Under the pieces are notes generated by a model, which did not search any database, had not been told where the DNA came from, and saw nothing but the letters and a program-made list of their open reading frames with translations. The translations under genes and the position numbers were made by a program. Shown here piece after piece: positions 1-63,638 of a DNA stretch of 63,638 nt (its first letter is position 1; each line of letters begins with the position of its first letter). The DNA is taken from NCBI GenBank assembly GCA_002499195.1, contig DAKS01000047.1, forward strand, positions 1 through 63,638. The letters run 5' to 3'. The DNA comes from Euryarchaeota archaeon UBA443 (lineage in GTDB: Archaea > Thermoplasmatota > Poseidoniia > Poseidoniales > Poseidoniaceae).

Positions 1-35
1 CAAGACTCAAGAGAATGAGGCACAACATTTGACCA

Positions 36-1100
36 ATGTCGGAGGAACTCATCGATTCGGATATTCGGATGGCTCAGACCCTTCCCTCCGAATTTTACAC
101 CGAGGAGAAGTACTTCACAAAGCAGATGGAGGAGATCAGGCAGTGCCTCCAATTTGTTGGCCATCAAAGTGAATTTGATTCCGATATGACTCCGATTCCA
201 CATCTTGAAGCTATTTTGAAGCAACCTCTTCTTCGAACGAATCATGAATCAGAGAAGCACCTTCTTGCCAATGTCTGTACTCATCGTGGCATGATCTTGT
301 GTCAGGAAAAGAAAAACGGAAATTCAATTCAGTGTAAATATCATGGAAGGACATTCGAAAAAAATGGAAAACTAAAACACATGCCTGGATTTGAGAACGT
401 TGAAAACTATCCAGCAGATTCTGATAATCTACCTTCTCTCAATCTTGAAGCATGGTTTGGATTTGAATTCACCTCCCTCAATCCTTCTCTGAAACTTGAA
501 TCGATCTTACAACCTATTGAGCAGAGATTGAATTGGTGGGTGAAGGATTTGAATCTACAACACGATGCTGCAAGAGATCGTGAATGGGATATTGATGCAA
601 ACTGGATCCTGTATGTTGATAATTATCTAGAAGGTTTTCACATTCCATTCGTTCATCCAGAACTCAACAACGCATTATCGAAAGAGGAATATTCAACAGA
701 GTGTTATGAAAACGCTGTTTTACAGATTGGAATGGCTAATGAAAACGATATTTGTTTTGATATTCCTGATGATGCTGTCGATGCTGGAAAACGTGTTGCT
801 GCATATTATTGGTGGCTTTATCCAAACATGATGATGAACATCTATCCATGGGGCGTTTCAATGAATATCATCGTTCCAACTAGCGTGAATACGACGAAGA
901 TCTTGTTCAGAAGTTATGTTCAAAATCCTGAACTCTTAGAGATGGGGGCTGGAGCTCTTCTCGATAAGGTTGAACTTCAAGATCAGAATGTTGTAGAAGG
1001 ATGCATGCGTGGACTTCGGTCCCGCTTGTATCATCGTGGGAGATATTCCGCAATACATGAAAAAGGAGTCCATCATTTCCACATGAAACTTACGCGCTAG
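36..1100 (+). CDS. Rieske non-heme iron oxygenase alpha subunit (choline monooxygenase-like)
   Basis: Rieske ligands NVCTHRG...CKYHG; mononuclear Fe motif DNYLEGFHIPFVH plus distal Asp (ELQD). Confidence 0.9.
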   Translation: MSEELIDSDIRMAQTLPSEFYTEEKYFTKQMEEIRQCLQFVGHQSEFDSDMTPIPHLEAILKQPLLRTNHESEKHLLANVCTHRGMILCQEKKNGNSIQCKYHGRTFEKNGKLKHMPGFENVENYPADSDNLPSLNLEAWFGFEFTSLNPSLKLESILQPIEQRLNWWVKDLNLQHDAARDREWDIDANWILYVDNYLEGFHIPFVHPELNNALSKEEYSTECYENAVLQIGMANENDICFDIPDDAVDAGKRVAAYYWWLYPNMMMNIYPWGVSMNIIVPTSVNTTKILFRSYVQNPELLEMGAGALLDKVELQDQNVVEGCMRGLRSRLYHRGRYSAIHEKGVHHFHMKLTR

Positions 1101-1112
1101 ATTGTTCTTTTT

Positions 1113-3689
1113 TCAGAATTTCGTATATTGTTTTTCTACAAAATAACGGTGTTGTTCATTAGCAGGAGGCTTTCCTCGCCGGATCAACATAATGAGTAGT
1201 ATTGATATCAAAATAAGAACTGATATGGCTACAACAGCTCTCACCTCTTCACTATCCATTGAATTTTGTTCGATTTTCACTTCTGTTTCGATATCGATCG
1301 AATCGTCACAGCCATCGGGTATCATATCTAGATCTAAGTCGATAGCATCATCATGTTCTGGACAAATATCGAATTCGTCTGCTACACCATCATTATCCGA
1401 ATCGATCAATTCATCACACCCATCTGGAACACCATCAGAATCAATATCTATGGAATCATTATGGTTGTTACAAATATCTGTTAAGTCGGATACGCCATCA
1501 CCATCGGAATCAATCAATTCATCGCATCCATCAGGGATATCATCAGCATCAACATCGACTGTATCATCAAAATTATTGCAAACATCATCCGCATCCGAGA
1601 CGCCATCATTATCTCTATCGATGAGATCATCACAGCCATCTGGTATTGAATCAAAATCACTATCGATTAAATCGTTGAAGAACGGGCAGGCATCTTCTGC
1701 ATCCGAAACTCCATCGGAATCAGTATCTAATTGGCTGTCGCTACAACCGTTTACATAAACGGATTCTCCAATCGGAGTTTCTTGACATAAGTCATCTACA
1801 TCCATGATCCCATCTTGGTCTGCATCAGTAGTACTTCCTGGTTGTCGTTGTTCTTCACTACAACCATCAATATACACTTCTGTTGATTCTGGAGTATCAG
1901 GGCAATCGTCTTGGTCATCGATTACTCCATCGGAATCAGAATCTAAAATTGGATGAAATAAATCATCCATAGCGGATGAGATTTGCGCATCCCAACGTAA
2001 ACCGTGTTCTCTCAAGCCTGCTTCATTGAAATGAATTGTATCGTAACGCCATTGCGTACCATTCAGATCGTCGGTATGAGGCCCAGGGAACGTCAATGGA
2101 TCATCTTCAATCACTGCGTTTTGGCCCTCGATTATCCATCCCATCTTCACAGAATCTCCGTTGGGAACAAAACTTACTCGAGCCACAATCCAAGGAATCT
2201 CATAACCTGCATGTTCTCTACTTCCAAGCACGACTTCTCCTAACATTCTAGCATAATCTTCCGCACTTGTTCCGCCAGCATTGCTTTCTCCCTGATGCCA
2301 TAGGATGGCTCTTGCACCACTCGGCTCAACAGCATCTAATGCATCTGTAATTCTTGAAAACAGATCGTTCTGTTCTGGCACCCATCGATCGACTGGTGTA
2401 CCGCCATAACCCACTGAAAGAAAACCAATGGGAACATCATATCGAGCTGCTAGCAAATCTCCAGCAACTGGCCAAGGAGAACCACTATTTCCTGTAGCAG
2501 CAGGTTGGGGATCATAGCCAAAACGCCAACCACTAGCCCCCCAAGTGCTCACTCTAGAGTCAGTAGGAGTAAGTGGAGCATCGCCATGATTTGCAGAATT
2601 CGATTGGCCAGCAACAATGAATACTTCTCCAACTCCAACTGGATTTATGACTTGAGTCGCTAGTTGATTACCATCTTGCATGAAACGTAGTTCTAGTCGA
2701 TGCCAGCCAGTTGGAACCTCAATCACGCCATAGAAATTCGAACTCAAAGGTACTGCGATAGAAACCCATTCAGATTCAAAACTAGATTCGAGATCGATAT
2801 ATCGGCCTTCGATTAAATCGACTGCATATTGTGTTGTTCCACTGACTGGAAAAATACCCTTGTTGTATTCATCTCGTTGAACGATTTGATGATCATCAGG
2901 TGAATGTAATGTTATCATCAATTCCGAAGGAGTAGGCCCTGGGCGTACAAGAATTGTCATGCTTTTCAGAGTATAATCTGCAGCGTTTGAAGAAAAAGTC
3001 CAATCTGGATGTCCACTCTCATCGGGGTTGTTTCCTATGCCAAGATCATCTTGATTAGAACCACCCCAGGCATTGTATGCGAAGAGTGTCTGACCCGACT
3101 CGTAGTCATGTATTTGCATACTTCCATAACCAGCAGAATCAGCACTATATTGAGAGTCGGCAATATCGTAAATTGAATCGTTTCCATTGGGAACACCTAA
3201 TGAGTCCGCAGTTCCATAATTAGTCCCCCAGAATTCAATGACTCCCGTATCAATTGTACCAAGTGAGGAAAGATTCTGGTGATTGGATTGGATTTCAACA
3301 TCCGTTAATAACCGATTGTGAACAATTCCAGAATTAAAGGTCGGAATCCCTAACTCATCAGCATTTGTAGTAATGCTGGGAAAGGAGACAAAGACCCATG
3401 TTCGAGGTTGATTTGGCTTCTCTAATTCAAGATAGTAAGCAACCCGATCGAAAGTAAAATCAATGCTTGAACTAGAATCGATTGAGTACGGTATTTGTCC
3501 GTTATTGTATTGAGCCTCATCAGGGATATCTAGCTGATATACGACCGTGTAATTATCCGAACCGTCTACATCATCTGAGACTGTTTCTTGAATCGGATAA
3601 GAATCAGTAAGTAAGACTTCAGTCGGAGACTTCCATGTAGATACTAGAAGAAGAAAAATCAAGGAAACAACAACTTTTCCTCGACCCAT
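1113..3689 (-). CDS. Membrane-anchored SGNH/SASA-type O-acetylesterase with TSP3-like Ca-binding repeats
   Basis: Signal peptide; GQSN, WHQGESN and DTIH motifs; many DxDxDG..D..D.C repeats; C-terminal TM followed by RR. Confidence 0.8.
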   Translation of the reverse strand: MGRGKVVVSLIFLLLVSTWKSPTEVLLTDSYPIQETVSDDVDGSDNYTVVYQLDIPDEAQYNNGQIPYSIDSSSSIDFTFDRVAYYLELEKPNQPRTWVFVSFPSITTNADELGIPTFNSGIVHNRLLTDVEIQSNHQNLSSLGTIDTGVIEFWGTNYGTADSLGVPNGNDSIYDIADSQYSADSAGYGSMQIHDYESGQTLFAYNAWGGSNQDDLGIGNNPDESGHPDWTFSSNAADYTLKSMTILVRPGPTPSELMITLHSPDDHQIVQRDEYNKGIFPVSGTTQYAVDLIEGRYIDLESSFESEWVSIAVPLSSNFYGVIEVPTGWHRLELRFMQDGNQLATQVINPVGVGEVFIVAGQSNSANHGDAPLTPTDSRVSTWGASGWRFGYDPQPAATGNSGSPWPVAGDLLAARYDVPIGFLSVGYGGTPVDRWVPEQNDLFSRITDALDAVEPSGARAILWHQGESNAGGTSAEDYARMLGEVVLGSREHAGYEIPWIVARVSFVPNGDSVKMGWIIEGQNAVIEDDPLTFPGPHTDDLNGTQWRYDTIHFNEAGLREHGLRWDAQISSAMDDLFHPILDSDSDGVIDDQDDCPDTPESTEVYIDGCSEEQRQPGSTTDADQDGIMDVDDLCQETPIGESVYVNGCSDSQLDTDSDGVSDAEDACPFFNDLIDSDFDSIPDGCDDLIDRDNDGVSDADDVCNNFDDTVDVDADDIPDGCDELIDSDGDGVSDLTDICNNHNDSIDIDSDGVPDGCDELIDSDNDGVADEFDICPEHDDAIDLDLDMIPDGCDDSIDIETEVKIEQNSMDSEEVRAVVAISVLILISILLIMLIRRGKPPANEQHRYFVEKQYTKF

Positions 3690-3786
3690 AACTTCGGGAA
3701 TTCATAGTGAGATATATACCCCTACATCTAAAATCACGGGAAAAACCAATCAATAAACTACTATTAGAGCAAACATGGGGACGAGA

Positions 3787-4146
3787 ATGAATAAGGTAAA
3801 TCTCACTGAAAAGTTTGCTCTCTTTTCAGAGCACTGGACGCCAAAAATTATTGCAGAACTAAATGATTACCAGATCAAGATAGTCAAAGTTGAAGGCGAT
3901 TTTGTGTGGCATGATCATTCCGATACGGATGAATTCTTTTTTGTCATCGAAGGTACATTATTCATTGAATTTGAATCCGAAACAATGGAATTGAATGCTG
4001 GAGAATTGTACGTTGTACCTAAGGGAGTTCAACATCGTCCATTCGCAAAAGCAGAATGTAAAGTCATGCTAATAGAACCAAGAGGCATAGTGAATACTGG
4101 AGAAGTAGATAGTGAATTGACCGCTTCAAATGACGTGTGGATTTGA
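3787..4146 (+). CDS. Cupin domain protein
   Basis: FVWHDHSDTDEFFFVIEG and VPKGVQHRP cupin motifs; start could be 3775. Confidence 0.9.
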   Translation: MNKVNLTEKFALFSEHWTPKIIAELNDYQIKIVKVEGDFVWHDHSDTDEFFFVIEGTLFIEFESETMELNAGELYVVPKGVQHRPFAKAECKVMLIEPRGIVNTGEVDSELTASNDVWI

Positions 4147-5217
4147 TCACTCTTCTTCTAGATATTTCTTTGAAATATTAATTGCAAAATTAGATTCCAT
4201 TTCTTCAATTGCATTACGGAGAACTAGGCCATGGTATAACTTGATTTTCTTTTCCTTTACCATCACATTGACAACTCTTTCCAATTCCATTAATTCTTGT
4301 TCTGATTCTGCCAATTCTATCTTCTTCAAACACTTCTTGAATTCACCTCTACGTGCAAAGAATATTACAAGATAAATTGGAATAAGAAGAAGTGGAATAA
4401 CCAATTCTTCAAAGATAATTTCGCTCAATCCTGACAAAGAGATTTCAAAACTCTCTGGATCGTATTCACTAGTAAATGAGTCAGCATTTAGTCCACCGCG
4501 ATAGAAAAATCCCGTATTAATGCCCATGTACATATTGAACGGTGTGGATTCAGCATCAAAAGCTTCTGAACCGCGGTCAATTTCAACATCGTCTGGCCAT
4601 CCATCATTATCATTATCGAAATCAATAATGTCTGGAATAGTATCTTTGTCCGAGTCTAATGGAGTTGATTCAGAATTGTAAGGATCGTATAAGATAGTAC
4701 CAGAAGATGCTGCTCTTTCCATCTCATTACGTATTCCATCTCCATCCGCATCATCATCATACTCATCGGGCATGAAATCTCCATCAATATCTGAACATCC
4801 TTTCAAGCGAATCTTACTCTTTCCGTATAGATAAGGACAGTTATCAGACATCTCATGCTGAGTTTGGTCAGCATAGCCATCACCATCCGAATCAGACCAT
4901 ATCACTGAATCCTCTGGCCAAACATCGATTTCGTCGTTGACGAGGTCGCCATCCATATCCGGATCACTAACATCGCCTATTCCGTCACCATCGAGATCCC
5001 GATGTTCAGATGCGTTGTTGGGAAACGCATCGGCACCCATCGAGGCATTCCAATGTTCATCGGGATCAGACCATCCGTCTCCGTCCGAATCTAAGCAACC
5101 TATCCGATCTTGTGTTGAATCACCTGCTTCACATTGAGGTGTTGTGTCATCGGCAACAGAAATGGCAGGAATAACAAAAAGAAACGATATCAAAATCGGA
5201 AGAAAGCGTTGTTTCAT
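4147..5217 (-). CDS. TSP3-repeat membrane protein
   Basis: Signal peptide, DSDGDGWSD/DLDGDGIGD repeats, one TM near the C-terminus, short helical tail. Confidence 0.75.
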   Translation of the reverse strand: MKQRFLPILISFLFVIPAISVADDTTPQCEAGDSTQDRIGCLDSDGDGWSDPDEHWNASMGADAFPNNASEHRDLDGDGIGDVSDPDMDGDLVNDEIDVWPEDSVIWSDSDGDGYADQTQHEMSDNCPYLYGKSKIRLKGCSDIDGDFMPDEYDDDADGDGIRNEMERAASSGTILYDPYNSESTPLDSDKDTIPDIIDFDNDNDGWPDDVEIDRGSEAFDAESTPFNMYMGINTGFFYRGGLNADSFTSEYDPESFEISLSGLSEIIFEELVIPLLLIPIYLVIFFARRGEFKKCLKKIELAESEQELMELERVVNVMVKEKKIKLYHGLVLRNAIEEMESNFAINISKKYLEEE

Positions 5218-5301
5218 GATTATTATTATTCATTGGTATATATTGCCTTTTGGAAGGCTAGAAGGGAAAACATTTCAATAGCATCAGTAGTAGTTGGTAT
5301 C

Positions 5302-5832
5302 ATGCTGAAAACCAATCTCTCTCTATTTGTTGTGCTCTTGTTCATCTCGGCCAGTCTTGCTGGATGTACATCAGAGGATGCTGAAGAGATTCAGATGTTT
5401 CCTCAATTCTCGAGCGTCGCTGATGATGGAGAAACATATGACAATGAACGCATGGAAGGAAACCCTTTCATCGTGATTTTCTCGGCGGAATGGTGTAATC
5501 TTTGTTATGATACAATGTTTTCAATCTGGGAAACTGAAGCGGAACTACCTGTTCTTGTAATGTCTACTGATCCAGCTGAAAACGCTGGCGGGTATACTCT
5601 ATCAGAGTGGCATGATTCTGCGAATGCAAGTGATGACCAAGATGATGATGTAGGGATTACCCTATCTTCTTACGCTTTCATGAAGGGTGTTGAAGCCGGG
5701 CAAGAACTAGGAATAACATCTCCAGGAACCGTAATCTTCGTGAATTCTGAAGGAATAATTACCAATACTCACGTTGGAGTTTTAGATGATACAGCCCTAA
5801 TTGCAGAACTATGGCAAGAAGCATCACTATGA
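5302..5832 (+). CDS. Thioredoxin-fold (TlpA/redoxin-like) lipoprotein
   Basis: Lipobox SLAGC; FSAEWCNLC CxxC motif; start moved to ATG 5302, with TTCAAT box at 5274-5279. Confidence 0.8.
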   Translation: MLKTNLSLFVVLLFISASLAGCTSEDAEEIQMFPQFSSVADDGETYDNERMEGNPFIVIFSAEWCNLCYDTMFSIWETEAELPVLVMSTDPAENAGGYTLSEWHDSANASDDQDDDVGITLSSYAFMKGVEAGQELGITSPGTVIFVNSEGIITNTHVGVLDDTALIAELWQEASL

Positions 5833-5872
5833 TGATGCAAAAGATATATTCTAGATACGTTCTGGCAGTGTC

Positions 5873-6235
5873 ATGGTCTTCACACATGATATGTCAGACT
5901 GGTTAAATTTCTCAATCGATGAGAATTGGCTAAACGAAAATATTTCTTGGAAAGATTTCGGAACCGGTGTTCGATTAGGAAAACTCAAGCGTGAAGAGAA
6001 AACATCACTTGTTCTCTATGAAGCTCAATCCGAAGTTGAAGTGGATGCTTTCATGCCTCATAGCCATCCTGGAGGCGAATGTTACGTCGTCCTCGAAGGA
6101 GAAGTGTGGGATGAGGATGGAACCTATCCAACAGGATCGATCGTCTGGATGAATCCTGAATCGGCGCACACACCGAAAACCCGTGGCAAGACGCTAATTC
6201 TTGTCCTATGGCCTCAGGGTGTCAAATCAGTTTGA
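5873..6235 (+). CDS. ChrR-like cupin protein
   Basis: MPHSHPGGECYVVLEG and NPESAHTP motifs. Confidence 0.75.
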   Translation: MVFTHDMSDWLNFSIDENWLNENISWKDFGTGVRLGKLKREEKTSLVLYEAQSEVEVDAFMPHSHPGGECYVVLEGEVWDEDGTYPTGSIVWMNPESAHTPKTRGKTLILVLWPQGVKSV

Positions 6236-6520
6236 TTCGAGATCATATTCGCCACTGATGAGCATTCCATCAAACAAAAATGGTCCTGCTGGGACAACTG
6301 CTGCAATGAATCCGTGAATTAGTGCTGTCATGTTCCATTGACGTCCCACGCCAACCAAAAGCAGTGCAATAAACGCCACAAAGAGGCCACCGTGAATAGC
6401 GCCTGAGAGGGATACGAGACTCGGATCACCGCCGATGTACTTGACAGGCATAGCCACTGCAAATAGGAACAGGGCTGAGAAGCCCTCAAGATAACTGACA
6501 AAGGATACGAGTTGCTTCAT
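6227..6520 (-). CDS. DUF3817-like small membrane protein
   Basis: SYLEGFS...AMPVKY...GAIHGGLF pattern, three TMs; ATG overlaps the stop of the upstream ATPase (ATGA). Confidence 0.7.
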   Translation of the reverse strand: MKQLVSFVSYLEGFSALFLFAVAMPVKYIGGDPSLVSLSGAIHGGLFVAFIALLLVGVGRQWNMTALIHGFIAAVVPAGPFLFDGMLISGEYDLESN

Positions 6521-7497
6521 GATTGAACATCCACCATAGGTCGACTTGAGCCACACGATGGACACATCTGCTCATCGCTGTCAAGATAGTCATGCTTGCA
6601 TGCTGGACATGTTTGTGCAAGTTCCATCTTGCCCATGGCTTCTACTGAATCGCCTTGTAAGGAGAGATAACCACTGGCAACGTTTCCTACAGTGTAGCGT
6701 CCTGCTCCACCCAATCGAACCAAGAGGTCAGGAGGTAGTGTAACCGTTCCAGTCTCATCGATGATAAGTTCTCTATCTTTGCTCAAATCTTCAACGTCGA
6801 TAGAGTCACCATGTTCAGCAACAAAGCGTCCATCTCGGAGTTCGAGCGAACGGTTTGCAAATGATGCCACTTCTTTCGAGTGAGTGACGATGAGGAAAGA
6901 GACACCATCATTCTCGTGAAGATCCTTGAACAATGCAAGAACTTCACGACTGGTTACTGGATCAAGTGCACCTGTTGGCTCATCGGCTAGAATCAATCGT
7001 GGTCGAGTAATGAGAGCACGGGCAATAGCAACACGTTGTTGCTCTCCACCACTAAGCATGGCAGGAAGTGCTCGTCCTCGATGTCCCATCCCTAACCGAT
7101 CGAGAATCGTATCTGCCTGAGAAAGAGCCTTCTTGGACGAAACGCCTTGATGGCGAAGCGGCTGTGCAACATTGTCTCTAGCATTCAAATCAGGGAGAAG
7201 ATTTCCTTCTTGGAAAATGAACGAAACGGTCTTTTGTCTTAGTTCAACCAGTTCTTGGCCTTTCAATCGCGTCATATTCTTTCCAGCAAGACTAACCGAG
7301 CCTGCACTTGGTTTCATCAATCCACCTAAACACTTCATGAGTGTTGATTTACCCGAACCAGATGGGCCGACAACTGCGATTGCTTCACCTGCTTTCATAC
7401 TGATATGGAGGCCTCTCAATGCAACGACGTTACCATCTTCTGCCTTCGATTCATACACATGATACAATCCATCCGATTCCAGAATAATATCGCTCAT
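6517..7497 (-). CDS. ABC ATP-binding protein (LolD/MacB-like) with AbrB-like and zinc-ribbon C-terminal extension
   Basis: [28 protein letters not shown]; tail [12 protein letters not shown] and CPAC..CPSC; start set at MSDII. Confidence 0.9.
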
Positions 7498-7499
7498 CC

Positions 7500-10400
7500 T
7501 TATTCCCCCTTTAGCACACTGGCCAAATCTGCTGTTAACGCTCTTCGTGTTGTGACTAATAGTGCCACAACAACCGCAGCAAAGACCGCCAAGGACACGA
7601 GAATAATCTGTGACCATGGATAGACCAATGTCCGTTGTATCGTCGTCGATGACCCTCCAAATATCTGGAAGATAAATCCGAAGATATCAAAGAATCCGTT
7701 GAATGAGAGTGCCAATCCAACACCAAGAACGATACCAAGTGCCATGGAAACAACAACGATTGAAAGAATCTCGAACAGAACCAATCGGATGATTTGATTT
7801 GGTGATGCACCAATAGCTTGCAAGACTGCCAACTCTTTCTGTCGTTGACTTAGTACGAGCGAAAGGAAAACGAAACTGGAAGCTACAGCTGCAACACTCG
7901 CTACAACAAACTGCAAGGAAAGAAGACCTGGTGTACCAAAAATGAGTCCACCATTTCTCTCAACTTCCTTATGGGTACTCGACCAATCAAGAACACCGGA
8001 TACACGCGCATCTGCTTTAATCTGCGATGCAAGCGATTCCAGAGATTCTCCAGATAGTCCGTCAACGCGTACAATCCATGTTTTGGAAGTGAAATTGTCC
8101 GCAGCATCATCTCCAACGAGATCACGCCATGAATCTTCACCGATGATCAAGGCTGAAGCAATCGTTGCTGCACCGACACCTGGAATGTATTCGTGCGTCC
8201 CCATGTAGTACATGGAGGTCTTGTGAGGCGTTATGATAAGTTGGACTCGAGTATCCGCTAAGAAGAGATCCGCTGCTAGCGGTGGCGGAATTTCGCTCGC
8301 ACCACTTACACAACCAGTGTCATCGCTGTTGGTTCCATCAGGACATGTTGTGTTCGACAAAACCGATGATGAGAGGTCAAACAATCCAAAGGCACCTGCT
8401 AGATTTGCATCCGTGAAATCAGCGTCTTCCAATGAACCTCCCATAAAATTGACAAGAATTGCATTCTCAAGATTGGCTCCAGTCAAGTCTGCATCGCTCA
8501 GGTTCACATCAAGAAGAATAGATTCGCTCATGTTCAAATTCGAAAGGTCCGCACCAGTTAGGTTGGTGTTGGATAGGTCAACGCGCCCCAAATCTCTTTC
8601 ATTCAAGTCTTGGCCTGAGAGATCAAGTCCACTCCAATCAGCATCCATGAGTTGCGTGTACGAATCAAACAGAGCAAGCGGATCAGTTTCATTCGAACCG
8701 CCAGATGTGAAATTGAATTCGATCTCTTCCCAAACAAATGTTATTTCTCGGGATTTCTCATCACCTTGCTCGAGTAAGACATCGTCAAGCTTATTCTCGT
8801 CACCGCCACGATCTGAACCGGGCAAGTTAAGTGAATATGCAGAATCTTGACCAGCGGAGAACCCGTTGTTTGAATAGCCCTTCATTGCAGAATCAATGTT
8901 TGTTCCTGGAATAGATTGTTCACTCCAACGTAATACGTCTTCGTTGCCATCGAACAGCACGAACGTTTGCAAACTATCGCCGCCCTGTTCATCAGCAAGC
9001 GTAATTTCGGGTACACCTGTTGCAACTGGAATCACATCATCATCTGTAAACTCGTTAACAAGGGAGATGAGGGTTGTCGAATTGATGGCCTGTTCGGTTG
9101 AGATTTGGAGATCGGACCCGACGGTTGCATCAGCGGTCTTCTCATCAACAAGTGTCCCTGTATATCCTTGAACAGCTGCTAGGGTAACGATGGAAAGGGT
9201 GAGAAGCATAATTACAGCAAGTCGATTGACCGATTCTGCCGATCCTGATCCCTTCAATCCTCTCTTGACATCCTTGAGAAGCGGTGAACGCCCGAACAGG
9301 AGTTGCATGATTTGTGGGCCTTTCGCACCAATTCTTCCGAGAAGTAACGCCCCTCCAATCCATAGAGCAAATGGGCCGATAATTCCAATCAATCCTTCGA
9401 TGAAGAAATTGGAAACAATACCGTCTTCACTACCGTTCATTTCAAGCCAAGTATCAATCACTGCAAGCATACCGAACAGGAAAGCCGTCCAGTGAAGCCA
9501 CCGTTTTGGTTCTGCTTTTACCGTTGTTTTACGAACTCCCTCTTCGATTTCAAGTTCAATGAACTCTCGAGCTCGACTGCGTCCGAATATCATGGCAAGT
9601 CCCAATGTAGTGATCGCCGTGAACAATGTTGAACCAATTCCAAGTGTCGGATTAACATCAAAGTCACCTGTTCTGAATTCCATAAACCCTACTGCGGAAA
9701 GAACGATTGGTACTGCCATAAGAGCCAAGATATACCCGATGAGCCAAGCAACTGAAGACATAACAAACAGTTCCAAGAGAACCATTCCTTGCAGATTCTT
9801 TCCATCCGCCCCAATCACACGATGAATGCTAACTTCACGCCGTCGTTGTTCAAGAGAAAGAACCAATCCATAAATGAGAACTGCAAGGGATAAGAACACG
9901 ATTGGAATCATAATGATGTAATCGAATATTTGGATCAATCCAAGGAAAATATTGAGGAACAGAATCGTCCCTGAAACAATATCGGTGTAATACAATTCTA
10001 CGCCTGCATCGGTGTAATTACCATCTTGCACCCGAGTGCCTAGATCTTCAAGCCATTCAGCAGCGTCAGCTGTTGAAGTAGTGGGTAATTGTCCTCGATC
10101 GATAGTAACGCCAAGGTACATGTGATCGTTGTTCATGAGTGTTTGACGTTGTTCTTCCTCAAGCACTTCCCACGTAGTGAAAATAGGATTGAATGGGAGT
10201 GTAGGATTACCGAGATCCCATGGCTCATAGATACCCATAACGGTTAGATTTTCAACTGTCATCCACATCCTACAGTAGATCATTTCATTGTTTTCAGGCG
10301 TTATTTCTCCAGCACAGTTATCCTCGGTAATGCTTGCTTCAAGAATAGTTGATTCATCGACAACATAGGCGAAGGTGAGTTCATCAAGAACGTCTCCAAC

Positions 10401-19113: not shown

Positions 19114-19569
19114 ATGCCAGAACCCCCGATGGTACTCCCAGCCACTGAACTCAAGATTGTGAGCGATAAAATCAGCGAAACAATCCAGATTGGTGGCTCC
19201 GTTCGGTCCTTACTCGGAGACCACTCTGATCACGGTAGATTCGATCTTAATTGGGAAGTAGATGCTGCTGTTGAAGCACTCAATGTCTTTGGTTCACGAT
19301 GGACTATTGAAATTCTCTCTACATTATACATTGCAGGAGATCGCCGATTCAATGAAATGAAACATCTTCTCAAAGGCATTTCTTCTCGAACACTCTCGGA
19401 TAAACTCCGTTATCTTGCAGAAGAAGGCTTGGTCGAGCGGCTTGTTACCGATGGACCTCCTGTTCGCGTGACATATCGGCTATCCAGCCACGGTATGACA
19501 TGTGGACGCCTTCTCTCACCTTTGGTTGCCTTCATGAAAATCCATCAGGGCTCAATCGTTGGCGCTTAG
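19114..19569 (+). CDS. HxlR-family winged-helix regulator
   Basis: GSRWTIEIL, RRFNEMK..LKGISSRTLSDKLR, PPVRVTYRLS. Confidence 0.88.
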   Translation: MPEPPMVLPATELKIVSDKISETIQIGGSVRSLLGDHSDHGRFDLNWEVDAAVEALNVFGSRWTIEILSTLYIAGDRRFNEMKHLLKGISSRTLSDKLRYLAEEGLVERLVTDGPPVRVTYRLSSHGMTCGRLLSPLVAFMKIHQGSIVGA

Positions 19570-19616
19570 ATGCGTCAATACGATGCATTAAGATACCAAG
19601 AGGTTATCCTCAACCT

Positions 19617-20279
19617 ATGGCACTTCTTGCACAGTGGACTCGTCAGCGACCTTGGTTGGCTGCGGGAATTGCTGGTATAGCAGGAGGATTTGCAGGCATT
19701 GCACACGGTATTGCAGCTATGGCATCGACTGCATTTGCATTTGGAAGTATTTCGACCAAACGTCAATCAAGTGAACATCCATTCCGATCGCGTATCCTAC
19801 GTACGCTTGAACGGCATCCAGGATTGTGTTATCGTGAACTTCAAAATGAGTTGAGTGCAGCAAATGGAACGCTTCGTCATCACTTGGATGTCATGAAAAA
19901 CCACGGCAACATCACAGTCATGCCTGTTAATGGCCGAACATGTTACTTTGCCGGTGGCCCTTCACAGGTCGAACTATTGCAGTCGGTTTCAAGCGATCAG
20001 CAACGTATAGCATCAAGTCTCCCCATTGGCCTCTCCACTGTCCAAAAACAAGTTATCGATGACATTCTTGATGAGGGCATCCCTCGTTCCCAGGCCCAAC
20101 TCGCCCGACGTATTGGACGTACGCGTGCAAGCGTTCACTCAGCAGTAAAGGTCTTGCGTCGACGTGGAATTCTACGACAAGACGTTCTGAATCTTGCATC
20201 CCATATCCAAATCGATATTTTTCGACGAACAGATCGATTGACCTATCAATGGAATGATGGTCGCCGAGTTCAGGCTTAA
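19617..20279 (+). CDS. Double winged-helix regulator with N-terminal hydrophobic segment
   Basis: Ala/Gly-rich hydrophobic stretch, then ILRTLERHPG..ELQNEL..GTLRHHL and SQAQLARRIG..VHSAVKVL. Confidence 0.7.
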   Translation: MALLAQWTRQRPWLAAGIAGIAGGFAGIAHGIAAMASTAFAFGSISTKRQSSEHPFRSRILRTLERHPGLCYRELQNELSAANGTLRHHLDVMKNHGNITVMPVNGRTCYFAGGPSQVELLQSVSSDQQRIASSLPIGLSTVQKQVIDDILDEGIPRSQAQLARRIGRTRASVHSAVKVLRRRGILRQDVLNLASHIQIDIFRRTDRLTYQWNDGRRVQA

Positions 20280-20343
20280 TTTTCGCTTTCTGAAAAGCAA
20301 TTGTTGCATAGCCTTCAAAGACCATCGCCAAGTGTAGTTTGTC

Positions 20344-21456
20344 ATGCTTAATGTCAAATTGGAAGAACTTCCGATGCCGACTACGGATCGTTCGGTTGAT
20401 CGATTGGTCGGATGGTTTGTCGAGTCGTTTTGTTTTGTACGTCGAAAAGGCGATGCAACTGCAGATTATGGAGCAGCATCACCCATTCACCGTATGTTAC
20501 GCGATTATTTCTTCTCGGCTCCAAACAAATCCTGGGATGCACAAGCATTGTCGGATGAACTTGCGATGACACCCGCTGCCCTGAATCATCATCTTTCCCG
20601 ACTCAGTCAATCTGGTTTGCTTTCCTATACGAACGAAGGAAAGGGATGGAGAACCTACATTCTTAGAGGAGGGGGTTTATCGCAAGCCCTAGAATTGTGC
20701 TTTGCTCAGTATCGGTTAATTCTTGAACAGAAAATGGATCGGATTGAATCAGATTGGAACCGTGAAGGATTAACACTTGAAAATGAAATCGCTGAAGATT
20801 CACCTCTTCCACTGAACCTCAGCATAATCGATTACCGCAGCGCACAAGAAGGCGCATCTGAATTGACTCAATGGATGTCTGATTTCGGATTGCTTGGCGA
20901 TCGTCCCGGTAATGAAATTCTTAGCGCTTCTATTTCCGAGCAACTGTTTACTCTCCTACTCAATTCAGGAAACCCCATTTCATTGGATGATGCCCATGAA
21001 CAGTTTGGAGGACAAAAGGCTCGACTTGGCCGAATCCTTGAACGATTTCGGGCATGTGGTTTGGTTGAACGAATTCCGCGAACGGATAGACTCGTTTCTG
21101 CACTCTGGTCTGCGATGGTTACACAACATCAGCGACGTGGTGAAGATTGGTTGCTCAAGAAAGGCGGTTTCATGCGACTCATTCCCGAAAAGAGCCACAA
21201 TTCATTGCTTCAGCCTCTTAGCAAAGGCAAACTTACTATCGAAGTAGTTCAGGATACTATGCAAAACATCAGTGCTTCAGATCAAATGCTCTTGCTCAAT
21301 CTTTTGGGAGGCAGATTGCCACTTGGTTACCGATTGATTGGTTCATCACTTGCAGATTCAAAGCAAAACATCACTACCCGATTTGACCGATTGTTGCGGA
21401 GAATTCGCCGAGTCGGTGCGATGATTGAAGAGGTCTTGACCGCGGGCGATGAATGA
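20344..21456 (+). CDS. Hypothetical protein with two wHTH-like segments
   Basis: DAQALSDEL..PAALNHHLSRL..SGLL and SLDDAHEQFG..LGRILERFRACGLV. Confidence 0.65.
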   Translation: MLNVKLEELPMPTTDRSVDRLVGWFVESFCFVRRKGDATADYGAASPIHRMLRDYFFSAPNKSWDAQALSDELAMTPAALNHHLSRLSQSGLLSYTNEGKGWRTYILRGGGLSQALELCFAQYRLILEQKMDRIESDWNREGLTLENEIAEDSPLPLNLSIIDYRSAQEGASELTQWMSDFGLLGDRPGNEILSASISEQLFTLLLNSGNPISLDDAHEQFGGQKARLGRILERFRACGLVERIPRTDRLVSALWSAMVTQHQRRGEDWLLKKGGFMRLIPEKSHNSLLQPLSKGKLTIEVVQDTMQNISASDQMLLLNLLGGRLPLGYRLIGSSLADSKQNITTRFDRLLRRIRRVGAMIEEVLTAGDE

Positions 21457-22490
21457 TGAGTGACGTTGGGTTTGACACCTACGAGGCGTGGTCGGGTGAA
21501 CAACGACCACTCTATCTCGCTCCGATGGCAGGCGTTTCAGACCTTCCATATCGTTTGCTAGCGAAAGAATGTGGTGCTGATATCACCATTACTGAATTTA
21601 CAAACAGTACGGCATTAAGTCGCGAAGCTACTGCTTCATGGAGAAAAATGGAGTCCGATCCTAGAGAACAACCGTTTATTCCCCAGATCTTTGGTGGTGA
21701 AATGGATGATATGGTCAAGGCAGCAATTATGCTGCAAGAATCAGCCGATGTTATCGACTTGAACTTTGGATGTCCTGCTCCTAAGGTGACCAATATTTGC
21801 GCCGGAGCTGCATTGATGGGTGAACCGCAGAAACTCGTTTCAATGGTCGAAAACATCGTTGATGCTGTTGATATTCCTGTTACTGCAAAAATGCGGCTCG
21901 GTACTGGTCAAGGTCCAAACAATGCGGTCAATATCTGTCAATCGCTCGAGAATGTAGGTGCACAACGATTGTGTATCCATGGGCGGACTCTTCGTCAGCG
22001 ATACTCTGGAATCGCTGATTGGGAAACCATACGAACTGCCGTTAATTCTGTTGATATTCCTGTTGTCGCTAACGGCGACATTACAGACGCACAGAGCGCA
22101 CAACGATGTTTGGAGTTGACCAATGCTTCAGGGCTGATGATCGGTCGTGCTGCGATTGGACGCCCTGATGTTTTTGCTCAAATCAAGGTCGGTCTTGGAT
22201 GGATGGAAGAAGAAGAGTTGCCTTGGGTTCAACAATGCGATAGTGAATGGAATGAGTTGTCCGAAACTTCGCAAGCATTTGCATCACGGCGATGGTGTTG
22301 GAATCGATATGTAGAATTGTGTCGAGAGACGACTGGACTCGCTAAGCAAACAATGCAACGTCACGCTATTGCTTTCTCAAAGGGACTGCCTGGAGCAAAA
22401 TCAGTTCGAACACTAATGCATGAACTTGCAGATGTAAATGAATCCGCTCAGGCGATTTCAGATTTCTTGAAACCAATCTCAGAAAGTTGA
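21453..22490 (+). CDS. dus: tRNA-dihydrouridine synthase
   Basis: LAPMAGVSD, IDLNFGCP, GAALM, HGRT, VANGDI, GLMIGR. Confidence 0.93.
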   Translation: MMSDVGFDTYEAWSGEQRPLYLAPMAGVSDLPYRLLAKECGADITITEFTNSTALSREATASWRKMESDPREQPFIPQIFGGEMDDMVKAAIMLQESADVIDLNFGCPAPKVTNICAGAALMGEPQKLVSMVENIVDAVDIPVTAKMRLGTGQGPNNAVNICQSLENVGAQRLCIHGRTLRQRYSGIADWETIRTAVNSVDIPVVANGDITDAQSAQRCLELTNASGLMIGRAAIGRPDVFAQIKVGLGWMEEEELPWVQQCDSEWNELSETSQAFASRRWCWNRYVELCRETTGLAKQTMQRHAIAFSKGLPGAKSVRTLMHELADVNESAQAISDFLKPISES

Positions 22491-23087
22491 CTTCCACTCT
22501 TCAAGGTCATTGGCTTCTGCCCATGCCTCGTCAGTGGTTTCGCCACGCAATTTGAGAACTTCTCGGGAGAGTAGCCAATAGATGAGAGCGAGAGAATGTC
22601 GGCTCTTGTTGTTCGCAGGAAGTGCAACATCGACGTTTCGCAACTTGTTGTTCGCATCTACAAGACCAACGATTGGCAAACCTGTGTTAACAGCTTCTCG
22701 AAGAGATTGTTGATCGGATGCTGGATCTGTAACGAACAAGATGTCTGGCTCTTTGTAGGAGCGGAGAGACGGGTTTGTCAGACTTCCTGGGATGAATCGG
22801 CCGACCGCGGATAAAGCACCAATGGCTTCAGCAAACATTCGAGCAGGTCGTTGTCCGTATTGTCGAGCGGAAACAACCATGATTTGCGATGGTTCGTATT
22901 GGTTCAAAAATGAGGCAATAATCCGTAGCCGGTTATCGGTTTGGTTGATATTGAGTAGGTATAGACCATCGGAATTGACTGTGTCGATGAATCGAAGCAT
23001 GTCTGCACTTTTCTGCTTTGTTCCAATGTTCACACCGGATTCTTCGTAGAGTTCAAGTGGAATCAGAAGTCCTGTTTCTTCAGACAT
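22479..23087 (-). CDS. rps2: 30S ribosomal protein S2 (uS2)
   Basis: GVNIGTKQK, GRFIPGSLTNP, DP..D.Q...EA, PANNK. Confidence 0.95.
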   Translation of the reverse strand: MSEETGLLIPLELYEESGVNIGTKQKSADMLRFIDTVNSDGLYLLNINQTDNRLRIIASFLNQYEPSQIMVVSARQYGQRPARMFAEAIGALSAVGRFIPGSLTNPSLRSYKEPDILFVTDPASDQQSLREAVNTGLPIVGLVDANNKLRNVDVALPANNKSRHSLALIYWLLSREVLKLRGETTDEAWAEANDLEEWKSTF

Positions 23088-23188
23088 AGTAGTGCCTCAG
23101 CAAGCAACCGACCTAAACCCTCTTCTTAACCGCTTCGCATCATCTCCAAACTACGTTTTTGATGTAAGAAGGCGAAGATGTCAAATCT

Positions 23189-24379
23189 ATGTGGGTTAAA
23201 GATGAAATTATGGGAGCCTCTTTTGCCGATGCAAAAATAGGTCCTGACGGTTATTACAACACTGATATTGGAACGCCATTACCCGTTAGTGCCAGCGATC
23301 TGGAGCGCTTCATGTACTGTCCACTCTCATGGCAACTTGCGAAAGAAGGGGCATCTGGAGTTGGTGAAGCCGTTGAAGAAGGCGTTGAAAAGCACAAAGA
23401 AATCCATAATGAAATGAGTGATTTTCAAGAGGCTTTGATTCGCATGCGTCGTTCACTTCTCATTTGGTCATGGTGGTACGGCATCATCCTAGCCTTTGTC
23501 ATCGATGCGATTGCGTTCGTCTATATCGATGATGTAATGAATTCGCCAATTGAATTCGCAAAGGTCCTATCGATGTGGTCTGTTTCATGTCTTATTGCTG
23601 GAATTCTTTCAATCACCCTACCTTGGCGTAGTTGGCTTGATTTTGAACACGATATGAAGGAAATTCGTGAGGTGAAAAAACGGTTTGCATCGATTGGCTT
23701 GGAACCAACTTGGAGCCCAATTGGTTTCCTCGGAGGATGGTTTTCGGCAGGTAAAACCGAAGCAAGTTTGCTACTCGCTACAATCGTTATCGGAACCCAT
23801 TCCATCGCACTCGTCGCTGCTGAGGATCGAAGTCAAGCTGGATTTATTCTCATCGTCGTCGCCTTCATTTGGACATTTTTAGCAACATGGCAACTACAAC
23901 GCTCGCTCAAAGCAGAAAGCCAAATGATTGCCAGTCGGAAGAAGGTCGGATTTGAGGAAGGGACTGAATTGATTTATTCAGACAAGGACAATACCAGTAA
24001 TCTTCTGATCGATGATGTTTCAGGGCTTCGAGGAAGACCCGATCAAATCGTCATCATTGAAGGTGAATTCATCCCTGTGGAGCAAAAGACAGGACGAATT
24101 CCTAAGAAACCACATCAGTCTCATCGACTACAGCTTCTGGCATACATCTCATTAGTTGAAACGAGTACAGGTAAATCACCGCCATACGGTGTGCTTCGTT
24201 ATGGTGAGGACGATGTCCACCAAGTCTTCTGGGACCAACATGCCAAAGAACATCTTCGAGAGAGCATCGTCGAAGTTCAACGATTGATGGTCGAAGGCGA
24301 TGCGAAGCGAAATCACGAACGTGAAGGAAAGTGTCGAAATTGTAGCAGACGATATGCTTGCAATGAATCGCTTGTCTAA
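23189..24379 (+). CDS. Solo Cas4-like PD-(D/E)XK nuclease with internal TM helices
   Basis: SASDL..FMYCP; GRPD, VEQKTG, QLLAY; C-terminal CRNC..RYAC; four hydrophobic segments in between. Confidence 0.82.
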   Translation: MWVKDEIMGASFADAKIGPDGYYNTDIGTPLPVSASDLERFMYCPLSWQLAKEGASGVGEAVEEGVEKHKEIHNEMSDFQEALIRMRRSLLIWSWWYGIILAFVIDAIAFVYIDDVMNSPIEFAKVLSMWSVSCLIAGILSITLPWRSWLDFEHDMKEIREVKKRFASIGLEPTWSPIGFLGGWFSAGKTEASLLLATIVIGTHSIALVAAEDRSQAGFILIVVAFIWTFLATWQLQRSLKAESQMIASRKKVGFEEGTELIYSDKDNTSNLLIDDVSGLRGRPDQIVIIEGEFIPVEQKTGRIPKKPHQSHRLQLLAYISLVETSTGKSPPYGVLRYGEDDVHQVFWDQHAKEHLRESIVEVQRLMVEGDAKRNHEREGKCRNCSRRYACNESLV

Positions 24380-24927
24380 TCGACAATGCAAACGTCATCT
24401 TGAGGATAAATAGTACACGTGCGTGTTACATCAACGCTCAAAATAAAACTGTCTTGCTCCTCAAGGATTCCTGCTCCGGTTCCGACAATATTGATGTTCC
24501 ATTCACCAGAAATAAATTTACCATCTGATTCTGGATCAATCAATACGTAAGGGGCTGTTTTTGTCGTGTCGTGTGTGGCGTTGTACTTGATTTCTCCAGT
24601 TGCATCTGTAATGGTCACTTCAACTTCGCGAATATCAAAAATTTGAGGGAATTGATTGCGAAAATCACTCAAGAGAAAATCAGTTTTGAAATAAACACCA
24701 ATCTTAGCAACTTCAGAGTCGACTGTGAATTTTTCATTCCACTCTTCTTCGATTTCCCCACCGGAAAAGGAATACTCAATCAGGGTTGTTTCAATGGACG
24801 TATCTTGCTTAACATCACCACGCAGGTACTCCATGTACTCTCTTCCCTGAAGAAGACCAATACAACCAGATGTCGATAGAAGCAGCATCGAGAGGGCCAC
24901 GAAGACCGTCAACATCCGCTGCTGCAT
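24376..24927 (-). CDS. Hypothetical lipoprotein
   Basis: Lipobox-like LLSTSGC after a hydrophobic signal; beta-rich mature part. Confidence 0.6.
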   Translation of the reverse strand: MQQRMLTVFVALSMLLLSTSGCIGLLQGREYMEYLRGDVKQDTSIETTLIEYSFSGGEIEEEWNEKFTVDSEVAKIGVYFKTDFLLSDFRNQFPQIFDIREVEVTITDATGEIKYNATHDTTKTAPYVLIDPESDGKFISGEWNINIVGTGAGILEEQDSFILSVDVTRTCTIYPQDDVCIVD

Positions 24928-25075
24928 GGTTATGGCCAATCGACTCAACAATATGAAAATCACCCCGTCACGGGGAAGCGTTCAAACGAATGATGTGTTT
25001 CAAGCAAAATGCCTGAATGACGCAATGATGACTCCGAGCGCAAGCGATGACGAACCCTATGAGTGCTGACAGGCA

Positions 25076-27895
25076 TCACTCGAATTTAGCACCACATGTA
25101 GGACATTCTTTCGCATCGGCCGGAATAACTGCACCACATGCGCCACAATCCGCTGTTTCAACATCAGATTCTTGCTTACGACGTGCTCGGCGACGAGGTT
25201 TTGCGTTCGTGGTCTTGTCACCATCTTCAACGGTAAGTGGCAATTCGGAATCATCTTCGAAAGCAAAGTCAGCACTCGCTTCTGTAATCTCATTTCCTGC
25301 AAGTGAACTGTCTGTGATGCCCATTCCGACAACAACCTTCTCTCCAGGCATGACACCTTCTTCACCTGTCAATTCGTAGAGATCGCCACGAATTTCTGCA
25401 TCGCTTGCAGAAAGTGTCGTCCAAGCGGCTCCATCTTTATCTTCACCATCATCCTTGAGCGATTTCATCTTGTCCTTAGTCGGTAAGAAAGCATCCAAGT
25501 CATGACCTTCAAACGATTCAGCGACCGTCTTTAATGTGGTAACGACTTGATTTTGCATCTCTTCAATCTCTTCTTCGGTCATATCTTCCATCGCAATTTC
25601 ATCCGCGTTTCGTAAATCATAAGCAGCTGTAACTTCTTGTTCAGCAGCAACAACGTTCTCATCCCATTCTTCCTCAAGATTCGCTTCATCGTAACCGAAT
25701 TCCTTCACTGCATCAGCAAAGTCTTCCGAACCACTAACGATTTCATTTTCATCTTCCTCGGGTAAAGAGATCAGTTCTTTCTCTTCTGGAACCTCGCGAA
25801 CACGTCGTTCTCGACGCTCGAAGAAGGAGGATACATCTTGTTCTGCACCACAATATGCACAATTCTCCATCAGGTCTGGAATGGATTCTCCACACTCATG
25901 ACATTCGTGGAATTGCGAACGAGCCTTACGTAGATTAAACGAACAATGCGGACACCGGTTTTCATCACCTTCAAGTTCTCCATCACAAGCCGGACAATAG
26001 TTGAAGATGTCACGTTCGACTTCCTCTTCTCGCTCTCGAGTGAGTATAACAGCACCGATGAGCACACCGATTAAAGCAAGAGCGCCGAAGAACATAAGCA
26101 GCGCAGTCCCTGTTCCATCGTTGTCACCGCCGCTCGCACCACTACCGTCAACAAATGCAGTAGAGAAGGAACGTTCGTAGGCATTTACTACCATTACATC
26201 AGATGGAACCAATTGAACGATCGACATCTTTCCTGAAGCTGTGAATGTGCATGAAACCTCCGCACGATCACCTGGATTTTCGATGCTCACGTCAATCGAA
26301 TCCCATGTGTTTTGGTTGTTTTTACATGTAAATGTCAGATCACCCGTGCCGCGAGTCGATTTAACATCTAGAGACATGGTGTATTTTTCGCCTGATTCAA
26401 GAGGGAAGGTCGCTACTTCTCCGCCCTCATCAACCAGTACCATTGAATCACCATCCCAACTTAGTTGCAGATTCGCTTCTACCTCCACCACGCCTGTTGC
26501 AACACTATTTGTGGGAACACGGTCATAGGAGCCTGTCGACGCCTTCCATTGTACATTAATCTCCGCTGTGTGTTGACCCAATACAGTACCATGGGATGTC
26601 GTATACGTGTAAACTTGTCCAGGATTAAGAGGGATTAGAGCCGACTCAAAGGTTTGTCCTTCCCAAGTGTAAAGGAAGGTACCTGAAACAGCTACATCGC
26701 CAGTATTTGTTGCCGTCATCGACCAATCAACGAACTCTCCTGCTGCTACAGTCGAGCGGTTCGCAAGAGCCAATGGATCGACGAAAACATCAGGAATCTC
26801 TGGGAGACTAAAGGTCGCAATGAGTTCATCATTATCTGTACTCTCTTGAGTAAATGATCCTGTCCCAAATGGATCGATGACCGCTGCAAGTGTGTACTGA
26901 CCTGTTGCCATTCCAGCAATGTCAGTACTGATAATGGTTGTAGTCCATTGTTGAGTACTGTACCCTGTTCCAGAAATCTGCACATCGAACGAGTTCAAGG
27001 AACGTACCAAAGAAGCACCTTCTCTGAATTCCAGTACCATAGGAACCGTTGTTGTTCCATCACCAGCCTCACGAGCTAGGACACCAGAAACAGTCCAGGG
27101 GCCGATCAATGATCCTTGTGTGGCGGTAATGGTCAAGTCCCCATCGTGCGACAAATCCATTCGAGGTTCGACGATAAGATCGATTGACAAGTTTTTACCT
27201 TGTTCCGAGGACTCCTGAATTACGTCCTGGCTATCCGGTGTAAGTTCGATTTGATACGATCCTGTTGATGGAGCAACAAAGGTGGTGTTTACCCAAGTTT
27301 CTGAGCCAGCAGTAATGGCATCAGTTGCAAGTTCGACGTCGCTCATAGAACCCGGGAAGCGAATTTCGAGGTGCGATGCAGGAGCATCTACGCTTCCAAT
27401 GTTGGCAATCTTTGTATTGAGTTCTACAGTATCACCTGAGTGAATCCCTGATGAAGGTGTCATGGTCGATTCAACGATGTGCAAATTTGAAAGCCCTTCA
27501 ACTGTGAAGGAATGGTAGAATGCATGCTCTGGGCCGTTATTGTAGGAGTAAGTTACCCAGAGTTTGTTTTCACCCTCTGCTAAACCATTCCAAGTTGCAG
27601 AAACCGTTTCAAAGTCACCTGCAGCAATGTCTACTGTTGACATCCAGAGACGAGTGCTTGGTGAAATTGCGTTTGCATAGAACGAATAATCAACGTTTGC
27701 AGCAAGTTGCGAATTTGTATTTTGAAGTGTTAACGAACCCGTGATTGAACCGCCTTCAGTTGGACTTGCAGGGAGAATGCTCAGGGTCTGTTCAGAAGCC
27801 TCCACACCATTGCTATCATACGAACTTGCTGGGACAACTGCGATAGATGTCAACATCAGGAGAACACAACAGATTGCGTATGCGCCTCTCGCCAT
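25076..27895 (-). CDS. CARDB/Ig-like surface protein with TM and cytoplasmic zinc ribbons
   Basis: Signal peptide; CARDB-like NIGSVDA, LTPD..DVIQESSE; TM; CPAC..CPHC, CHEC..CAYC, CGAC..CPTC; acidic linker. Confidence 0.75.
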   Translation of the reverse strand: MARGAYAICCVLLMLTSIAVVPASSYDSNGVEASEQTLSILPASPTEGGSITGSLTLQNTNSQLAANVDYSFYANAISPSTRLWMSTVDIAAGDFETVSATWNGLAEGENKLWVTYSYNNGPEHAFYHSFTVEGLSNLHIVESTMTPSSGIHSGDTVELNTKIANIGSVDAPASHLEIRFPGSMSDVELATDAITAGSETWVNTTFVAPSTGSYQIELTPDSQDVIQESSEQGKNLSIDLIVEPRMDLSHDGDLTITATQGSLIGPWTVSGVLAREAGDGTTTVPMVLEFREGASLVRSLNSFDVQISGTGYSTQQWTTTIISTDIAGMATGQYTLAAVIDPFGTGSFTQESTDNDELIATFSLPEIPDVFVDPLALANRSTVAAGEFVDWSMTATNTGDVAVSGTFLYTWEGQTFESALIPLNPGQVYTYTTSHGTVLGQHTAEINVQWKASTGSYDRVPTNSVATGVVEVEANLQLSWDGDSMVLVDEGGEVATFPLESGEKYTMSLDVKSTRGTGDLTFTCKNNQNTWDSIDVSIENPGDRAEVSCTFTASGKMSIVQLVPSDVMVVNAYERSFSTAFVDGSGASGGDNDGTGTALLMFFGALALIGVLIGAVILTREREEEVERDIFNYCPACDGELEGDENRCPHCSFNLRKARSQFHECHECGESIPDLMENCAYCGAEQDVSSFFERRERRVREVPEEKELISLPEEDENEIVSGSEDFADAVKEFGYDEANLEEEWDENVVAAEQEVTAAYDLRNADEIAMEDMTEEEIEEMQNQVVTTLKTVAESFEGHDLDAFLPTKDKMKSLKDDGEDKDGAAWTTLSASDAEIRGDLYELTGEEGVMPGEKVVVGMGITDSSLAGNEITEASADFAFEDDSELPLTVEDGDKTTNAKPRRRARRKQESDVETADCGACGAVIPADAKECPTCGAKFE

Positions 27896-28011
27896 GTTAA
27901 TTCGACGACATGCAAAGCACTTGAACCCATCTGGTCAGAACTCCATAAGACTAGGTTAATTCTCACAGAAGAAGGGGAGATTTGAAGGATGGTTGCATTC
28001 CTAAGCAAAGC

Positions 28012-29814
28012 ATGGGAGGAAGGGTTGTTGCGGTTAGCCTTGTCACCTTCCTTCTTCTTTCCATGCTCTCGGTTTCACCACCAGTGGCAACTCACCTCGA
28101 CATGGAAGAGAAATCTTTCAACACATCCGCAGTGAACATTGTCTTCTCAAATGGACCTGCTGAAGATGAATCCGTTACAGGATTGAAGACCATTGCCTTC
28201 AGCCTAACAGGTACAGGAACCATCGATTCAATCCTTGTTGAAATCGCTGAATTTGGCGGATCCTATTCCACGCTTACCAATCTCACTGGAACTCCTTGGT
28301 TGTTTAATTTCGATTCTACATCCCAAACAAACGGAACCTATACCCTTCGAGCCACAGGATGGGATTCCGCTGTTAGTGATGTCACCATAACCACCACTGA
28401 TGAATTCACTATCGACAATCAAGTCCCTGTAATTACAGCATTTACTGCCCTTTCACCCGATGTTGGGGCCGGTACAACAAGTTCTGATCGTGCTTGGTTC
28501 AATGTAAGCCAAACTGGGACAATAGAATTCAGATATGGAATATCAGATGATGATTTTGACCGTGCTACGTTGCAAAATGTACCAGGACCTGGAACACCAG
28601 CTACCGATGGCCCAACCTCTTTGTCTTACGGCTGGGACTGGAGCACTGGTTCATTTTCAGAAGGTACTTGGAATCCAAGACTCACAGTATTCGACAATTC
28701 GGGTTTGAGTAGTTCTGAAACGATTTTTATCGGTATCGACCGAAGTGGACCTGCGATGAACAGTGTGTTGATTGGTAATGGCAATGCATGGCAATCATCA
28801 AGTTCGGTAAACATCAACGGCATTCTTGATGCTGCCAATGATGGGACAGGAAGTGGTGTTGATTTCGTTGAACTACAAGTTGATGGTGGATCATGGACCT
28901 CTCTATCAAGCAATTCCCACACTCTAGAATTGAGTGAAGGCAACCACAGTATCTCATTACGGGCAACAGATCGTGTTGGAAACATTGGAAACACAATTTC
29001 TGAGACGATTCGCATCGATACATCGATGCCTGAACTTGTTGGCTGGACCGTTGATCCATTAACAACAGATTTGATTGGAACTGCAAACATTTCCTATTCG
29101 ACATATGACCTTCTTTCGGGGATTGATATCAGTGCTGTATCGTTACAATATGGATTTGATAGCAATGGTGTTGGATTAACTCCTGATCTTTCTGGCCAAT
29201 GGCTGGAACTTCCAGGTTCTGGACTCGACCGAGGATTGGCTATGGCCAACTGGGCGACGAAATCACGTCAATACCTCATGCTTCGAGCAACGATTGCAGA
29301 TGAAGCAGGGAACAGTGAAACTACTGAACCTCAGGCATTCCAAGTCATGCCTGGGCTTGATCTCTCGTGGAATGCAACTACAACGGATGTCGACCGATTG
29401 GTAGTCCGACCAGGCGAAACATTTGGCAATGTGACCATTACGGGCGAGTTGAGATCAAATCAAATCTATGCTGGTGCGGTCGTCGTTAGTTTAGAAGCTG
29501 CTCCAGCAGATCGTAGTGCAACTACACAATGGACCGTCATGAACGTTCAAACACTTCCAGCCGGTTCTCTTGGCGATGGTGTTGAAACTATTGAATGGTC
29601 CTACACGGTTCCAAACAGTGGCCAATATGACTTGCGTGTACGAATCGATCCGACCAACGTCATAGATGAAAACAGTGAGATCAACAACGACCACTACATG
29701 GTCGTTACTGGTGCAGATGTATCGAGTCCAGGTCTTGTTCCATCGTTCGCACCGACACTCACCGCATTGATTTGTGTCGGTTTCATTGTCGCATGGCTTC
29801 AACAACGAGATTGA
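28012..29814 (+). CDS. Ig-like/CARDB surface protein with C-terminal anchor
   Basis: Signal peptide, repeated D...P Ig junctions, IDPTNVIDENSEINN, terminal TM. Confidence 0.7.
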   Translation: MGGRVVAVSLVTFLLLSMLSVSPPVATHLDMEEKSFNTSAVNIVFSNGPAEDESVTGLKTIAFSLTGTGTIDSILVEIAEFGGSYSTLTNLTGTPWLFNFDSTSQTNGTYTLRATGWDSAVSDVTITTTDEFTIDNQVPVITAFTALSPDVGAGTTSSDRAWFNVSQTGTIEFRYGISDDDFDRATLQNVPGPGTPATDGPTSLSYGWDWSTGSFSEGTWNPRLTVFDNSGLSSSETIFIGIDRSGPAMNSVLIGNGNAWQSSSSVNINGILDAANDGTGSGVDFVELQVDGGSWTSLSSNSHTLELSEGNHSISLRATDRVGNIGNTISETIRIDTSMPELVGWTVDPLTTDLIGTANISYSTYDLLSGIDISAVSLQYGFDSNGVGLTPDLSGQWLELPGSGLDRGLAMANWATKSRQYLMLRATIADEAGNSETTEPQAFQVMPGLDLSWNATTTDVDRLVVRPGETFGNVTITGELRSNQIYAGAVVVSLEAAPADRSATTQWTVMNVQTLPAGSLGDGVETIEWSYTVPNSGQYDLRVRIDPTNVIDENSEINNDHYMVVTGADVSSPGLVPSFAPTLTALICVGFIVAWLQQRD

Positions 29815-29840
29815 AAAAGAGTGGCGGGTGGCATTGGTAC

Positions 29841-30584
29841 ATGCGACAGGGGTTGCCACGTATTCCAAAGGACCGAATTGCGGTTCTTATTGGCTCGAAA
29901 GGGGCGACTGCGAAAGCGCTTCGTCAAGCATCGGGTGCTCAAGAATTTCACATCGATTCCGAATCCGGTGATGTTGAGGTTGTATGGGGAGAACCTGGTT
30001 CCTACGATCCAATCAAGGCGATGAAATTCCCTGATGTCATCAAAGCCATTGGCCGAGGTATGGCACCAAAGGCAGCCATTCGTTTACTTGATGATGATAA
30101 TTTCTTTGAAATGGTCGATCTGAAAGATTTCGTTGGTAAGCGTTCCCAGCAACAACGACGTATTCGTGCTCGAATCATCGGTAGTCAAGGAAAGATTAGA
30201 CAATTGATCGAAAGTCTCACCGATGTTGAAATTACAATATACAAGTCAACTGTTGTTTTGGTTGGAGATGCTGATGGTCTTGCCTTGGCTCGTCAAGCAG
30301 TGGAGATGATTGCGGGTGGTTCCGAGCATGGTAGTGTTCTTTCCTTCCTTGAACGAAGTCGTAAGCGAATGAAAATCGATAACCGTTCTCTCGAATATAT
30401 CGAAACACGTCAAGATGAGGGACGAATCGACGGATTTGATGGACTTGTACCAGGACTTGCAGACGTTTCTGAACGAAGAGGAAGACGCCTACGTGCAAGT
30501 CAAATCGATCCAAAGGACGATGAAGCCGTAGCAGCAATGATGGAAATGGCTGATGATGAATCAATAACATGGGAAGAGGAGTGA
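29841..30584 (+). CDS. KH-domain ribosome biogenesis protein (Dim2/Pno1)
   Basis: RIAVLIGSKG, KAIGRG, ARIIGSQGK, GSEHGSV. Confidence 0.88.
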   Translation: MRQGLPRIPKDRIAVLIGSKGATAKALRQASGAQEFHIDSESGDVEVVWGEPGSYDPIKAMKFPDVIKAIGRGMAPKAAIRLLDDDNFFEMVDLKDFVGKRSQQQRRIRARIIGSQGKIRQLIESLTDVEITIYKSTVVLVGDADGLALARQAVEMIAGGSEHGSVLSFLERSRKRMKIDNRSLEYIETRQDEGRIDGFDGLVPGLADVSERRGRRLRASQIDPKDDEAVAAMMEMADDESITWEEE

Positions 30585-30585
30585 T

Positions 30586-31584
30586 TCACTCTTCCTCTTC
30601 TCGTTTTACAATATGAGAGAGGTCCATCTCAAGAACATCATACATTGCATCTGCAAGTTCAACCTCAATTCCGTTTTTGTTAGCCCATTCAACGAGACGA
30701 GTCACATCTCGAACGAGAAACTCCTTAGCCTTGGGGTGATGTTGAATCACACCTTGACCAACATCGATAACGATAGGAGCATTCCCATGCCAGAGAATAT
30801 TGAACGGTGAGAAATCACCGTGCACCAAATCGGCTTTTTGCCATGCAACAGCTAGAAATTCTAGCATCTCATCATAGACCGCTTGAGGATGTTCGATGCG
30901 AACATCTCGTAATTTCGGAGATGGTTGTGATTCCGTTCCAAGATAATCCATTACCAAGACATTCTTCTGAATGGCTAGGGGCTGAGGTACGGGAAGTCCC
31001 CATCGGTGAAGGCGCATGAGGTTACGATGCTCTTTGCGAACCCAAATGTCGACTAGATCTCGATGACGTCTTCTAAGTCCTCCAAATCGGGGATCGCCCT
31101 CAATATATTGCATCAAATTCTTGAAAACTGCATTCGAGGTATGAAAAATTTTGACCGCTACACTTCTTCCCTCTGGGTCTGTTCCATGGAAAACGTGAGC
31201 TTCTTTTCCGCGAGCGACTGGAAAGTCAAGCGTATCCAAAACACCCGCATTCATCAATTTGTAAAGGGACATGAGTGTTAATCGATCAAAGACCTGATCA
31301 AAGACTCGTCGGTCGACCCAATCGTAGGTTCCTCTCCCCATAGCACCTTGGATTCGGTTCTCGATTTTCTGGAACATTCGTTTGTTCTTATCATCTTTCA
31401 TCCAATTGTATTTACTGTCTTTCTTTGCAAGGCCGGACACAAATTTCGAAGTATGTTGCTCATCGTAATCATCGTCAGCCTGCTCTTCTTTGGAACGTTG
31501 ACGTCTGTTACGCTTACGACGTGTTTGTTTTCTCTGACGGGTGCGCTCAGTTAATTCATCCCAGTCATCACCAGAACGCGCCAT
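30586..31584 (-). CDS. rio1: RIO1 atypical serine/threonine kinase
   Basis: GKEAHVF, AVKIF, KEHRNL, VHGDFSPFNIL, IDVGQ; start set at MARSG with GTGAGG SD. Confidence 0.92.
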   Translation of the reverse strand: MARSGDDWDELTERTRQRKQTRRKRNRRQRSKEEQADDDYDEQHTSKFVSGLAKKDSKYNWMKDDKNKRMFQKIENRIQGAMGRGTYDWVDRRVFDQVFDRLTLMSLYKLMNAGVLDTLDFPVARGKEAHVFHGTDPEGRSVAVKIFHTSNAVFKNLMQYIEGDPRFGGLRRRHRDLVDIWVRKEHRNLMRLHRWGLPVPQPLAIQKNVLVMDYLGTESQPSPKLRDVRIEHPQAVYDEMLEFLAVAWQKADLVHGDFSPFNILWHGNAPIVIDVGQGVIQHHPKAKEFLVRDVTRLVEWANKNGIEVELADAMYDVLEMDLSHIVKREEEE

Positions 31585-31638
31585 GTGAATGCCCCTCACG
31601 CTTTAATTTGTGTTCGATGAACTTCAACCCTTTGCCAC

Positions 31639-32298
31639 TCAAGCGAACAAAGCATCGATATCATCGTCATCATCGTCATCATCATCGAGTGGTTCAGGCT
31701 CTGGCATCTCTTCAACAACGGGTTTTTCTTCAACTGCTTCTTCCACATCATCTGAGCCAAACATATCGTCAACATCATCATCGTCATCATCTGAGCCAAA
31801 CATATCGTCAACATCTGCATCTTCTTCCTCAGCTTCTTCCTCAGGTACATCGGAGGACCCGAACAGATCATCACCAACATCACCATCATCATCGGTGCGT
31901 AAATTCATGCCAAACATGTCAACTACTTCTGGAAGAACCTTCTTTCGAGAGAGGTACATTGCTTGAGTCTTCGTATAACGATGCTTTACATCCGCCTTTG
32001 AATCTTGGAAATCCCATGGCCAAACGATGATCAAGTCCCCTTCACGAACCCATTGTCGGCGACGCATTTTACCGGGTATTCTTGCCATTCGTGTTTCACC
32101 GTCTGCACAGAGAACTGTGACACGACGTCCACCGAGAATCTCTTCAGCGAGGGCAAACATTTCGCCTTTGTAACCAAATTCACCCTTCGATTTTCCATCA
32201 TTTGGGAGTTTTACTCGAATTTTTCCTGGTGAACCTTCGGGATTTTCCAAGCGTGCGAGTTCTTCCTCGTCCACTTTTTCCTCACGACGTCGTCCCAT
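31639..32298 (-). CDS. eif1a: Translation initiation factor aIF-1A with long acidic tail
   Basis: LGGRRVTVLCADG..RMARIPGKMRRRQWVREGD..PWDFQ..KADVKHRYT. Confidence 0.92.
   Translation of the reverse strand: MGRRREEKVDEEELARLENPEGSPGKIRVKLPNDGKSKGEFGYKGEMFALAEEILGGRRVTVLCADGETRMARIPGKMRRRQWVREGDLIIVWPWDFQDSKADVKHRYTKTQAMYLSRKKVLPEVVDMFGMNLRTDDDGDVGDDLFGSSDVPEEEAEEEDADVDDMFGSDDDDDDVDDMFGSDDVEEAVEEKPVVEEMPEPEPLDDDDDDDDDIDALFA
31746..31815. repeat. Perfect 31-bp direct repeat, two copies 39 bp apart, encoding DVDDMFGSDD
   Basis: catcatctgagccaaacatatcgtcaacatc at 31746-31776 and 31785-31815. Confidence 0.9.
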
Positions 32299-32350
32299 AG
32301 GGTCTCACCATGTGCTTCGAGAGGCCAACCCTTCTTGAAGTCGCCCCTCA

Positions 32351-34036
32351 TCATCGAAGTGATTCAGCAGCATCTCGACATAACTCGATTAGTTCGCCAC
32401 CGACCAATCCAAATGCGACGGTTCCAATCGCACAAAGAGCGATTGCAATTCGAATCGATGCGCCCGATGCAAGAGGGCCTTTGCGTCCTTCTTCGGGCTC
32501 ATGGAAGTACATAACAACTCCAACACGGAGATAGTAGAACATCGAAATGGCACTGTTGATGACCATTAACAAAGCGAGCCACCAGACCCAGTGAGCATCG
32601 CCGATCGAAGAAAGAGAACCTGTTCCAGTAGCAACCTCAACGATTCCCATGATAACCAACAACTTGGAGAGGAATCCAGCCATTGGCGGTACACCAGCGA
32701 GTGATATCATGAATAAGAACATAGCAATAGCAAGAAGTGGTTCTCGCTTACCGAGTCCAGCGAGTGAGGAAAGTCTGGATGCACCACCTTCCATTTCGAG
32801 CACACCAAGGATGAGGAATGCTCCAAGTTTGAAGAAAACAAGAACGAACATGTGGAAGATTAGAGCAGCGACAACAACATCCATTGCATCACCTGCATTA
32901 TCAACAAGCCCCCAATTCCAAGCACCTATTGCTGTCAAAGCCGCTAGCATATATCCTGCATGAGCAACAGATGAGTAGGCTAGCATCCGCTTTGGATTGT
33001 CGCTACCAAGTGCGGCAATGTTACCCCAAGTCATTGTGACCGCTGCTAGAACACCGAGAAGGCCTATCCAAATCGCTGACCCCTCAGCATCCATCTCTGG
33101 AATGGTTATGAGTAGGAGTACACGCATCAAACCGAGCATACCCATAGCCTTACTTGCAGTTGCGAGAACACCTGCTACAGGGCTGTTTGCACCTGAATAA
33201 GCATCAGGTGCAGCGAAGTGGAACGGAGCTGCACTGATCTTGAAAGCAAATCCTACGAGAACAAATCCAAGTGCCATCATGCTGAGTGATGTGGCTCCAT
33301 CAGCAGCCCACTTTGCAGCGAGCACATCAAACTGAAGAGAACCTGCCCAAAGGTAGAGCATACTCAAACCGTAAAGACCGACTGCTGAAGCAACCGAACC
33401 GACGATGAAGTACTTGGCACCACCTTCTGAACCTGCTCGGGTTTCCTTATGGAAGGCGACGAGGACATAGGTGGAGAAAGAGGCAAGTTCCAATCCTACA
33501 AACAAGACAAACATATCCTGAGCGAGAGCTACAACGCTCATTCCAAGTGCTGATGTGAGCATCAGGATATAGAAATCAGCTTGCCGACGATTGTTGAAGA
33601 GAACGTCGATATCATCGCTCTTCTGCGAACCTGTTGGAAGACGATCTAGTGATGCGATTGCTGCTAAGAGCAATGCTGCAAAGAAGATGGCTTCGAAAAT
33701 TCGAGAGAACATGTTGACCTTGAATATCTCAATTCCATTCTCACTCGAGATGACTTTTCCATCAGCTGCACTTGCATCGAGGAGATAGCAAATGACTTGG
33801 AACAATGCAACGGCCATCGTAAGGACTGCCAAAAGACCCGGTAGGCGTGGAGAGGCGACTGCCTTGTAACGTGTTCCACCGAAGAACCATGGCAATCGAA
33901 TCGATGTACCTGGAATACGGAACGTGCCGTTCCCAAGGTTCGGAACGATCATGATGAGTAACAATCCAACAAACAAGGTGAGTTCGGGGGCTAGCGCCTC
34001 AAACATGTCAGAATTAAATCCATTTTGTGCCGACAT
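32351..34036 (-). CDS. nuoN: Complex I-like subunit N
   Basis: FVGLEL, EGGAKYF, FKISAAPFH..APDAY, KRMLAYSS; GGAGGTG SD before ATG 34036. Confidence 0.93.
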   Translation of the reverse strand: MSAQNGFNSDMFEALAPELTLFVGLLLIMIVPNLGNGTFRIPGTSIRLPWFFGGTRYKAVASPRLPGLLAVLTMAVALFQVICYLLDASAADGKVISSENGIEIFKVNMFSRIFEAIFFAALLLAAIASLDRLPTGSQKSDDIDVLFNNRRQADFYILMLTSALGMSVVALAQDMFVLFVGLELASFSTYVLVAFHKETRAGSEGGAKYFIVGSVASAVGLYGLSMLYLWAGSLQFDVLAAKWAADGATSLSMMALGFVLVGFAFKISAAPFHFAAPDAYSGANSPVAGVLATASKAMGMLGLMRVLLLITIPEMDAEGSAIWIGLLGVLAAVTMTWGNIAALGSDNPKRMLAYSSVAHAGYMLAALTAIGAWNWGLVDNAGDAMDVVVAALIFHMFVLVFFKLGAFLILGVLEMEGGASRLSSLAGLGKREPLLAIAMFLFMISLAGVPPMAGFLSKLLVIMGIVEVATGTGSLSSIGDAHWVWWLALLMVINSAISMFYYLRVGVVMYFHEPEEGRKGPLASGASIRIAIALCAIGTVAFGLVGGELIELCRDAAESLR

Positions 34037-34037
34037 A

Positions 34038-35600
34038 TCAGGCACCTCCTAGTCCAAGGAACGCCATAGCGCTTCTAGTCCACATATCCATCATGTCTAG
34101 GAAAATCCATGGCATGATACCGAAGAGAACGGTGAATGCTGCAAGCAAGAGCATTGCAATCTTTTCTGAATTGTCAATATCGGGTACAGGGTCACCATGC
34201 AGACTTTCAGGCGGTTGTGTCGCTTCTCCACCTTCGAAGATGGTTCGTTGCATAGACCAGAGGTAGTACGCTGCTGTGATAGCAAGTACAAGACCTGGGA
34301 AGATAATCCACCAACCATATGCATGCCAGTAAGCAACCATAAGCATCAATTCAGCGACGAATCCTGCAAGTAGCGGAAGACCGAGTGAGGCCATCCACCC
34401 GAACATCATGCTTGTTGCAAGCCATGGAGAATGTTTTGCCATACCTCGCATCGCACCAATCTCCATACTGTGGTAGTGATGTTTGAATGCACCACAAACT
34501 GCGAAGAGCATCGGGCTAATGATACCGTGAGCGAACATCATGAAGAGTGCAGCTGCCCATCCAAGTGGCTGCATGCTAGCAATGCCCAGTAGGATGACGC
34601 CCATGTGTGAAACAGAGGAATATGCAACCATTTTCTTGAGGTTGGTCTGTCCAAGACAAACGATTGCTCCCCATACTAATGAAACCAGACCGATCATCAT
34701 GACGATGAATCGGAATTCTTCCAGTGCATGTGGGAACAAGGAAATTGGTAGACGGAACATACCGTATGCACCCATCTTCAACATCACACCAGCCAACATC
34801 ATGGAACCACCTGTTGGCGCCTGAACGTGCGCATCGGGAAGCCACGTATGGAACGGTGCTGCTGGGAGTTTGACAAGGAAACCGAGCATCAGCATGATGA
34901 AGAGAACCTTCTGAACTTCAAGCCCAAGCCACACTCCGTTTGCATTTGCACCGCTTGCCTGTACAACCATTTCTTGCATGTTGAAGGTTTGCGTGTCCAT
35001 CAAGAAGTACATCGTCAACAGACCAAGGAGCATAACTACTGAAGCGGTAAAAGTGTAGATGAAAAACTTCTGAGCAGCATACTTTCTGTCTTTTCCACCC
35101 CACTTGAGGATCATAAAGAACATCGGAATAAGGGTCAATTCCCAGAAGACATAGAACATGAACATGTCAAGAGCGACGAAGACACCGATCAGTGCACCAC
35201 CAAGCATGAGCATGAGTGGGAAGTAGGTTGCACCAGATTTCTCATTCCATGTTGCAATGATTGTGATTGGCATCAAGAGGGTTGTCAGCCAAACCATAGG
35301 GAAAGATAGTCCGTCAACACCGACTGTCCAGGTGATTCCGAGTTGTTCAATCCAAACATAGGATTCTTGGAATTCAAAGGTATTGAATGCAATATTGCTC
35401 CATCCAACATCTCCAATCTGTCCTAAGAACATCAAGGTTGTAAGCATGAACATTGCAAGCGAAATGATGAGTGCTGCCATTCGTACTGGAGCATCGAACT
35501 TCGCACGTGCAAATCCATTGAGACGAGAGGTCAGAATCAACAAGAAGATGCTTGCAAGAATTGGTAGAACGACCAGTAACGAGAGGTAATCAATATTCAA
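34038..35600 (-). CDS. nuoM: Complex I-like subunit M
   Basis: FYVFWE, VKLP..PFHTWLPDAH, LKMG.YG, KKMVAYSSVSH. Confidence 0.95.
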   Translation of the reverse strand: MNIDYLSLLVVLPILASIFLLILTSRLNGFARAKFDAPVRMAALIISLAMFMLTTLMFLGQIGDVGWSNIAFNTFEFQESYVWIEQLGITWTVGVDGLSFPMVWLTTLLMPITIIATWNEKSGATYFPLMLMLGGALIGVFVALDMFMFYVFWELTLIPMFFMILKWGGKDRKYAAQKFFIYTFTASVVMLLGLLTMYFLMDTQTFNMQEMVVQASGANANGVWLGLEVQKVLFIMLMLGFLVKLPAAPFHTWLPDAHVQAPTGGSMMLAGVMLKMGAYGMFRLPISLFPHALEEFRFIVMMIGLVSLVWGAIVCLGQTNLKKMVAYSSVSHMGVILLGIASMQPLGWAAALFMMFAHGIISPMLFAVCGAFKHHYHSMEIGAMRGMAKHSPWLATSMMFGWMASLGLPLLAGFVAELMLMVAYWHAYGWWIIFPGLVLAITAAYYLWSMQRTIFEGGEATQPPESLHGDPVPDIDNSEKIAMLLLAAFTVLFGIMPWIFLDMMDMWTRSAMAFLGLGGA

Positions 35601-37849
35601 ACCATCACCCCCAAGAGCAAGTAGATGACAAGGACACCTAAGGCCGCCATCATGATGTAATCACGAGCAGATCCTGTCGTTAATCGACGGACCTGTGTTG
35701 AAAGTTTCTGAGAGGTTGACTCGATCGTCTTGATGGTCCCATCGACGACTTTGCGGTCAAATGCAGCACTGACGTTGGCAAAGCCAGCAACAAGTTTGAG
35801 CATGGCTGCATCGTACCACTTGTCAAAGTACAATCGTTCCTTCAGAGCATTGGAAAGTCCTGAGTTGGCCCACGCACTGTTATCGAATCCACGCTTTGCA
35901 TTGACTCGAGAAGAGAGGTTGATGATCGGTTGCATCCATGGCTTGGCTTTCTCCCCATCTTTGAGTGAACCACCGTAAAGGGCCATTGCAAGACCAGGCC
36001 CGACGATCGCACCGATAAAGATGGCAACATAAGTCAAGACGAAGAAGAATGCATCTGAGTTAGCAAAGACGTGTTCAAACTCGTAGATGAGGCCCTTGAG
36101 AAGTCCTTTCTCGCCAAAGAAGGCATAACCGCCATTCGGCTCACCAGCCCAATGGGTGAACATCATTCCAGCGAGAATGACACTCGATAGTGAAACGAAG
36201 GTGAGTGTTACCAGAGGAATAGGAATCCATGGTGTATTTTCGTGAACATTGGCTGCAACTTCGGTCTTTGGCTTGCCTGCGAACGTCTTAAGCCACATTC
36301 GTGACATGTAAAATCCAGTCATAGCTGCACCGATGAGGACACAGGCTGCTGGAAGGAAGAAGCGTGGATCTTCAAGAGCGACACGCCATGCATTGGCGAT
36401 GATGCCTTCCTTCGACCAGAATCCTCCAATAAGTGGCAATCCCATAATCGAGGCTGAACCGACCAGCATAGCAGTAGCTGTAATTGGCATCTTCGAGGCA
36501 AGACCGCCCATGTTCTCCATCGATTGTGCATCGAAATGATCGTCATCGTGGTCATCGTGATGATCGTCACCATGGTCGTCATGATGGTGCATATCGTGAT
36601 GCGCATGATGCATTTCATGAATCACAGAACCACTTGCCATGAACAACATTCCCTTTGCCATCGCGTGATTGAAGAGATGGAATAGTGCTGCACCGAAAGC
36701 GACAACAACAATCGCATGTGCTTTGTCATCGGTATGCCAGTCGAGAGAGTTTGCCAACCAGAGGGCCGCACCAAGACCGGTGAAGATGTAGGCGAGTTGA
36801 CTCATAGTCGAATAAGCGAGAACTTTCTTCAAATCGTCTTGAACAAAGGCAATAGCAGCAGCCATGACCGCGGTAATACCGCCAATAGCAGCAATAATGA
36901 AGGCGAGATCGACCAACTCACCATGCATGCCTGGTGCACCAAAGAATGGGAACATTCGAGCGACGAGGTAGAGTCCTGCGTTGACCATTGTTGCAGCGTG
37001 GATGAGGGCAGAAACAGGTGTTGGCCCCTCCATTGCATCGGGTAGCCAAACGTGAAGTGGGAATTGTGCAGACTTGCCAACAGCACCGATGAACATCATT
37101 CCCAATGCAAGTTGTAGTTGGCCTGGATCGACTTGTGCAATCAAATCCTCATTGAAGACCACTGCATAATCGAGTGAATCAAAGAGATTCCAAAGCATGA
37201 CCAAACCAATGACGAGGAAAACGTCACCAACACGTGTGGTCAAAAACGCCTTCTTTGCTGCATAGGCAGCACTTGGCTTCTCGTAGTAGAATCCGATGAG
37301 AAGATAGGAACAGAGACCCATCAATTCCCAGAAGATAAACAACCAAAGGAAGGAATCAGCGAGAACCATTCCAAGCATACCTGAACAGAAGAGAACAAAT
37401 TCAGCGTAAAAGCGATGGTTCCGATTGTCATTGATTGGATCTGTGTTCATGTATCCAATACTGAAGATATTGATGAGCATACAAAGGAAGGATGCAACAA
37501 AGAGAAGCATTACTGTGACGTGATCGATGTAAATACCAACGCCGAAGACCTTCTCGTTGATGGTCATTCCATCTGCACTCATCCATCCAAATGAGAGCCA
37601 ATCACCGATGTGGTGGGAGCCAGTTCCTGTGCCTATGAATTCGGCAATTAGTAACATTGAGAGGACAAAACTTGCCACCATAATCGGTAAAGCGATGAGA
37701 CCTCCTTCTTTCGCAGACTTAACCCACTTTTGGTTGCCATTGAAAATGTGCCCAAGGAAAAGGATGATTGGGAATGCAAGCATCGGTAAGAGAACGATGA
37801 AAATCGCATACTCGATGAATGTTGAACTGATTGTTTCTGTACCGGCCAT
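35597..37849 (-). CDS. nuoL: Complex I-like subunit L
   Basis: FWELMGLCSY, GKSAQFPLHVWLPDAMEGPTP, KKVLAYST. Confidence 0.95.
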   Translation of the reverse strand: MAGTETISSTFIEYAIFIVLLPMLAFPIILFLGHIFNGNQKWVKSAKEGGLIALPIMVASFVLSMLLIAEFIGTGTGSHHIGDWLSFGWMSADGMTINEKVFGVGIYIDHVTVMLLFVASFLCMLINIFSIGYMNTDPINDNRNHRFYAEFVLFCSGMLGMVLADSFLWLFIFWELMGLCSYLLIGFYYEKPSAAYAAKKAFLTTRVGDVFLVIGLVMLWNLFDSLDYAVVFNEDLIAQVDPGQLQLALGMMFIGAVGKSAQFPLHVWLPDAMEGPTPVSALIHAATMVNAGLYLVARMFPFFGAPGMHGELVDLAFIIAAIGGITAVMAAAIAFVQDDLKKVLAYSTMSQLAYIFTGLGAALWLANSLDWHTDDKAHAIVVVAFGAALFHLFNHAMAKGMLFMASGSVIHEMHHAHHDMHHHDDHGDDHHDDHDDDHFDAQSMENMGGLASKMPITATAMLVGSASIMGLPLIGGFWSKEGIIANAWRVALEDPRFFLPAACVLIGAAMTGFYMSRMWLKTFAGKPKTEVAANVHENTPWIPIPLVTLTFVSLSSVILAGMMFTHWAGEPNGGYAFFGEKGLLKGLIYEFEHVFANSDAFFFVLTYVAIFIGAIVGPGLAMALYGGSLKDGEKAKPWMQPIINLSSRVNAKRGFDNSAWANSGLSNALKERLYFDKWYDAAMLKLVAGFANVSAAFDRKVVDGTIKTIESTSQKLSTQVRRLTTGSARDYIMMAALGVLVIYLLLGVMV

Positions 37850-37858
37850 TCTATCGCC

Positions 37859-38161
37859 TCAGTGTTTCAAGAGATTCACATCATCGAGTGAAATCGTTTC
37901 GTGTTGGCCGTACATGGCTAAGAATATGGCTAGACCAATCGCAACTTCTGAGGCTGCGATGGCAATAGCAAAGATTGCGTAAACCCAACCGGTTGCATCT
38001 CCGTGCTGGATAGCTGCTGCAACAAATTGAAGATTTGCAGCATTGAGAATCAATTCAAGACACATCAAGACGATGATGGCATTCTTACGAGTAAATGCAC
38101 CCCAAACACCAATGATAAACAGAATAACGGAAAGAACACTTACCCATGCTGGATCTATCAT
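37859..38161 (-). CDS. nuoK: Complex I-like subunit K
   Basis: RKN.I..LMCLELILNAAN, AASEVAIGLAI. Confidence 0.93.
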   Translation of the reverse strand: MIDPAWVSVLSVILFIIGVWGAFTRKNAIIVLMCLELILNAANLQFVAAAIQHGDATGWVYAIFAIAIAASEVAIGLAIFLAMYGQHETISLDDVNLLKH

Positions 38162-38427
38162 GCGTCTTCACCTCGCTGTTCCCACTCAAGATTTTCACGA
38201 CGTTCGTCCCGGACGAGATAAGCAGCACCCATCATAGCCATAGCCATGAGGATGCCGAGGATGAGCAGTGGCATAGCCCAATCATCGAGCATTGTGTTGG
38301 CAAGATCGAGTGTTGTAACTTCTTTGTCTGGTTCTTCATCCCAAAGTTCTGCAGTTCCAAGAACGGTGATCATTGCACCTGCAAGGAAAATCAAGCCGAG
38401 ACGGGTCAAAGTGGACATTAATCTCAT
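38158..38427 (-). CDS. nuoJ: Complex I-like subunit J, C-terminal half
   Basis: W.MPL..LGILM.MAM.GA; lies between the J N-terminal half and nuoK with ATGA overlaps. Confidence 0.8.
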   Translation of the reverse strand: MRLMSTLTRLGLIFLAGAMITVLGTAELWDEEPDKEVTTLDLANTMLDDWAMPLLILGILMAMAMMGAAYLVRDERRENLEWEQRGEDA

Positions 38428-38699
38428 TCAAAATCCTCCTCCTGAATTTGTCGGCGTGTCAGCATAATACCAAACAATACGACCAAACCAACGCTGGCCA
38501 GATAGACCAGAATCTGAATGGCTGCAAGGAATTCAGCACCCATCAGAATGAAGATGCCTGAAACTGCCATGAAACAGAAGATGAGTGAAAGCATCGAGTG
38601 TGCAACACGCTGTGCATAGATGAGCCCCAACGCCCCAAGAATGGTAATCGTTGCGAACACGAAGAAAATGATGGTCTCAGTGGCTGAGGCAACATCCAT
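38424..38699 (-). CDS. nuoJ: Complex I-like subunit J, N-terminal half
   Basis: AEFLAAIQILVYLASV; start moved to MDVAS. Confidence 0.88.
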   Translation of the reverse strand: MDVASATETIIFFVFATITILGALGLIYAQRVAHSMLSLIFCFMAVSGIFILMGAEFLAAIQILVYLASVGLVVLFGIMLTRRQIQEEDFE

Positions 38700-38700
38700 T

Positions 38701-39684
38701 TCAAGCACCTTCCTCGGCAGCCTTCGCAGCCTTTGCTGCGGCCTTTGCACGCTTGTCACGTTCCTTGGTTGCTCGCTTTGCAAGCTCACCATCGACCGCT
38801 TCTTGATGGACAGAAGGAAGTACTCGGGTTCGATTCGCATCGAACCAAAGGTCTTGTCGAGTGAAACCAGACATTCCATCGTATTCATTCGTCATGAAGA
38901 ATGAAGTGAAGCCACAGGCTTCCATACAAAGTCCACAGAACATACAGCGACCGATGTCGATTCGGCCCGATACGATTTGATCGTCTGCTGTTCGAAGATC
39001 AGACTGGGCAAGAACTTCTTCTTGGCCCGAATCGTTCCATCGAACGGTTGCTGTATCTCCGGAGAGGTCCAAAACTTGGGCGAATCGCCATTCGGAAGGC
39101 GGTGCAGTGTGTGCAGTAATCAAATCGAAAGATTCGAGTTCTTCGGCCACTTCTTCACGGAACTTGGCTGCATACCCTCCAACTTCGAGTTCAGCTCCAT
39201 AGCCATCGTATTCACCTTCGGCATTGTCGAGAACGTCGACTCGAAGTTCAGTAGTCATGTGCAAACAATCGTTTGGACATATATTGACACACATTTTACA
39301 AGCAGTACAGGTCTCCCAAATGATACCGATTCGACCGTTATAATTCCCAGGAACGAAGAGCCATGGCTCCATATCCTCAAGACGTTCATATGGATATTGA
39401 ACTGTCTGAGGCTTCCACAGGGTAGGGAAAAGATCCGATGTAACTCGGTCTGGAGCAAATTCTTGCTTGGAAATATCGTTATATTTCGCACGACCTTTTG
39501 CTCGATGCTCGCTCGCTTCATCCAAGAATTCTGGATGTGATTTGTTGTGATAACCCATACCAAGTCGCTTCGGGAATAGGCGACCGAGAAGTGGGAAGGT
39601 CCGTAGTGCCGTAATCAAGGTAATCTTGAACGGATACCAGAATAAATTTCGGAAGTTTGGTTTTGCTTGAGGGTGTGTTGGCAT
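38701..39684 (-). CDS. nuoI: Complex I-like 2x[4Fe-4S] subunit I with large insertion
   Basis: TVQYP, CTACKMCVNICP, RCMFCGLCMEAC. Confidence 0.9.
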   Translation of the reverse strand: MPTHPQAKPNFRNLFWYPFKITLITALRTFPLLGRLFPKRLGMGYHNKSHPEFLDEASEHRAKGRAKYNDISKQEFAPDRVTSDLFPTLWKPQTVQYPYERLEDMEPWLFVPGNYNGRIGIIWETCTACKMCVNICPNDCLHMTTELRVDVLDNAEGEYDGYGAELEVGGYAAKFREEVAEELESFDLITAHTAPPSEWRFAQVLDLSGDTATVRWNDSGQEEVLAQSDLRTADDQIVSGRIDIGRCMFCGLCMEACGFTSFFMTNEYDGMSGFTRQDLWFDANRTRVLPSVHQEAVDGELAKRATKERDKRAKAAAKAAKAAEEGA

Positions 39685-39695
39685 GCTTCTTCACC

Positions 39696-41204
39696 TCAGT
39701 CCTGTCCAGGGGTGTGTGTACCTGCGGGTTGCACCGTTTGCACGTGGTACATACGTGCAGCGCGTTCATTCTTGCCCGTATCATTGAGCAAGAGGAAGAA
39801 GATAGCGAGCCATAGGATCGTAGTCAAAGCAGGAACGAGGAATGGAATACCGAATGCATCCCATGCTGTTCCACCATAGACTGTGTCGGCCATTCCGTCC
39901 AAATCAAAGAGATAGAGACGGTAGACTGCAGCAAGGATGACTTGTAGAACTGCAAGAGGTAGAAGCATTCTCCATCCAAATTCAAGGATTTGATCGGTTC
40001 GGATACGGGCCAATGAGAATCGAGCCCAAACGAAGACGATGAGGAATACTAGCCACGCCTTAATGAGAACAACAAGTGCACCAGGAATTAGAAGGTAAGC
40101 ATCGCCGAGGTATGGGATGCTACCGATGATTCCTTGGAACGGGAGATGCCATCCTCCGAGGAAGAAGTGTGTGAACAGGAAACATGCTGCATAGGTTCGA
40201 ATGTACTCGGCCATGAACAACATTCCGAATCGCATACCGCCGTATTCAGTCCACCATCCCTCAACAAGTTCGGCTTCAGCTTCTGGCATATCGAACGGGA
40301 CACGTTCGACTTCGGCGATCATTGTGATGAGGAACAAGGCACCTCCCAATGGCATGAGGAATATGTTCCATGCTCCTGCTGTATGTTGGAAGTGAACGCT
40401 GTCAATGATGTTGAAGGTTCCAGTAAGCATAGCCACGGACAAGAGAGTCAGGAGAAGAGGAATCTCGTAGGCAGTCAGTTGTGCTGCTGAACGAATTCCA
40501 CCGATAAGTGTGTATTTGTTATTTGAAGACCAACCTGCAAAGAAGACACCTATTGGTGCGATTCCGAAGATTGCAATGATGTAAAGAATTGAAAGATCCG
40601 GATTGGTTGCGTAAATTCCACTTGAAAGTGGAATCATTCCCAAAATTAGGAGTGTAGTAGAGACGATAAGGAATGGAGAAACTTCGAAGATGAGTTTGTC
40701 TGCACGGCGTGGAACCATGTGTTCTTTGATGAGGAACTTCATACCGTCAGCAACGTTTTGGAAGAAACCAGGGAAAATACTGAGCCCCATCCATGAACGA
40801 TTGCCAACACGATCAACGGTTTCGTATTCGGATGCATTTCCGAAACGGTTGTTCAACCACTTGTTGACTGCTCCGACTGGACGTCCCAGTCCGAATGGAA
40901 GCATGTTCCACCATGCACCTGCAGTTACACCGTTTTCTCCGACCCAAAGTGAACGAAGTGCAGTTGTAGCTCCACGGCGATCGTTCATACGAGCAACGGC
41001 CTTTCGCTCAATCCATAGAATGGCGAATTGTGAGAAGAACAGCAACAGGAAGACGATGTTGACGATGGCAAACGTGCCGATACCGAAAGCAATTGCAGAG
41101 GAGCTTTCCTCGAGTGGAGTTCCTTCGAGTAGCGAAGTAATGGTTTCATGAGCAAAACTTTCCTCTCCGATGAAGAGGCTTCTTAGGTCGTATTTGTCAT
41201 CCAT
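39696..41204 (-). CDS. nuoH: Complex I-like subunit H
   Basis: ERK..AR, ADGMKF..KE, SNNKY, AE..R.PFD..EAE.EL, EYGG. Confidence 0.93.
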   Translation of the reverse strand: MDDKYDLRSLFIGEESFAHETITSLLEGTPLEESSSAIAFGIGTFAIVNIVFLLLFFSQFAILWIERKAVARMNDRRGATTALRSLWVGENGVTAGAWWNMLPFGLGRPVGAVNKWLNNRFGNASEYETVDRVGNRSWMGLSIFPGFFQNVADGMKFLIKEHMVPRRADKLIFEVSPFLIVSTTLLILGMIPLSSGIYATNPDLSILYIIAIFGIAPIGVFFAGWSSNNKYTLIGGIRSAAQLTAYEIPLLLTLLSVAMLTGTFNIIDSVHFQHTAGAWNIFLMPLGGALFLITMIAEVERVPFDMPEAEAELVEGWWTEYGGMRFGMLFMAEYIRTYAACFLFTHFFLGGWHLPFQGIIGSIPYLGDAYLLIPGALVVLIKAWLVFLIVFVWARFSLARIRTDQILEFGWRMLLPLAVLQVILAAVYRLYLFDLDGMADTVYGGTAWDAFGIPFLVPALTTILWLAIFFLLLNDTGKNERAARMYHVQTVQPAGTHTPGQD

Positions 41205-41213
41205 CGTATCACC

Positions 41214-42353
41214 TCAACGGTCCGTTTCTCCAATACAGGGGTCAAAACTACCCATGATCGCAGGGATGTCAGCAACCTTGTATCCAATCATGGTCTTTGC
41301 AACATAAGGAATCGTGATGAACATCGGTGAGCGGATGGAAAGCCGGTAAGGGTGCTTTCCGCGACCGTCGCCACCGCCTTGAATGTAGAATTGAGAAGCA
41401 CCACGTGTACACTCGTAGTTGCTGAAACCAGTTGCACCTTCAGGGGCACGGGTTGGTGCTTTGGTGATGATCATTTCATCGCCCGTATTGTAATGGGTGT
41501 TCGCTCCACCTGGAATCTTATCAAAAGCATCGAGAACCATTCGACACGATTGTCTCATCTCTTCCATTCGGACACGGTAGCGGTCATAGCAATCAGCACC
41601 TTTGACAGATGTTGGCTTTTCAACAGCAGGTTCCCAATCGACTTGATCATAAACGGAGTAAGGATGAGCCCAACGGACATCGTAGTTGACACCAGCAGCG
41701 CGAACGTTTGGACCTGAAACACCCGCATTGACCATATCTTCGGCACGAGCATAGCCAACGCCTTGAAGGCGAACCAACCAGATGGTCGACTCATCGAGCA
41801 TCATTTCATATTCGTCGATTCGGTTTTCGAACAGCTTAATCTTTGCACGAGCACGATCGGCAAATCCGAGTGGAAGATCGCGCTTTACACCGCCAACACG
41901 CGGATAATTGTAATGCATTCGTGAGCCTCCAAGTTCTTGCAACAAGTCGAGGAACATCTCACGATCACGCATACACCATGTCATTAGCGTCAGGTTACCA
42001 ATATCCGGGCCAAAGGCTCCGAGCCACATCAAGTGCGAAGCAAGTCGCTGCAATTCAGCAGCGATAAGACGAATGAATTCAGCACGCTCAGGAACTTCAA
42101 CTTCGAGTAAGTCTTCCGCAGCATAGATGTAAGAATTAGCCCATGTCATTGCGCTTACGTAACAAAGACGGTCGCAATACGGTGTAATTTGTGTGAAATC
42201 TCGTGCTTCAGCAATCTTCTCAACACCACGGTGAATGTAACCAAGTTCTGCTTCAGTATCGACAACTGTTTCACCATCGACCTTGACTCGAAGCGTCCAC
42301 AATCCGTGTGTCATCGGATGTTGAGGGCCCATTGTAATCCACATTTGTGCCAT
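41214..42353 (-). CDS. nuoD: Complex I-like subunit D
   Basis: GPQHP.THG, GYIHRGVEK, DRLCY, SFDPCIGETDR. Confidence 0.95.
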   Translation of the reverse strand: MAQMWITMGPQHPMTHGLWTLRVKVDGETVVDTEAELGYIHRGVEKIAEARDFTQITPYCDRLCYVSAMTWANSYIYAAEDLLEVEVPERAEFIRLIAAELQRLASHLMWLGAFGPDIGNLTLMTWCMRDREMFLDLLQELGGSRMHYNYPRVGGVKRDLPLGFADRARAKIKLFENRIDEYEMMLDESTIWLVRLQGVGYARAEDMVNAGVSGPNVRAAGVNYDVRWAHPYSVYDQVDWEPAVEKPTSVKGADCYDRYRVRMEEMRQSCRMVLDAFDKIPGGANTHYNTGDEMIITKAPTRAPEGATGFSNYECTRGASQFYIQGGGDGRGKHPYRLSIRSPMFITIPYVAKTMIGYKVADIPAIMGSFDPCIGETDR

Positions 42354-42362
42354 ATATTCACC

Positions 42363-43013
42363 TCACTTAACGCGGCCCTCATCCGCAGGTTTACGCACAA
42401 ATCCTTGCGCATCATCATACATTTCATTGAAATCATGATATCGAATTTGATGTTGCTTTTGCAACGGATGGAAACCTTCAGGACTGTCGTGAGGATTCAA
42501 AACACGGTGCATATTTTCATGACCTTCGAATCGAATGCCAACAAGATCCCATGTTTCCTTCTCATTCCAATCCGCACCAACCCAAATGGATTGTACGCTT
42601 GGGACGACAGGCGCGTCACCATCTGGCAAATCGATAAGAACTTCAATTTCAAGAGGAATCGAAGCCCCTTCAAGTTCGCTTGCCTTGAGGACATCTGCAG
42701 TAAATGGTTCAACATCTCGTACGGGTTGTCGCAAGAAGTGGTAAGCAACACCCCAGCCACGTTCGCTCCCTTCTGGATAATGTGTCCCAGTAATCATTGA
42801 ACAGTAGTTGACGCCTCCATCAAAACGCATCCATTTTGCAACGGCGATCCAGTGTTGAGGAGGACAGGTCATTCGTACGAATGCATACTTTGCTGCATTG
42901 CTGTGATTTTCGATAGAAACTATAACACCACTGCCGCCGAATTGATTCTCGGCTTGTTCAGCAAAAGCAGCAGCAGCTGCTGCGTTTTGTTCTGAAGAGA
43001 TACTCATCCCCAT
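42363..43013 (-). CDS. nuoC: Complex I-like subunit C
   Basis: PSVQSIW.GADWNEKETWDLVGIRF.GH, HPLQK. Confidence 0.9.
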   Translation of the reverse strand: MGMSISSEQNAAAAAAFAEQAENQFGGSGVIVSIENHSNAAKYAFVRMTCPPQHWIAVAKWMRFDGGVNYCSMITGTHYPEGSERGWGVAYHFLRQPVRDVEPFTADVLKASELEGASIPLEIEVLIDLPDGDAPVVPSVQSIWVGADWNEKETWDLVGIRFEGHENMHRVLNPHDSPEGFHPLQKQHQIRYHDFNEMYDDAQGFVRKPADEGRVK

Positions 43014-43015
43014 GT

Positions 43016-43609
43016 TCAATCCTCTCCAACAATAACTGGTTTCTCGCCGTCACGGCCCGTACTTGGTGCACCGCCGATTCGGATAATCTTCTCGCGCAGA
43101 AGTCCAAATCCATCGATAAGAGCTTCTGGTCGCGGGGGACAACCTGGAATGTAAACATCGACAGGGATGACGGTATCAACACCTTCGAGAATATTGTAGG
43201 ATTGGAAATAGGGGCCGCCAGAGATTGCACATTCACCCATAGCAATGCAATACTTCGGCTCCGGCATTTGTTCCCAGAGACGAACGACTTTGTCAGCGAA
43301 TTTCTTGCTGATTGGGCCGTTTACAAGGAGAACGTCGGATTGGCGCGGAGATGAACGGAACAGTACACCAAAGCGGTCACCATCGAAACGAGGTGTTGCT
43401 GCTGCTGCCATTTCAATGGCGCAGCACTTGATCCCTAAGTGGAGTGTGAAGAGAGATTTACGTCCGCCCCAGTTGAAGAATCGACCAGCGAGAACGGATA
43501 GAAGTTGCTTGATTTTCGTTGCCTTGAGCGCTTCGTCGGTGACGTCACCAACCACTTCGACCAATGCACGACTGTTGAATGCGGTGTAATTTTCTCCAGA
43601 TTCTGCCAT
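43016..43609 (-). CDS. nuoB: Complex I-like subunit B
   Basis: KCCAIEM, SPRQSD, GECAISGG, IPGCPPRPE; AGGTGA SD. Confidence 0.95.
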   Translation of the reverse strand: MAESGENYTAFNSRALVEVVGDVTDEALKATKIKQLLSVLAGRFFNWGGRKSLFTLHLGIKCCAIEMAAAATPRFDGDRFGVLFRSSPRQSDVLLVNGPISKKFADKVVRLWEQMPEPKYCIAMGECAISGGPYFQSYNILEGVDTVIPVDVYIPGCPPRPEALIDGFGLLREKIIRIGGAPSTGRDGEKPVIVGED

Positions 43610-43619
43610 ATGATTCACC

Positions 43620-44087
43620 TCAGATGTAAATTCGCCCTCGCTTGCGGAATACATACCATACGCCTAATGACATGATGGTGAAGAATGCTCCAATGATGGC
43701 TAGGCCTGCTTCAGCATTGGCTATGTCGCCGTTCGCTCTGGATGTCTCATCAGAGGCAACCATGCCTCCAAGAACAAGGAACATGAAAGCGACATCGAAG
43801 ACGAGGAATACGATAGCATACCAGTAGTATTGGAAGTGAAATTGGATCATCGCATCTCCAATAGGCTCACTACCACATTCAAAGGTGGATAGACGACGAG
43901 GGTAGAGGCTGTGGTCTCGCTCGTACCCCTCCAGCAAATAGGACTTGGTGATATGCGGACGGGATGGGTCCGTTCGTGGACGAAGTGCCCATGACATGAT
44001 GAAATTCGTCAAAGGCATGAGGATGCCGACAATCGCCAAGAATGCAATCGAAAGATAGGCGCTCGGAACTGAACCTGTATCGACCAT
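43620..44087 (-). CDS. nuoA: Complex I-like subunit A
   Basis: TFECG.EP, YY.YAIVFL.FDV. Confidence 0.92.
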   Translation of the reverse strand: MVDTGSVPSAYLSIAFLAIVGILMPLTNFIMSWALRPRTDPSRPHITKSYLLEGYERDHSLYPRRLSTFECGSEPIGDAMIQFHFQYYWYAIVFLVFDVAFMFLVLGGMVASDETSRANGDIANAEAGLAIIGAFFTIMSLGVWYVFRKRGRIYI

Positions 44088-44216
44088 TTGCCATCGCCTC
44101 AAGAAAGCATCCGCTCTCTGATTAAACCGACTTGAACACCCTCCATAAGCGTTCCCAGTCGGCCTTGAAAGAAATCATCACTTCAGCAGGAAGAATTCTA
44201 GCCGACGTAGGCCGAT

Positions 44217-47084
44217 TTATTGGCGACGGCTGAGGATGAAGACAACGCCCACAAGCAGGAGGAAACCTCCTGCAAACATCGTAACAGTCGTATCGTCTGC
44301 AAGACCAAATAGGCCTTCTTCAGGATCGCCCGAGATATCGTATTGTTGATTCACTCGACCAATCACACCAATCTCCTCGGGTTGTACGGAAATAGTGAAG
44401 TCAAACTTGTCCGATAATTCTGCACCGTGTGGGGGTTTGATTGTGACGGTAATATTCATGATTTCACCCTTCCCAATCGTGCAGACTAGTGACGGAGTGA
44501 CGGTTTCACAGTCGTCTTTGTTGGAGCCATCAAGTTCAATCTTCCAACCACGCATATTTTCTGATGCAAAAATTTCAGTTTCGGTTTCAACATTCCCATC
44601 GTTACGAATTTGAACGATGAAAGATTTTCTATCAGGGTAAACCAAATTGAAGGATGTCGATTCAGGTTCTATGATGTTTAAGTCAAATATCTTCTGAACG
44701 ACCAACGAAACGGTCGCTTGCCCTGTCCTATTGGCAGCGTTTGATTTACTGGTAACGACGATGTAGAGGTTTCCTCCTTCACCTGTTATAGTGGCCTCAT
44801 TGACCTGCACTTGGATCTCGAGATACGCCTCATACGGGCGAACACTATGTCCCTGACTAAGATTGAGAGTAAACAACATTTCTGCTTGCATGGAATCATA
44901 TGTGGTTTCAATGTATGGCGCTCCAGAAGCATCGATAACGAATTCACTGTTGTTCTCATCCCATATTCCGAACCCAAACGGTACACTAATCTCATTGTTC
45001 GCAGCGATCGGTAATCCCTTTGAATAGACGGTACGTGTTGCAATTCCATTCAATCCTGTCAATTCGAGGACTGCAGTATCGTCTCCGTTACCCATATTGC
45101 GAATCCACATCCCAACGGTCTCTTCATCACCAGGGGCGAGAATCAATTCACCGGTTCGACCATCAAGTCCTCCCTCTTCTAGGCGGACATCCATGGCGTA
45201 ATCTCTGGTTGTAAGGAACGCTGTGAATCGCAACTCACGTTGGTTGTCTGGGATCCCATCATTATCCTCATCGATACCGTTTGAATCGTCCTTATTCGTG
45301 ATTCGAACGGTGAATGTAGAGTATTCATCACTATCCGTAACTGTCGCGACGAAGATGAGTGATTTCGTTTCTTGGGCATCGACAGAAATTTCGGTGAATC
45401 GGTTGCCAGCTTGATCTTCAAAGAAATAAGCCCAAGAAGGGGATGCTGTCTGTTGAATAACGCTCAATCTGAAACTGTCCTCAACGTTCCCTGTGTTTTG
45501 GATATCGAATGGAAACTTCACCTCGTTTCCATTCTTTCCAGTCTGAGTTAACGCGGTTGAATCCGCTTCAAATCCATGGACTGCAGCGACTGAAACCGAG
45601 AGTGTTACATCATCATAGGCCCCTCCTCCAGCGTTTGGAGCAACAGAGATATCGATGTTGACAACTTCAGTCGCCAATGCATCCTCCGGTAGAATAACTG
45701 TCACATCGACAGTATCCTTTCGATTTGGCGTATGTTTTGAATCGAGCGTGACTACAGATTCTTCTAATTCAACCGTCCATCCACTAGGGACAGAGGAGGG
45801 CGTTATTCTGAATGTGTCTACGCCGTTACCTGTGTTTTCAACCGTCACTGACGTTGTTGCAGATGTTCCTGGTTCGATGTTGTTCAATTGTGAAGACGCC
45901 ATCGAAATGGTTGCTCCATACGATTGACCCACCGTGATGATGAGGGCAGCGTTACACTTTACCTCTGTTCCATCCTTACCTTGAATGTAGACTGTTTGTT
46001 CCTCGCCAGCATTAACTGAATCGTCGGGGTTGACCTTCAGGTTGAATGCTTTTGTTCCACTCCCGCTGTAAGGAAGCAATCCACTCGAGCCTCCCGTAAA
46101 GGATAACCATTCCTCCTTTGGACCAGCGGTATCAGCACTGATTGTCCAATCTGAATTTCCTTCATTGGTGAAGGTCGCAATCAGCGTACCTTCTCCACCG
46201 GGTTGAACATTTATAGTGATCTTTGAGAGCGACAAACTACATTCCTTGAGGACTGGGACTGTGATGTCAAATGCTTGCGTATCACTCGTGTTTCCAGTTG
46301 GATCACCTGATGCTGTACCCGTAATTTCCCAACAGTATTTGTCGGCTTCTTGCTCATTTGTAACATCGAGTGATACGATAACTTCTGTCGACTCTTCTGA
46401 ATCAAGTGTTACAGAGGTTTCAGAAAGCACTGGAGAAAGCCCACCTGGATCTGAACAACCTGAAGCGGAATTATCCTCTTCATATTCTAAATTGATCGTA
46501 GCTTGCTGTTGACCCGTATTTTCAACGACAAGGGTCCACTCAGTAGTTTCTTCACCGCCCCATGTTTTGCTGGAGACGGTCATGGACAAATCGACTCCAA
46601 AAACAGCACTTCCTGAACCATCGCCTGCTGTAGTTGTTACAGTTGCTGTCTCAGTCGCAGGTTGGCCTGGCGGTTCAGGCGGTTCGGGAGCATCTTGAGC
46701 ATTGGCGGTCACGGTTGTATCGCAAGAGCCTTCTGCTGTTTGCGTAAGCGTGATGTTCATGCTGGCTTCCTCATAGGAACCTGCATCGATTTGGCCTGTG
46801 ATTTGGGTGATGGTTGATGTGTAGGCACTACATTCTTGTTCCGTTCCTTCCGCAGTACTCAACTGAACGGTTACAGCATTAGAACCCGAATTGTAGACAC
46901 GCACTGTGTACTCTCCTGCTTCACCAGGATTGATGGTTTGAGCACTAGGCGTTACGGTGACTTGGATGCTCGCATCTCTTGCTTCGTCCGCCGATACTAA
47001 AGGAGCGGTGATAGGAAGTATTGAGAAAAACATCAATGAAATCAAAAGAATAGCAAGGCGTTTCTTTTGCTTGGTTTGCTGCAC
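44217..47084 (-). CDS. Large surface protein with tandem NEW3/Ig-like beta-sandwich repeats
   Basis: Signal peptide; repeated V.N.G...D motifs (VYNSG, VENTG, TNEG, VENTGNGVD, IQNTGNVED, IRNMGNGDD, IRNDG); C-terminal TM plus RR; GTG start with GGAGGG SD. Confidence 0.75.
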   Translation of the reverse strand: MQQTKQKKRLAILLISLMFFSILPITAPLVSADEARDASIQVTVTPSAQTINPGEAGEYTVRVYNSGSNAVTVQLSTAEGTEQECSAYTSTITQITGQIDAGSYEEASMNITLTQTAEGSCDTTVTANAQDAPEPPEPPGQPATETATVTTTAGDGSGSAVFGVDLSMTVSSKTWGGEETTEWTLVVENTGQQQATINLEYEEDNSASGCSDPGGLSPVLSETSVTLDSEESTEVIVSLDVTNEQEADKYCWEITGTASGDPTGNTSDTQAFDITVPVLKECSLSLSKITINVQPGGEGTLIATFTNEGNSDWTISADTAGPKEEWLSFTGGSSGLLPYSGSGTKAFNLKVNPDDSVNAGEEQTVYIQGKDGTEVKCNAALIITVGQSYGATISMASSQLNNIEPGTSATTSVTVENTGNGVDTFRITPSSVPSGWTVELEESVVTLDSKHTPNRKDTVDVTVILPEDALATEVVNIDISVAPNAGGGAYDDVTLSVSVAAVHGFEADSTALTQTGKNGNEVKFPFDIQNTGNVEDSFRLSVIQQTASPSWAYFFEDQAGNRFTEISVDAQETKSLIFVATVTDSDEYSTFTVRITNKDDSNGIDEDNDGIPDNQRELRFTAFLTTRDYAMDVRLEEGGLDGRTGELILAPGDEETVGMWIRNMGNGDDTAVLELTGLNGIATRTVYSKGLPIAANNEISVPFGFGIWDENNSEFVIDASGAPYIETTYDSMQAEMLFTLNLSQGHSVRPYEAYLEIQVQVNEATITGEGGNLYIVVTSKSNAANRTGQATVSLVVQKIFDLNIIEPESTSFNLVYPDRKSFIVQIRNDGNVETETEIFASENMRGWKIELDGSNKDDCETVTPSLVCTIGKGEIMNITVTIKPPHGAELSDKFDFTISVQPEEIGVIGRVNQQYDISGDPEEGLFGLADDTTVTMFAGGFLLLVGVVFILSRRQ

Positions 47085-47151
47085 AGACGACCCTCCTTCA
47101 TTCAGCGGGGGTCGTTGACCTATCAAAAGGATGTCCTTTGATGTTCACGTA

Positions 47152-50100
47152 TCATGCCGATACGAACTGTTCAGAGGAAGCGCCACAGTTTGAACATGTG
47201 TCTACATTTTGACAGGTTGGAGAATCGGCATGATATCGAGCACCACAGCCTGGGCATCCTTGCATTGGACCATTGATTGGGGAGCGGCACGACCAACAGA
47301 TCGGTGTTTGTTGTTGAACCACTGGTGATGCGATTGCGGGCGGGTTATTCTTAACGACAGGAGTAGCGGCTTTTGATTGAAGAATGTATAAAACTGCGAG
47401 AAGTCCAACGAGAAGAGCGATTCCTGCGCCGATATAGATCATTGCATTACTTCCAGAAACTGGTTCTTCGAAGGATGCTGTAATATCAACGTTAACCGAT
47501 GTCGTCGATGTTTCAACATCTTGTACACCCGTGAGCCGGAATGTGAGTTGTTGAGTGCCTGTACTTTTGCCGTTCACTTGAATAGTAAATTGTTGGGAAT
47601 CGCCAGCTACTGCATTCACGATATCATCTCCAACGATGGCAGCATCAAGGCCTTCGGTCGTTTCAATTACCAATTGATGCGATAGGTCCGTATTGCCCGA
47701 ATTCAAGATACGTACCTGAAGCGTTCCAGAACCTGTTTCATCGAGAGTTGAAACGCCTGTCACCTCCCACTCAACACTGCGTTGTTCAGCAACGAGCATG
47801 CTGGTCCCTTCGGTCAATGATACATCGTCATCGAACAAAGTAAAGGAAAACGACGGTTGGGTAGCGACTTCGAGAGCCGGAGGCAGTAATATCGAACAAA
47901 CCACTGGGACTACTTCTTCCGCAACCGTACCAACGTCAAAACATTCACCGAAAATGCCTTGCGATAAAGAGGTTGTAATCGAAGGATTCCAAGGAACATC
48001 TGCTTCATTGATAAGAAGCCATGTGAAGGTCATTTCCTGGCCAACAGGATGAGAACCTGGACCAAACGGATGGTCGAAGGTCCGGCCGTCTTCAAACTCC
48101 AATTCAGAAAACGTTAGCGATGGTTGTGGTAACTCGAGAACATCGATCTGCCCAATCCAGCTAAACCGTTGTACTCCTACATCAAGATTCAACTGGATTG
48201 GACCCGATAGAGCATTGCCATTTCCTTTGATGGAGACGAGGATGTTCTTCGATTGCTCTGTCCAGCCCATTTCGATGGCTTGGAGTGATGTCTGTAAAGT
48301 CCATCCAGTTGGAAGAGATAAGCTTGGAACGAGTGTCATATTGACATTGCCTCGATTTTCAATAGTGAAGAGAAGATTGACCAAGGCGTCCGAAGGAGGC
48401 GTCCCAATGTTCGATTCAAGGAGGATTTCCACCTCACGAACTTCCATCACTTCGATGGGAATGTCAACCTCCCATGTTTGTGATGGTTCAGTTTGTGAAA
48501 TAGCGGTCAATGAAACCATTCTTTGTGCACCTGCTGCAGTTGAGACTTGAGGGGGCGTGAACTGCATACCAACATCCATTTGACCACTTTTAGGAATCAA
48601 TCCTGTAGAACCCGATGTTGCACCAGGATCGGCACTCAAATCGGTGAATCCTGCACTCCAACCTGAAGGGGCTTGCAAGAAGAGATCGTAACCTATCTCC
48701 GTATTTCCATCGTTGAAAACGCGAATCGTTAGATTGGTTGGATCGGCAGGATGCACAGGTACAATCGTATAGTCGTATTCGATTCGGAATTCTGGAATAT
48801 CAAGTACATCTAGATAGAGAGAAAGTGGATATGAAATTCCATTGTCGACATCAAGACCAACAATATCGATACGGTACAAACCTGGTGGAGGGGCTTCAGG
48901 ATAGACTACAGTCAACGACACTTCTGCAGTTCCCTTTCCTTGCAATGAAAAGTTTGATGCAGTCATTCCAAGATACCAAGAAACTTCGGAATCATCTGAA
49001 TCCAAATACACTCCGAGAGCATCTATCGACGCGTTTGTTTCCAACAAGGCCGTATTTTCCAACGTTAAATTCCACGTCGAAGTGGTCTGTTCTGCATATT
49101 GTACCTGACGTTCGATAACATCAGATGTAACCTTCACGCCAGGAGCAGTTACATCAACAACCTTGGCCAATATGTTGTTATTTTCTTGGATTTCATCGAT
49201 TATATCATCGGGATCGATGATGAGTTCAAGCGTAGTAACTCCTGATTGTTGAGGCGTCCAATACCATGTGGATTGGCGGCTTGCACCGGGGTTGATGTCC
49301 AGCGTCTTTCGGTCCAGTTCAACCCCGTCAACATTGAAAGTAATATCGACCGATTCAGCCTTGATATTTCCTGCATTGAAGACCTCGGTTGTCAAACGAA
49401 CCTGATCTCCAACCTGAGGGATTGTAACATTCAATTGCATTGAATTGAGAACAACTTGAGGGTCAGGTCGTAAATCGTTCACACCTTGTCCAGAAACAGC
49501 GATTGCAAACGGTTGTGAACCACTTCCAGCATGATAAGCGTCCTTCACACGTACGGTCCAGATGCCTTTCATTGCCGCATCGATAAGGACAACCTCAAGG
49601 TTGTTGATATCGTCTTTTGTACCTCCAGTCGTCGAACGACCATTTGCAAAATCATTGCCGAGATATATTGTTCCATCAGGAGATTCGACTTCTAAATCGA
49701 GATCGTTGACCAAGGCTTTACTGGCAAATCTACTTCCTCGATAATCCGACCAAGCAAGCACTGCTTTGAGTTGTGAATTGGCGTATGTAACATTGAATAC
49801 ATACGATTTCGAAGTTCCCGAACTCGCCAAAACCGAACGGTCATCGACCCATATTCCTCTTCCTTGGGAAGGTGCAAGTGTTTCCTTTAGGTTTACACGC
49901 CCCCAACCTTCGTCATTGTTCGGAATGTCTCTTGAGTTGATATCTTGTGCACCAAGGACTAGAAGCGCTTTCACCAAAGCACCTTGAGGCGATGGTCTTT
50001 GGGCAATTTCGATAAGATATTCACGAATCAGTGTGGCAGCGCCTGCTGCATTAGGTGTTGCCATCGAAGTTCCTGTATACTCAAGATACCACGTCGATTG

Positions 50101-51627
50101 CCAACTTGAACCTGCGATGTCTTGTGCTTCTTGCGCACGACAAGAACGTACGTAACCACCTGGTGCGATGATGTCCGGTTTGATGCGCCCATCATCTGTC
50201 GGCCCACGGGATGAACCTGACATTAGATTATCTGGCGCTCCACTGTATCGTGCTTGGTGATTTCCAATAGTGACAACGTTCTTCGCCGTCGAAGGGGAAC
50301 CAACCGTTCCAGAATTTGGACCATCGTTACCTGCTGCAAACAAGATGGTGAGGCCTTCTTGTCCATTGCTCACTTTATCGTAATTGAAGGCTCGATCATC
50401 AACTGCTTCTGATTCTGAGGTGTATTCACCTTGTGTCGATGTTGCCGAAGAGCCCCATGAATTTGTGTGAATTCTCGCACCCGCATTGTAGGCTGTATTG
50501 AGTAAATAATTCAACGAAGGTGAGGCAAAATTACCTGTATTGTCGTTTTCCATTGCTTGGAAGTAAAGCTCCGCATCCGGCGCTACCCCTGCATAACCTC
50601 CTTTGCTTCCGTCGCCTAGGACTGTACAAGCAACGTGCGTTCCGTGACCTGAATGTTTGTCAGCTGTTGAACCATCGCCAATAACGTCGTAATTTCCAAC
50701 GATGCGTGTTCCAAAGTCGCCATGATCCTCATCCAATCCTGAATCTGCAACTGCTACGATTTGTCCTGAACCATCGAGATCGGTCGTGAAGTAGGATTGC
50801 ATAGTGTTGATTTTCATGTGGTTCTTTGATTGATCGTTATCAAACGCCATTTGAGGTTCAAACCTCAACCACATGACTGAAGGCTGTCGGACTACATCGA
50901 GCAATGAGTCGATCGCAAGATGCCCACGATACTGTCCTTGATCTAGATGCTCAAGATCATCCAGCGCAATTGCAGCAACTTCAGACAATTCTTGTACGAT
51001 GGTGTTGCCTTCAATATCAGTGATGGAAAGCGAGTCTAATTGCTGTTCACTCCACCATCCCTCAAGTCGAACTTCTTCGCCTTGCAACGCTTGTATTCCA
51101 CTTTCGAACATCGCTGCATCAAGCATAGAATCATCCAGGAACATCGCAAGAGGGACGTCCCATTGTGCAACTACACTCGGTATGGATTGAGCATGTGCGA
51201 GTGCGGATGAAGTACCTTGAACCATCAAACCGGATGGCCCAATAAATTCCCGAACTTCAAGACCCGATATTTCAGAAAGGTCATTTCGAACTTCTAGCAT
51301 GTGTCGATCGTTATCGATAAGGAGTAATTGGACGTCCATTCGGGGTTCGAGAACATCGCTGGATAGAGGTCGATTGAGTTCAAGTCCGTTGATTGAGAAT
51401 TCTCCAAGACGTGAATGCGCTACAACAGGACGTTGCTCTTGAACCGATGAGGATTCATAAGTTCCTACAAAATCTGAATAGGCATCGGTACGTATTGAAA
51501 AAAATTCTACATTTCTTTCGTCTTCGAGGTTTGGAGATGACTCTTGCTCTGGGCCGACCATTGAACTCCAAGGACTCATCAACAAGAGAATGAGAATCCC
51601 AAGGGCAAGACGTATTTGTCGCTCCAT
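47152..51627 (-). CDS. Membrane-anchored S8 subtilase (KP-43-like) with CARDB/Ig domains and zinc-ribbon tail
   Basis: Catalytic VADSG, HGTHVA, GTSMATP, oxyanion AAGN; CARDB; TM; CWSC..CPGC and C..CSNC. Confidence 0.9.
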   Translation of the reverse strand: MERQIRLALGILILLLMSPWSSMVGPEQESSPNLEDERNVEFFSIRTDAYSDFVGTYESSSVQEQRPVVAHSRLGEFSINGLELNRPLSSDVLEPRMDVQLLLIDNDRHMLEVRNDLSEISGLEVREFIGPSGLMVQGTSSALAHAQSIPSVVAQWDVPLAMFLDDSMLDAAMFESGIQALQGEEVRLEGWWSEQQLDSLSITDIEGNTIVQELSEVAAIALDDLEHLDQGQYRGHLAIDSLLDVVRQPSVMWLRFEPQMAFDNDQSKNHMKINTMQSYFTTDLDGSGQIVAVADSGLDEDHGDFGTRIVGNYDVIGDGSTADKHSGHGTHVACTVLGDGSKGGYAGVAPDAELYFQAMENDNTGNFASPSLNYLLNTAYNAGARIHTNSWGSSATSTQGEYTSESEAVDDRAFNYDKVSNGQEGLTILFAAGNDGPNSGTVGSPSTAKNVVTIGNHQARYSGAPDNLMSGSSRGPTDDGRIKPDIIAPGGYVRSCRAQEAQDIAGSSWQSTWYLEYTGTSMATPNAAGAATLIREYLIEIAQRPSPQGALVKALLVLGAQDINSRDIPNNDEGWGRVNLKETLAPSQGRGIWVDDRSVLASSGTSKSYVFNVTYANSQLKAVLAWSDYRGSRFASKALVNDLDLEVESPDGTIYLGNDFANGRSTTGGTKDDINNLEVVLIDAAMKGIWTVRVKDAYHAGSGSQPFAIAVSGQGVNDLRPDPQVVLNSMQLNVTIPQVGDQVRLTTEVFNAGNIKAESVDITFNVDGVELDRKTLDINPGASRQSTWYWTPQQSGVTTLELIIDPDDIIDEIQENNNILAKVVDVTAPGVKVTSDVIERQVQYAEQTTSTWNLTLENTALLETNASIDALGVYLDSDDSEVSWYLGMTASNFSLQGKGTAEVSLTVVYPEAPPPGLYRIDIVGLDVDNGISYPLSLYLDVLDIPEFRIEYDYTIVPVHPADPTNLTIRVFNDGNTEIGYDLFLQAPSGWSAGFTDLSADPGATSGSTGLIPKSGQMDVGMQFTPPQVSTAAGAQRMVSLTAISQTEPSQTWEVDIPIEVMEVREVEILLESNIGTPPSDALVNLLFTIENRGNVNMTLVPSLSLPTGWTLQTSLQAIEMGWTEQSKNILVSIKGNGNALSGPIQLNLDVGVQRFSWIGQIDVLELPQPSLTFSELEFEDGRTFDHPFGPGSHPVGQEMTFTWLLINEADVPWNPSITTSLSQGIFGECFDVGTVAEEVVPVVCSILLPPALEVATQPSFSFTLFDDDVSLTEGTSMLVAEQRSVEWEVTGVSTLDETGSGTLQVRILNSGNTDLSHQLVIETTEGLDAAIVGDDIVNAVAGDSQQFTIQVNGKSTGTQQLTFRLTGVQDVETSTTSVNVDITASFEEPVSGSNAMIYIGAGIALLVGLLAVLYILQSKAATPVVKNNPPAIASPVVQQQTPICWSCRSPINGPMQGCPGCGARYHADSPTCQNVDTCSNCGASSEQFVSA

Positions 51628-51691
51628 TAATTTCAACCTCGATTGGAAGACGCATTTATCGCTATGGGTAAATTGTTTGAACAAACCATCA

Positions 51692-52336
51692 TCAGAACAG
51701 TCGTGTCGTCGTTTCGACTTGATCGACAAAGGTTTCGGATGCATAAGTTCCGACGACATGATTTACTTCCAAGAAGTTTTGACTGTTATCGAACATCGTA
51801 TACCTTACTGATATCTTGAGCGTATATTCGTCCCAGACAGTGTAACCCAATACTATCATCTCCAAATCATCTCCTGCAAGGGAAGAATGTGCTTTGACCG
51901 TATCGACTTCAATTCTCATGGTTTGAATTAGTACGTCTTGGGAATCAAGAAATTGAACTTCAACCACAACATCATGTATCGCTCGACTTCCATCATTTTG
52001 TAATTCGGTCATTACCAAATGGCCGCCACGTTGCATGTAGACCGTGTGAATCTCAACATCATCACGTGGGATGACCCAGTACCAACCACTGGCTACTAAA
52101 CCGACCAAGAGCATCAGAATTAATCCAGCAATGGCTACTCGTGCAGGATTGATGTTTCGAATACGTTCCTTAACGAAAAGAGCAACTTCTTGCGCTTGCC
52201 GATAAGCTTCAGCTTGTTCAGGGTCATTCAAATCAAGACCCATTTTCATGGCATCCTGGCGTTGGGTTGCTTCCAGCAAACCCATGGGTTTGGCAGCGAC
52301 GATATCGTCTTCATGAACCACTAATTCATCATCCAT
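51692..52336 (-). CDS. Single-TM hypothetical protein with Ig-like C-terminal domain
   Basis: One TM, beta-rich C-terminus (ELQNDG); GGTGA SD; start 5 bp after the upstream stop. Confidence 0.7.
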   Translation of the reverse strand: MDDELVVHEDDIVAAKPMGLLEATQRQDAMKMGLDLNDPEQAEAYRQAQEVALFVKERIRNINPARVAIAGLILMLLVGLVASGWYWVIPRDDVEIHTVYMQRGGHLVMTELQNDGSRAIHDVVVEVQFLDSQDVLIQTMRIEVDTVKAHSSLAGDDLEMIVLGYTVWDEYTLKISVRYTMFDNSQNFLEVNHVVGTYASETFVDQVETTTRLF

Positions 52337-52340
52337 ATTA

Positions 52341-55300
52341 TCACCCAAAAATCATCGCAAAGAGCGAAGAGATACCCGACGTAAACGGTTCAACTACCAT
52401 GATATGGCGAGTTTCCAACGACCCTCCAGTCAACGTACTGACGACAGAAAGATCGGTAACAACCCCATTGATTCCAATCGATGTAGAAGTAGGAAGAACG
52501 CCCGTAAACTGGGCATCGAGCAAGACGGCTCGTCCATCCATCTCAAGATCTCCGAAGATAGGAGCATATACTCCTGGTTCCAGATGAACCTCTGCACTGG
52601 ATACGAGACGACCGGTTGTGATGTCATCAAGAATGATGACAGGATATCCTAGTGGCCGGTGAATGGTTATCGTCGCTCCTTTGAGATCCTCTCCTATAAT
52701 CTCAAATCGGTCAAGGAAAGCTCCTGGAGCACCAGGAACATTGGATTGGCGCATATACAGCTCTTCAACACCGTTGTCCGATGAAACTATTCGTACGCCC
52801 CAATCTTCTGTAGTTTCAAGTTTGAATGTCTTTGGAAGATTCTTAGCGATCATCAGCGTATCGCCCTTTGCATCTATGGCACGCCCAGTGGCTTCGATAT
52901 ACATGTCCATCTTATCGGAGTTGGAAGCATAATCGAGCGTCATCATACCTTGGAAGGATGTTTCTTCTCGAATATCATAACGTGTATCTGGTTCCGCAGC
53001 AAGACTCATTTCTGAAGGAATGTCTCGGAAAAATATTGTTGCAGGCCACCAGAACCCGTCAACGAAACGATGTTGTTGAATCATCATGGATTCGACACTT
53101 GTTTCACCCTCTCTAAATGCTTGAGGCACATCAACATCGAGCAGAAGGACATCGCCAATAGTGGCAGAAAAGCCGGTCTGCTGAGGGACGCCCTCAATGA
53201 ACGTCTCAGCACGGACAAGACTTTCCAAATCAATGAAAACTGCATATGCATAATCTAGGCGCTGCCCAATATCGTAATTCATTACGAGGGATAGGCGAGG
53301 AACGGTGAGATTATCCTGTCGAGAAAAAGTCGCAGCGACTGAAACGTCTCTCGAAGTTTCGGTATCAAATCCGAAAATTTGTAATTCAGCAGAAGATTGC
53401 TCAACCCCATTCATAGTGATGTACAAGTTCTCTCGTGCAGGAAGCCAATCTTCAAGATCCATTGTGAAATCATATGTTGGAATATTATCGGCAATAGTAA
53501 AGATGTAACTGATTTCTATCTTCCCAGAAGGTAATTGTGGCAACCATGTTCGTAGATGCCAACTACGTCGTTTCTCAAAGGTAACACCAAGCTCTTCAAG
53601 CAATTCAACATCAACACCAACCAGTTCTCGGTCGGTAATAATTCCATCATCGAGGGATTCCATGAGTGGGTAAGCGAACGATAGATTCGTTTGAGAGAAG
53701 GTTGATTCTAACATCTCACGTTCATCAACTTCTACGATATAATCTGCAAGAATTCCATCGATAATATCTCGGCTTGATTCCGTTAGATTGGTTAATTTCG
53801 AGAGATTGAAATCGAGAACGGTTCGCTCAACTGCTTGCATGTCGATTCCATGCTGCCATTCTGGTTGATCGACTGGAACAGTTCCTTTGCGCATGTCTGC
53901 AACAATATCAAAACTTTCACCGGTTGTCATATCAAGTCCATAAGCAACATTCTCTGCTTCTCCAGTAGTATCACCAACGTTTGAAACAAGACCGTACACC
54001 AAATCATTGACAAGGCCGCCTATACCAACAACATCGCCAAGGAAGAAGGATAAGGCTTCAACACCTTCGCCCTGGCTGAAATCGGGGATTTCAAGGCCGC
54101 TTGAATCAAGATCACTGGGGAGAACAAACTCAAGATTTGCTGGCAATGGCTCAAGTCGCATCATACCGTTGAGACCTAAGAACGGATCATCGTAGTTACT
54201 AACATCCTCCATCGAAATACTGAATGGGGACGATACTTGTCGTTGGAGCGCATAGCGTGCACTCCCTTCCGGACCCGTTGAATTTGGATCTACTGGTGAA
54301 TAACGTTGTACAGATTGTACGTTGGATATTTTCGCACTCAGAGATGCTTGTGCTTGATCAGTATCAACCCAGAAACGGAAGTGATCTCCGTCCATTGTTA
54401 GTGGGGTCGTTGCATTCGTCATTTGTACCATAATCGATGTGATCGGCGTTTGTGCTTGGAAACCAATGTTATCGCCAAGATTCAATTGGAATTGAGAAGG
54501 TAAACCTTCGAGACGAATGGCATTTCGCTGAGCTCCTTGTTCACCTCCATAAGTGATTGTTCCAATCGGTTCACTCGCAGTGTAGACTAATTTTACAGGG
54601 TCTTGAACGACACTCAAATCGCTTGGTCTATTCGAAATCATCGCTGATTGGGCGGTAACGTTTCCAAAGTTAGTACCTGAATGTCGAATGTGGCCGACAA
54701 GCAGAGCACCTGATTGTTGACCTTCTAACTCCAACGCTCGAACACTGGTGATTGGGTCATATGATTGGAACACTCGAGAAATGTTTGATACGCGTATGCT
54801 CATCGCTACTGGAACCAGTGGGTCTACTGGTCCGTCCCTACCATCTACCTGTTCAATTTCTGTGTCTTGTGAAAGAAGAATATGATCCGAATCGGTCAAC
54901 CAAGGATGATCACTACTCCCTATTGCCATTGAGATTTGTCCAAGGCTGCTGGGGCCACGAACGGCTCCGTTATTCCAAGTCTGTCGAACTTGGCTCAAGC
55001 AAAGAACTTCCAGTTCCCCTCCAGAACTTCCTGCTGTTCCAACGATTAAATCAGGAAGTGAGTTCAAAATCGAACCTAAATCGAGAACGATTTCAACAAG
55101 CGTTAGCAACGCATTGTCAAGCAATTGTGAGATTGTATTCAAATTTGGATTGTCGAAATTAACTCTCGATATACCACTGGAAGATAATTGGAAACTTCCT
55201 TTGAGAATAAGGACCTCTGGAAGATTTTCCACTTGTATGGTCATGGAACTGACATCGTTCGCATATCCGCCTCGTTTCAACGTTGAATTGTATGAGAGAG

Positions 55301-57011
55301 ATTTAATTCGTTCAGTACCTGCAATCATGATGAGAGTTGCTGGAGGGGCTGCAGGGTTCACTGGCAATGTCAAATCATTTTGATTTGCAGTCACGTCGCC
55401 TGAGAAATTCTTAATGGCAACAATGAACGAAAGCCGGTCAGGGATATCTCCGGGAAGGTTTGCGCTTCCCGGCGCTTCGCCAATCATTGTGAAGATAGCA
55501 TTAATCTCTTCTTGTGGAAGCGTTCCAGACGGAATTCCTCGTATCCACAATCTCGAATCTGTTGTATTACCAAATGTTCCACCTTCGAGCGTATTACTGC
55601 GATCTTCAAAATAATGGAGCCACAAATCGGCACCAACATTGCTGTACAATTCAACCGTATCGAAGGTGTTGTCACCTAGGTTATCGTTGCGTAAGACCAA
55701 ATCAACTTCTTCTGGCAAGATATTGGTGCCATACTCGGGATGGATTCCGACGTCTAGGTATCCCATGTCAATAATTTCAGCTTCTCCTTGTTGGTCGATC
55801 TGATCGAATTGAATAAAACCGATACCAATGCCATAGCCGCATTTATGCAATTCACTCCCCGAACCATGATCATTGAGCACATCATAATACGTCTCATCAC
55901 ATTCCGTTTGTTTATTTTCAGAATCTGAATTTGGATTCCGTATCGATATTGAATACGGGGCTGAAACCGATACGAGTGATAGTGCATCTGCAGGCAATGC
56001 TCCGCCTGTCAAGAAATCCGTTAGCAATCCCAAGACGTTCCCTATTGTGTTTGAGATGCTAAATCGGAATTCTTGGATTCCCACCTCAACTCTGAAGTTG
56101 TTTGGAGGTTGTGTTAATCGTGTATCGAGAACCAGGGCATATGATTGTGAATCTTGAATTGCAGAATCGAAAGCCAGCCCTTTGAGAAGTGAAACTTCCA
56201 TGTGTGCAAGTTCATCCCAAATTGGATCATTCTCATTCAAGTAATCGATTTTCCATTGGAAAGTTGGTCTTAACCATAACGTATCGGGAATACTTGGTGG
56301 AATTGACAGTGGATTCAATGGAGGTTCGAATCCGAACCCTTCGTTGAGCGTAAATAGGCCGAGGACCGTTAGTGAAATCGATACGTCGTCAACCGAATCA
56401 CCATCGATATCGATATAATTCTCAAACAGTACAAGATCGGTGCCAATAAACAACTCTCCAGTGAAGGTTCCATACTCCCAAGCCTCGTACTGCGGGCCAC
56501 TATCGCGACTTGAGAAGTTGATGTATAATGCGTATGTGTTTATGCCCACTGCAAGTGGATCGGTAATGCTCCAAGATTCGAGCGAAAAGAGTGTTTGAAC
56601 AAGATTGTCTGGCCAACCTTCTGGTTGTGTATTAGTATCGAGAAGGACTTCGTATGGACGAGGGTGATCAGGTTCGAATGGAGTCGTATCTCTCAACTGA
56701 GCCTGACTGAGGTATTCGGTCGAATCATTCAGAGGATCTCCTTCACGGCTCTCACGCTTTGCCGCTTCGACAAGAGCTAGTGAAGAGGCTGATGAACCAG
56801 CAGCAATAATCATATCATCACTCGATTCTTGAAGTTCCATAAGGTCAGATAGTTTCTCCATCATACCGAAATCATCCTGCTCGACGGAAACATCCGCTTG
56901 TACCGGTTGGAAAATAGGGACGAGAAGGACAATGACCAGAAATGCAGCCAATCGTCCGCGTTTTGGTTGATGCAATCCTGGTCGAATCAATCGAATCGCT
57001 TCCTCGACCAT
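52341..57011 (-). CDS. 1556-aa secreted or membrane hypothetical protein, beta-rich
   Basis: Long uninterrupted ORF; N-terminal signal/TM; hydrophobic C-terminus. Confidence 0.75.
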   Translation of the reverse strand: MVEEAIRLIRPGLHQPKRGRLAAFLVIVLLVPIFQPVQADVSVEQDDFGMMEKLSDLMELQESSDDMIIAAGSSASSLALVEAAKRESREGDPLNDSTEYLSQAQLRDTTPFEPDHPRPYEVLLDTNTQPEGWPDNLVQTLFSLESWSITDPLAVGINTYALYINFSSRDSGPQYEAWEYGTFTGELFIGTDLVLFENYIDIDGDSVDDVSISLTVLGLFTLNEGFGFEPPLNPLSIPPSIPDTLWLRPTFQWKIDYLNENDPIWDELAHMEVSLLKGLAFDSAIQDSQSYALVLDTRLTQPPNNFRVEVGIQEFRFSISNTIGNVLGLLTDFLTGGALPADALSLVSVSAPYSISIRNPNSDSENKQTECDETYYDVLNDHGSGSELHKCGYGIGIGFIQFDQIDQQGEAEIIDMGYLDVGIHPEYGTNILPEEVDLVLRNDNLGDNTFDTVELYSNVGADLWLHYFEDRSNTLEGGTFGNTTDSRLWIRGIPSGTLPQEEINAIFTMIGEAPGSANLPGDIPDRLSFIVAIKNFSGDVTANQNDLTLPVNPAAPPATLIMIAGTERIKSLSYNSTLKRGGYANDVSSMTIQVENLPEVLILKGSFQLSSSGISRVNFDNPNLNTISQLLDNALLTLVEIVLDLGSILNSLPDLIVGTAGSSGGELEVLCLSQVRQTWNNGAVRGPSSLGQISMAIGSSDHPWLTDSDHILLSQDTEIEQVDGRDGPVDPLVPVAMSIRVSNISRVFQSYDPITSVRALELEGQQSGALLVGHIRHSGTNFGNVTAQSAMISNRPSDLSVVQDPVKLVYTASEPIGTITYGGEQGAQRNAIRLEGLPSQFQLNLGDNIGFQAQTPITSIMVQMTNATTPLTMDGDHFRFWVDTDQAQASLSAKISNVQSVQRYSPVDPNSTGPEGSARYALQRQVSSPFSISMEDVSNYDDPFLGLNGMMRLEPLPANLEFVLPSDLDSSGLEIPDFSQGEGVEALSFFLGDVVGIGGLVNDLVYGLVSNVGDTTGEAENVAYGLDMTTGESFDIVADMRKGTVPVDQPEWQHGIDMQAVERTVLDFNLSKLTNLTESSRDIIDGILADYIVEVDEREMLESTFSQTNLSFAYPLMESLDDGIITDRELVGVDVELLEELGVTFEKRRSWHLRTWLPQLPSGKIEISYIFTIADNIPTYDFTMDLEDWLPARENLYITMNGVEQSSAELQIFGFDTETSRDVSVAATFSRQDNLTVPRLSLVMNYDIGQRLDYAYAVFIDLESLVRAETFIEGVPQQTGFSATIGDVLLLDVDVPQAFREGETSVESMMIQQHRFVDGFWWPATIFFRDIPSEMSLAAEPDTRYDIREETSFQGMMTLDYASNSDKMDMYIEATGRAIDAKGDTLMIAKNLPKTFKLETTEDWGVRIVSSDNGVEELYMRQSNVPGAPGAFLDRFEIIGEDLKGATITIHRPLGYPVIILDDITTGRLVSSAEVHLEPGVYAPIFGDLEMDGRAVLLDAQFTGVLPTSTSIGINGVVTDLSVVSTLTGGSLETRHIMVVEPFTSGISSLFAMIFG

Positions 57012-57045
57012 GATAACAGGTTAAGGAACTCATATCTGAAACCAT

Positions 57046-57071
57046 CCCCGTTATGTTTGTACAAAACGGGG
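57046..57071. terminator. Putative stem-loop between the PKD gene and the 1556-aa gene
   Basis: CCCCGTT-N12-AACGGGG inverted repeat 15 bp past the PKD gene stop. Confidence 0.35.
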
Positions 57072-57086
57072 TTCTTATCCACTGTT

Positions 57087-59555
57087 CTAACGCTGGAACA
57101 ATTGCTCAGAAGAACACGATGGACAGATTACAATCGCTTCCTTAATGCCGATTGGCATTGGAACTTGGAATTGGAGAGAACAATTGGAACAAGTTCCCTT
57201 TAGCATATTGACATTTTCGGACACCTGCGGAGATGCTTCATGTACGATTTCGTTCTCTTCATCGGAAGGGGTATCCAATTGCTGAGGTAATTCAATACCC
57301 GAAGAAGTAGGCTTTGTTGACGATTGAGTGGATTGCGGTTGCATCAAATCTTCAACTTCTTCGACTTTAGATTGTGGCGCAGGTGCTTTAGGTTCATCTT
57401 CAAAGAACAATGCGGCTGCCTCACTCGCTGCTTGGCTTGAAGCCTGTGAGAGTTGCATTTGAGGAGCAAACTGTGCTTGTGGTGCCATCTCAGGCTCATT
57501 CGCTGACCCGTAGATCGATTGAAGCTCGGCTTCCTTGCGAGCGATTTCTTGTTCCTGTTGGGATACGACATCCGTACCAACTTCAAGACCAGCGATTTGG
57601 ATTGCCTTTGCAAATAGAGGAAGTCGTTGCGTTTGTTTAACCATCGACATATGAGCTAAGGCTTCATTTTCTGGCAACCCCCTGTCGGTGAGGAGTTTCA
57701 AAGCGATGGTGGTCTGCCAACGCCGATAACCGATAAGAGCGATAGACATCGTGGCAACACCTGCAAAGATAATGATCGCAAAAATAGTATAATCCGCTTC
57801 AACGACTTCAGCCTCACTTACAATAACTGAGAACGTATGACTATCGGTATTATTGGAAGTATCGAATACAGTGACAATGACAGTATTTGTTCCAACGGAA
57901 TCAAACACGATGTCGACTCTTGAACCGATGTAATCTGGATCATCAAGCGGATTCCCATTCTCATCTGTATCTTCAAGTGGATTTAAGTCCCAATGAAATC
58001 GAAGGTCTGTATTTACGTCATAACCATCGGATGCAGTGATACTGAATGTCGTTATCTCACCCTCTATAGCTTGATTTTCAAACGCTCCAAGCAGAGGAGG
58101 GTCAAGACTCGGAACTGTTGAGTCCGTGACGATAATTTGAACAGACGTCGATTGACTGTTTCCACTAGGGTCGAGGACGATTAATCCAACTTCATGCGTA
58201 CCAATTTCTGACCAATTGAAGGATGCTGTCGTTTGTTGACCATATGGACTTCCGTCTACGGACCAAGAGCATGCTGCAACCTGATGATTGTCGGTACTTG
58301 TCGCACATGAGAGCGTCATTGTTTCACCATGTTCTATTTGCCAAACACCCGAAATAAGAGTTGCAGAAGAAGATGATGTACCTGTAATTCTAGCGACTGG
58401 ATTCGTTGCATCTACTACGCTGATGTTGGTTTGTGAGCTGTCAAATCCAAGCACACCGGATACGGTTAAAGTGACTGTTTTTTCGCCTGGTATCGCCCAA
58501 GAAGATGATGCCATAACGCCGACTGCGTCGACATCATTGATGGCATCACCATCGTTGTTGGAATCGACAGATGCATCGAAATCCCAAACATATTGAGAGA
58601 TCTGTCCAAGATTGTTCGGTGATAATGATGCATCAAAATTCAACGCTGTATTGAGTACTACGGATTGATTTTCTGCAGTGAACGATGCCTGCATGACCGG
58701 GACTAGTTCGACACGAATTGTAATTCGAAGATTGGTTGAACCATCGCCTTGCCCATCGGGGTCATCGGTATTGTCAACTACGAGTTTGAGTGGTTGGTCA
58801 GCAAAGGCAGCGGAAACAATCCAATTGAATGATGCAGTACCATCTACACCGAGCAGAGAAGCTCCTGTAAGAGCTACATTGGATTGTCCAGCGAGATAGT
58901 TTGCATTCATCGATTCTGTTTGAAGATAAACATCGCCCATACCTTCGAGAGACCAAGCAGTCACCGATACTGCCGTACCCTCTTCCAATCGCAGGTCATC
59001 GCCCTCGAGTAAGGTCAAGTGTCCGTTTGGAATAATTCCAACAAGGTCGTGATAAGAAGTCCATTGTCCATCTGTTAGTTTGGTAATTGAAATCGAAACA
59101 CGACCAAGATCACCTCCTTGATCACCGTTTGCTTGATCGCCATCATGAGCGAGATTATCGACCACTATGGTCCATGATTTTTCTGAGATTGATAACGGAA
59201 CCTTCCAATGGAATTCGTAGGAACCATTCGCAAACTCTGTGGAGGGTATTTGTTGGTAAGACGAACGATACGACTGTCCCAACAGATACGGTTGAAGCCC
59301 TGCATCATCAAAAACAAGGACATCGAGTGCATCATCAATAACAAGAATAGTAATCTCATAAACGTCACCAGGAGTCAGTAAACCGAGTGAAAGTTCAACA
59401 CATTCACCATCATCCACGGGTACCTGTGAAGCAAATGTTGTTGCCGATTCGGAACTACAGGACGGTGCTGCTCTCGCGGAAGTACCGGAAGCAAGTGGAA
59501 GAAGTGGCACACACAACATGATGATGAGAACTGCAAAGACTTTTCTCGAATGCAT
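57087..59555 (-). CDS. PKD-domain surface protein with TM and C-terminal zinc ribbon
   Basis: FDAS.S..., YVWDFD, CSWSVDG, FHWD PKD motifs; TM; CSNC..CPSC. Confidence 0.8.
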   Translation of the reverse strand: MHSRKVFAVLIIMLCVPLLPLASGTSARAAPSCSSESATTFASQVPVDDGECVELSLGLLTPGDVYEITILVIDDALDVLVFDDAGLQPYLLGQSYRSSYQQIPSTEFANGSYEFHWKVPLSISEKSWTIVVDNLAHDGDQANGDQGGDLGRVSISITKLTDGQWTSYHDLVGIIPNGHLTLLEGDDLRLEEGTAVSVTAWSLEGMGDVYLQTESMNANYLAGQSNVALTGASLLGVDGTASFNWIVSAAFADQPLKLVVDNTDDPDGQGDGSTNLRITIRVELVPVMQASFTAENQSVVLNTALNFDASLSPNNLGQISQYVWDFDASVDSNNDGDAINDVDAVGVMASSSWAIPGEKTVTLTVSGVLGFDSSQTNISVVDATNPVARITGTSSSSATLISGVWQIEHGETMTLSCATSTDNHQVAACSWSVDGSPYGQQTTASFNWSEIGTHEVGLIVLDPSGNSQSTSVQIIVTDSTVPSLDPPLLGAFENQAIEGEITTFSITASDGYDVNTDLRFHWDLNPLEDTDENGNPLDDPDYIGSRVDIVFDSVGTNTVIVTVFDTSNNTDSHTFSVIVSEAEVVEADYTIFAIIIFAGVATMSIALIGYRRWQTTIALKLLTDRGLPENEALAHMSMVKQTQRLPLFAKAIQIAGLEVGTDVVSQQEQEIARKEAELQSIYGSANEPEMAPQAQFAPQMQLSQASSQAASEAAALFFEDEPKAPAPQSKVEEVEDLMQPQSTQSSTKPTSSGIELPQQLDTPSDEENEIVHEASPQVSENVNMLKGTCSNCSLQFQVPMPIGIKEAIVICPSCSSEQLFQR

Positions 59556-59580
59556 ATCCTTCCCTTCATTTCATACTCTT

Positions 59581-60729
59581 TCAATGATGCGATAAATTGT
59601 GTTGAGTCCAACCACTCTCCGATGCTTTGAGGATAATTGCATTTCCATTCTCATCAATACGGACTCTGTCACCATCGTTAGCCGATGCAAGACCACAGGT
59701 TTGGCCCAATACTTCTGTTGCTTCTATAATGGCTTCTTCAGCATCGCGGAGTCGCGCTGAAAAGTGTGTAATGATGAGGTTGTCAGCCTTGCAGCCCACC
59801 GCAGTACGTGCCGCCCCTGCAGCAGTGCTATGGAGGTAAGCATCCGCCTTATCGGCTGCATCATTGAGGAACGTAGCCTCATGAACCAGAACAGTAACTG
59901 GGGCAACTGGTTGGATTGATTGTTCCGCTGTATCTCCAGAAATAACCACGCTCATTGCCGGTTTTGACGCTCCACGAAACTGAGATGCTCGGAGAACTTC
60001 TCCATTCTTTTGCTCAATATCTATGCCTTCTGAGAGCGTTTTGCGCTCCTCTTGGGATAAGCCAGCAAGCGCTGCTTTATCTCGATCGAACGTACCCTTA
60101 CGCTCCCTTCGGGAAAGTTGCCAAGCGCATGATGGAACACTATGATGAGTTGGAATAGAATCCATTCGGAAGGTGTTGAAGGCATCCGGCTGAGGCATTG
60201 AATCATGCCATATTAGTTCGGATGCATCATCGATGAACTCAACCCAACGTCCAGACCGAGGTTCTCCTAGCATCCATCGTATCTCATAGCCAAGATGAGT
60301 CGATGTTCCTCCAAGCGTAAACCAAGACCGATATTGATTAAGCAATTCAGCTGATGCTGTGTTTAGAGGGACGGTTGCATCAATGCCATCGGTTTTGAGA
60401 GTGTCGAGAATTTCTGGAGATGTTGGCCCATAGACAATCAGTGGTTGTTGACGGCCATCGAGAGAGAGTGTTTGTAGGAATGGTAACAGGCCCCAAGTAT
60501 GATCTAAATGTCCATGGGTTAAGGCTACTGCAACAATCCGATTGGGGCGTAGTAGCGCGGGTTCATCTTCACGTTTCATACGACTACGTTGCTTTGAATA
60601 GCGCACCTGAAATCCTTCACCTGCATCGATGATGACAAGACCTTCCTGACATGCGAATACACTTCCACTAACACTTCTGGTGGAAGTTGGACGCGCAGAT
60701 GCGGTTCCTAGAATATGGAGTTCCATCAT
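59581..60729 (-). CDS. rnz: Ribonuclease Z (tRNA 3' processing, MBL fold)
   Basis: ILGT, DAGEG.Q, THGHLDH..GL, SGDT, HEATF, HST, THFS. Confidence 0.9.
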   Translation of the reverse strand: MMELHILGTASARPTSTRSVSGSVFACQEGLVIIDAGEGFQVRYSKQRSRMKREDEPALLRPNRIVAVALTHGHLDHTWGLLPFLQTLSLDGRQQPLIVYGPTSPEILDTLKTDGIDATVPLNTASAELLNQYRSWFTLGGTSTHLGYEIRWMLGEPRSGRWVEFIDDASELIWHDSMPQPDAFNTFRMDSIPTHHSVPSCAWQLSRRERKGTFDRDKAALAGLSQEERKTLSEGIDIEQKNGEVLRASQFRGASKPAMSVVISGDTAEQSIQPVAPVTVLVHEATFLNDAADKADAYLHSTAAGAARTAVGCKADNLIITHFSARLRDAEEAIIEATEVLGQTCGLASANDGDRVRIDENGNAIILKASESGWTQHNLSHH

Positions 60730-60738
60730 ATCATCACC

Positions 60739-60996
60739 TCATCCACGAGGGATTGGTGCCGGAGGAAACCATCGAAGAATGACCACATCACCGACTGAAC
60801 GAACCCATCGCCACGGAACTGCAACATGAATAGAACCTTCAACGAGATCATCCGGTGTTTCCGTTACGAAGAGATGGGTGCATGAAAGGCTTGCATGTTC
60901 AACGACTGCATCGTGAACAACGCCTAGCCGTCTTCCGTTTGGAAGATAAACCTGAAGCCCAGATAAGTGTGATAAATTTCGCTCACCCTTGCTCAT
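60739..60996 (-). CDS. PRC-barrel domain protein
   Basis: LSGLQVY..NG..LG.V.D, VPWRWVRSVGDVVIL; GGAGGG SD. Confidence 0.8.
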   Translation of the reverse strand: MSKGERNLSHLSGLQVYLPNGRRLGVVHDAVVEHASLSCTHLFVTETPDDLVEGSIHVAVPWRWVRSVGDVVILRWFPPAPIPRG

Positions 60997-61053
60997 GCGT
61001 CGCCCTCCTTGGTTAAGGCAAGAAGAACAGGGACATCAAACAAACGCTTGATT

Positions 61054-61656
61054 TCACTTGCCTCGGTTGAGGTTTGCCTTGAGAGAAGGTCGCAACTTTT
61101 CTGCGCCCTTACCCTTGTTGAATAGACCACGTCCTCGCTTTCCAGCAGAGGTCTTTCCTCGGTATGCACGGCCACGGTGACTGTTGTTACCATTCTCTTG
61201 GCAGAAGACACCGAGTTGCTTGTCGTTGATGATAGCAGGATGGTGTGTGTCGATGAGAATGACTTCGAAGAACTTGTGCTTTCCATCTTCGCCAACCCAA
61301 TAGGAGTTGAGAACCTCAAGGTTCGGGAAGTGACGTGCAACACGCTCTTCAGCAATTCGCTGCGTGTTCTTAGCCATCGTGATCTTTGAGATACCGGCCT
61401 TTGATGGCTTACGCTTCATGTGAATCTTACCCTTGCGAAGTCCACCACGGCGGACTCGGGTTCGGATTAGGACAACTCCTTGCTTGGCCTTGTATCCCAA
61501 ACGGCGAGCAGCATCGAGACGTGTTGGACGCTCGATACGGCAGTTGACAGGCTCGCGGCGCCACTGGGCCATTCGAGTCTGACGAAACATGTGCGGAAGA
61601 GCCTCTTTTGGCTTCTTCCAAGTTTCACGAACATAGTGATGGAGTCCTTTTGCCAT
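61054..61656 (-). CDS. rpl15e: 50S ribosomal protein L15e
   Basis: WRREP, PTRLDAARRLGYKAKQG, EVLNSYWVGEDG.HK.FEVI, RGRAYRGKTSAG. Confidence 0.97.
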   Translation of the reverse strand: MAKGLHHYVRETWKKPKEALPHMFRQTRMAQWRREPVNCRIERPTRLDAARRLGYKAKQGVVLIRTRVRRGGLRKGKIHMKRKPSKAGISKITMAKNTQRIAEERVARHFPNLEVLNSYWVGEDGKHKFFEVILIDTHHPAIINDKQLGVFCQENGNNSHRGRAYRGKTSAGKRGRGLFNKGKGAEKLRPSLKANLNRGK

Positions 61657-61741
61657 GGTAACACCTCAATGGAAGCAACTTGCCGACTTTGAACCCCTTT
61701 ATGAGTCTGTCCATCGCTGATAGTTCACGAAAACGTGTACT

Positions 61742-61846
61742 TCATTTGAAAACTTCAGACACACCGAGGTGGAAAAGTAAGGCATAAACTGACCAGATGG
61801 TCATTGGTATGATTATCATTAGTCCAAGGGTCGTTATCGGATCCAT
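61742..61846 (-). CDS. Putative 34-aa single-TM microprotein (MDPITTLGLMIIIPMTIWSVYALLFHLGVSEVFK)
   Basis: Hydrophobic core; occupies an otherwise empty gap; ATG 61846. Confidence 0.45.
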   Translation of the reverse strand: MDPITTLGLMIIIPMTIWSVYALLFHLGVSEVFK

Positions 61847-61908
61847 GGACGGGGATTGGCCTCTTGGATATCGAATCTTTTTGTTGAAAATATAGATTCC
61901 GTCATAAT

Positions 61909-62286
61909 CTATTGATTTTGAGTAGCGAGTCCTGCAGTTACAAGACTTCTCCAACCTCCCCAGAGGGAGTAGACGTTTGTATAGCCCATTCGAGTGAGTG
62001 ATTCCGCAGCAAGTGCAGAACGATATCCTCCTCCACAATACAACACGATTCGGGCATCATCAGCGATCGGGTGTTTTTCGATGTCCCTTTCGATCACACC
62101 TTTGCTCAGGTGAAGAGCTCCTTCAAAGCATCCAGCTTCGTATTCATGACGCTCACGTACATCGATGACAATGAGTCCATTACCATCGTTCAACATCGAC
62201 GAAAATTGGGTGATATCACATTCTTGTACAATCGAACGCGAACGTTCAACCGTTGCCAAAAATTTACGGCTGTGTTTCTTTCCCAT
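61909..62286 (-). CDS. Single-domain rhodanese (sulfurtransferase)
   Basis: IDVRE..EY..G...GA.H; active-site loop CGGGYRS; L.GG...W. Confidence 0.9.
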   Translation of the reverse strand: MGKKHSRKFLATVERSRSIVQECDITQFSSMLNDGNGLIVIDVRERHEYEAGCFEGALHLSKGVIERDIEKHPIADDARIVLYCGGGYRSALAAESLTRMGYTNVYSLWGGWRSLVTAGLATQNQ

Positions 62287-62371
62287 GCATCGAATGAATC
62301 GCTTTCCCATTTGAAAATATGTGCTCTCTTTGAAACACGACTTCAAATACGCGACACTCTAGTGTATCGCC

Positions 62372-62599
62372 ATGGAGTGCAATATCGGCCAGAAAGGGCG
62401 GCAGGTCCGACTTTACACTGGAATTATTGCAATCGTGTTTGGAATTGCGCTTGCGTTCCTCACTTATCTCAGTATCATTCCCGCAACACTGGGATGGTTT
62501 GCTATATTTGGTAGCATCTTTGGAGGCGCCTTCGCCATCTTCGAAGCACGCAAAGGCTGGTGCATTATTAGAGCCATCGGGATAAAAACGCCCCTGTGA
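62372..62599 (+). CDS. DUF2892/YgaP-like two-TM protein
   Basis: CNIG...R..R, two TMs, GWC..RAIGI.T. Confidence 0.7.
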   Translation: MECNIGQKGRQVRLYTGIIAIVFGIALAFLTYLSIIPATLGWFAIFGSIFGGAFAIFEARKGWCIIRAIGIKTPL

Positions 62600-62607
62600 T
62601 TCCTACG

Positions 62608-62769
62608 TTACCGCGTATTTGCTCCTAAGCCTTCTTGGGGAGCTGGTGCGTCTGAAATGATGTAATTTCCAGTGTAGACAAGGGAAGGAAATGCGAGTAT
62701 TGTGACGAGAAAAACAGCAATAAGACCAAAGTGACTCTTGGATAGAACCTGCTAGTCTCCTCGTTCCAT
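62608..62769 (-). pseudogene. Small TM-protein ORF with in-frame TAG at codon 6
   Basis: MERGD*QVLSKSHFGLIAVFLVTILAFPSLVYTGNYIISDAPAPQEGLGANTR; TTAAC box 25-30 bp upstream of the ATG. Confidence 0.45.
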
Positions 62770-62915
62770 AAAATGAATAGAAAATCGCAATTAGTTAATC
62801 TTCTTCCCCACTGCAAACAGTTGTGAGTAACTTGATGGTAGAATGAGGGCGCCAACAGGTATGGATTTATGCAATTGAGAGGTGAAATCATAATCAGACA
62901 TCGACTCGGTTGGCC

Positions 62916-63620
62916 ATGCCAGGCCAGATTCAAGGGTCCGAAGCGATTTTACATGCCCTTGAGCAAGATCATGACATCCAACTCATTCTGGTAGATCGTG
63001 AAAAGGATACTGAAGCACTGCGGAAAGAATGTACGAACCAAAATATCCCTCTCGAGGAAGGCTCGACCAATGACTTGTGGAGAATGTCAGCAAGTGGCCA
63101 CACAGATGCACTTGCCTTACTCGGAAGAGAACCTCTTGGTACACTTGAGGAAATCTTCGAACGGGGAGGTTCAATCTGGCTTCTCGATGGCGTCCAATAT
63201 CCAACAAATCTCGGATTTGGAATACGAACAATCGAAGTAAGCGGCGCTGATGCAGTCGTTCTCAACATCTCAAGAACGCATCAGGATCGACGAACCATTC
63301 GACGCTCAAGCATGCGAGCAGATCGATTCATTCCAGTCGTTTACAGCGATACAACTTCCATCATCAATGAAGCAAGGAAGAACAATTTCAGAATCATCGC
63401 AGCAGAAGATATTGGAACTGTTGAACCTTGGAATACAGGCCTTACAGGTAATGTGTTGTTTGTTGTTGGAGCTGAACGAGAAGGCGTCTCCCAAGAAGTA
63501 CTCGAAGCCTGCGATGAAATTGTACGATTGCCGATGGATGGATTTGTTCCATCCTACAATCTCCAAGTTGCCATTAGCGTTCTTGCAGTTGAAGCGTTAA
63601 GGCAGAGACAAGACCATTGA
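62916..63620 (+). CDS. TrmH/SpoU-family RNA methyltransferase
   Basis: LDGVQ.P.NLG..IRT, VVGAEREGVS, RLPM.G...SYNL. Confidence 0.9.
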   Translation: MPGQIQGSEAILHALEQDHDIQLILVDREKDTEALRKECTNQNIPLEEGSTNDLWRMSASGHTDALALLGREPLGTLEEIFERGGSIWLLDGVQYPTNLGFGIRTIEVSGADAVVLNISRTHQDRRTIRRSSMRADRFIPVVYSDTTSIINEARKNNFRIIAAEDIGTVEPWNTGLTGNVLFVVGAEREGVSQEVLEACDEIVRLPMDGFVPSYNLQVAISVLAVEALRQRQDH

Positions 63621-63638
63621 ACACTATCTCCATGGGTA

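Follow-up and report, generated by a model that had tools for sequence, protein, structure and literature searches.

A Cas4-family nuclease split by predicted transmembrane hairpins and encoded outside CRISPR loci in Thermoplasmatota

Cas4 nucleases (PF01930, TIGR00372, COG1468), for example, SSO0001 (4IC1), Pcal_0546 (4R5Q), the type I-C Cas4 (8D3L), and Cas4-Cas1 (7MI4/7MI5), form one continuous soluble domain of ~160-220 aa that contains an N-terminal Cys, a His, the D...ExK and QxxxY motifs, and C-x2-C-x5-C, and they are usually encoded with cas1/cas2 beside a CRISPR array. In SSO0001, the metal-ligand His, His62, belongs to the helix that follows the first Cys. Dna2, AddB/AdnAB, EXO5, and MGME1 belong to the same fold class. 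Domains of the Dna2, AddB, AdnAB, and EXO5 type act on free DNA ends, with the strand often threaded under a cluster-held arch; they are soluble, in most cases joined to a helicase by fusion or partnership, and are not known to be interrupted by membrane helices. Membrane-anchored nucleases, for example, EndA/NucA and RNase Y, act on nucleic acid at the membrane surface, but these have unrelated folds and a single terminal anchor, and several of them face outwards. Cas4-family genes outside CRISPR-cas loci are known as solo-Cas4 (Hudaiberdiev et al. 2017, PMC5704561); the word 'transmembrane' is absent from that survey. The Solo-Cas4 of M. mazei contains a [4Fe-4S] cluster, is a metal-dependent DNA nuclease, and is soluble, forming a complex of ~318 kDa, and its description never mentions the membrane (Rentz et al. 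2025, PMC12501428).

The protein described here, P0001, is encoded in a window of 63,638 nucleotides (the stretch of contig DAKS01000047.1 that was analysed; assembly GCA_002499195.1, Euryarchaeota archaeon UBA443, Poseidoniaceae). It has all the Cas4 motifs listed above, but the domain is interrupted by 171 aa with four predicted transmembrane (TM) helices; unlike in Dna2 and its relatives, these helices lie within the nuclease domain, and, unlike in EndA/NucA or RNase Y, the anchor would be an array of hairpins, even in helix number, set within the catalytic domain, and the enzyme would face the cytoplasm. The gene lies in housekeeping synteny, with neither cas1/cas2 nor a CRISPR array next to it and, being a Cas4-family gene outside any CRISPR-cas locus, is a solo-Cas4. 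Its predicted activity is that of the M. mazei protein, from which it differs in the membrane-embedded design. In the literature searched, we found no published description or characterisation of a membrane-split Cas4, and Pfam, NCBIfam, and PADLOC offered no dedicated model for such a family. The gene and its Cas4 motifs are as follows:

23189..24379, + strand: the whole gene P0001, encoding the predicted Cas4-family membrane nuclease of 396 aa; stop codon TAA at 24377-24379
23279..23422, + strand: N-terminal Cas4 module, aa 31-78, a helix with C44 and H69 (pLDDT 93-97)
23318-23320, + strand: C44, the predicted first cluster Cys, in the motif MYCPLSW
23393-23395, + strand: H69, the predicted metal-ligand His, in the N-terminal module
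23966..24376, + strand: Cas4/PD-(D/E)XK nuclease core, aa 260-396, matched by Pfam and NCBIfam profiles
24041-24043, + strand: D285, in the motif GRPDQ (codon verified)
24080-24082 and 24086-24088, + strand: E298 and K300, in the motif VEQKTG (codons verified)
24131-24133 and 24143-24145, + strand: Q315 and Y319, in the motif LQLLAY (codons verified)
24332-24334, 24341-24343, and 24359-24361, + strand: C382, C385, and C391, in the motif CRNCSRRYAC (codons verified)

The Cas4-like motifs on which the original prediction was based (YCP, RPD, EQK, QLLAY, and CRNC-x5-C) are thus all present in this single open reading frame. The protein matches the Pfam profiles PDDEXK_1 (E 3.7e-12, 47.1 bits) and Cas_Cas4 (E 6.6e-10, 39.7 bits, above the cut-off of 22.7), as well as the NCBIfam cas4 equivalog TIGR00372 at 56.8 bits, which is under the cut-off of 65. 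In an alignment of 57 sequences with identity down to 24%, the four cysteines, C44, C382, C385, and C391, are invariant, as are Y43 and P45 on either side of C44, K300, and Q315, and H69, D285, E298, and Y319 are conserved in at least 90%. H69 pairs with the His of a membrane-free relative, P0261 (in EVHEQ), which covers positions 5-158 of the 160 in Cas_Cas4 in a single stretch; in a 2-helix relative, P0143, the PDDEXK_1 profile spans positions 2 to 246, running across the insert. By motif set and profile matches, P0001 is a genuine Cas4-family nuclease, its activity being predicted. The database label for the family is 'CRISPR-associated protein Cas4', even where the genome has no CRISPR.

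The insert is delimited by P0261: BLASTP aligns residues 33-78 of P0001 with 6-51 of P0261 (E 5e-6) and residues 250-395 with 55-198 (E 1e-22), so that 171 aa (79-249) are inserted at a 3-residue junction, in agreement with the separation of about 170 aa noticed originally. It was this membrane-free relative that fixed the boundaries, not deletion of the insert: when aa 81-249 were removed in silico, the Cas_Cas4 match still stopped short of the N-terminus. The parts of the insert are:

23423..23935, + strand: the insert, aa 79-249, consisting of a stalk helix, two predicted TM hairpins, and a cytoplasmic loop; absent in P0261
23453..23539, + strand: predicted TM helix 1, aa 89-117, Kyte-Doolittle (KD) 2.11, continuous with the H69 helix (AlphaFold2 helix 60-116)
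23549..23626, + strand: predicted TM helix 2, aa 121-146, KD 2.01 (AlphaFold2 helix 120-143), ending in the conserved P145-W146-R147
23627..23755, + strand: loop predicted to be cytoplasmic, aa 147-189, containing 7 K/R and a short helix (153-168); model confidence is low at 176-186
23756..23818, + strand: predicted TM helix 3, aa 190-210, KD 1.98 (AlphaFold2 helix 189-210)
23828..23902, + strand: predicted TM helix 4, aa 214-238, KD 2.01, the helix continuing to aa 253 towards the core (AlphaFold2 helix 214-253)

The four hydrophobic segments that had been noticed indeed look transmembrane. P0001 contains four 19-residue windows with KD of at least 1.98, compared to a mean of 0.24 and a maximum of 2 among 2000 shuffles of the same protein, and a simple Hessa-scale sum puts the four segments at -0.1 to +1.6 kcal/mol, versus at least 13 across the soluble parts. 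The TM calls come from hydropathy rather than a dedicated predictor, and the Hessa-type sums are near zero, not strongly negative, which could be taken to mean that the hydrophobic stretches do not cross the membrane or that the open reading frame fuses two unrelated genes. We consider such an artefact extremely improbable: apart from the shuffles, the same uninterrupted frame is present in hundreds of genomes, all four cysteines are invariant across the insert, the single-chain AlphaFold2 model is confident (pLDDT 86.5, pTM 0.81), and every part of the gene is under equally strong purifying selection (see below). The distribution of positive charges, with 0 and 1 K/R in the two short loops, 7 in the 43-aa loop, and basic flanks on both sides of the membrane part, fits a positive-inside topology with both termini in the cytoplasm. 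Within the helices, W93, W95, and W96 of TM helix 1 are invariant in Poseidoniales and D106 nearly so, and E191 and the intramembrane H204 of TM helix 3 are invariant as well.

For the nuclease part of the model, the top Foldseek matches are Dna2 (5eax, E 2e-4), MGME1, AdnA-AdnB (7sjr), and EXO5 (7lwa), and Cas4 structures (7mi5 and 8d3l) match with E about 1e-3 and rmsd of 3.4-3.8 A; the best match in a sequence search of the PDB is 4R5Q (Pcal_0546), and this match is weak. The sequence and the model place the two TM hairpins in the loop between the N-terminal helix, which carries C44 and H69, and the first strand of the core, the two domain halves sharing one side of the membrane. In our assessment, the best overall explanation, with a probability of about 0.75, is that P0001 is a CRISPR-independent [4Fe-4S] PD-(D/E)XK nuclease of the Cas4/Dna2/AddB class that resides within the cytoplasmic membrane. 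As predicted from the family, C44 would bind a single iron-sulfur cluster with C382, C385, and C391, stapling the two halves together, whereas H69, D285, E298, and K300 would bind Mn2+ or Mg2+, and the enzyme, like Cas4, AddB, Dna2, and EXO5, would cleave DNA, with free ends as the most likely target. Convergence of the four cysteines, on which the original prediction depended, has indirect support, in that all four are invariant and the N-terminal module reaches pLDDT 93-97 in a model with pTM 0.81. In the model, the H69 helix passes without a break into TM helix 1, and TM helix 4 extends directly towards the core, so the active site would lie ~3 nm or less from the inner membrane face.

Among the 301 Thermoplasmatota genomes sampled, 216 contain a family match, and these span 102 of the 134 genera; the gene is present in all 25 genomes of the same genus and in all Poseidoniaceae sampled. 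Cultured relatives with an orthologue include Aciduliprofundum, Methanomassiliicoccus, and Methermicoccus. Five genera of Thalassarchaeaceae, with genomes of 1.3-1.6 Mb, have lost it by clean deletion, and the gene is therefore dispensable. By a crude hydropathy count, the relatives contain 2, 4, or 8 helices; almost every full-length protein has an even number, and the occasional odd count probably reflects a helix that fell below the threshold. This pattern, along with that of the charges, bears out the original argument that an even number of TM segments would keep both halves on one side. Internal-repeat z scores of 5-13 in the 4- and 8-helix members, and the similarity of hairpin 2 of P0001 to hairpin 2 of a 4-helix relative, P0136 (z 5.7), suggest that the helix arrays are built from duplicated hairpins; AlphaFold2 modelled an 8-helix member, P0138, poorly (pLDDT 68.8, pTM 0.51). 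In other lineages, the protein is encoded by two genes, the first comprising the N-terminal module and one helix, and the second, one helix and the core, with a gap of 0-1 nt between the genes or a 4-nt overlap; the two products are of 88 aa and 172-180 aa. On sequence grounds, this abutting form counts as evidence that the two domain halves belong together. One relative carries two C-terminal TRAM domains, which may point to a nucleic-acid substrate. In high-GC genomes, longer open reading frames of up to 906 aa turned out to be upstream read-through, so extra domains were ruled out.

The claim that the nuclease has no link to CRISPR was upheld: the window contains no CRISPR-like repeat array, no Cas1 is encoded in the 1.85-Mb assembly (89.8% complete), and the neighbours are housekeeping genes in every lineage examined. 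In the window, they encode Dus, uS2 of the ribosome, a lipoprotein, and large surface proteins, and the arrangement uS2, nuclease, lipoprotein, CARDB protein is preserved throughout the order. Compared with orthologues from the same genus, for which dS is saturated, dN/dS is about 0.06-0.07, and dN is 0.08-0.10 for the membrane part versus 0.09-0.13 for the core, indicative of strong purifying selection of similar strength on both; the nuclease gene evolves like its housekeeping neighbour Dus. Judging from these comparisons, the gene behaves like a single-copy, vertically inherited, housekeeping-like gene outside variable islands. The RNA evidence consists of one 167-nt metatranscriptome contig, which overlaps only the first 88 nt of the gene.

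Vertical inheritance and purifying selection would fit a housekeeping nuclease whose substrate at the membrane is the DNA of the cell itself, for example, repair or recombination intermediates or DNA trapped at the division site. Several neighbourhoods are compatible with such a role: the gene adjoins uS2 or L15e, lies four genes upstream of FtsZ in one Thermoplasmata chromosome, and, in its 2-helix form in Methermicoccus, is followed two genes downstream by XPB-Bax1; in 23 loci, a gene of the TPD family (PF14811, CDIN1-like) is located directly upstream on the same strand. Each of these neighbourhoods, however, is confined to a single clade. TPD was considered as a partner and downgraded to clade synteny: GlmS is always found downstream in these loci, which makes the adjacency look like plain synteny, and across the 301 genomes, the presence of TPD is not correlated with that of the nuclease: in one family (f6), most genomes have TPD without the nuclease, and several families have the nuclease without TPD. 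We also know of no repair pathway that requires a membrane-embedded nuclease and regard this role as unlikely.

The neighbourhoods compared contain no constant partner gene, channel, or sensor. The lipoprotein gene (24376-24963), which is convergent with the nuclease gene and overlaps its stop codon by 4 nt, was rejected as a partner, being present in 15 of 16 genomes without the nuclease. An upstream protein of 257-264 aa, in an operon of the Thermoplasmatales type, was at first considered reminiscent of ScpA, an idea that was dropped when searches of Pfam, NCBIfam, and PDB sequences yielded no match.

The lack of a linked DNA channel or pilus gene argues against a route of DNA uptake or scavenging, in which imported DNA would be degraded to nucleotides at the inner membrane face. 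Poseidoniales are heterotrophic, and the window codes for many secreted hydrolases, including a subtilase and CARDB/PKD proteins; furthermore, in 12 loci, the nuclease gene is immediately preceded on its own strand by one for a secreted LTD + PLD-like protein. These loci, however, all come from one clade, and the PLD protein could equally target lipids, so we find scavenging very unlikely.

A different possibility is a dedicated effector against viruses or plasmids, in which the hairpins would sense a membrane event, such as genome injection or membrane perturbation, and would switch on the nuclease via the rigid helices joined to H69, resulting in destruction of the entering DNA or abortive infection. 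The continuity of the H69 helix with TM helix 1, the conserved polar residues D106, E191, and H204 inside the membrane part, and the CRISPR adaptation nucleases as the nearest sequence relatives are all consistent with this scheme, as are the loci of the two-gene relatives, which resemble mobile elements and contain either ParA/CbiA, SNase, DUF5131, and a ResIII helicase or SSB and DUF3467. We nevertheless find it doubtful that P0001 is such an effector, given that the gene is single-copy, vertical, and phylum-wide, has conserved housekeeping synteny rather than residing in a variable island, lacks a detected partner, and evolves similarly to Dus; PADLOC-DB 2.0 yielded only generic Cas4 models and DruK (a PD-(D/E)XK core), all confined to aa 232-393, and nothing system-specific. 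With the search patterns used, no relatives were found on viral contigs. Taken together, a split Cas4-family nuclease with an even number of TM helices and no link to CRISPR stands as originally proposed, whereas the role proposed with it, in DNA uptake or degradation of viral DNA, gained no direct support from the vertical, housekeeping-like inheritance of the gene, the missing constant partner, the viral contigs, or PADLOC, and is a tentative suggestion.

For the membrane-resident nuclease that we favour, a reasonable although tentative role would be that of a constitutive enzyme that resects or destroys linear DNA ends at the membrane, chiefly, those of incoming DNA. In this, it would be analogous to RecBCD and AddAB of bacteria, which pass on vertically and nevertheless degrade the ends of foreign DNA. 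The hairpins probably do more than anchor the protein passively because they show core-like constraint, conserved aromatic and polar residues, and expansion by duplication. A further step, which we think quite unlikely, would make the hairpin array a working membrane module, with the nuclease gated by membrane events or docked on a DNA conduit. The hairpins would then pair or oligomerise in the bilayer, for which the two-gene forms, where the single helices of the two subunits must pair, could be a precedent; a single unbroken helix would couple the module rigidly to the catalytic His, and a nuclease docked on a conduit would have membrane-crossing DNA fed straight into its active site.

The iron-sulfur nucleases of the Cas4 class that are known so far are soluble and serve in CRISPR adaptation and DNA-end processing; here, a single loop of the domain apparently tolerates 2, 4, or 8 helices, and in the two-gene form, two predicted membrane subunits would have to share one iron-sulfur cluster, an unusual architecture. 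The family, encoded by a conserved chromosomal gene in the marine Group II archaea, is present in most of the Thermoplasmatota sampled, and Poseidoniaceae are among the most abundant planktonic archaea. To our knowledge, archaea lack RecBCD and AddAB, and a nuclease that works constitutively at the inner face of the membrane could supply the DNA-end destruction that they are missing at the point of entry. If the membrane module is indeed gated or docked on a conduit, these proteins would represent a new class of membrane-coupled DNA surveillance enzymes in very abundant ocean archaea.

The gene below encodes P0001, the 396-aa Cas4-type nuclease of the window, and all the motifs quoted in the original prediction are found in the protein:

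23189–24379 (+), P0001 gene, Cas4-type nuclease, uninterrupted ORF of 396 aa with a TAA stop
MYCPLSW, containing C44
GRPDQ, containing D285
VEQKTG, containing E298 and K300
LQLLAY, containing Q315 and Y319
CRNCSRRYAC, containing C382, C385 and C391

Family profiles match only the C-terminal part of P0001: Pfam PDDEXK_1 aligns with aa 241–392 (E 3.7e-12) and Pfam Cas_Cas4 with aa 271–391, that is, profile positions 48–158 of 160 (E 6.6e-10; 39.7 bits, cut-off 22.7); the score against the NCBIfam cas4 model TIGR00372, 56.8 bits, is under the equivalog cut-off of 65. In two family alignments, one of 29 and one of 57 members, with identity down to 24%, the invariant columns are Y43, C44 and P45 in the N-terminal part and G282, P284, P296, K300, H312, Q315, G334, Y338, R374, H376, C382, C385 and C391 in the core; H69, D285, E298 and Y319 are at least 90% conserved.

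Between the first cysteine and the core of P0001, the Kyte-Doolittle mean reaches 1.98–2.11 in four windows of 19 residues, compared with a mean of 0.24 and a maximum of 2 such windows in 2000 shuffled sequences, which bears out the four hydrophobic segments originally proposed. The exhaustive search for relatives yielded P0261, a 198-aa protein without hydrophobic segments that covers Pfam Cas_Cas4 positions 5–158 as a single stretch. BLASTP aligns P0001 with P0261 in two blocks, aa 33–78 with 6–51 (E 5e-6) and aa 250–395 with 55–198 (E 1e-22); thus, aa 79–249 of P0001 (171 residues, in agreement with the separation of about 170 aa noticed earlier) interrupt an otherwise continuous Cas4 domain at a junction of 3 residues, directly after the conserved-His helix. 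In P0143, a relative with two helices, PDDEXK_1 profile positions 2–246 align straight across the insert. Among divergent Poseidoniales, the helices are 41–43% identical, compared with 59% for the core, and W93, W95, W96, P145-W146, E191 and H204 are invariant in the membrane part, with D106 nearly so. P0001 keeps the Cas4-type active site and cluster motif intact on a domain split by membrane helices, which are even in number.

An AlphaFold2 model of P0001 built on the 57-sequence alignment has a mean pLDDT of 86.5 and a pTM of 0.81, with pLDDT of 93–97 in the N-terminal module and low confidence limited to aa 1–6 and 176–186. A single unbroken helix spans aa 60–116, so that the helix carrying H69 turns into transmembrane helix 1. 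Further helices are modelled at 120–143, 189–210 and 214–253, the last of which exits the membrane towards the core. In Foldseek searches against the PDB, the model matches Dna2 (5eax, E 2e-4), Cas4 of Cas4-Cas1-Cas2 complexes (7mi5 and 8d3l, about 1e-3, rmsd 3.4–3.8 Å), MGME1, AdnAB and EXO5, all iron-sulfur or PD-(D/E)XK end-processing nucleases. Convergence of the four cysteines is suggested indirectly, by their invariance, the confident placement of the N-module and a natural two-gene form. Lys and Arg are rare in the short loops (none in 118–123, one in 211–217); the 43-aa loop 147–189 has seven, and basic flanks precede TM1 (RMRR) and follow TM4 (QRSLK...SRKK). This pattern obeys the positive-inside rule for an N-in/C-in protein and fits the proposal that an even number of helices keeps both halves on the same side. 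Given these charges, the lack of a signal peptide in P0001 and the assembly of iron-sulfur nucleases in the cytoplasm, both nuclease halves should face the cytoplasm, and H69 should lie roughly 3 nm from the surface of the membrane, a distance of about 20 residues along the helix.

Many apparent relatives of 170–180 aa with one helix and three cysteines are, in fact, halves of the two-gene form. The small upstream gene (74–89 aa, abutting or with a 4-nt overlap) encodes the N-module with the first Cys and the His (…ASE…YC…W…G..H…) and a single helix at the C terminus; the large gene (172–180 aa) encodes one N-terminal helix and the Cas4 core with three cysteines. In local locus coordinates, examples are:

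L118:1495–2284 (−), complete Thermoplasmatales-type genome
L119:1153–1962 (+), complete Thermoplasmatales-type genome
L100:5759–6519 (+), locus with ParA, SNase, DUF5131 and a ResIII helicase
L125:3780–4528 (+), locus with SSB and DUF3467

The natural split falls at the outer turn of the hairpin, which shows that the N-module half and the core half function as a unit. By implication, the membrane helices pair, and the iron-sulfur cluster would bridge two membrane polypeptides. In the Thermoplasmatales-type genomes, a gene for a 257–264-aa protein overlaps the start of the small gene (L118:2253–3026 (−), L119:386–1180 (+)) and forms a tight one-strand four-gene cluster with the two-gene nuclease and a downstream Tyr/Trp-tRNA synthetase; sequence searches of Pfam, NCBIfam and PDB yielded no match for this protein. 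An XPB-like ResIII/ERCC3 helicase (L100:10040–11554) lies 3.5 kb downstream of one two-gene form, and in Methermicoccus shengliensis, the 2-helix form (WP_052353351.1) has XPB helicase and Bax1 nuclease (DUF790) genes (L126:4144–8657) two genes downstream; these amount to no more than two cases.

A word-indexed protein search with P0001 retrieved 1085 proteins; among those with names, the closest belong to Poseidoniaceae, Thalassarchaeaceae and Thermoplasmatota and carry the label 'CRISPR-associated protein Cas4' or 'Dna2/Cas4 domain-containing protein'. The exhaustive search gave 900 cluster representatives. Full-length representatives carry 2 (about 260–285 aa), 4 (320–410 aa) or 8 (500–600 aa) helices between the first Cys and the core; by a crude hydropathy count, almost all the numbers are even, and the few odd ones are likely threshold misses. 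The hairpins are clear internal repeats in 4- and 8-helix members (z 5–13); the two hairpins of P0001 itself have diverged from one another (z 0.5), and the second resembles hairpin 2 of the 4-helix relative P0136 (z 5.7). A metagenomic 635-aa relative, P0223, has about 8 helices and two C-terminal TRAM domains (PF01938, E 1.5e-15), which are nucleic-acid-binding and fit a nucleic-acid substrate on the cytoplasmic side. Scanning one genome per species gave more than 535 loci, the best 80 of which all belong to Thermoplasmatota (Thermoplasmata, Methanomassiliicoccales, DHVE2/Aciduliprofundum and Haladaptatiplasma). When this phylum was sampled evenly, matches at E <= 1e-10 occurred in 216 of 301 genomes and in 102 of 134 genera; of the weakest matches, a minority may be ordinary Cas4.

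Neither Pfam (2025) nor NCBIfam r20 nor PADLOC has a dedicated model for this family, and the PADLOC search gave only generic Cas4/DruK core matches. The word 'transmembrane' is absent from the 2017 phylogenomic survey of Cas4 (Hudaiberdiev et al., PMC5704561), and open-access literature queried for Cas4 together with membrane terms, Thermoplasmatota or Marine Group II gave no description of a membrane-embedded Cas4, although an arCOG note or a subscription paper may exist. The only archaeal solo-Cas4 studied biochemically, that of M. mazei, is a soluble oligomer (Rentz et al. 2025, PMC12501428), whereas the P0001 family is predicted to be membrane-embedded; the clade described in a 2026 paper, DUF2779 fused to a DEDD nuclease, is a different Cas4-like group that is not membrane-embedded. 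The observation behind the original prediction is confirmed, and its interpretation as a membrane-interrupted Cas4-type architecture is supported; the suggested role, in DNA uptake or in degrading incoming viral DNA, is hypothetical.

The nuclease gene is single-copy in Poseidoniales and present in all Poseidoniaceae genomes sampled and in 25 of 25 genomes from the genus of the window, in an order-wide syntenic array (HTH, HTH, Dus, uS2, nuclease, lipoprotein, CARDB protein, Big protein, KH, RIO), and its divergence parallels that of the neighbouring Dus. Against same-genus orthologues, dN/dS is about 0.06–0.07, with dS saturated, and dN is similar in the membrane part (0.08–0.10) and the core (0.09–0.13). 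Five Thalassarchaeaceae genera with genomes of 1.3–1.6 Mb lack the gene; there, uS2 adjoins the lipoprotein gene across an 80-bp gap with no remnant. As originally noted for the vicinity, the window contains no CRISPR-like array, and the assembly has no Cas1; no defence island was found in the window, and the patterns searched gave no relatives in viral contigs. The nuclease is conserved, constrained and CRISPR-independent. A 167-nt marine metatranscriptome contig (X2) identical to window positions 23110–23276 (the initial 88 nt of the gene plus 79 nt ahead of it) hints at transcription, with DNA carry-over possible.

Besides subunits of complex I, the window codes for a subtilase and for surface proteins of large size. 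A 1556-aa ORF (52341–57011 (−)) without a Pfam match at E <= 1e-5 lies among large secreted or surface proteins, namely, a subtilase with CARDB (47152–51759) and PKD-domain and Ig-like proteins. Positions 1–6000, which include an 858-aa protein with a SASA sialate-acetylesterase domain, have a G+C content of about 40–42%, compared with 45–49% elsewhere.

Neighbourhoods vary by clade, examples being thiamine genes, pyruvate:ferredoxin oxidoreductase and, in a complete Thermoplasmata genome, L15e with FtsZ four genes downstream; no neighbouring gene is general across the family. In two deep clades (23 of about 67 informative loci, L020–L099), the order is TPD, nuclease, GlmS, GlmU, with TPD (PF14811, E 1.3e-42; for example, L093:3419–4222), to whose family human CDIN1 belongs, immediately upstream in the same orientation and GlmS always convergent downstream. 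The gaps to TPD are mostly between −4 and +62 nt; over-long ORF calls account for a few overlaps that look larger. TPD was rejected as a general partner because the two genes are distributed independently, with no consistent co-occurrence across the 301 genomes. At 12 loci of a single clade (for example, L031:683–2725 (+)), the gene immediately upstream, in the same orientation, codes for a secreted protein that combines a lamin-tail domain with two PLD-like domains and an anchor at the C terminus; it could be an extracellular nuclease or phospholipase. In the window, a 195-aa predicted lipoprotein (24376–24963 (−); signal peptide, SGC lipobox-like motif, C-terminal Cys pair, no Pfam match) is convergent with the nuclease gene, with a 4-nt overlap. 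The lipoprotein is conserved throughout Poseidoniales, and it was rejected as a partner because 15 of 16 genomes without the nuclease still have it.

By analogy with the family, one [4Fe-4S] cluster on C44, C382, C385 and C391 would close the domain, H69, D285, E298 and K300 would bind Mn2+ or Mg2+, and the substrate would be DNA, probably at free ends. Core enzymes passed on vertically, RecBCD and AddAB destroy the ends of foreign DNA as well; on this analogy, DNA entering the cell may be the main substrate, to which we assign a probability of about 40%. Alternatively, the enzyme may be an inducible defence effector, act on self-DNA in repair or segregation, or scavenge DNA. Overall, we infer that P0001 is constitutive and that it processes or destroys DNA ends at the inner face of the membrane.
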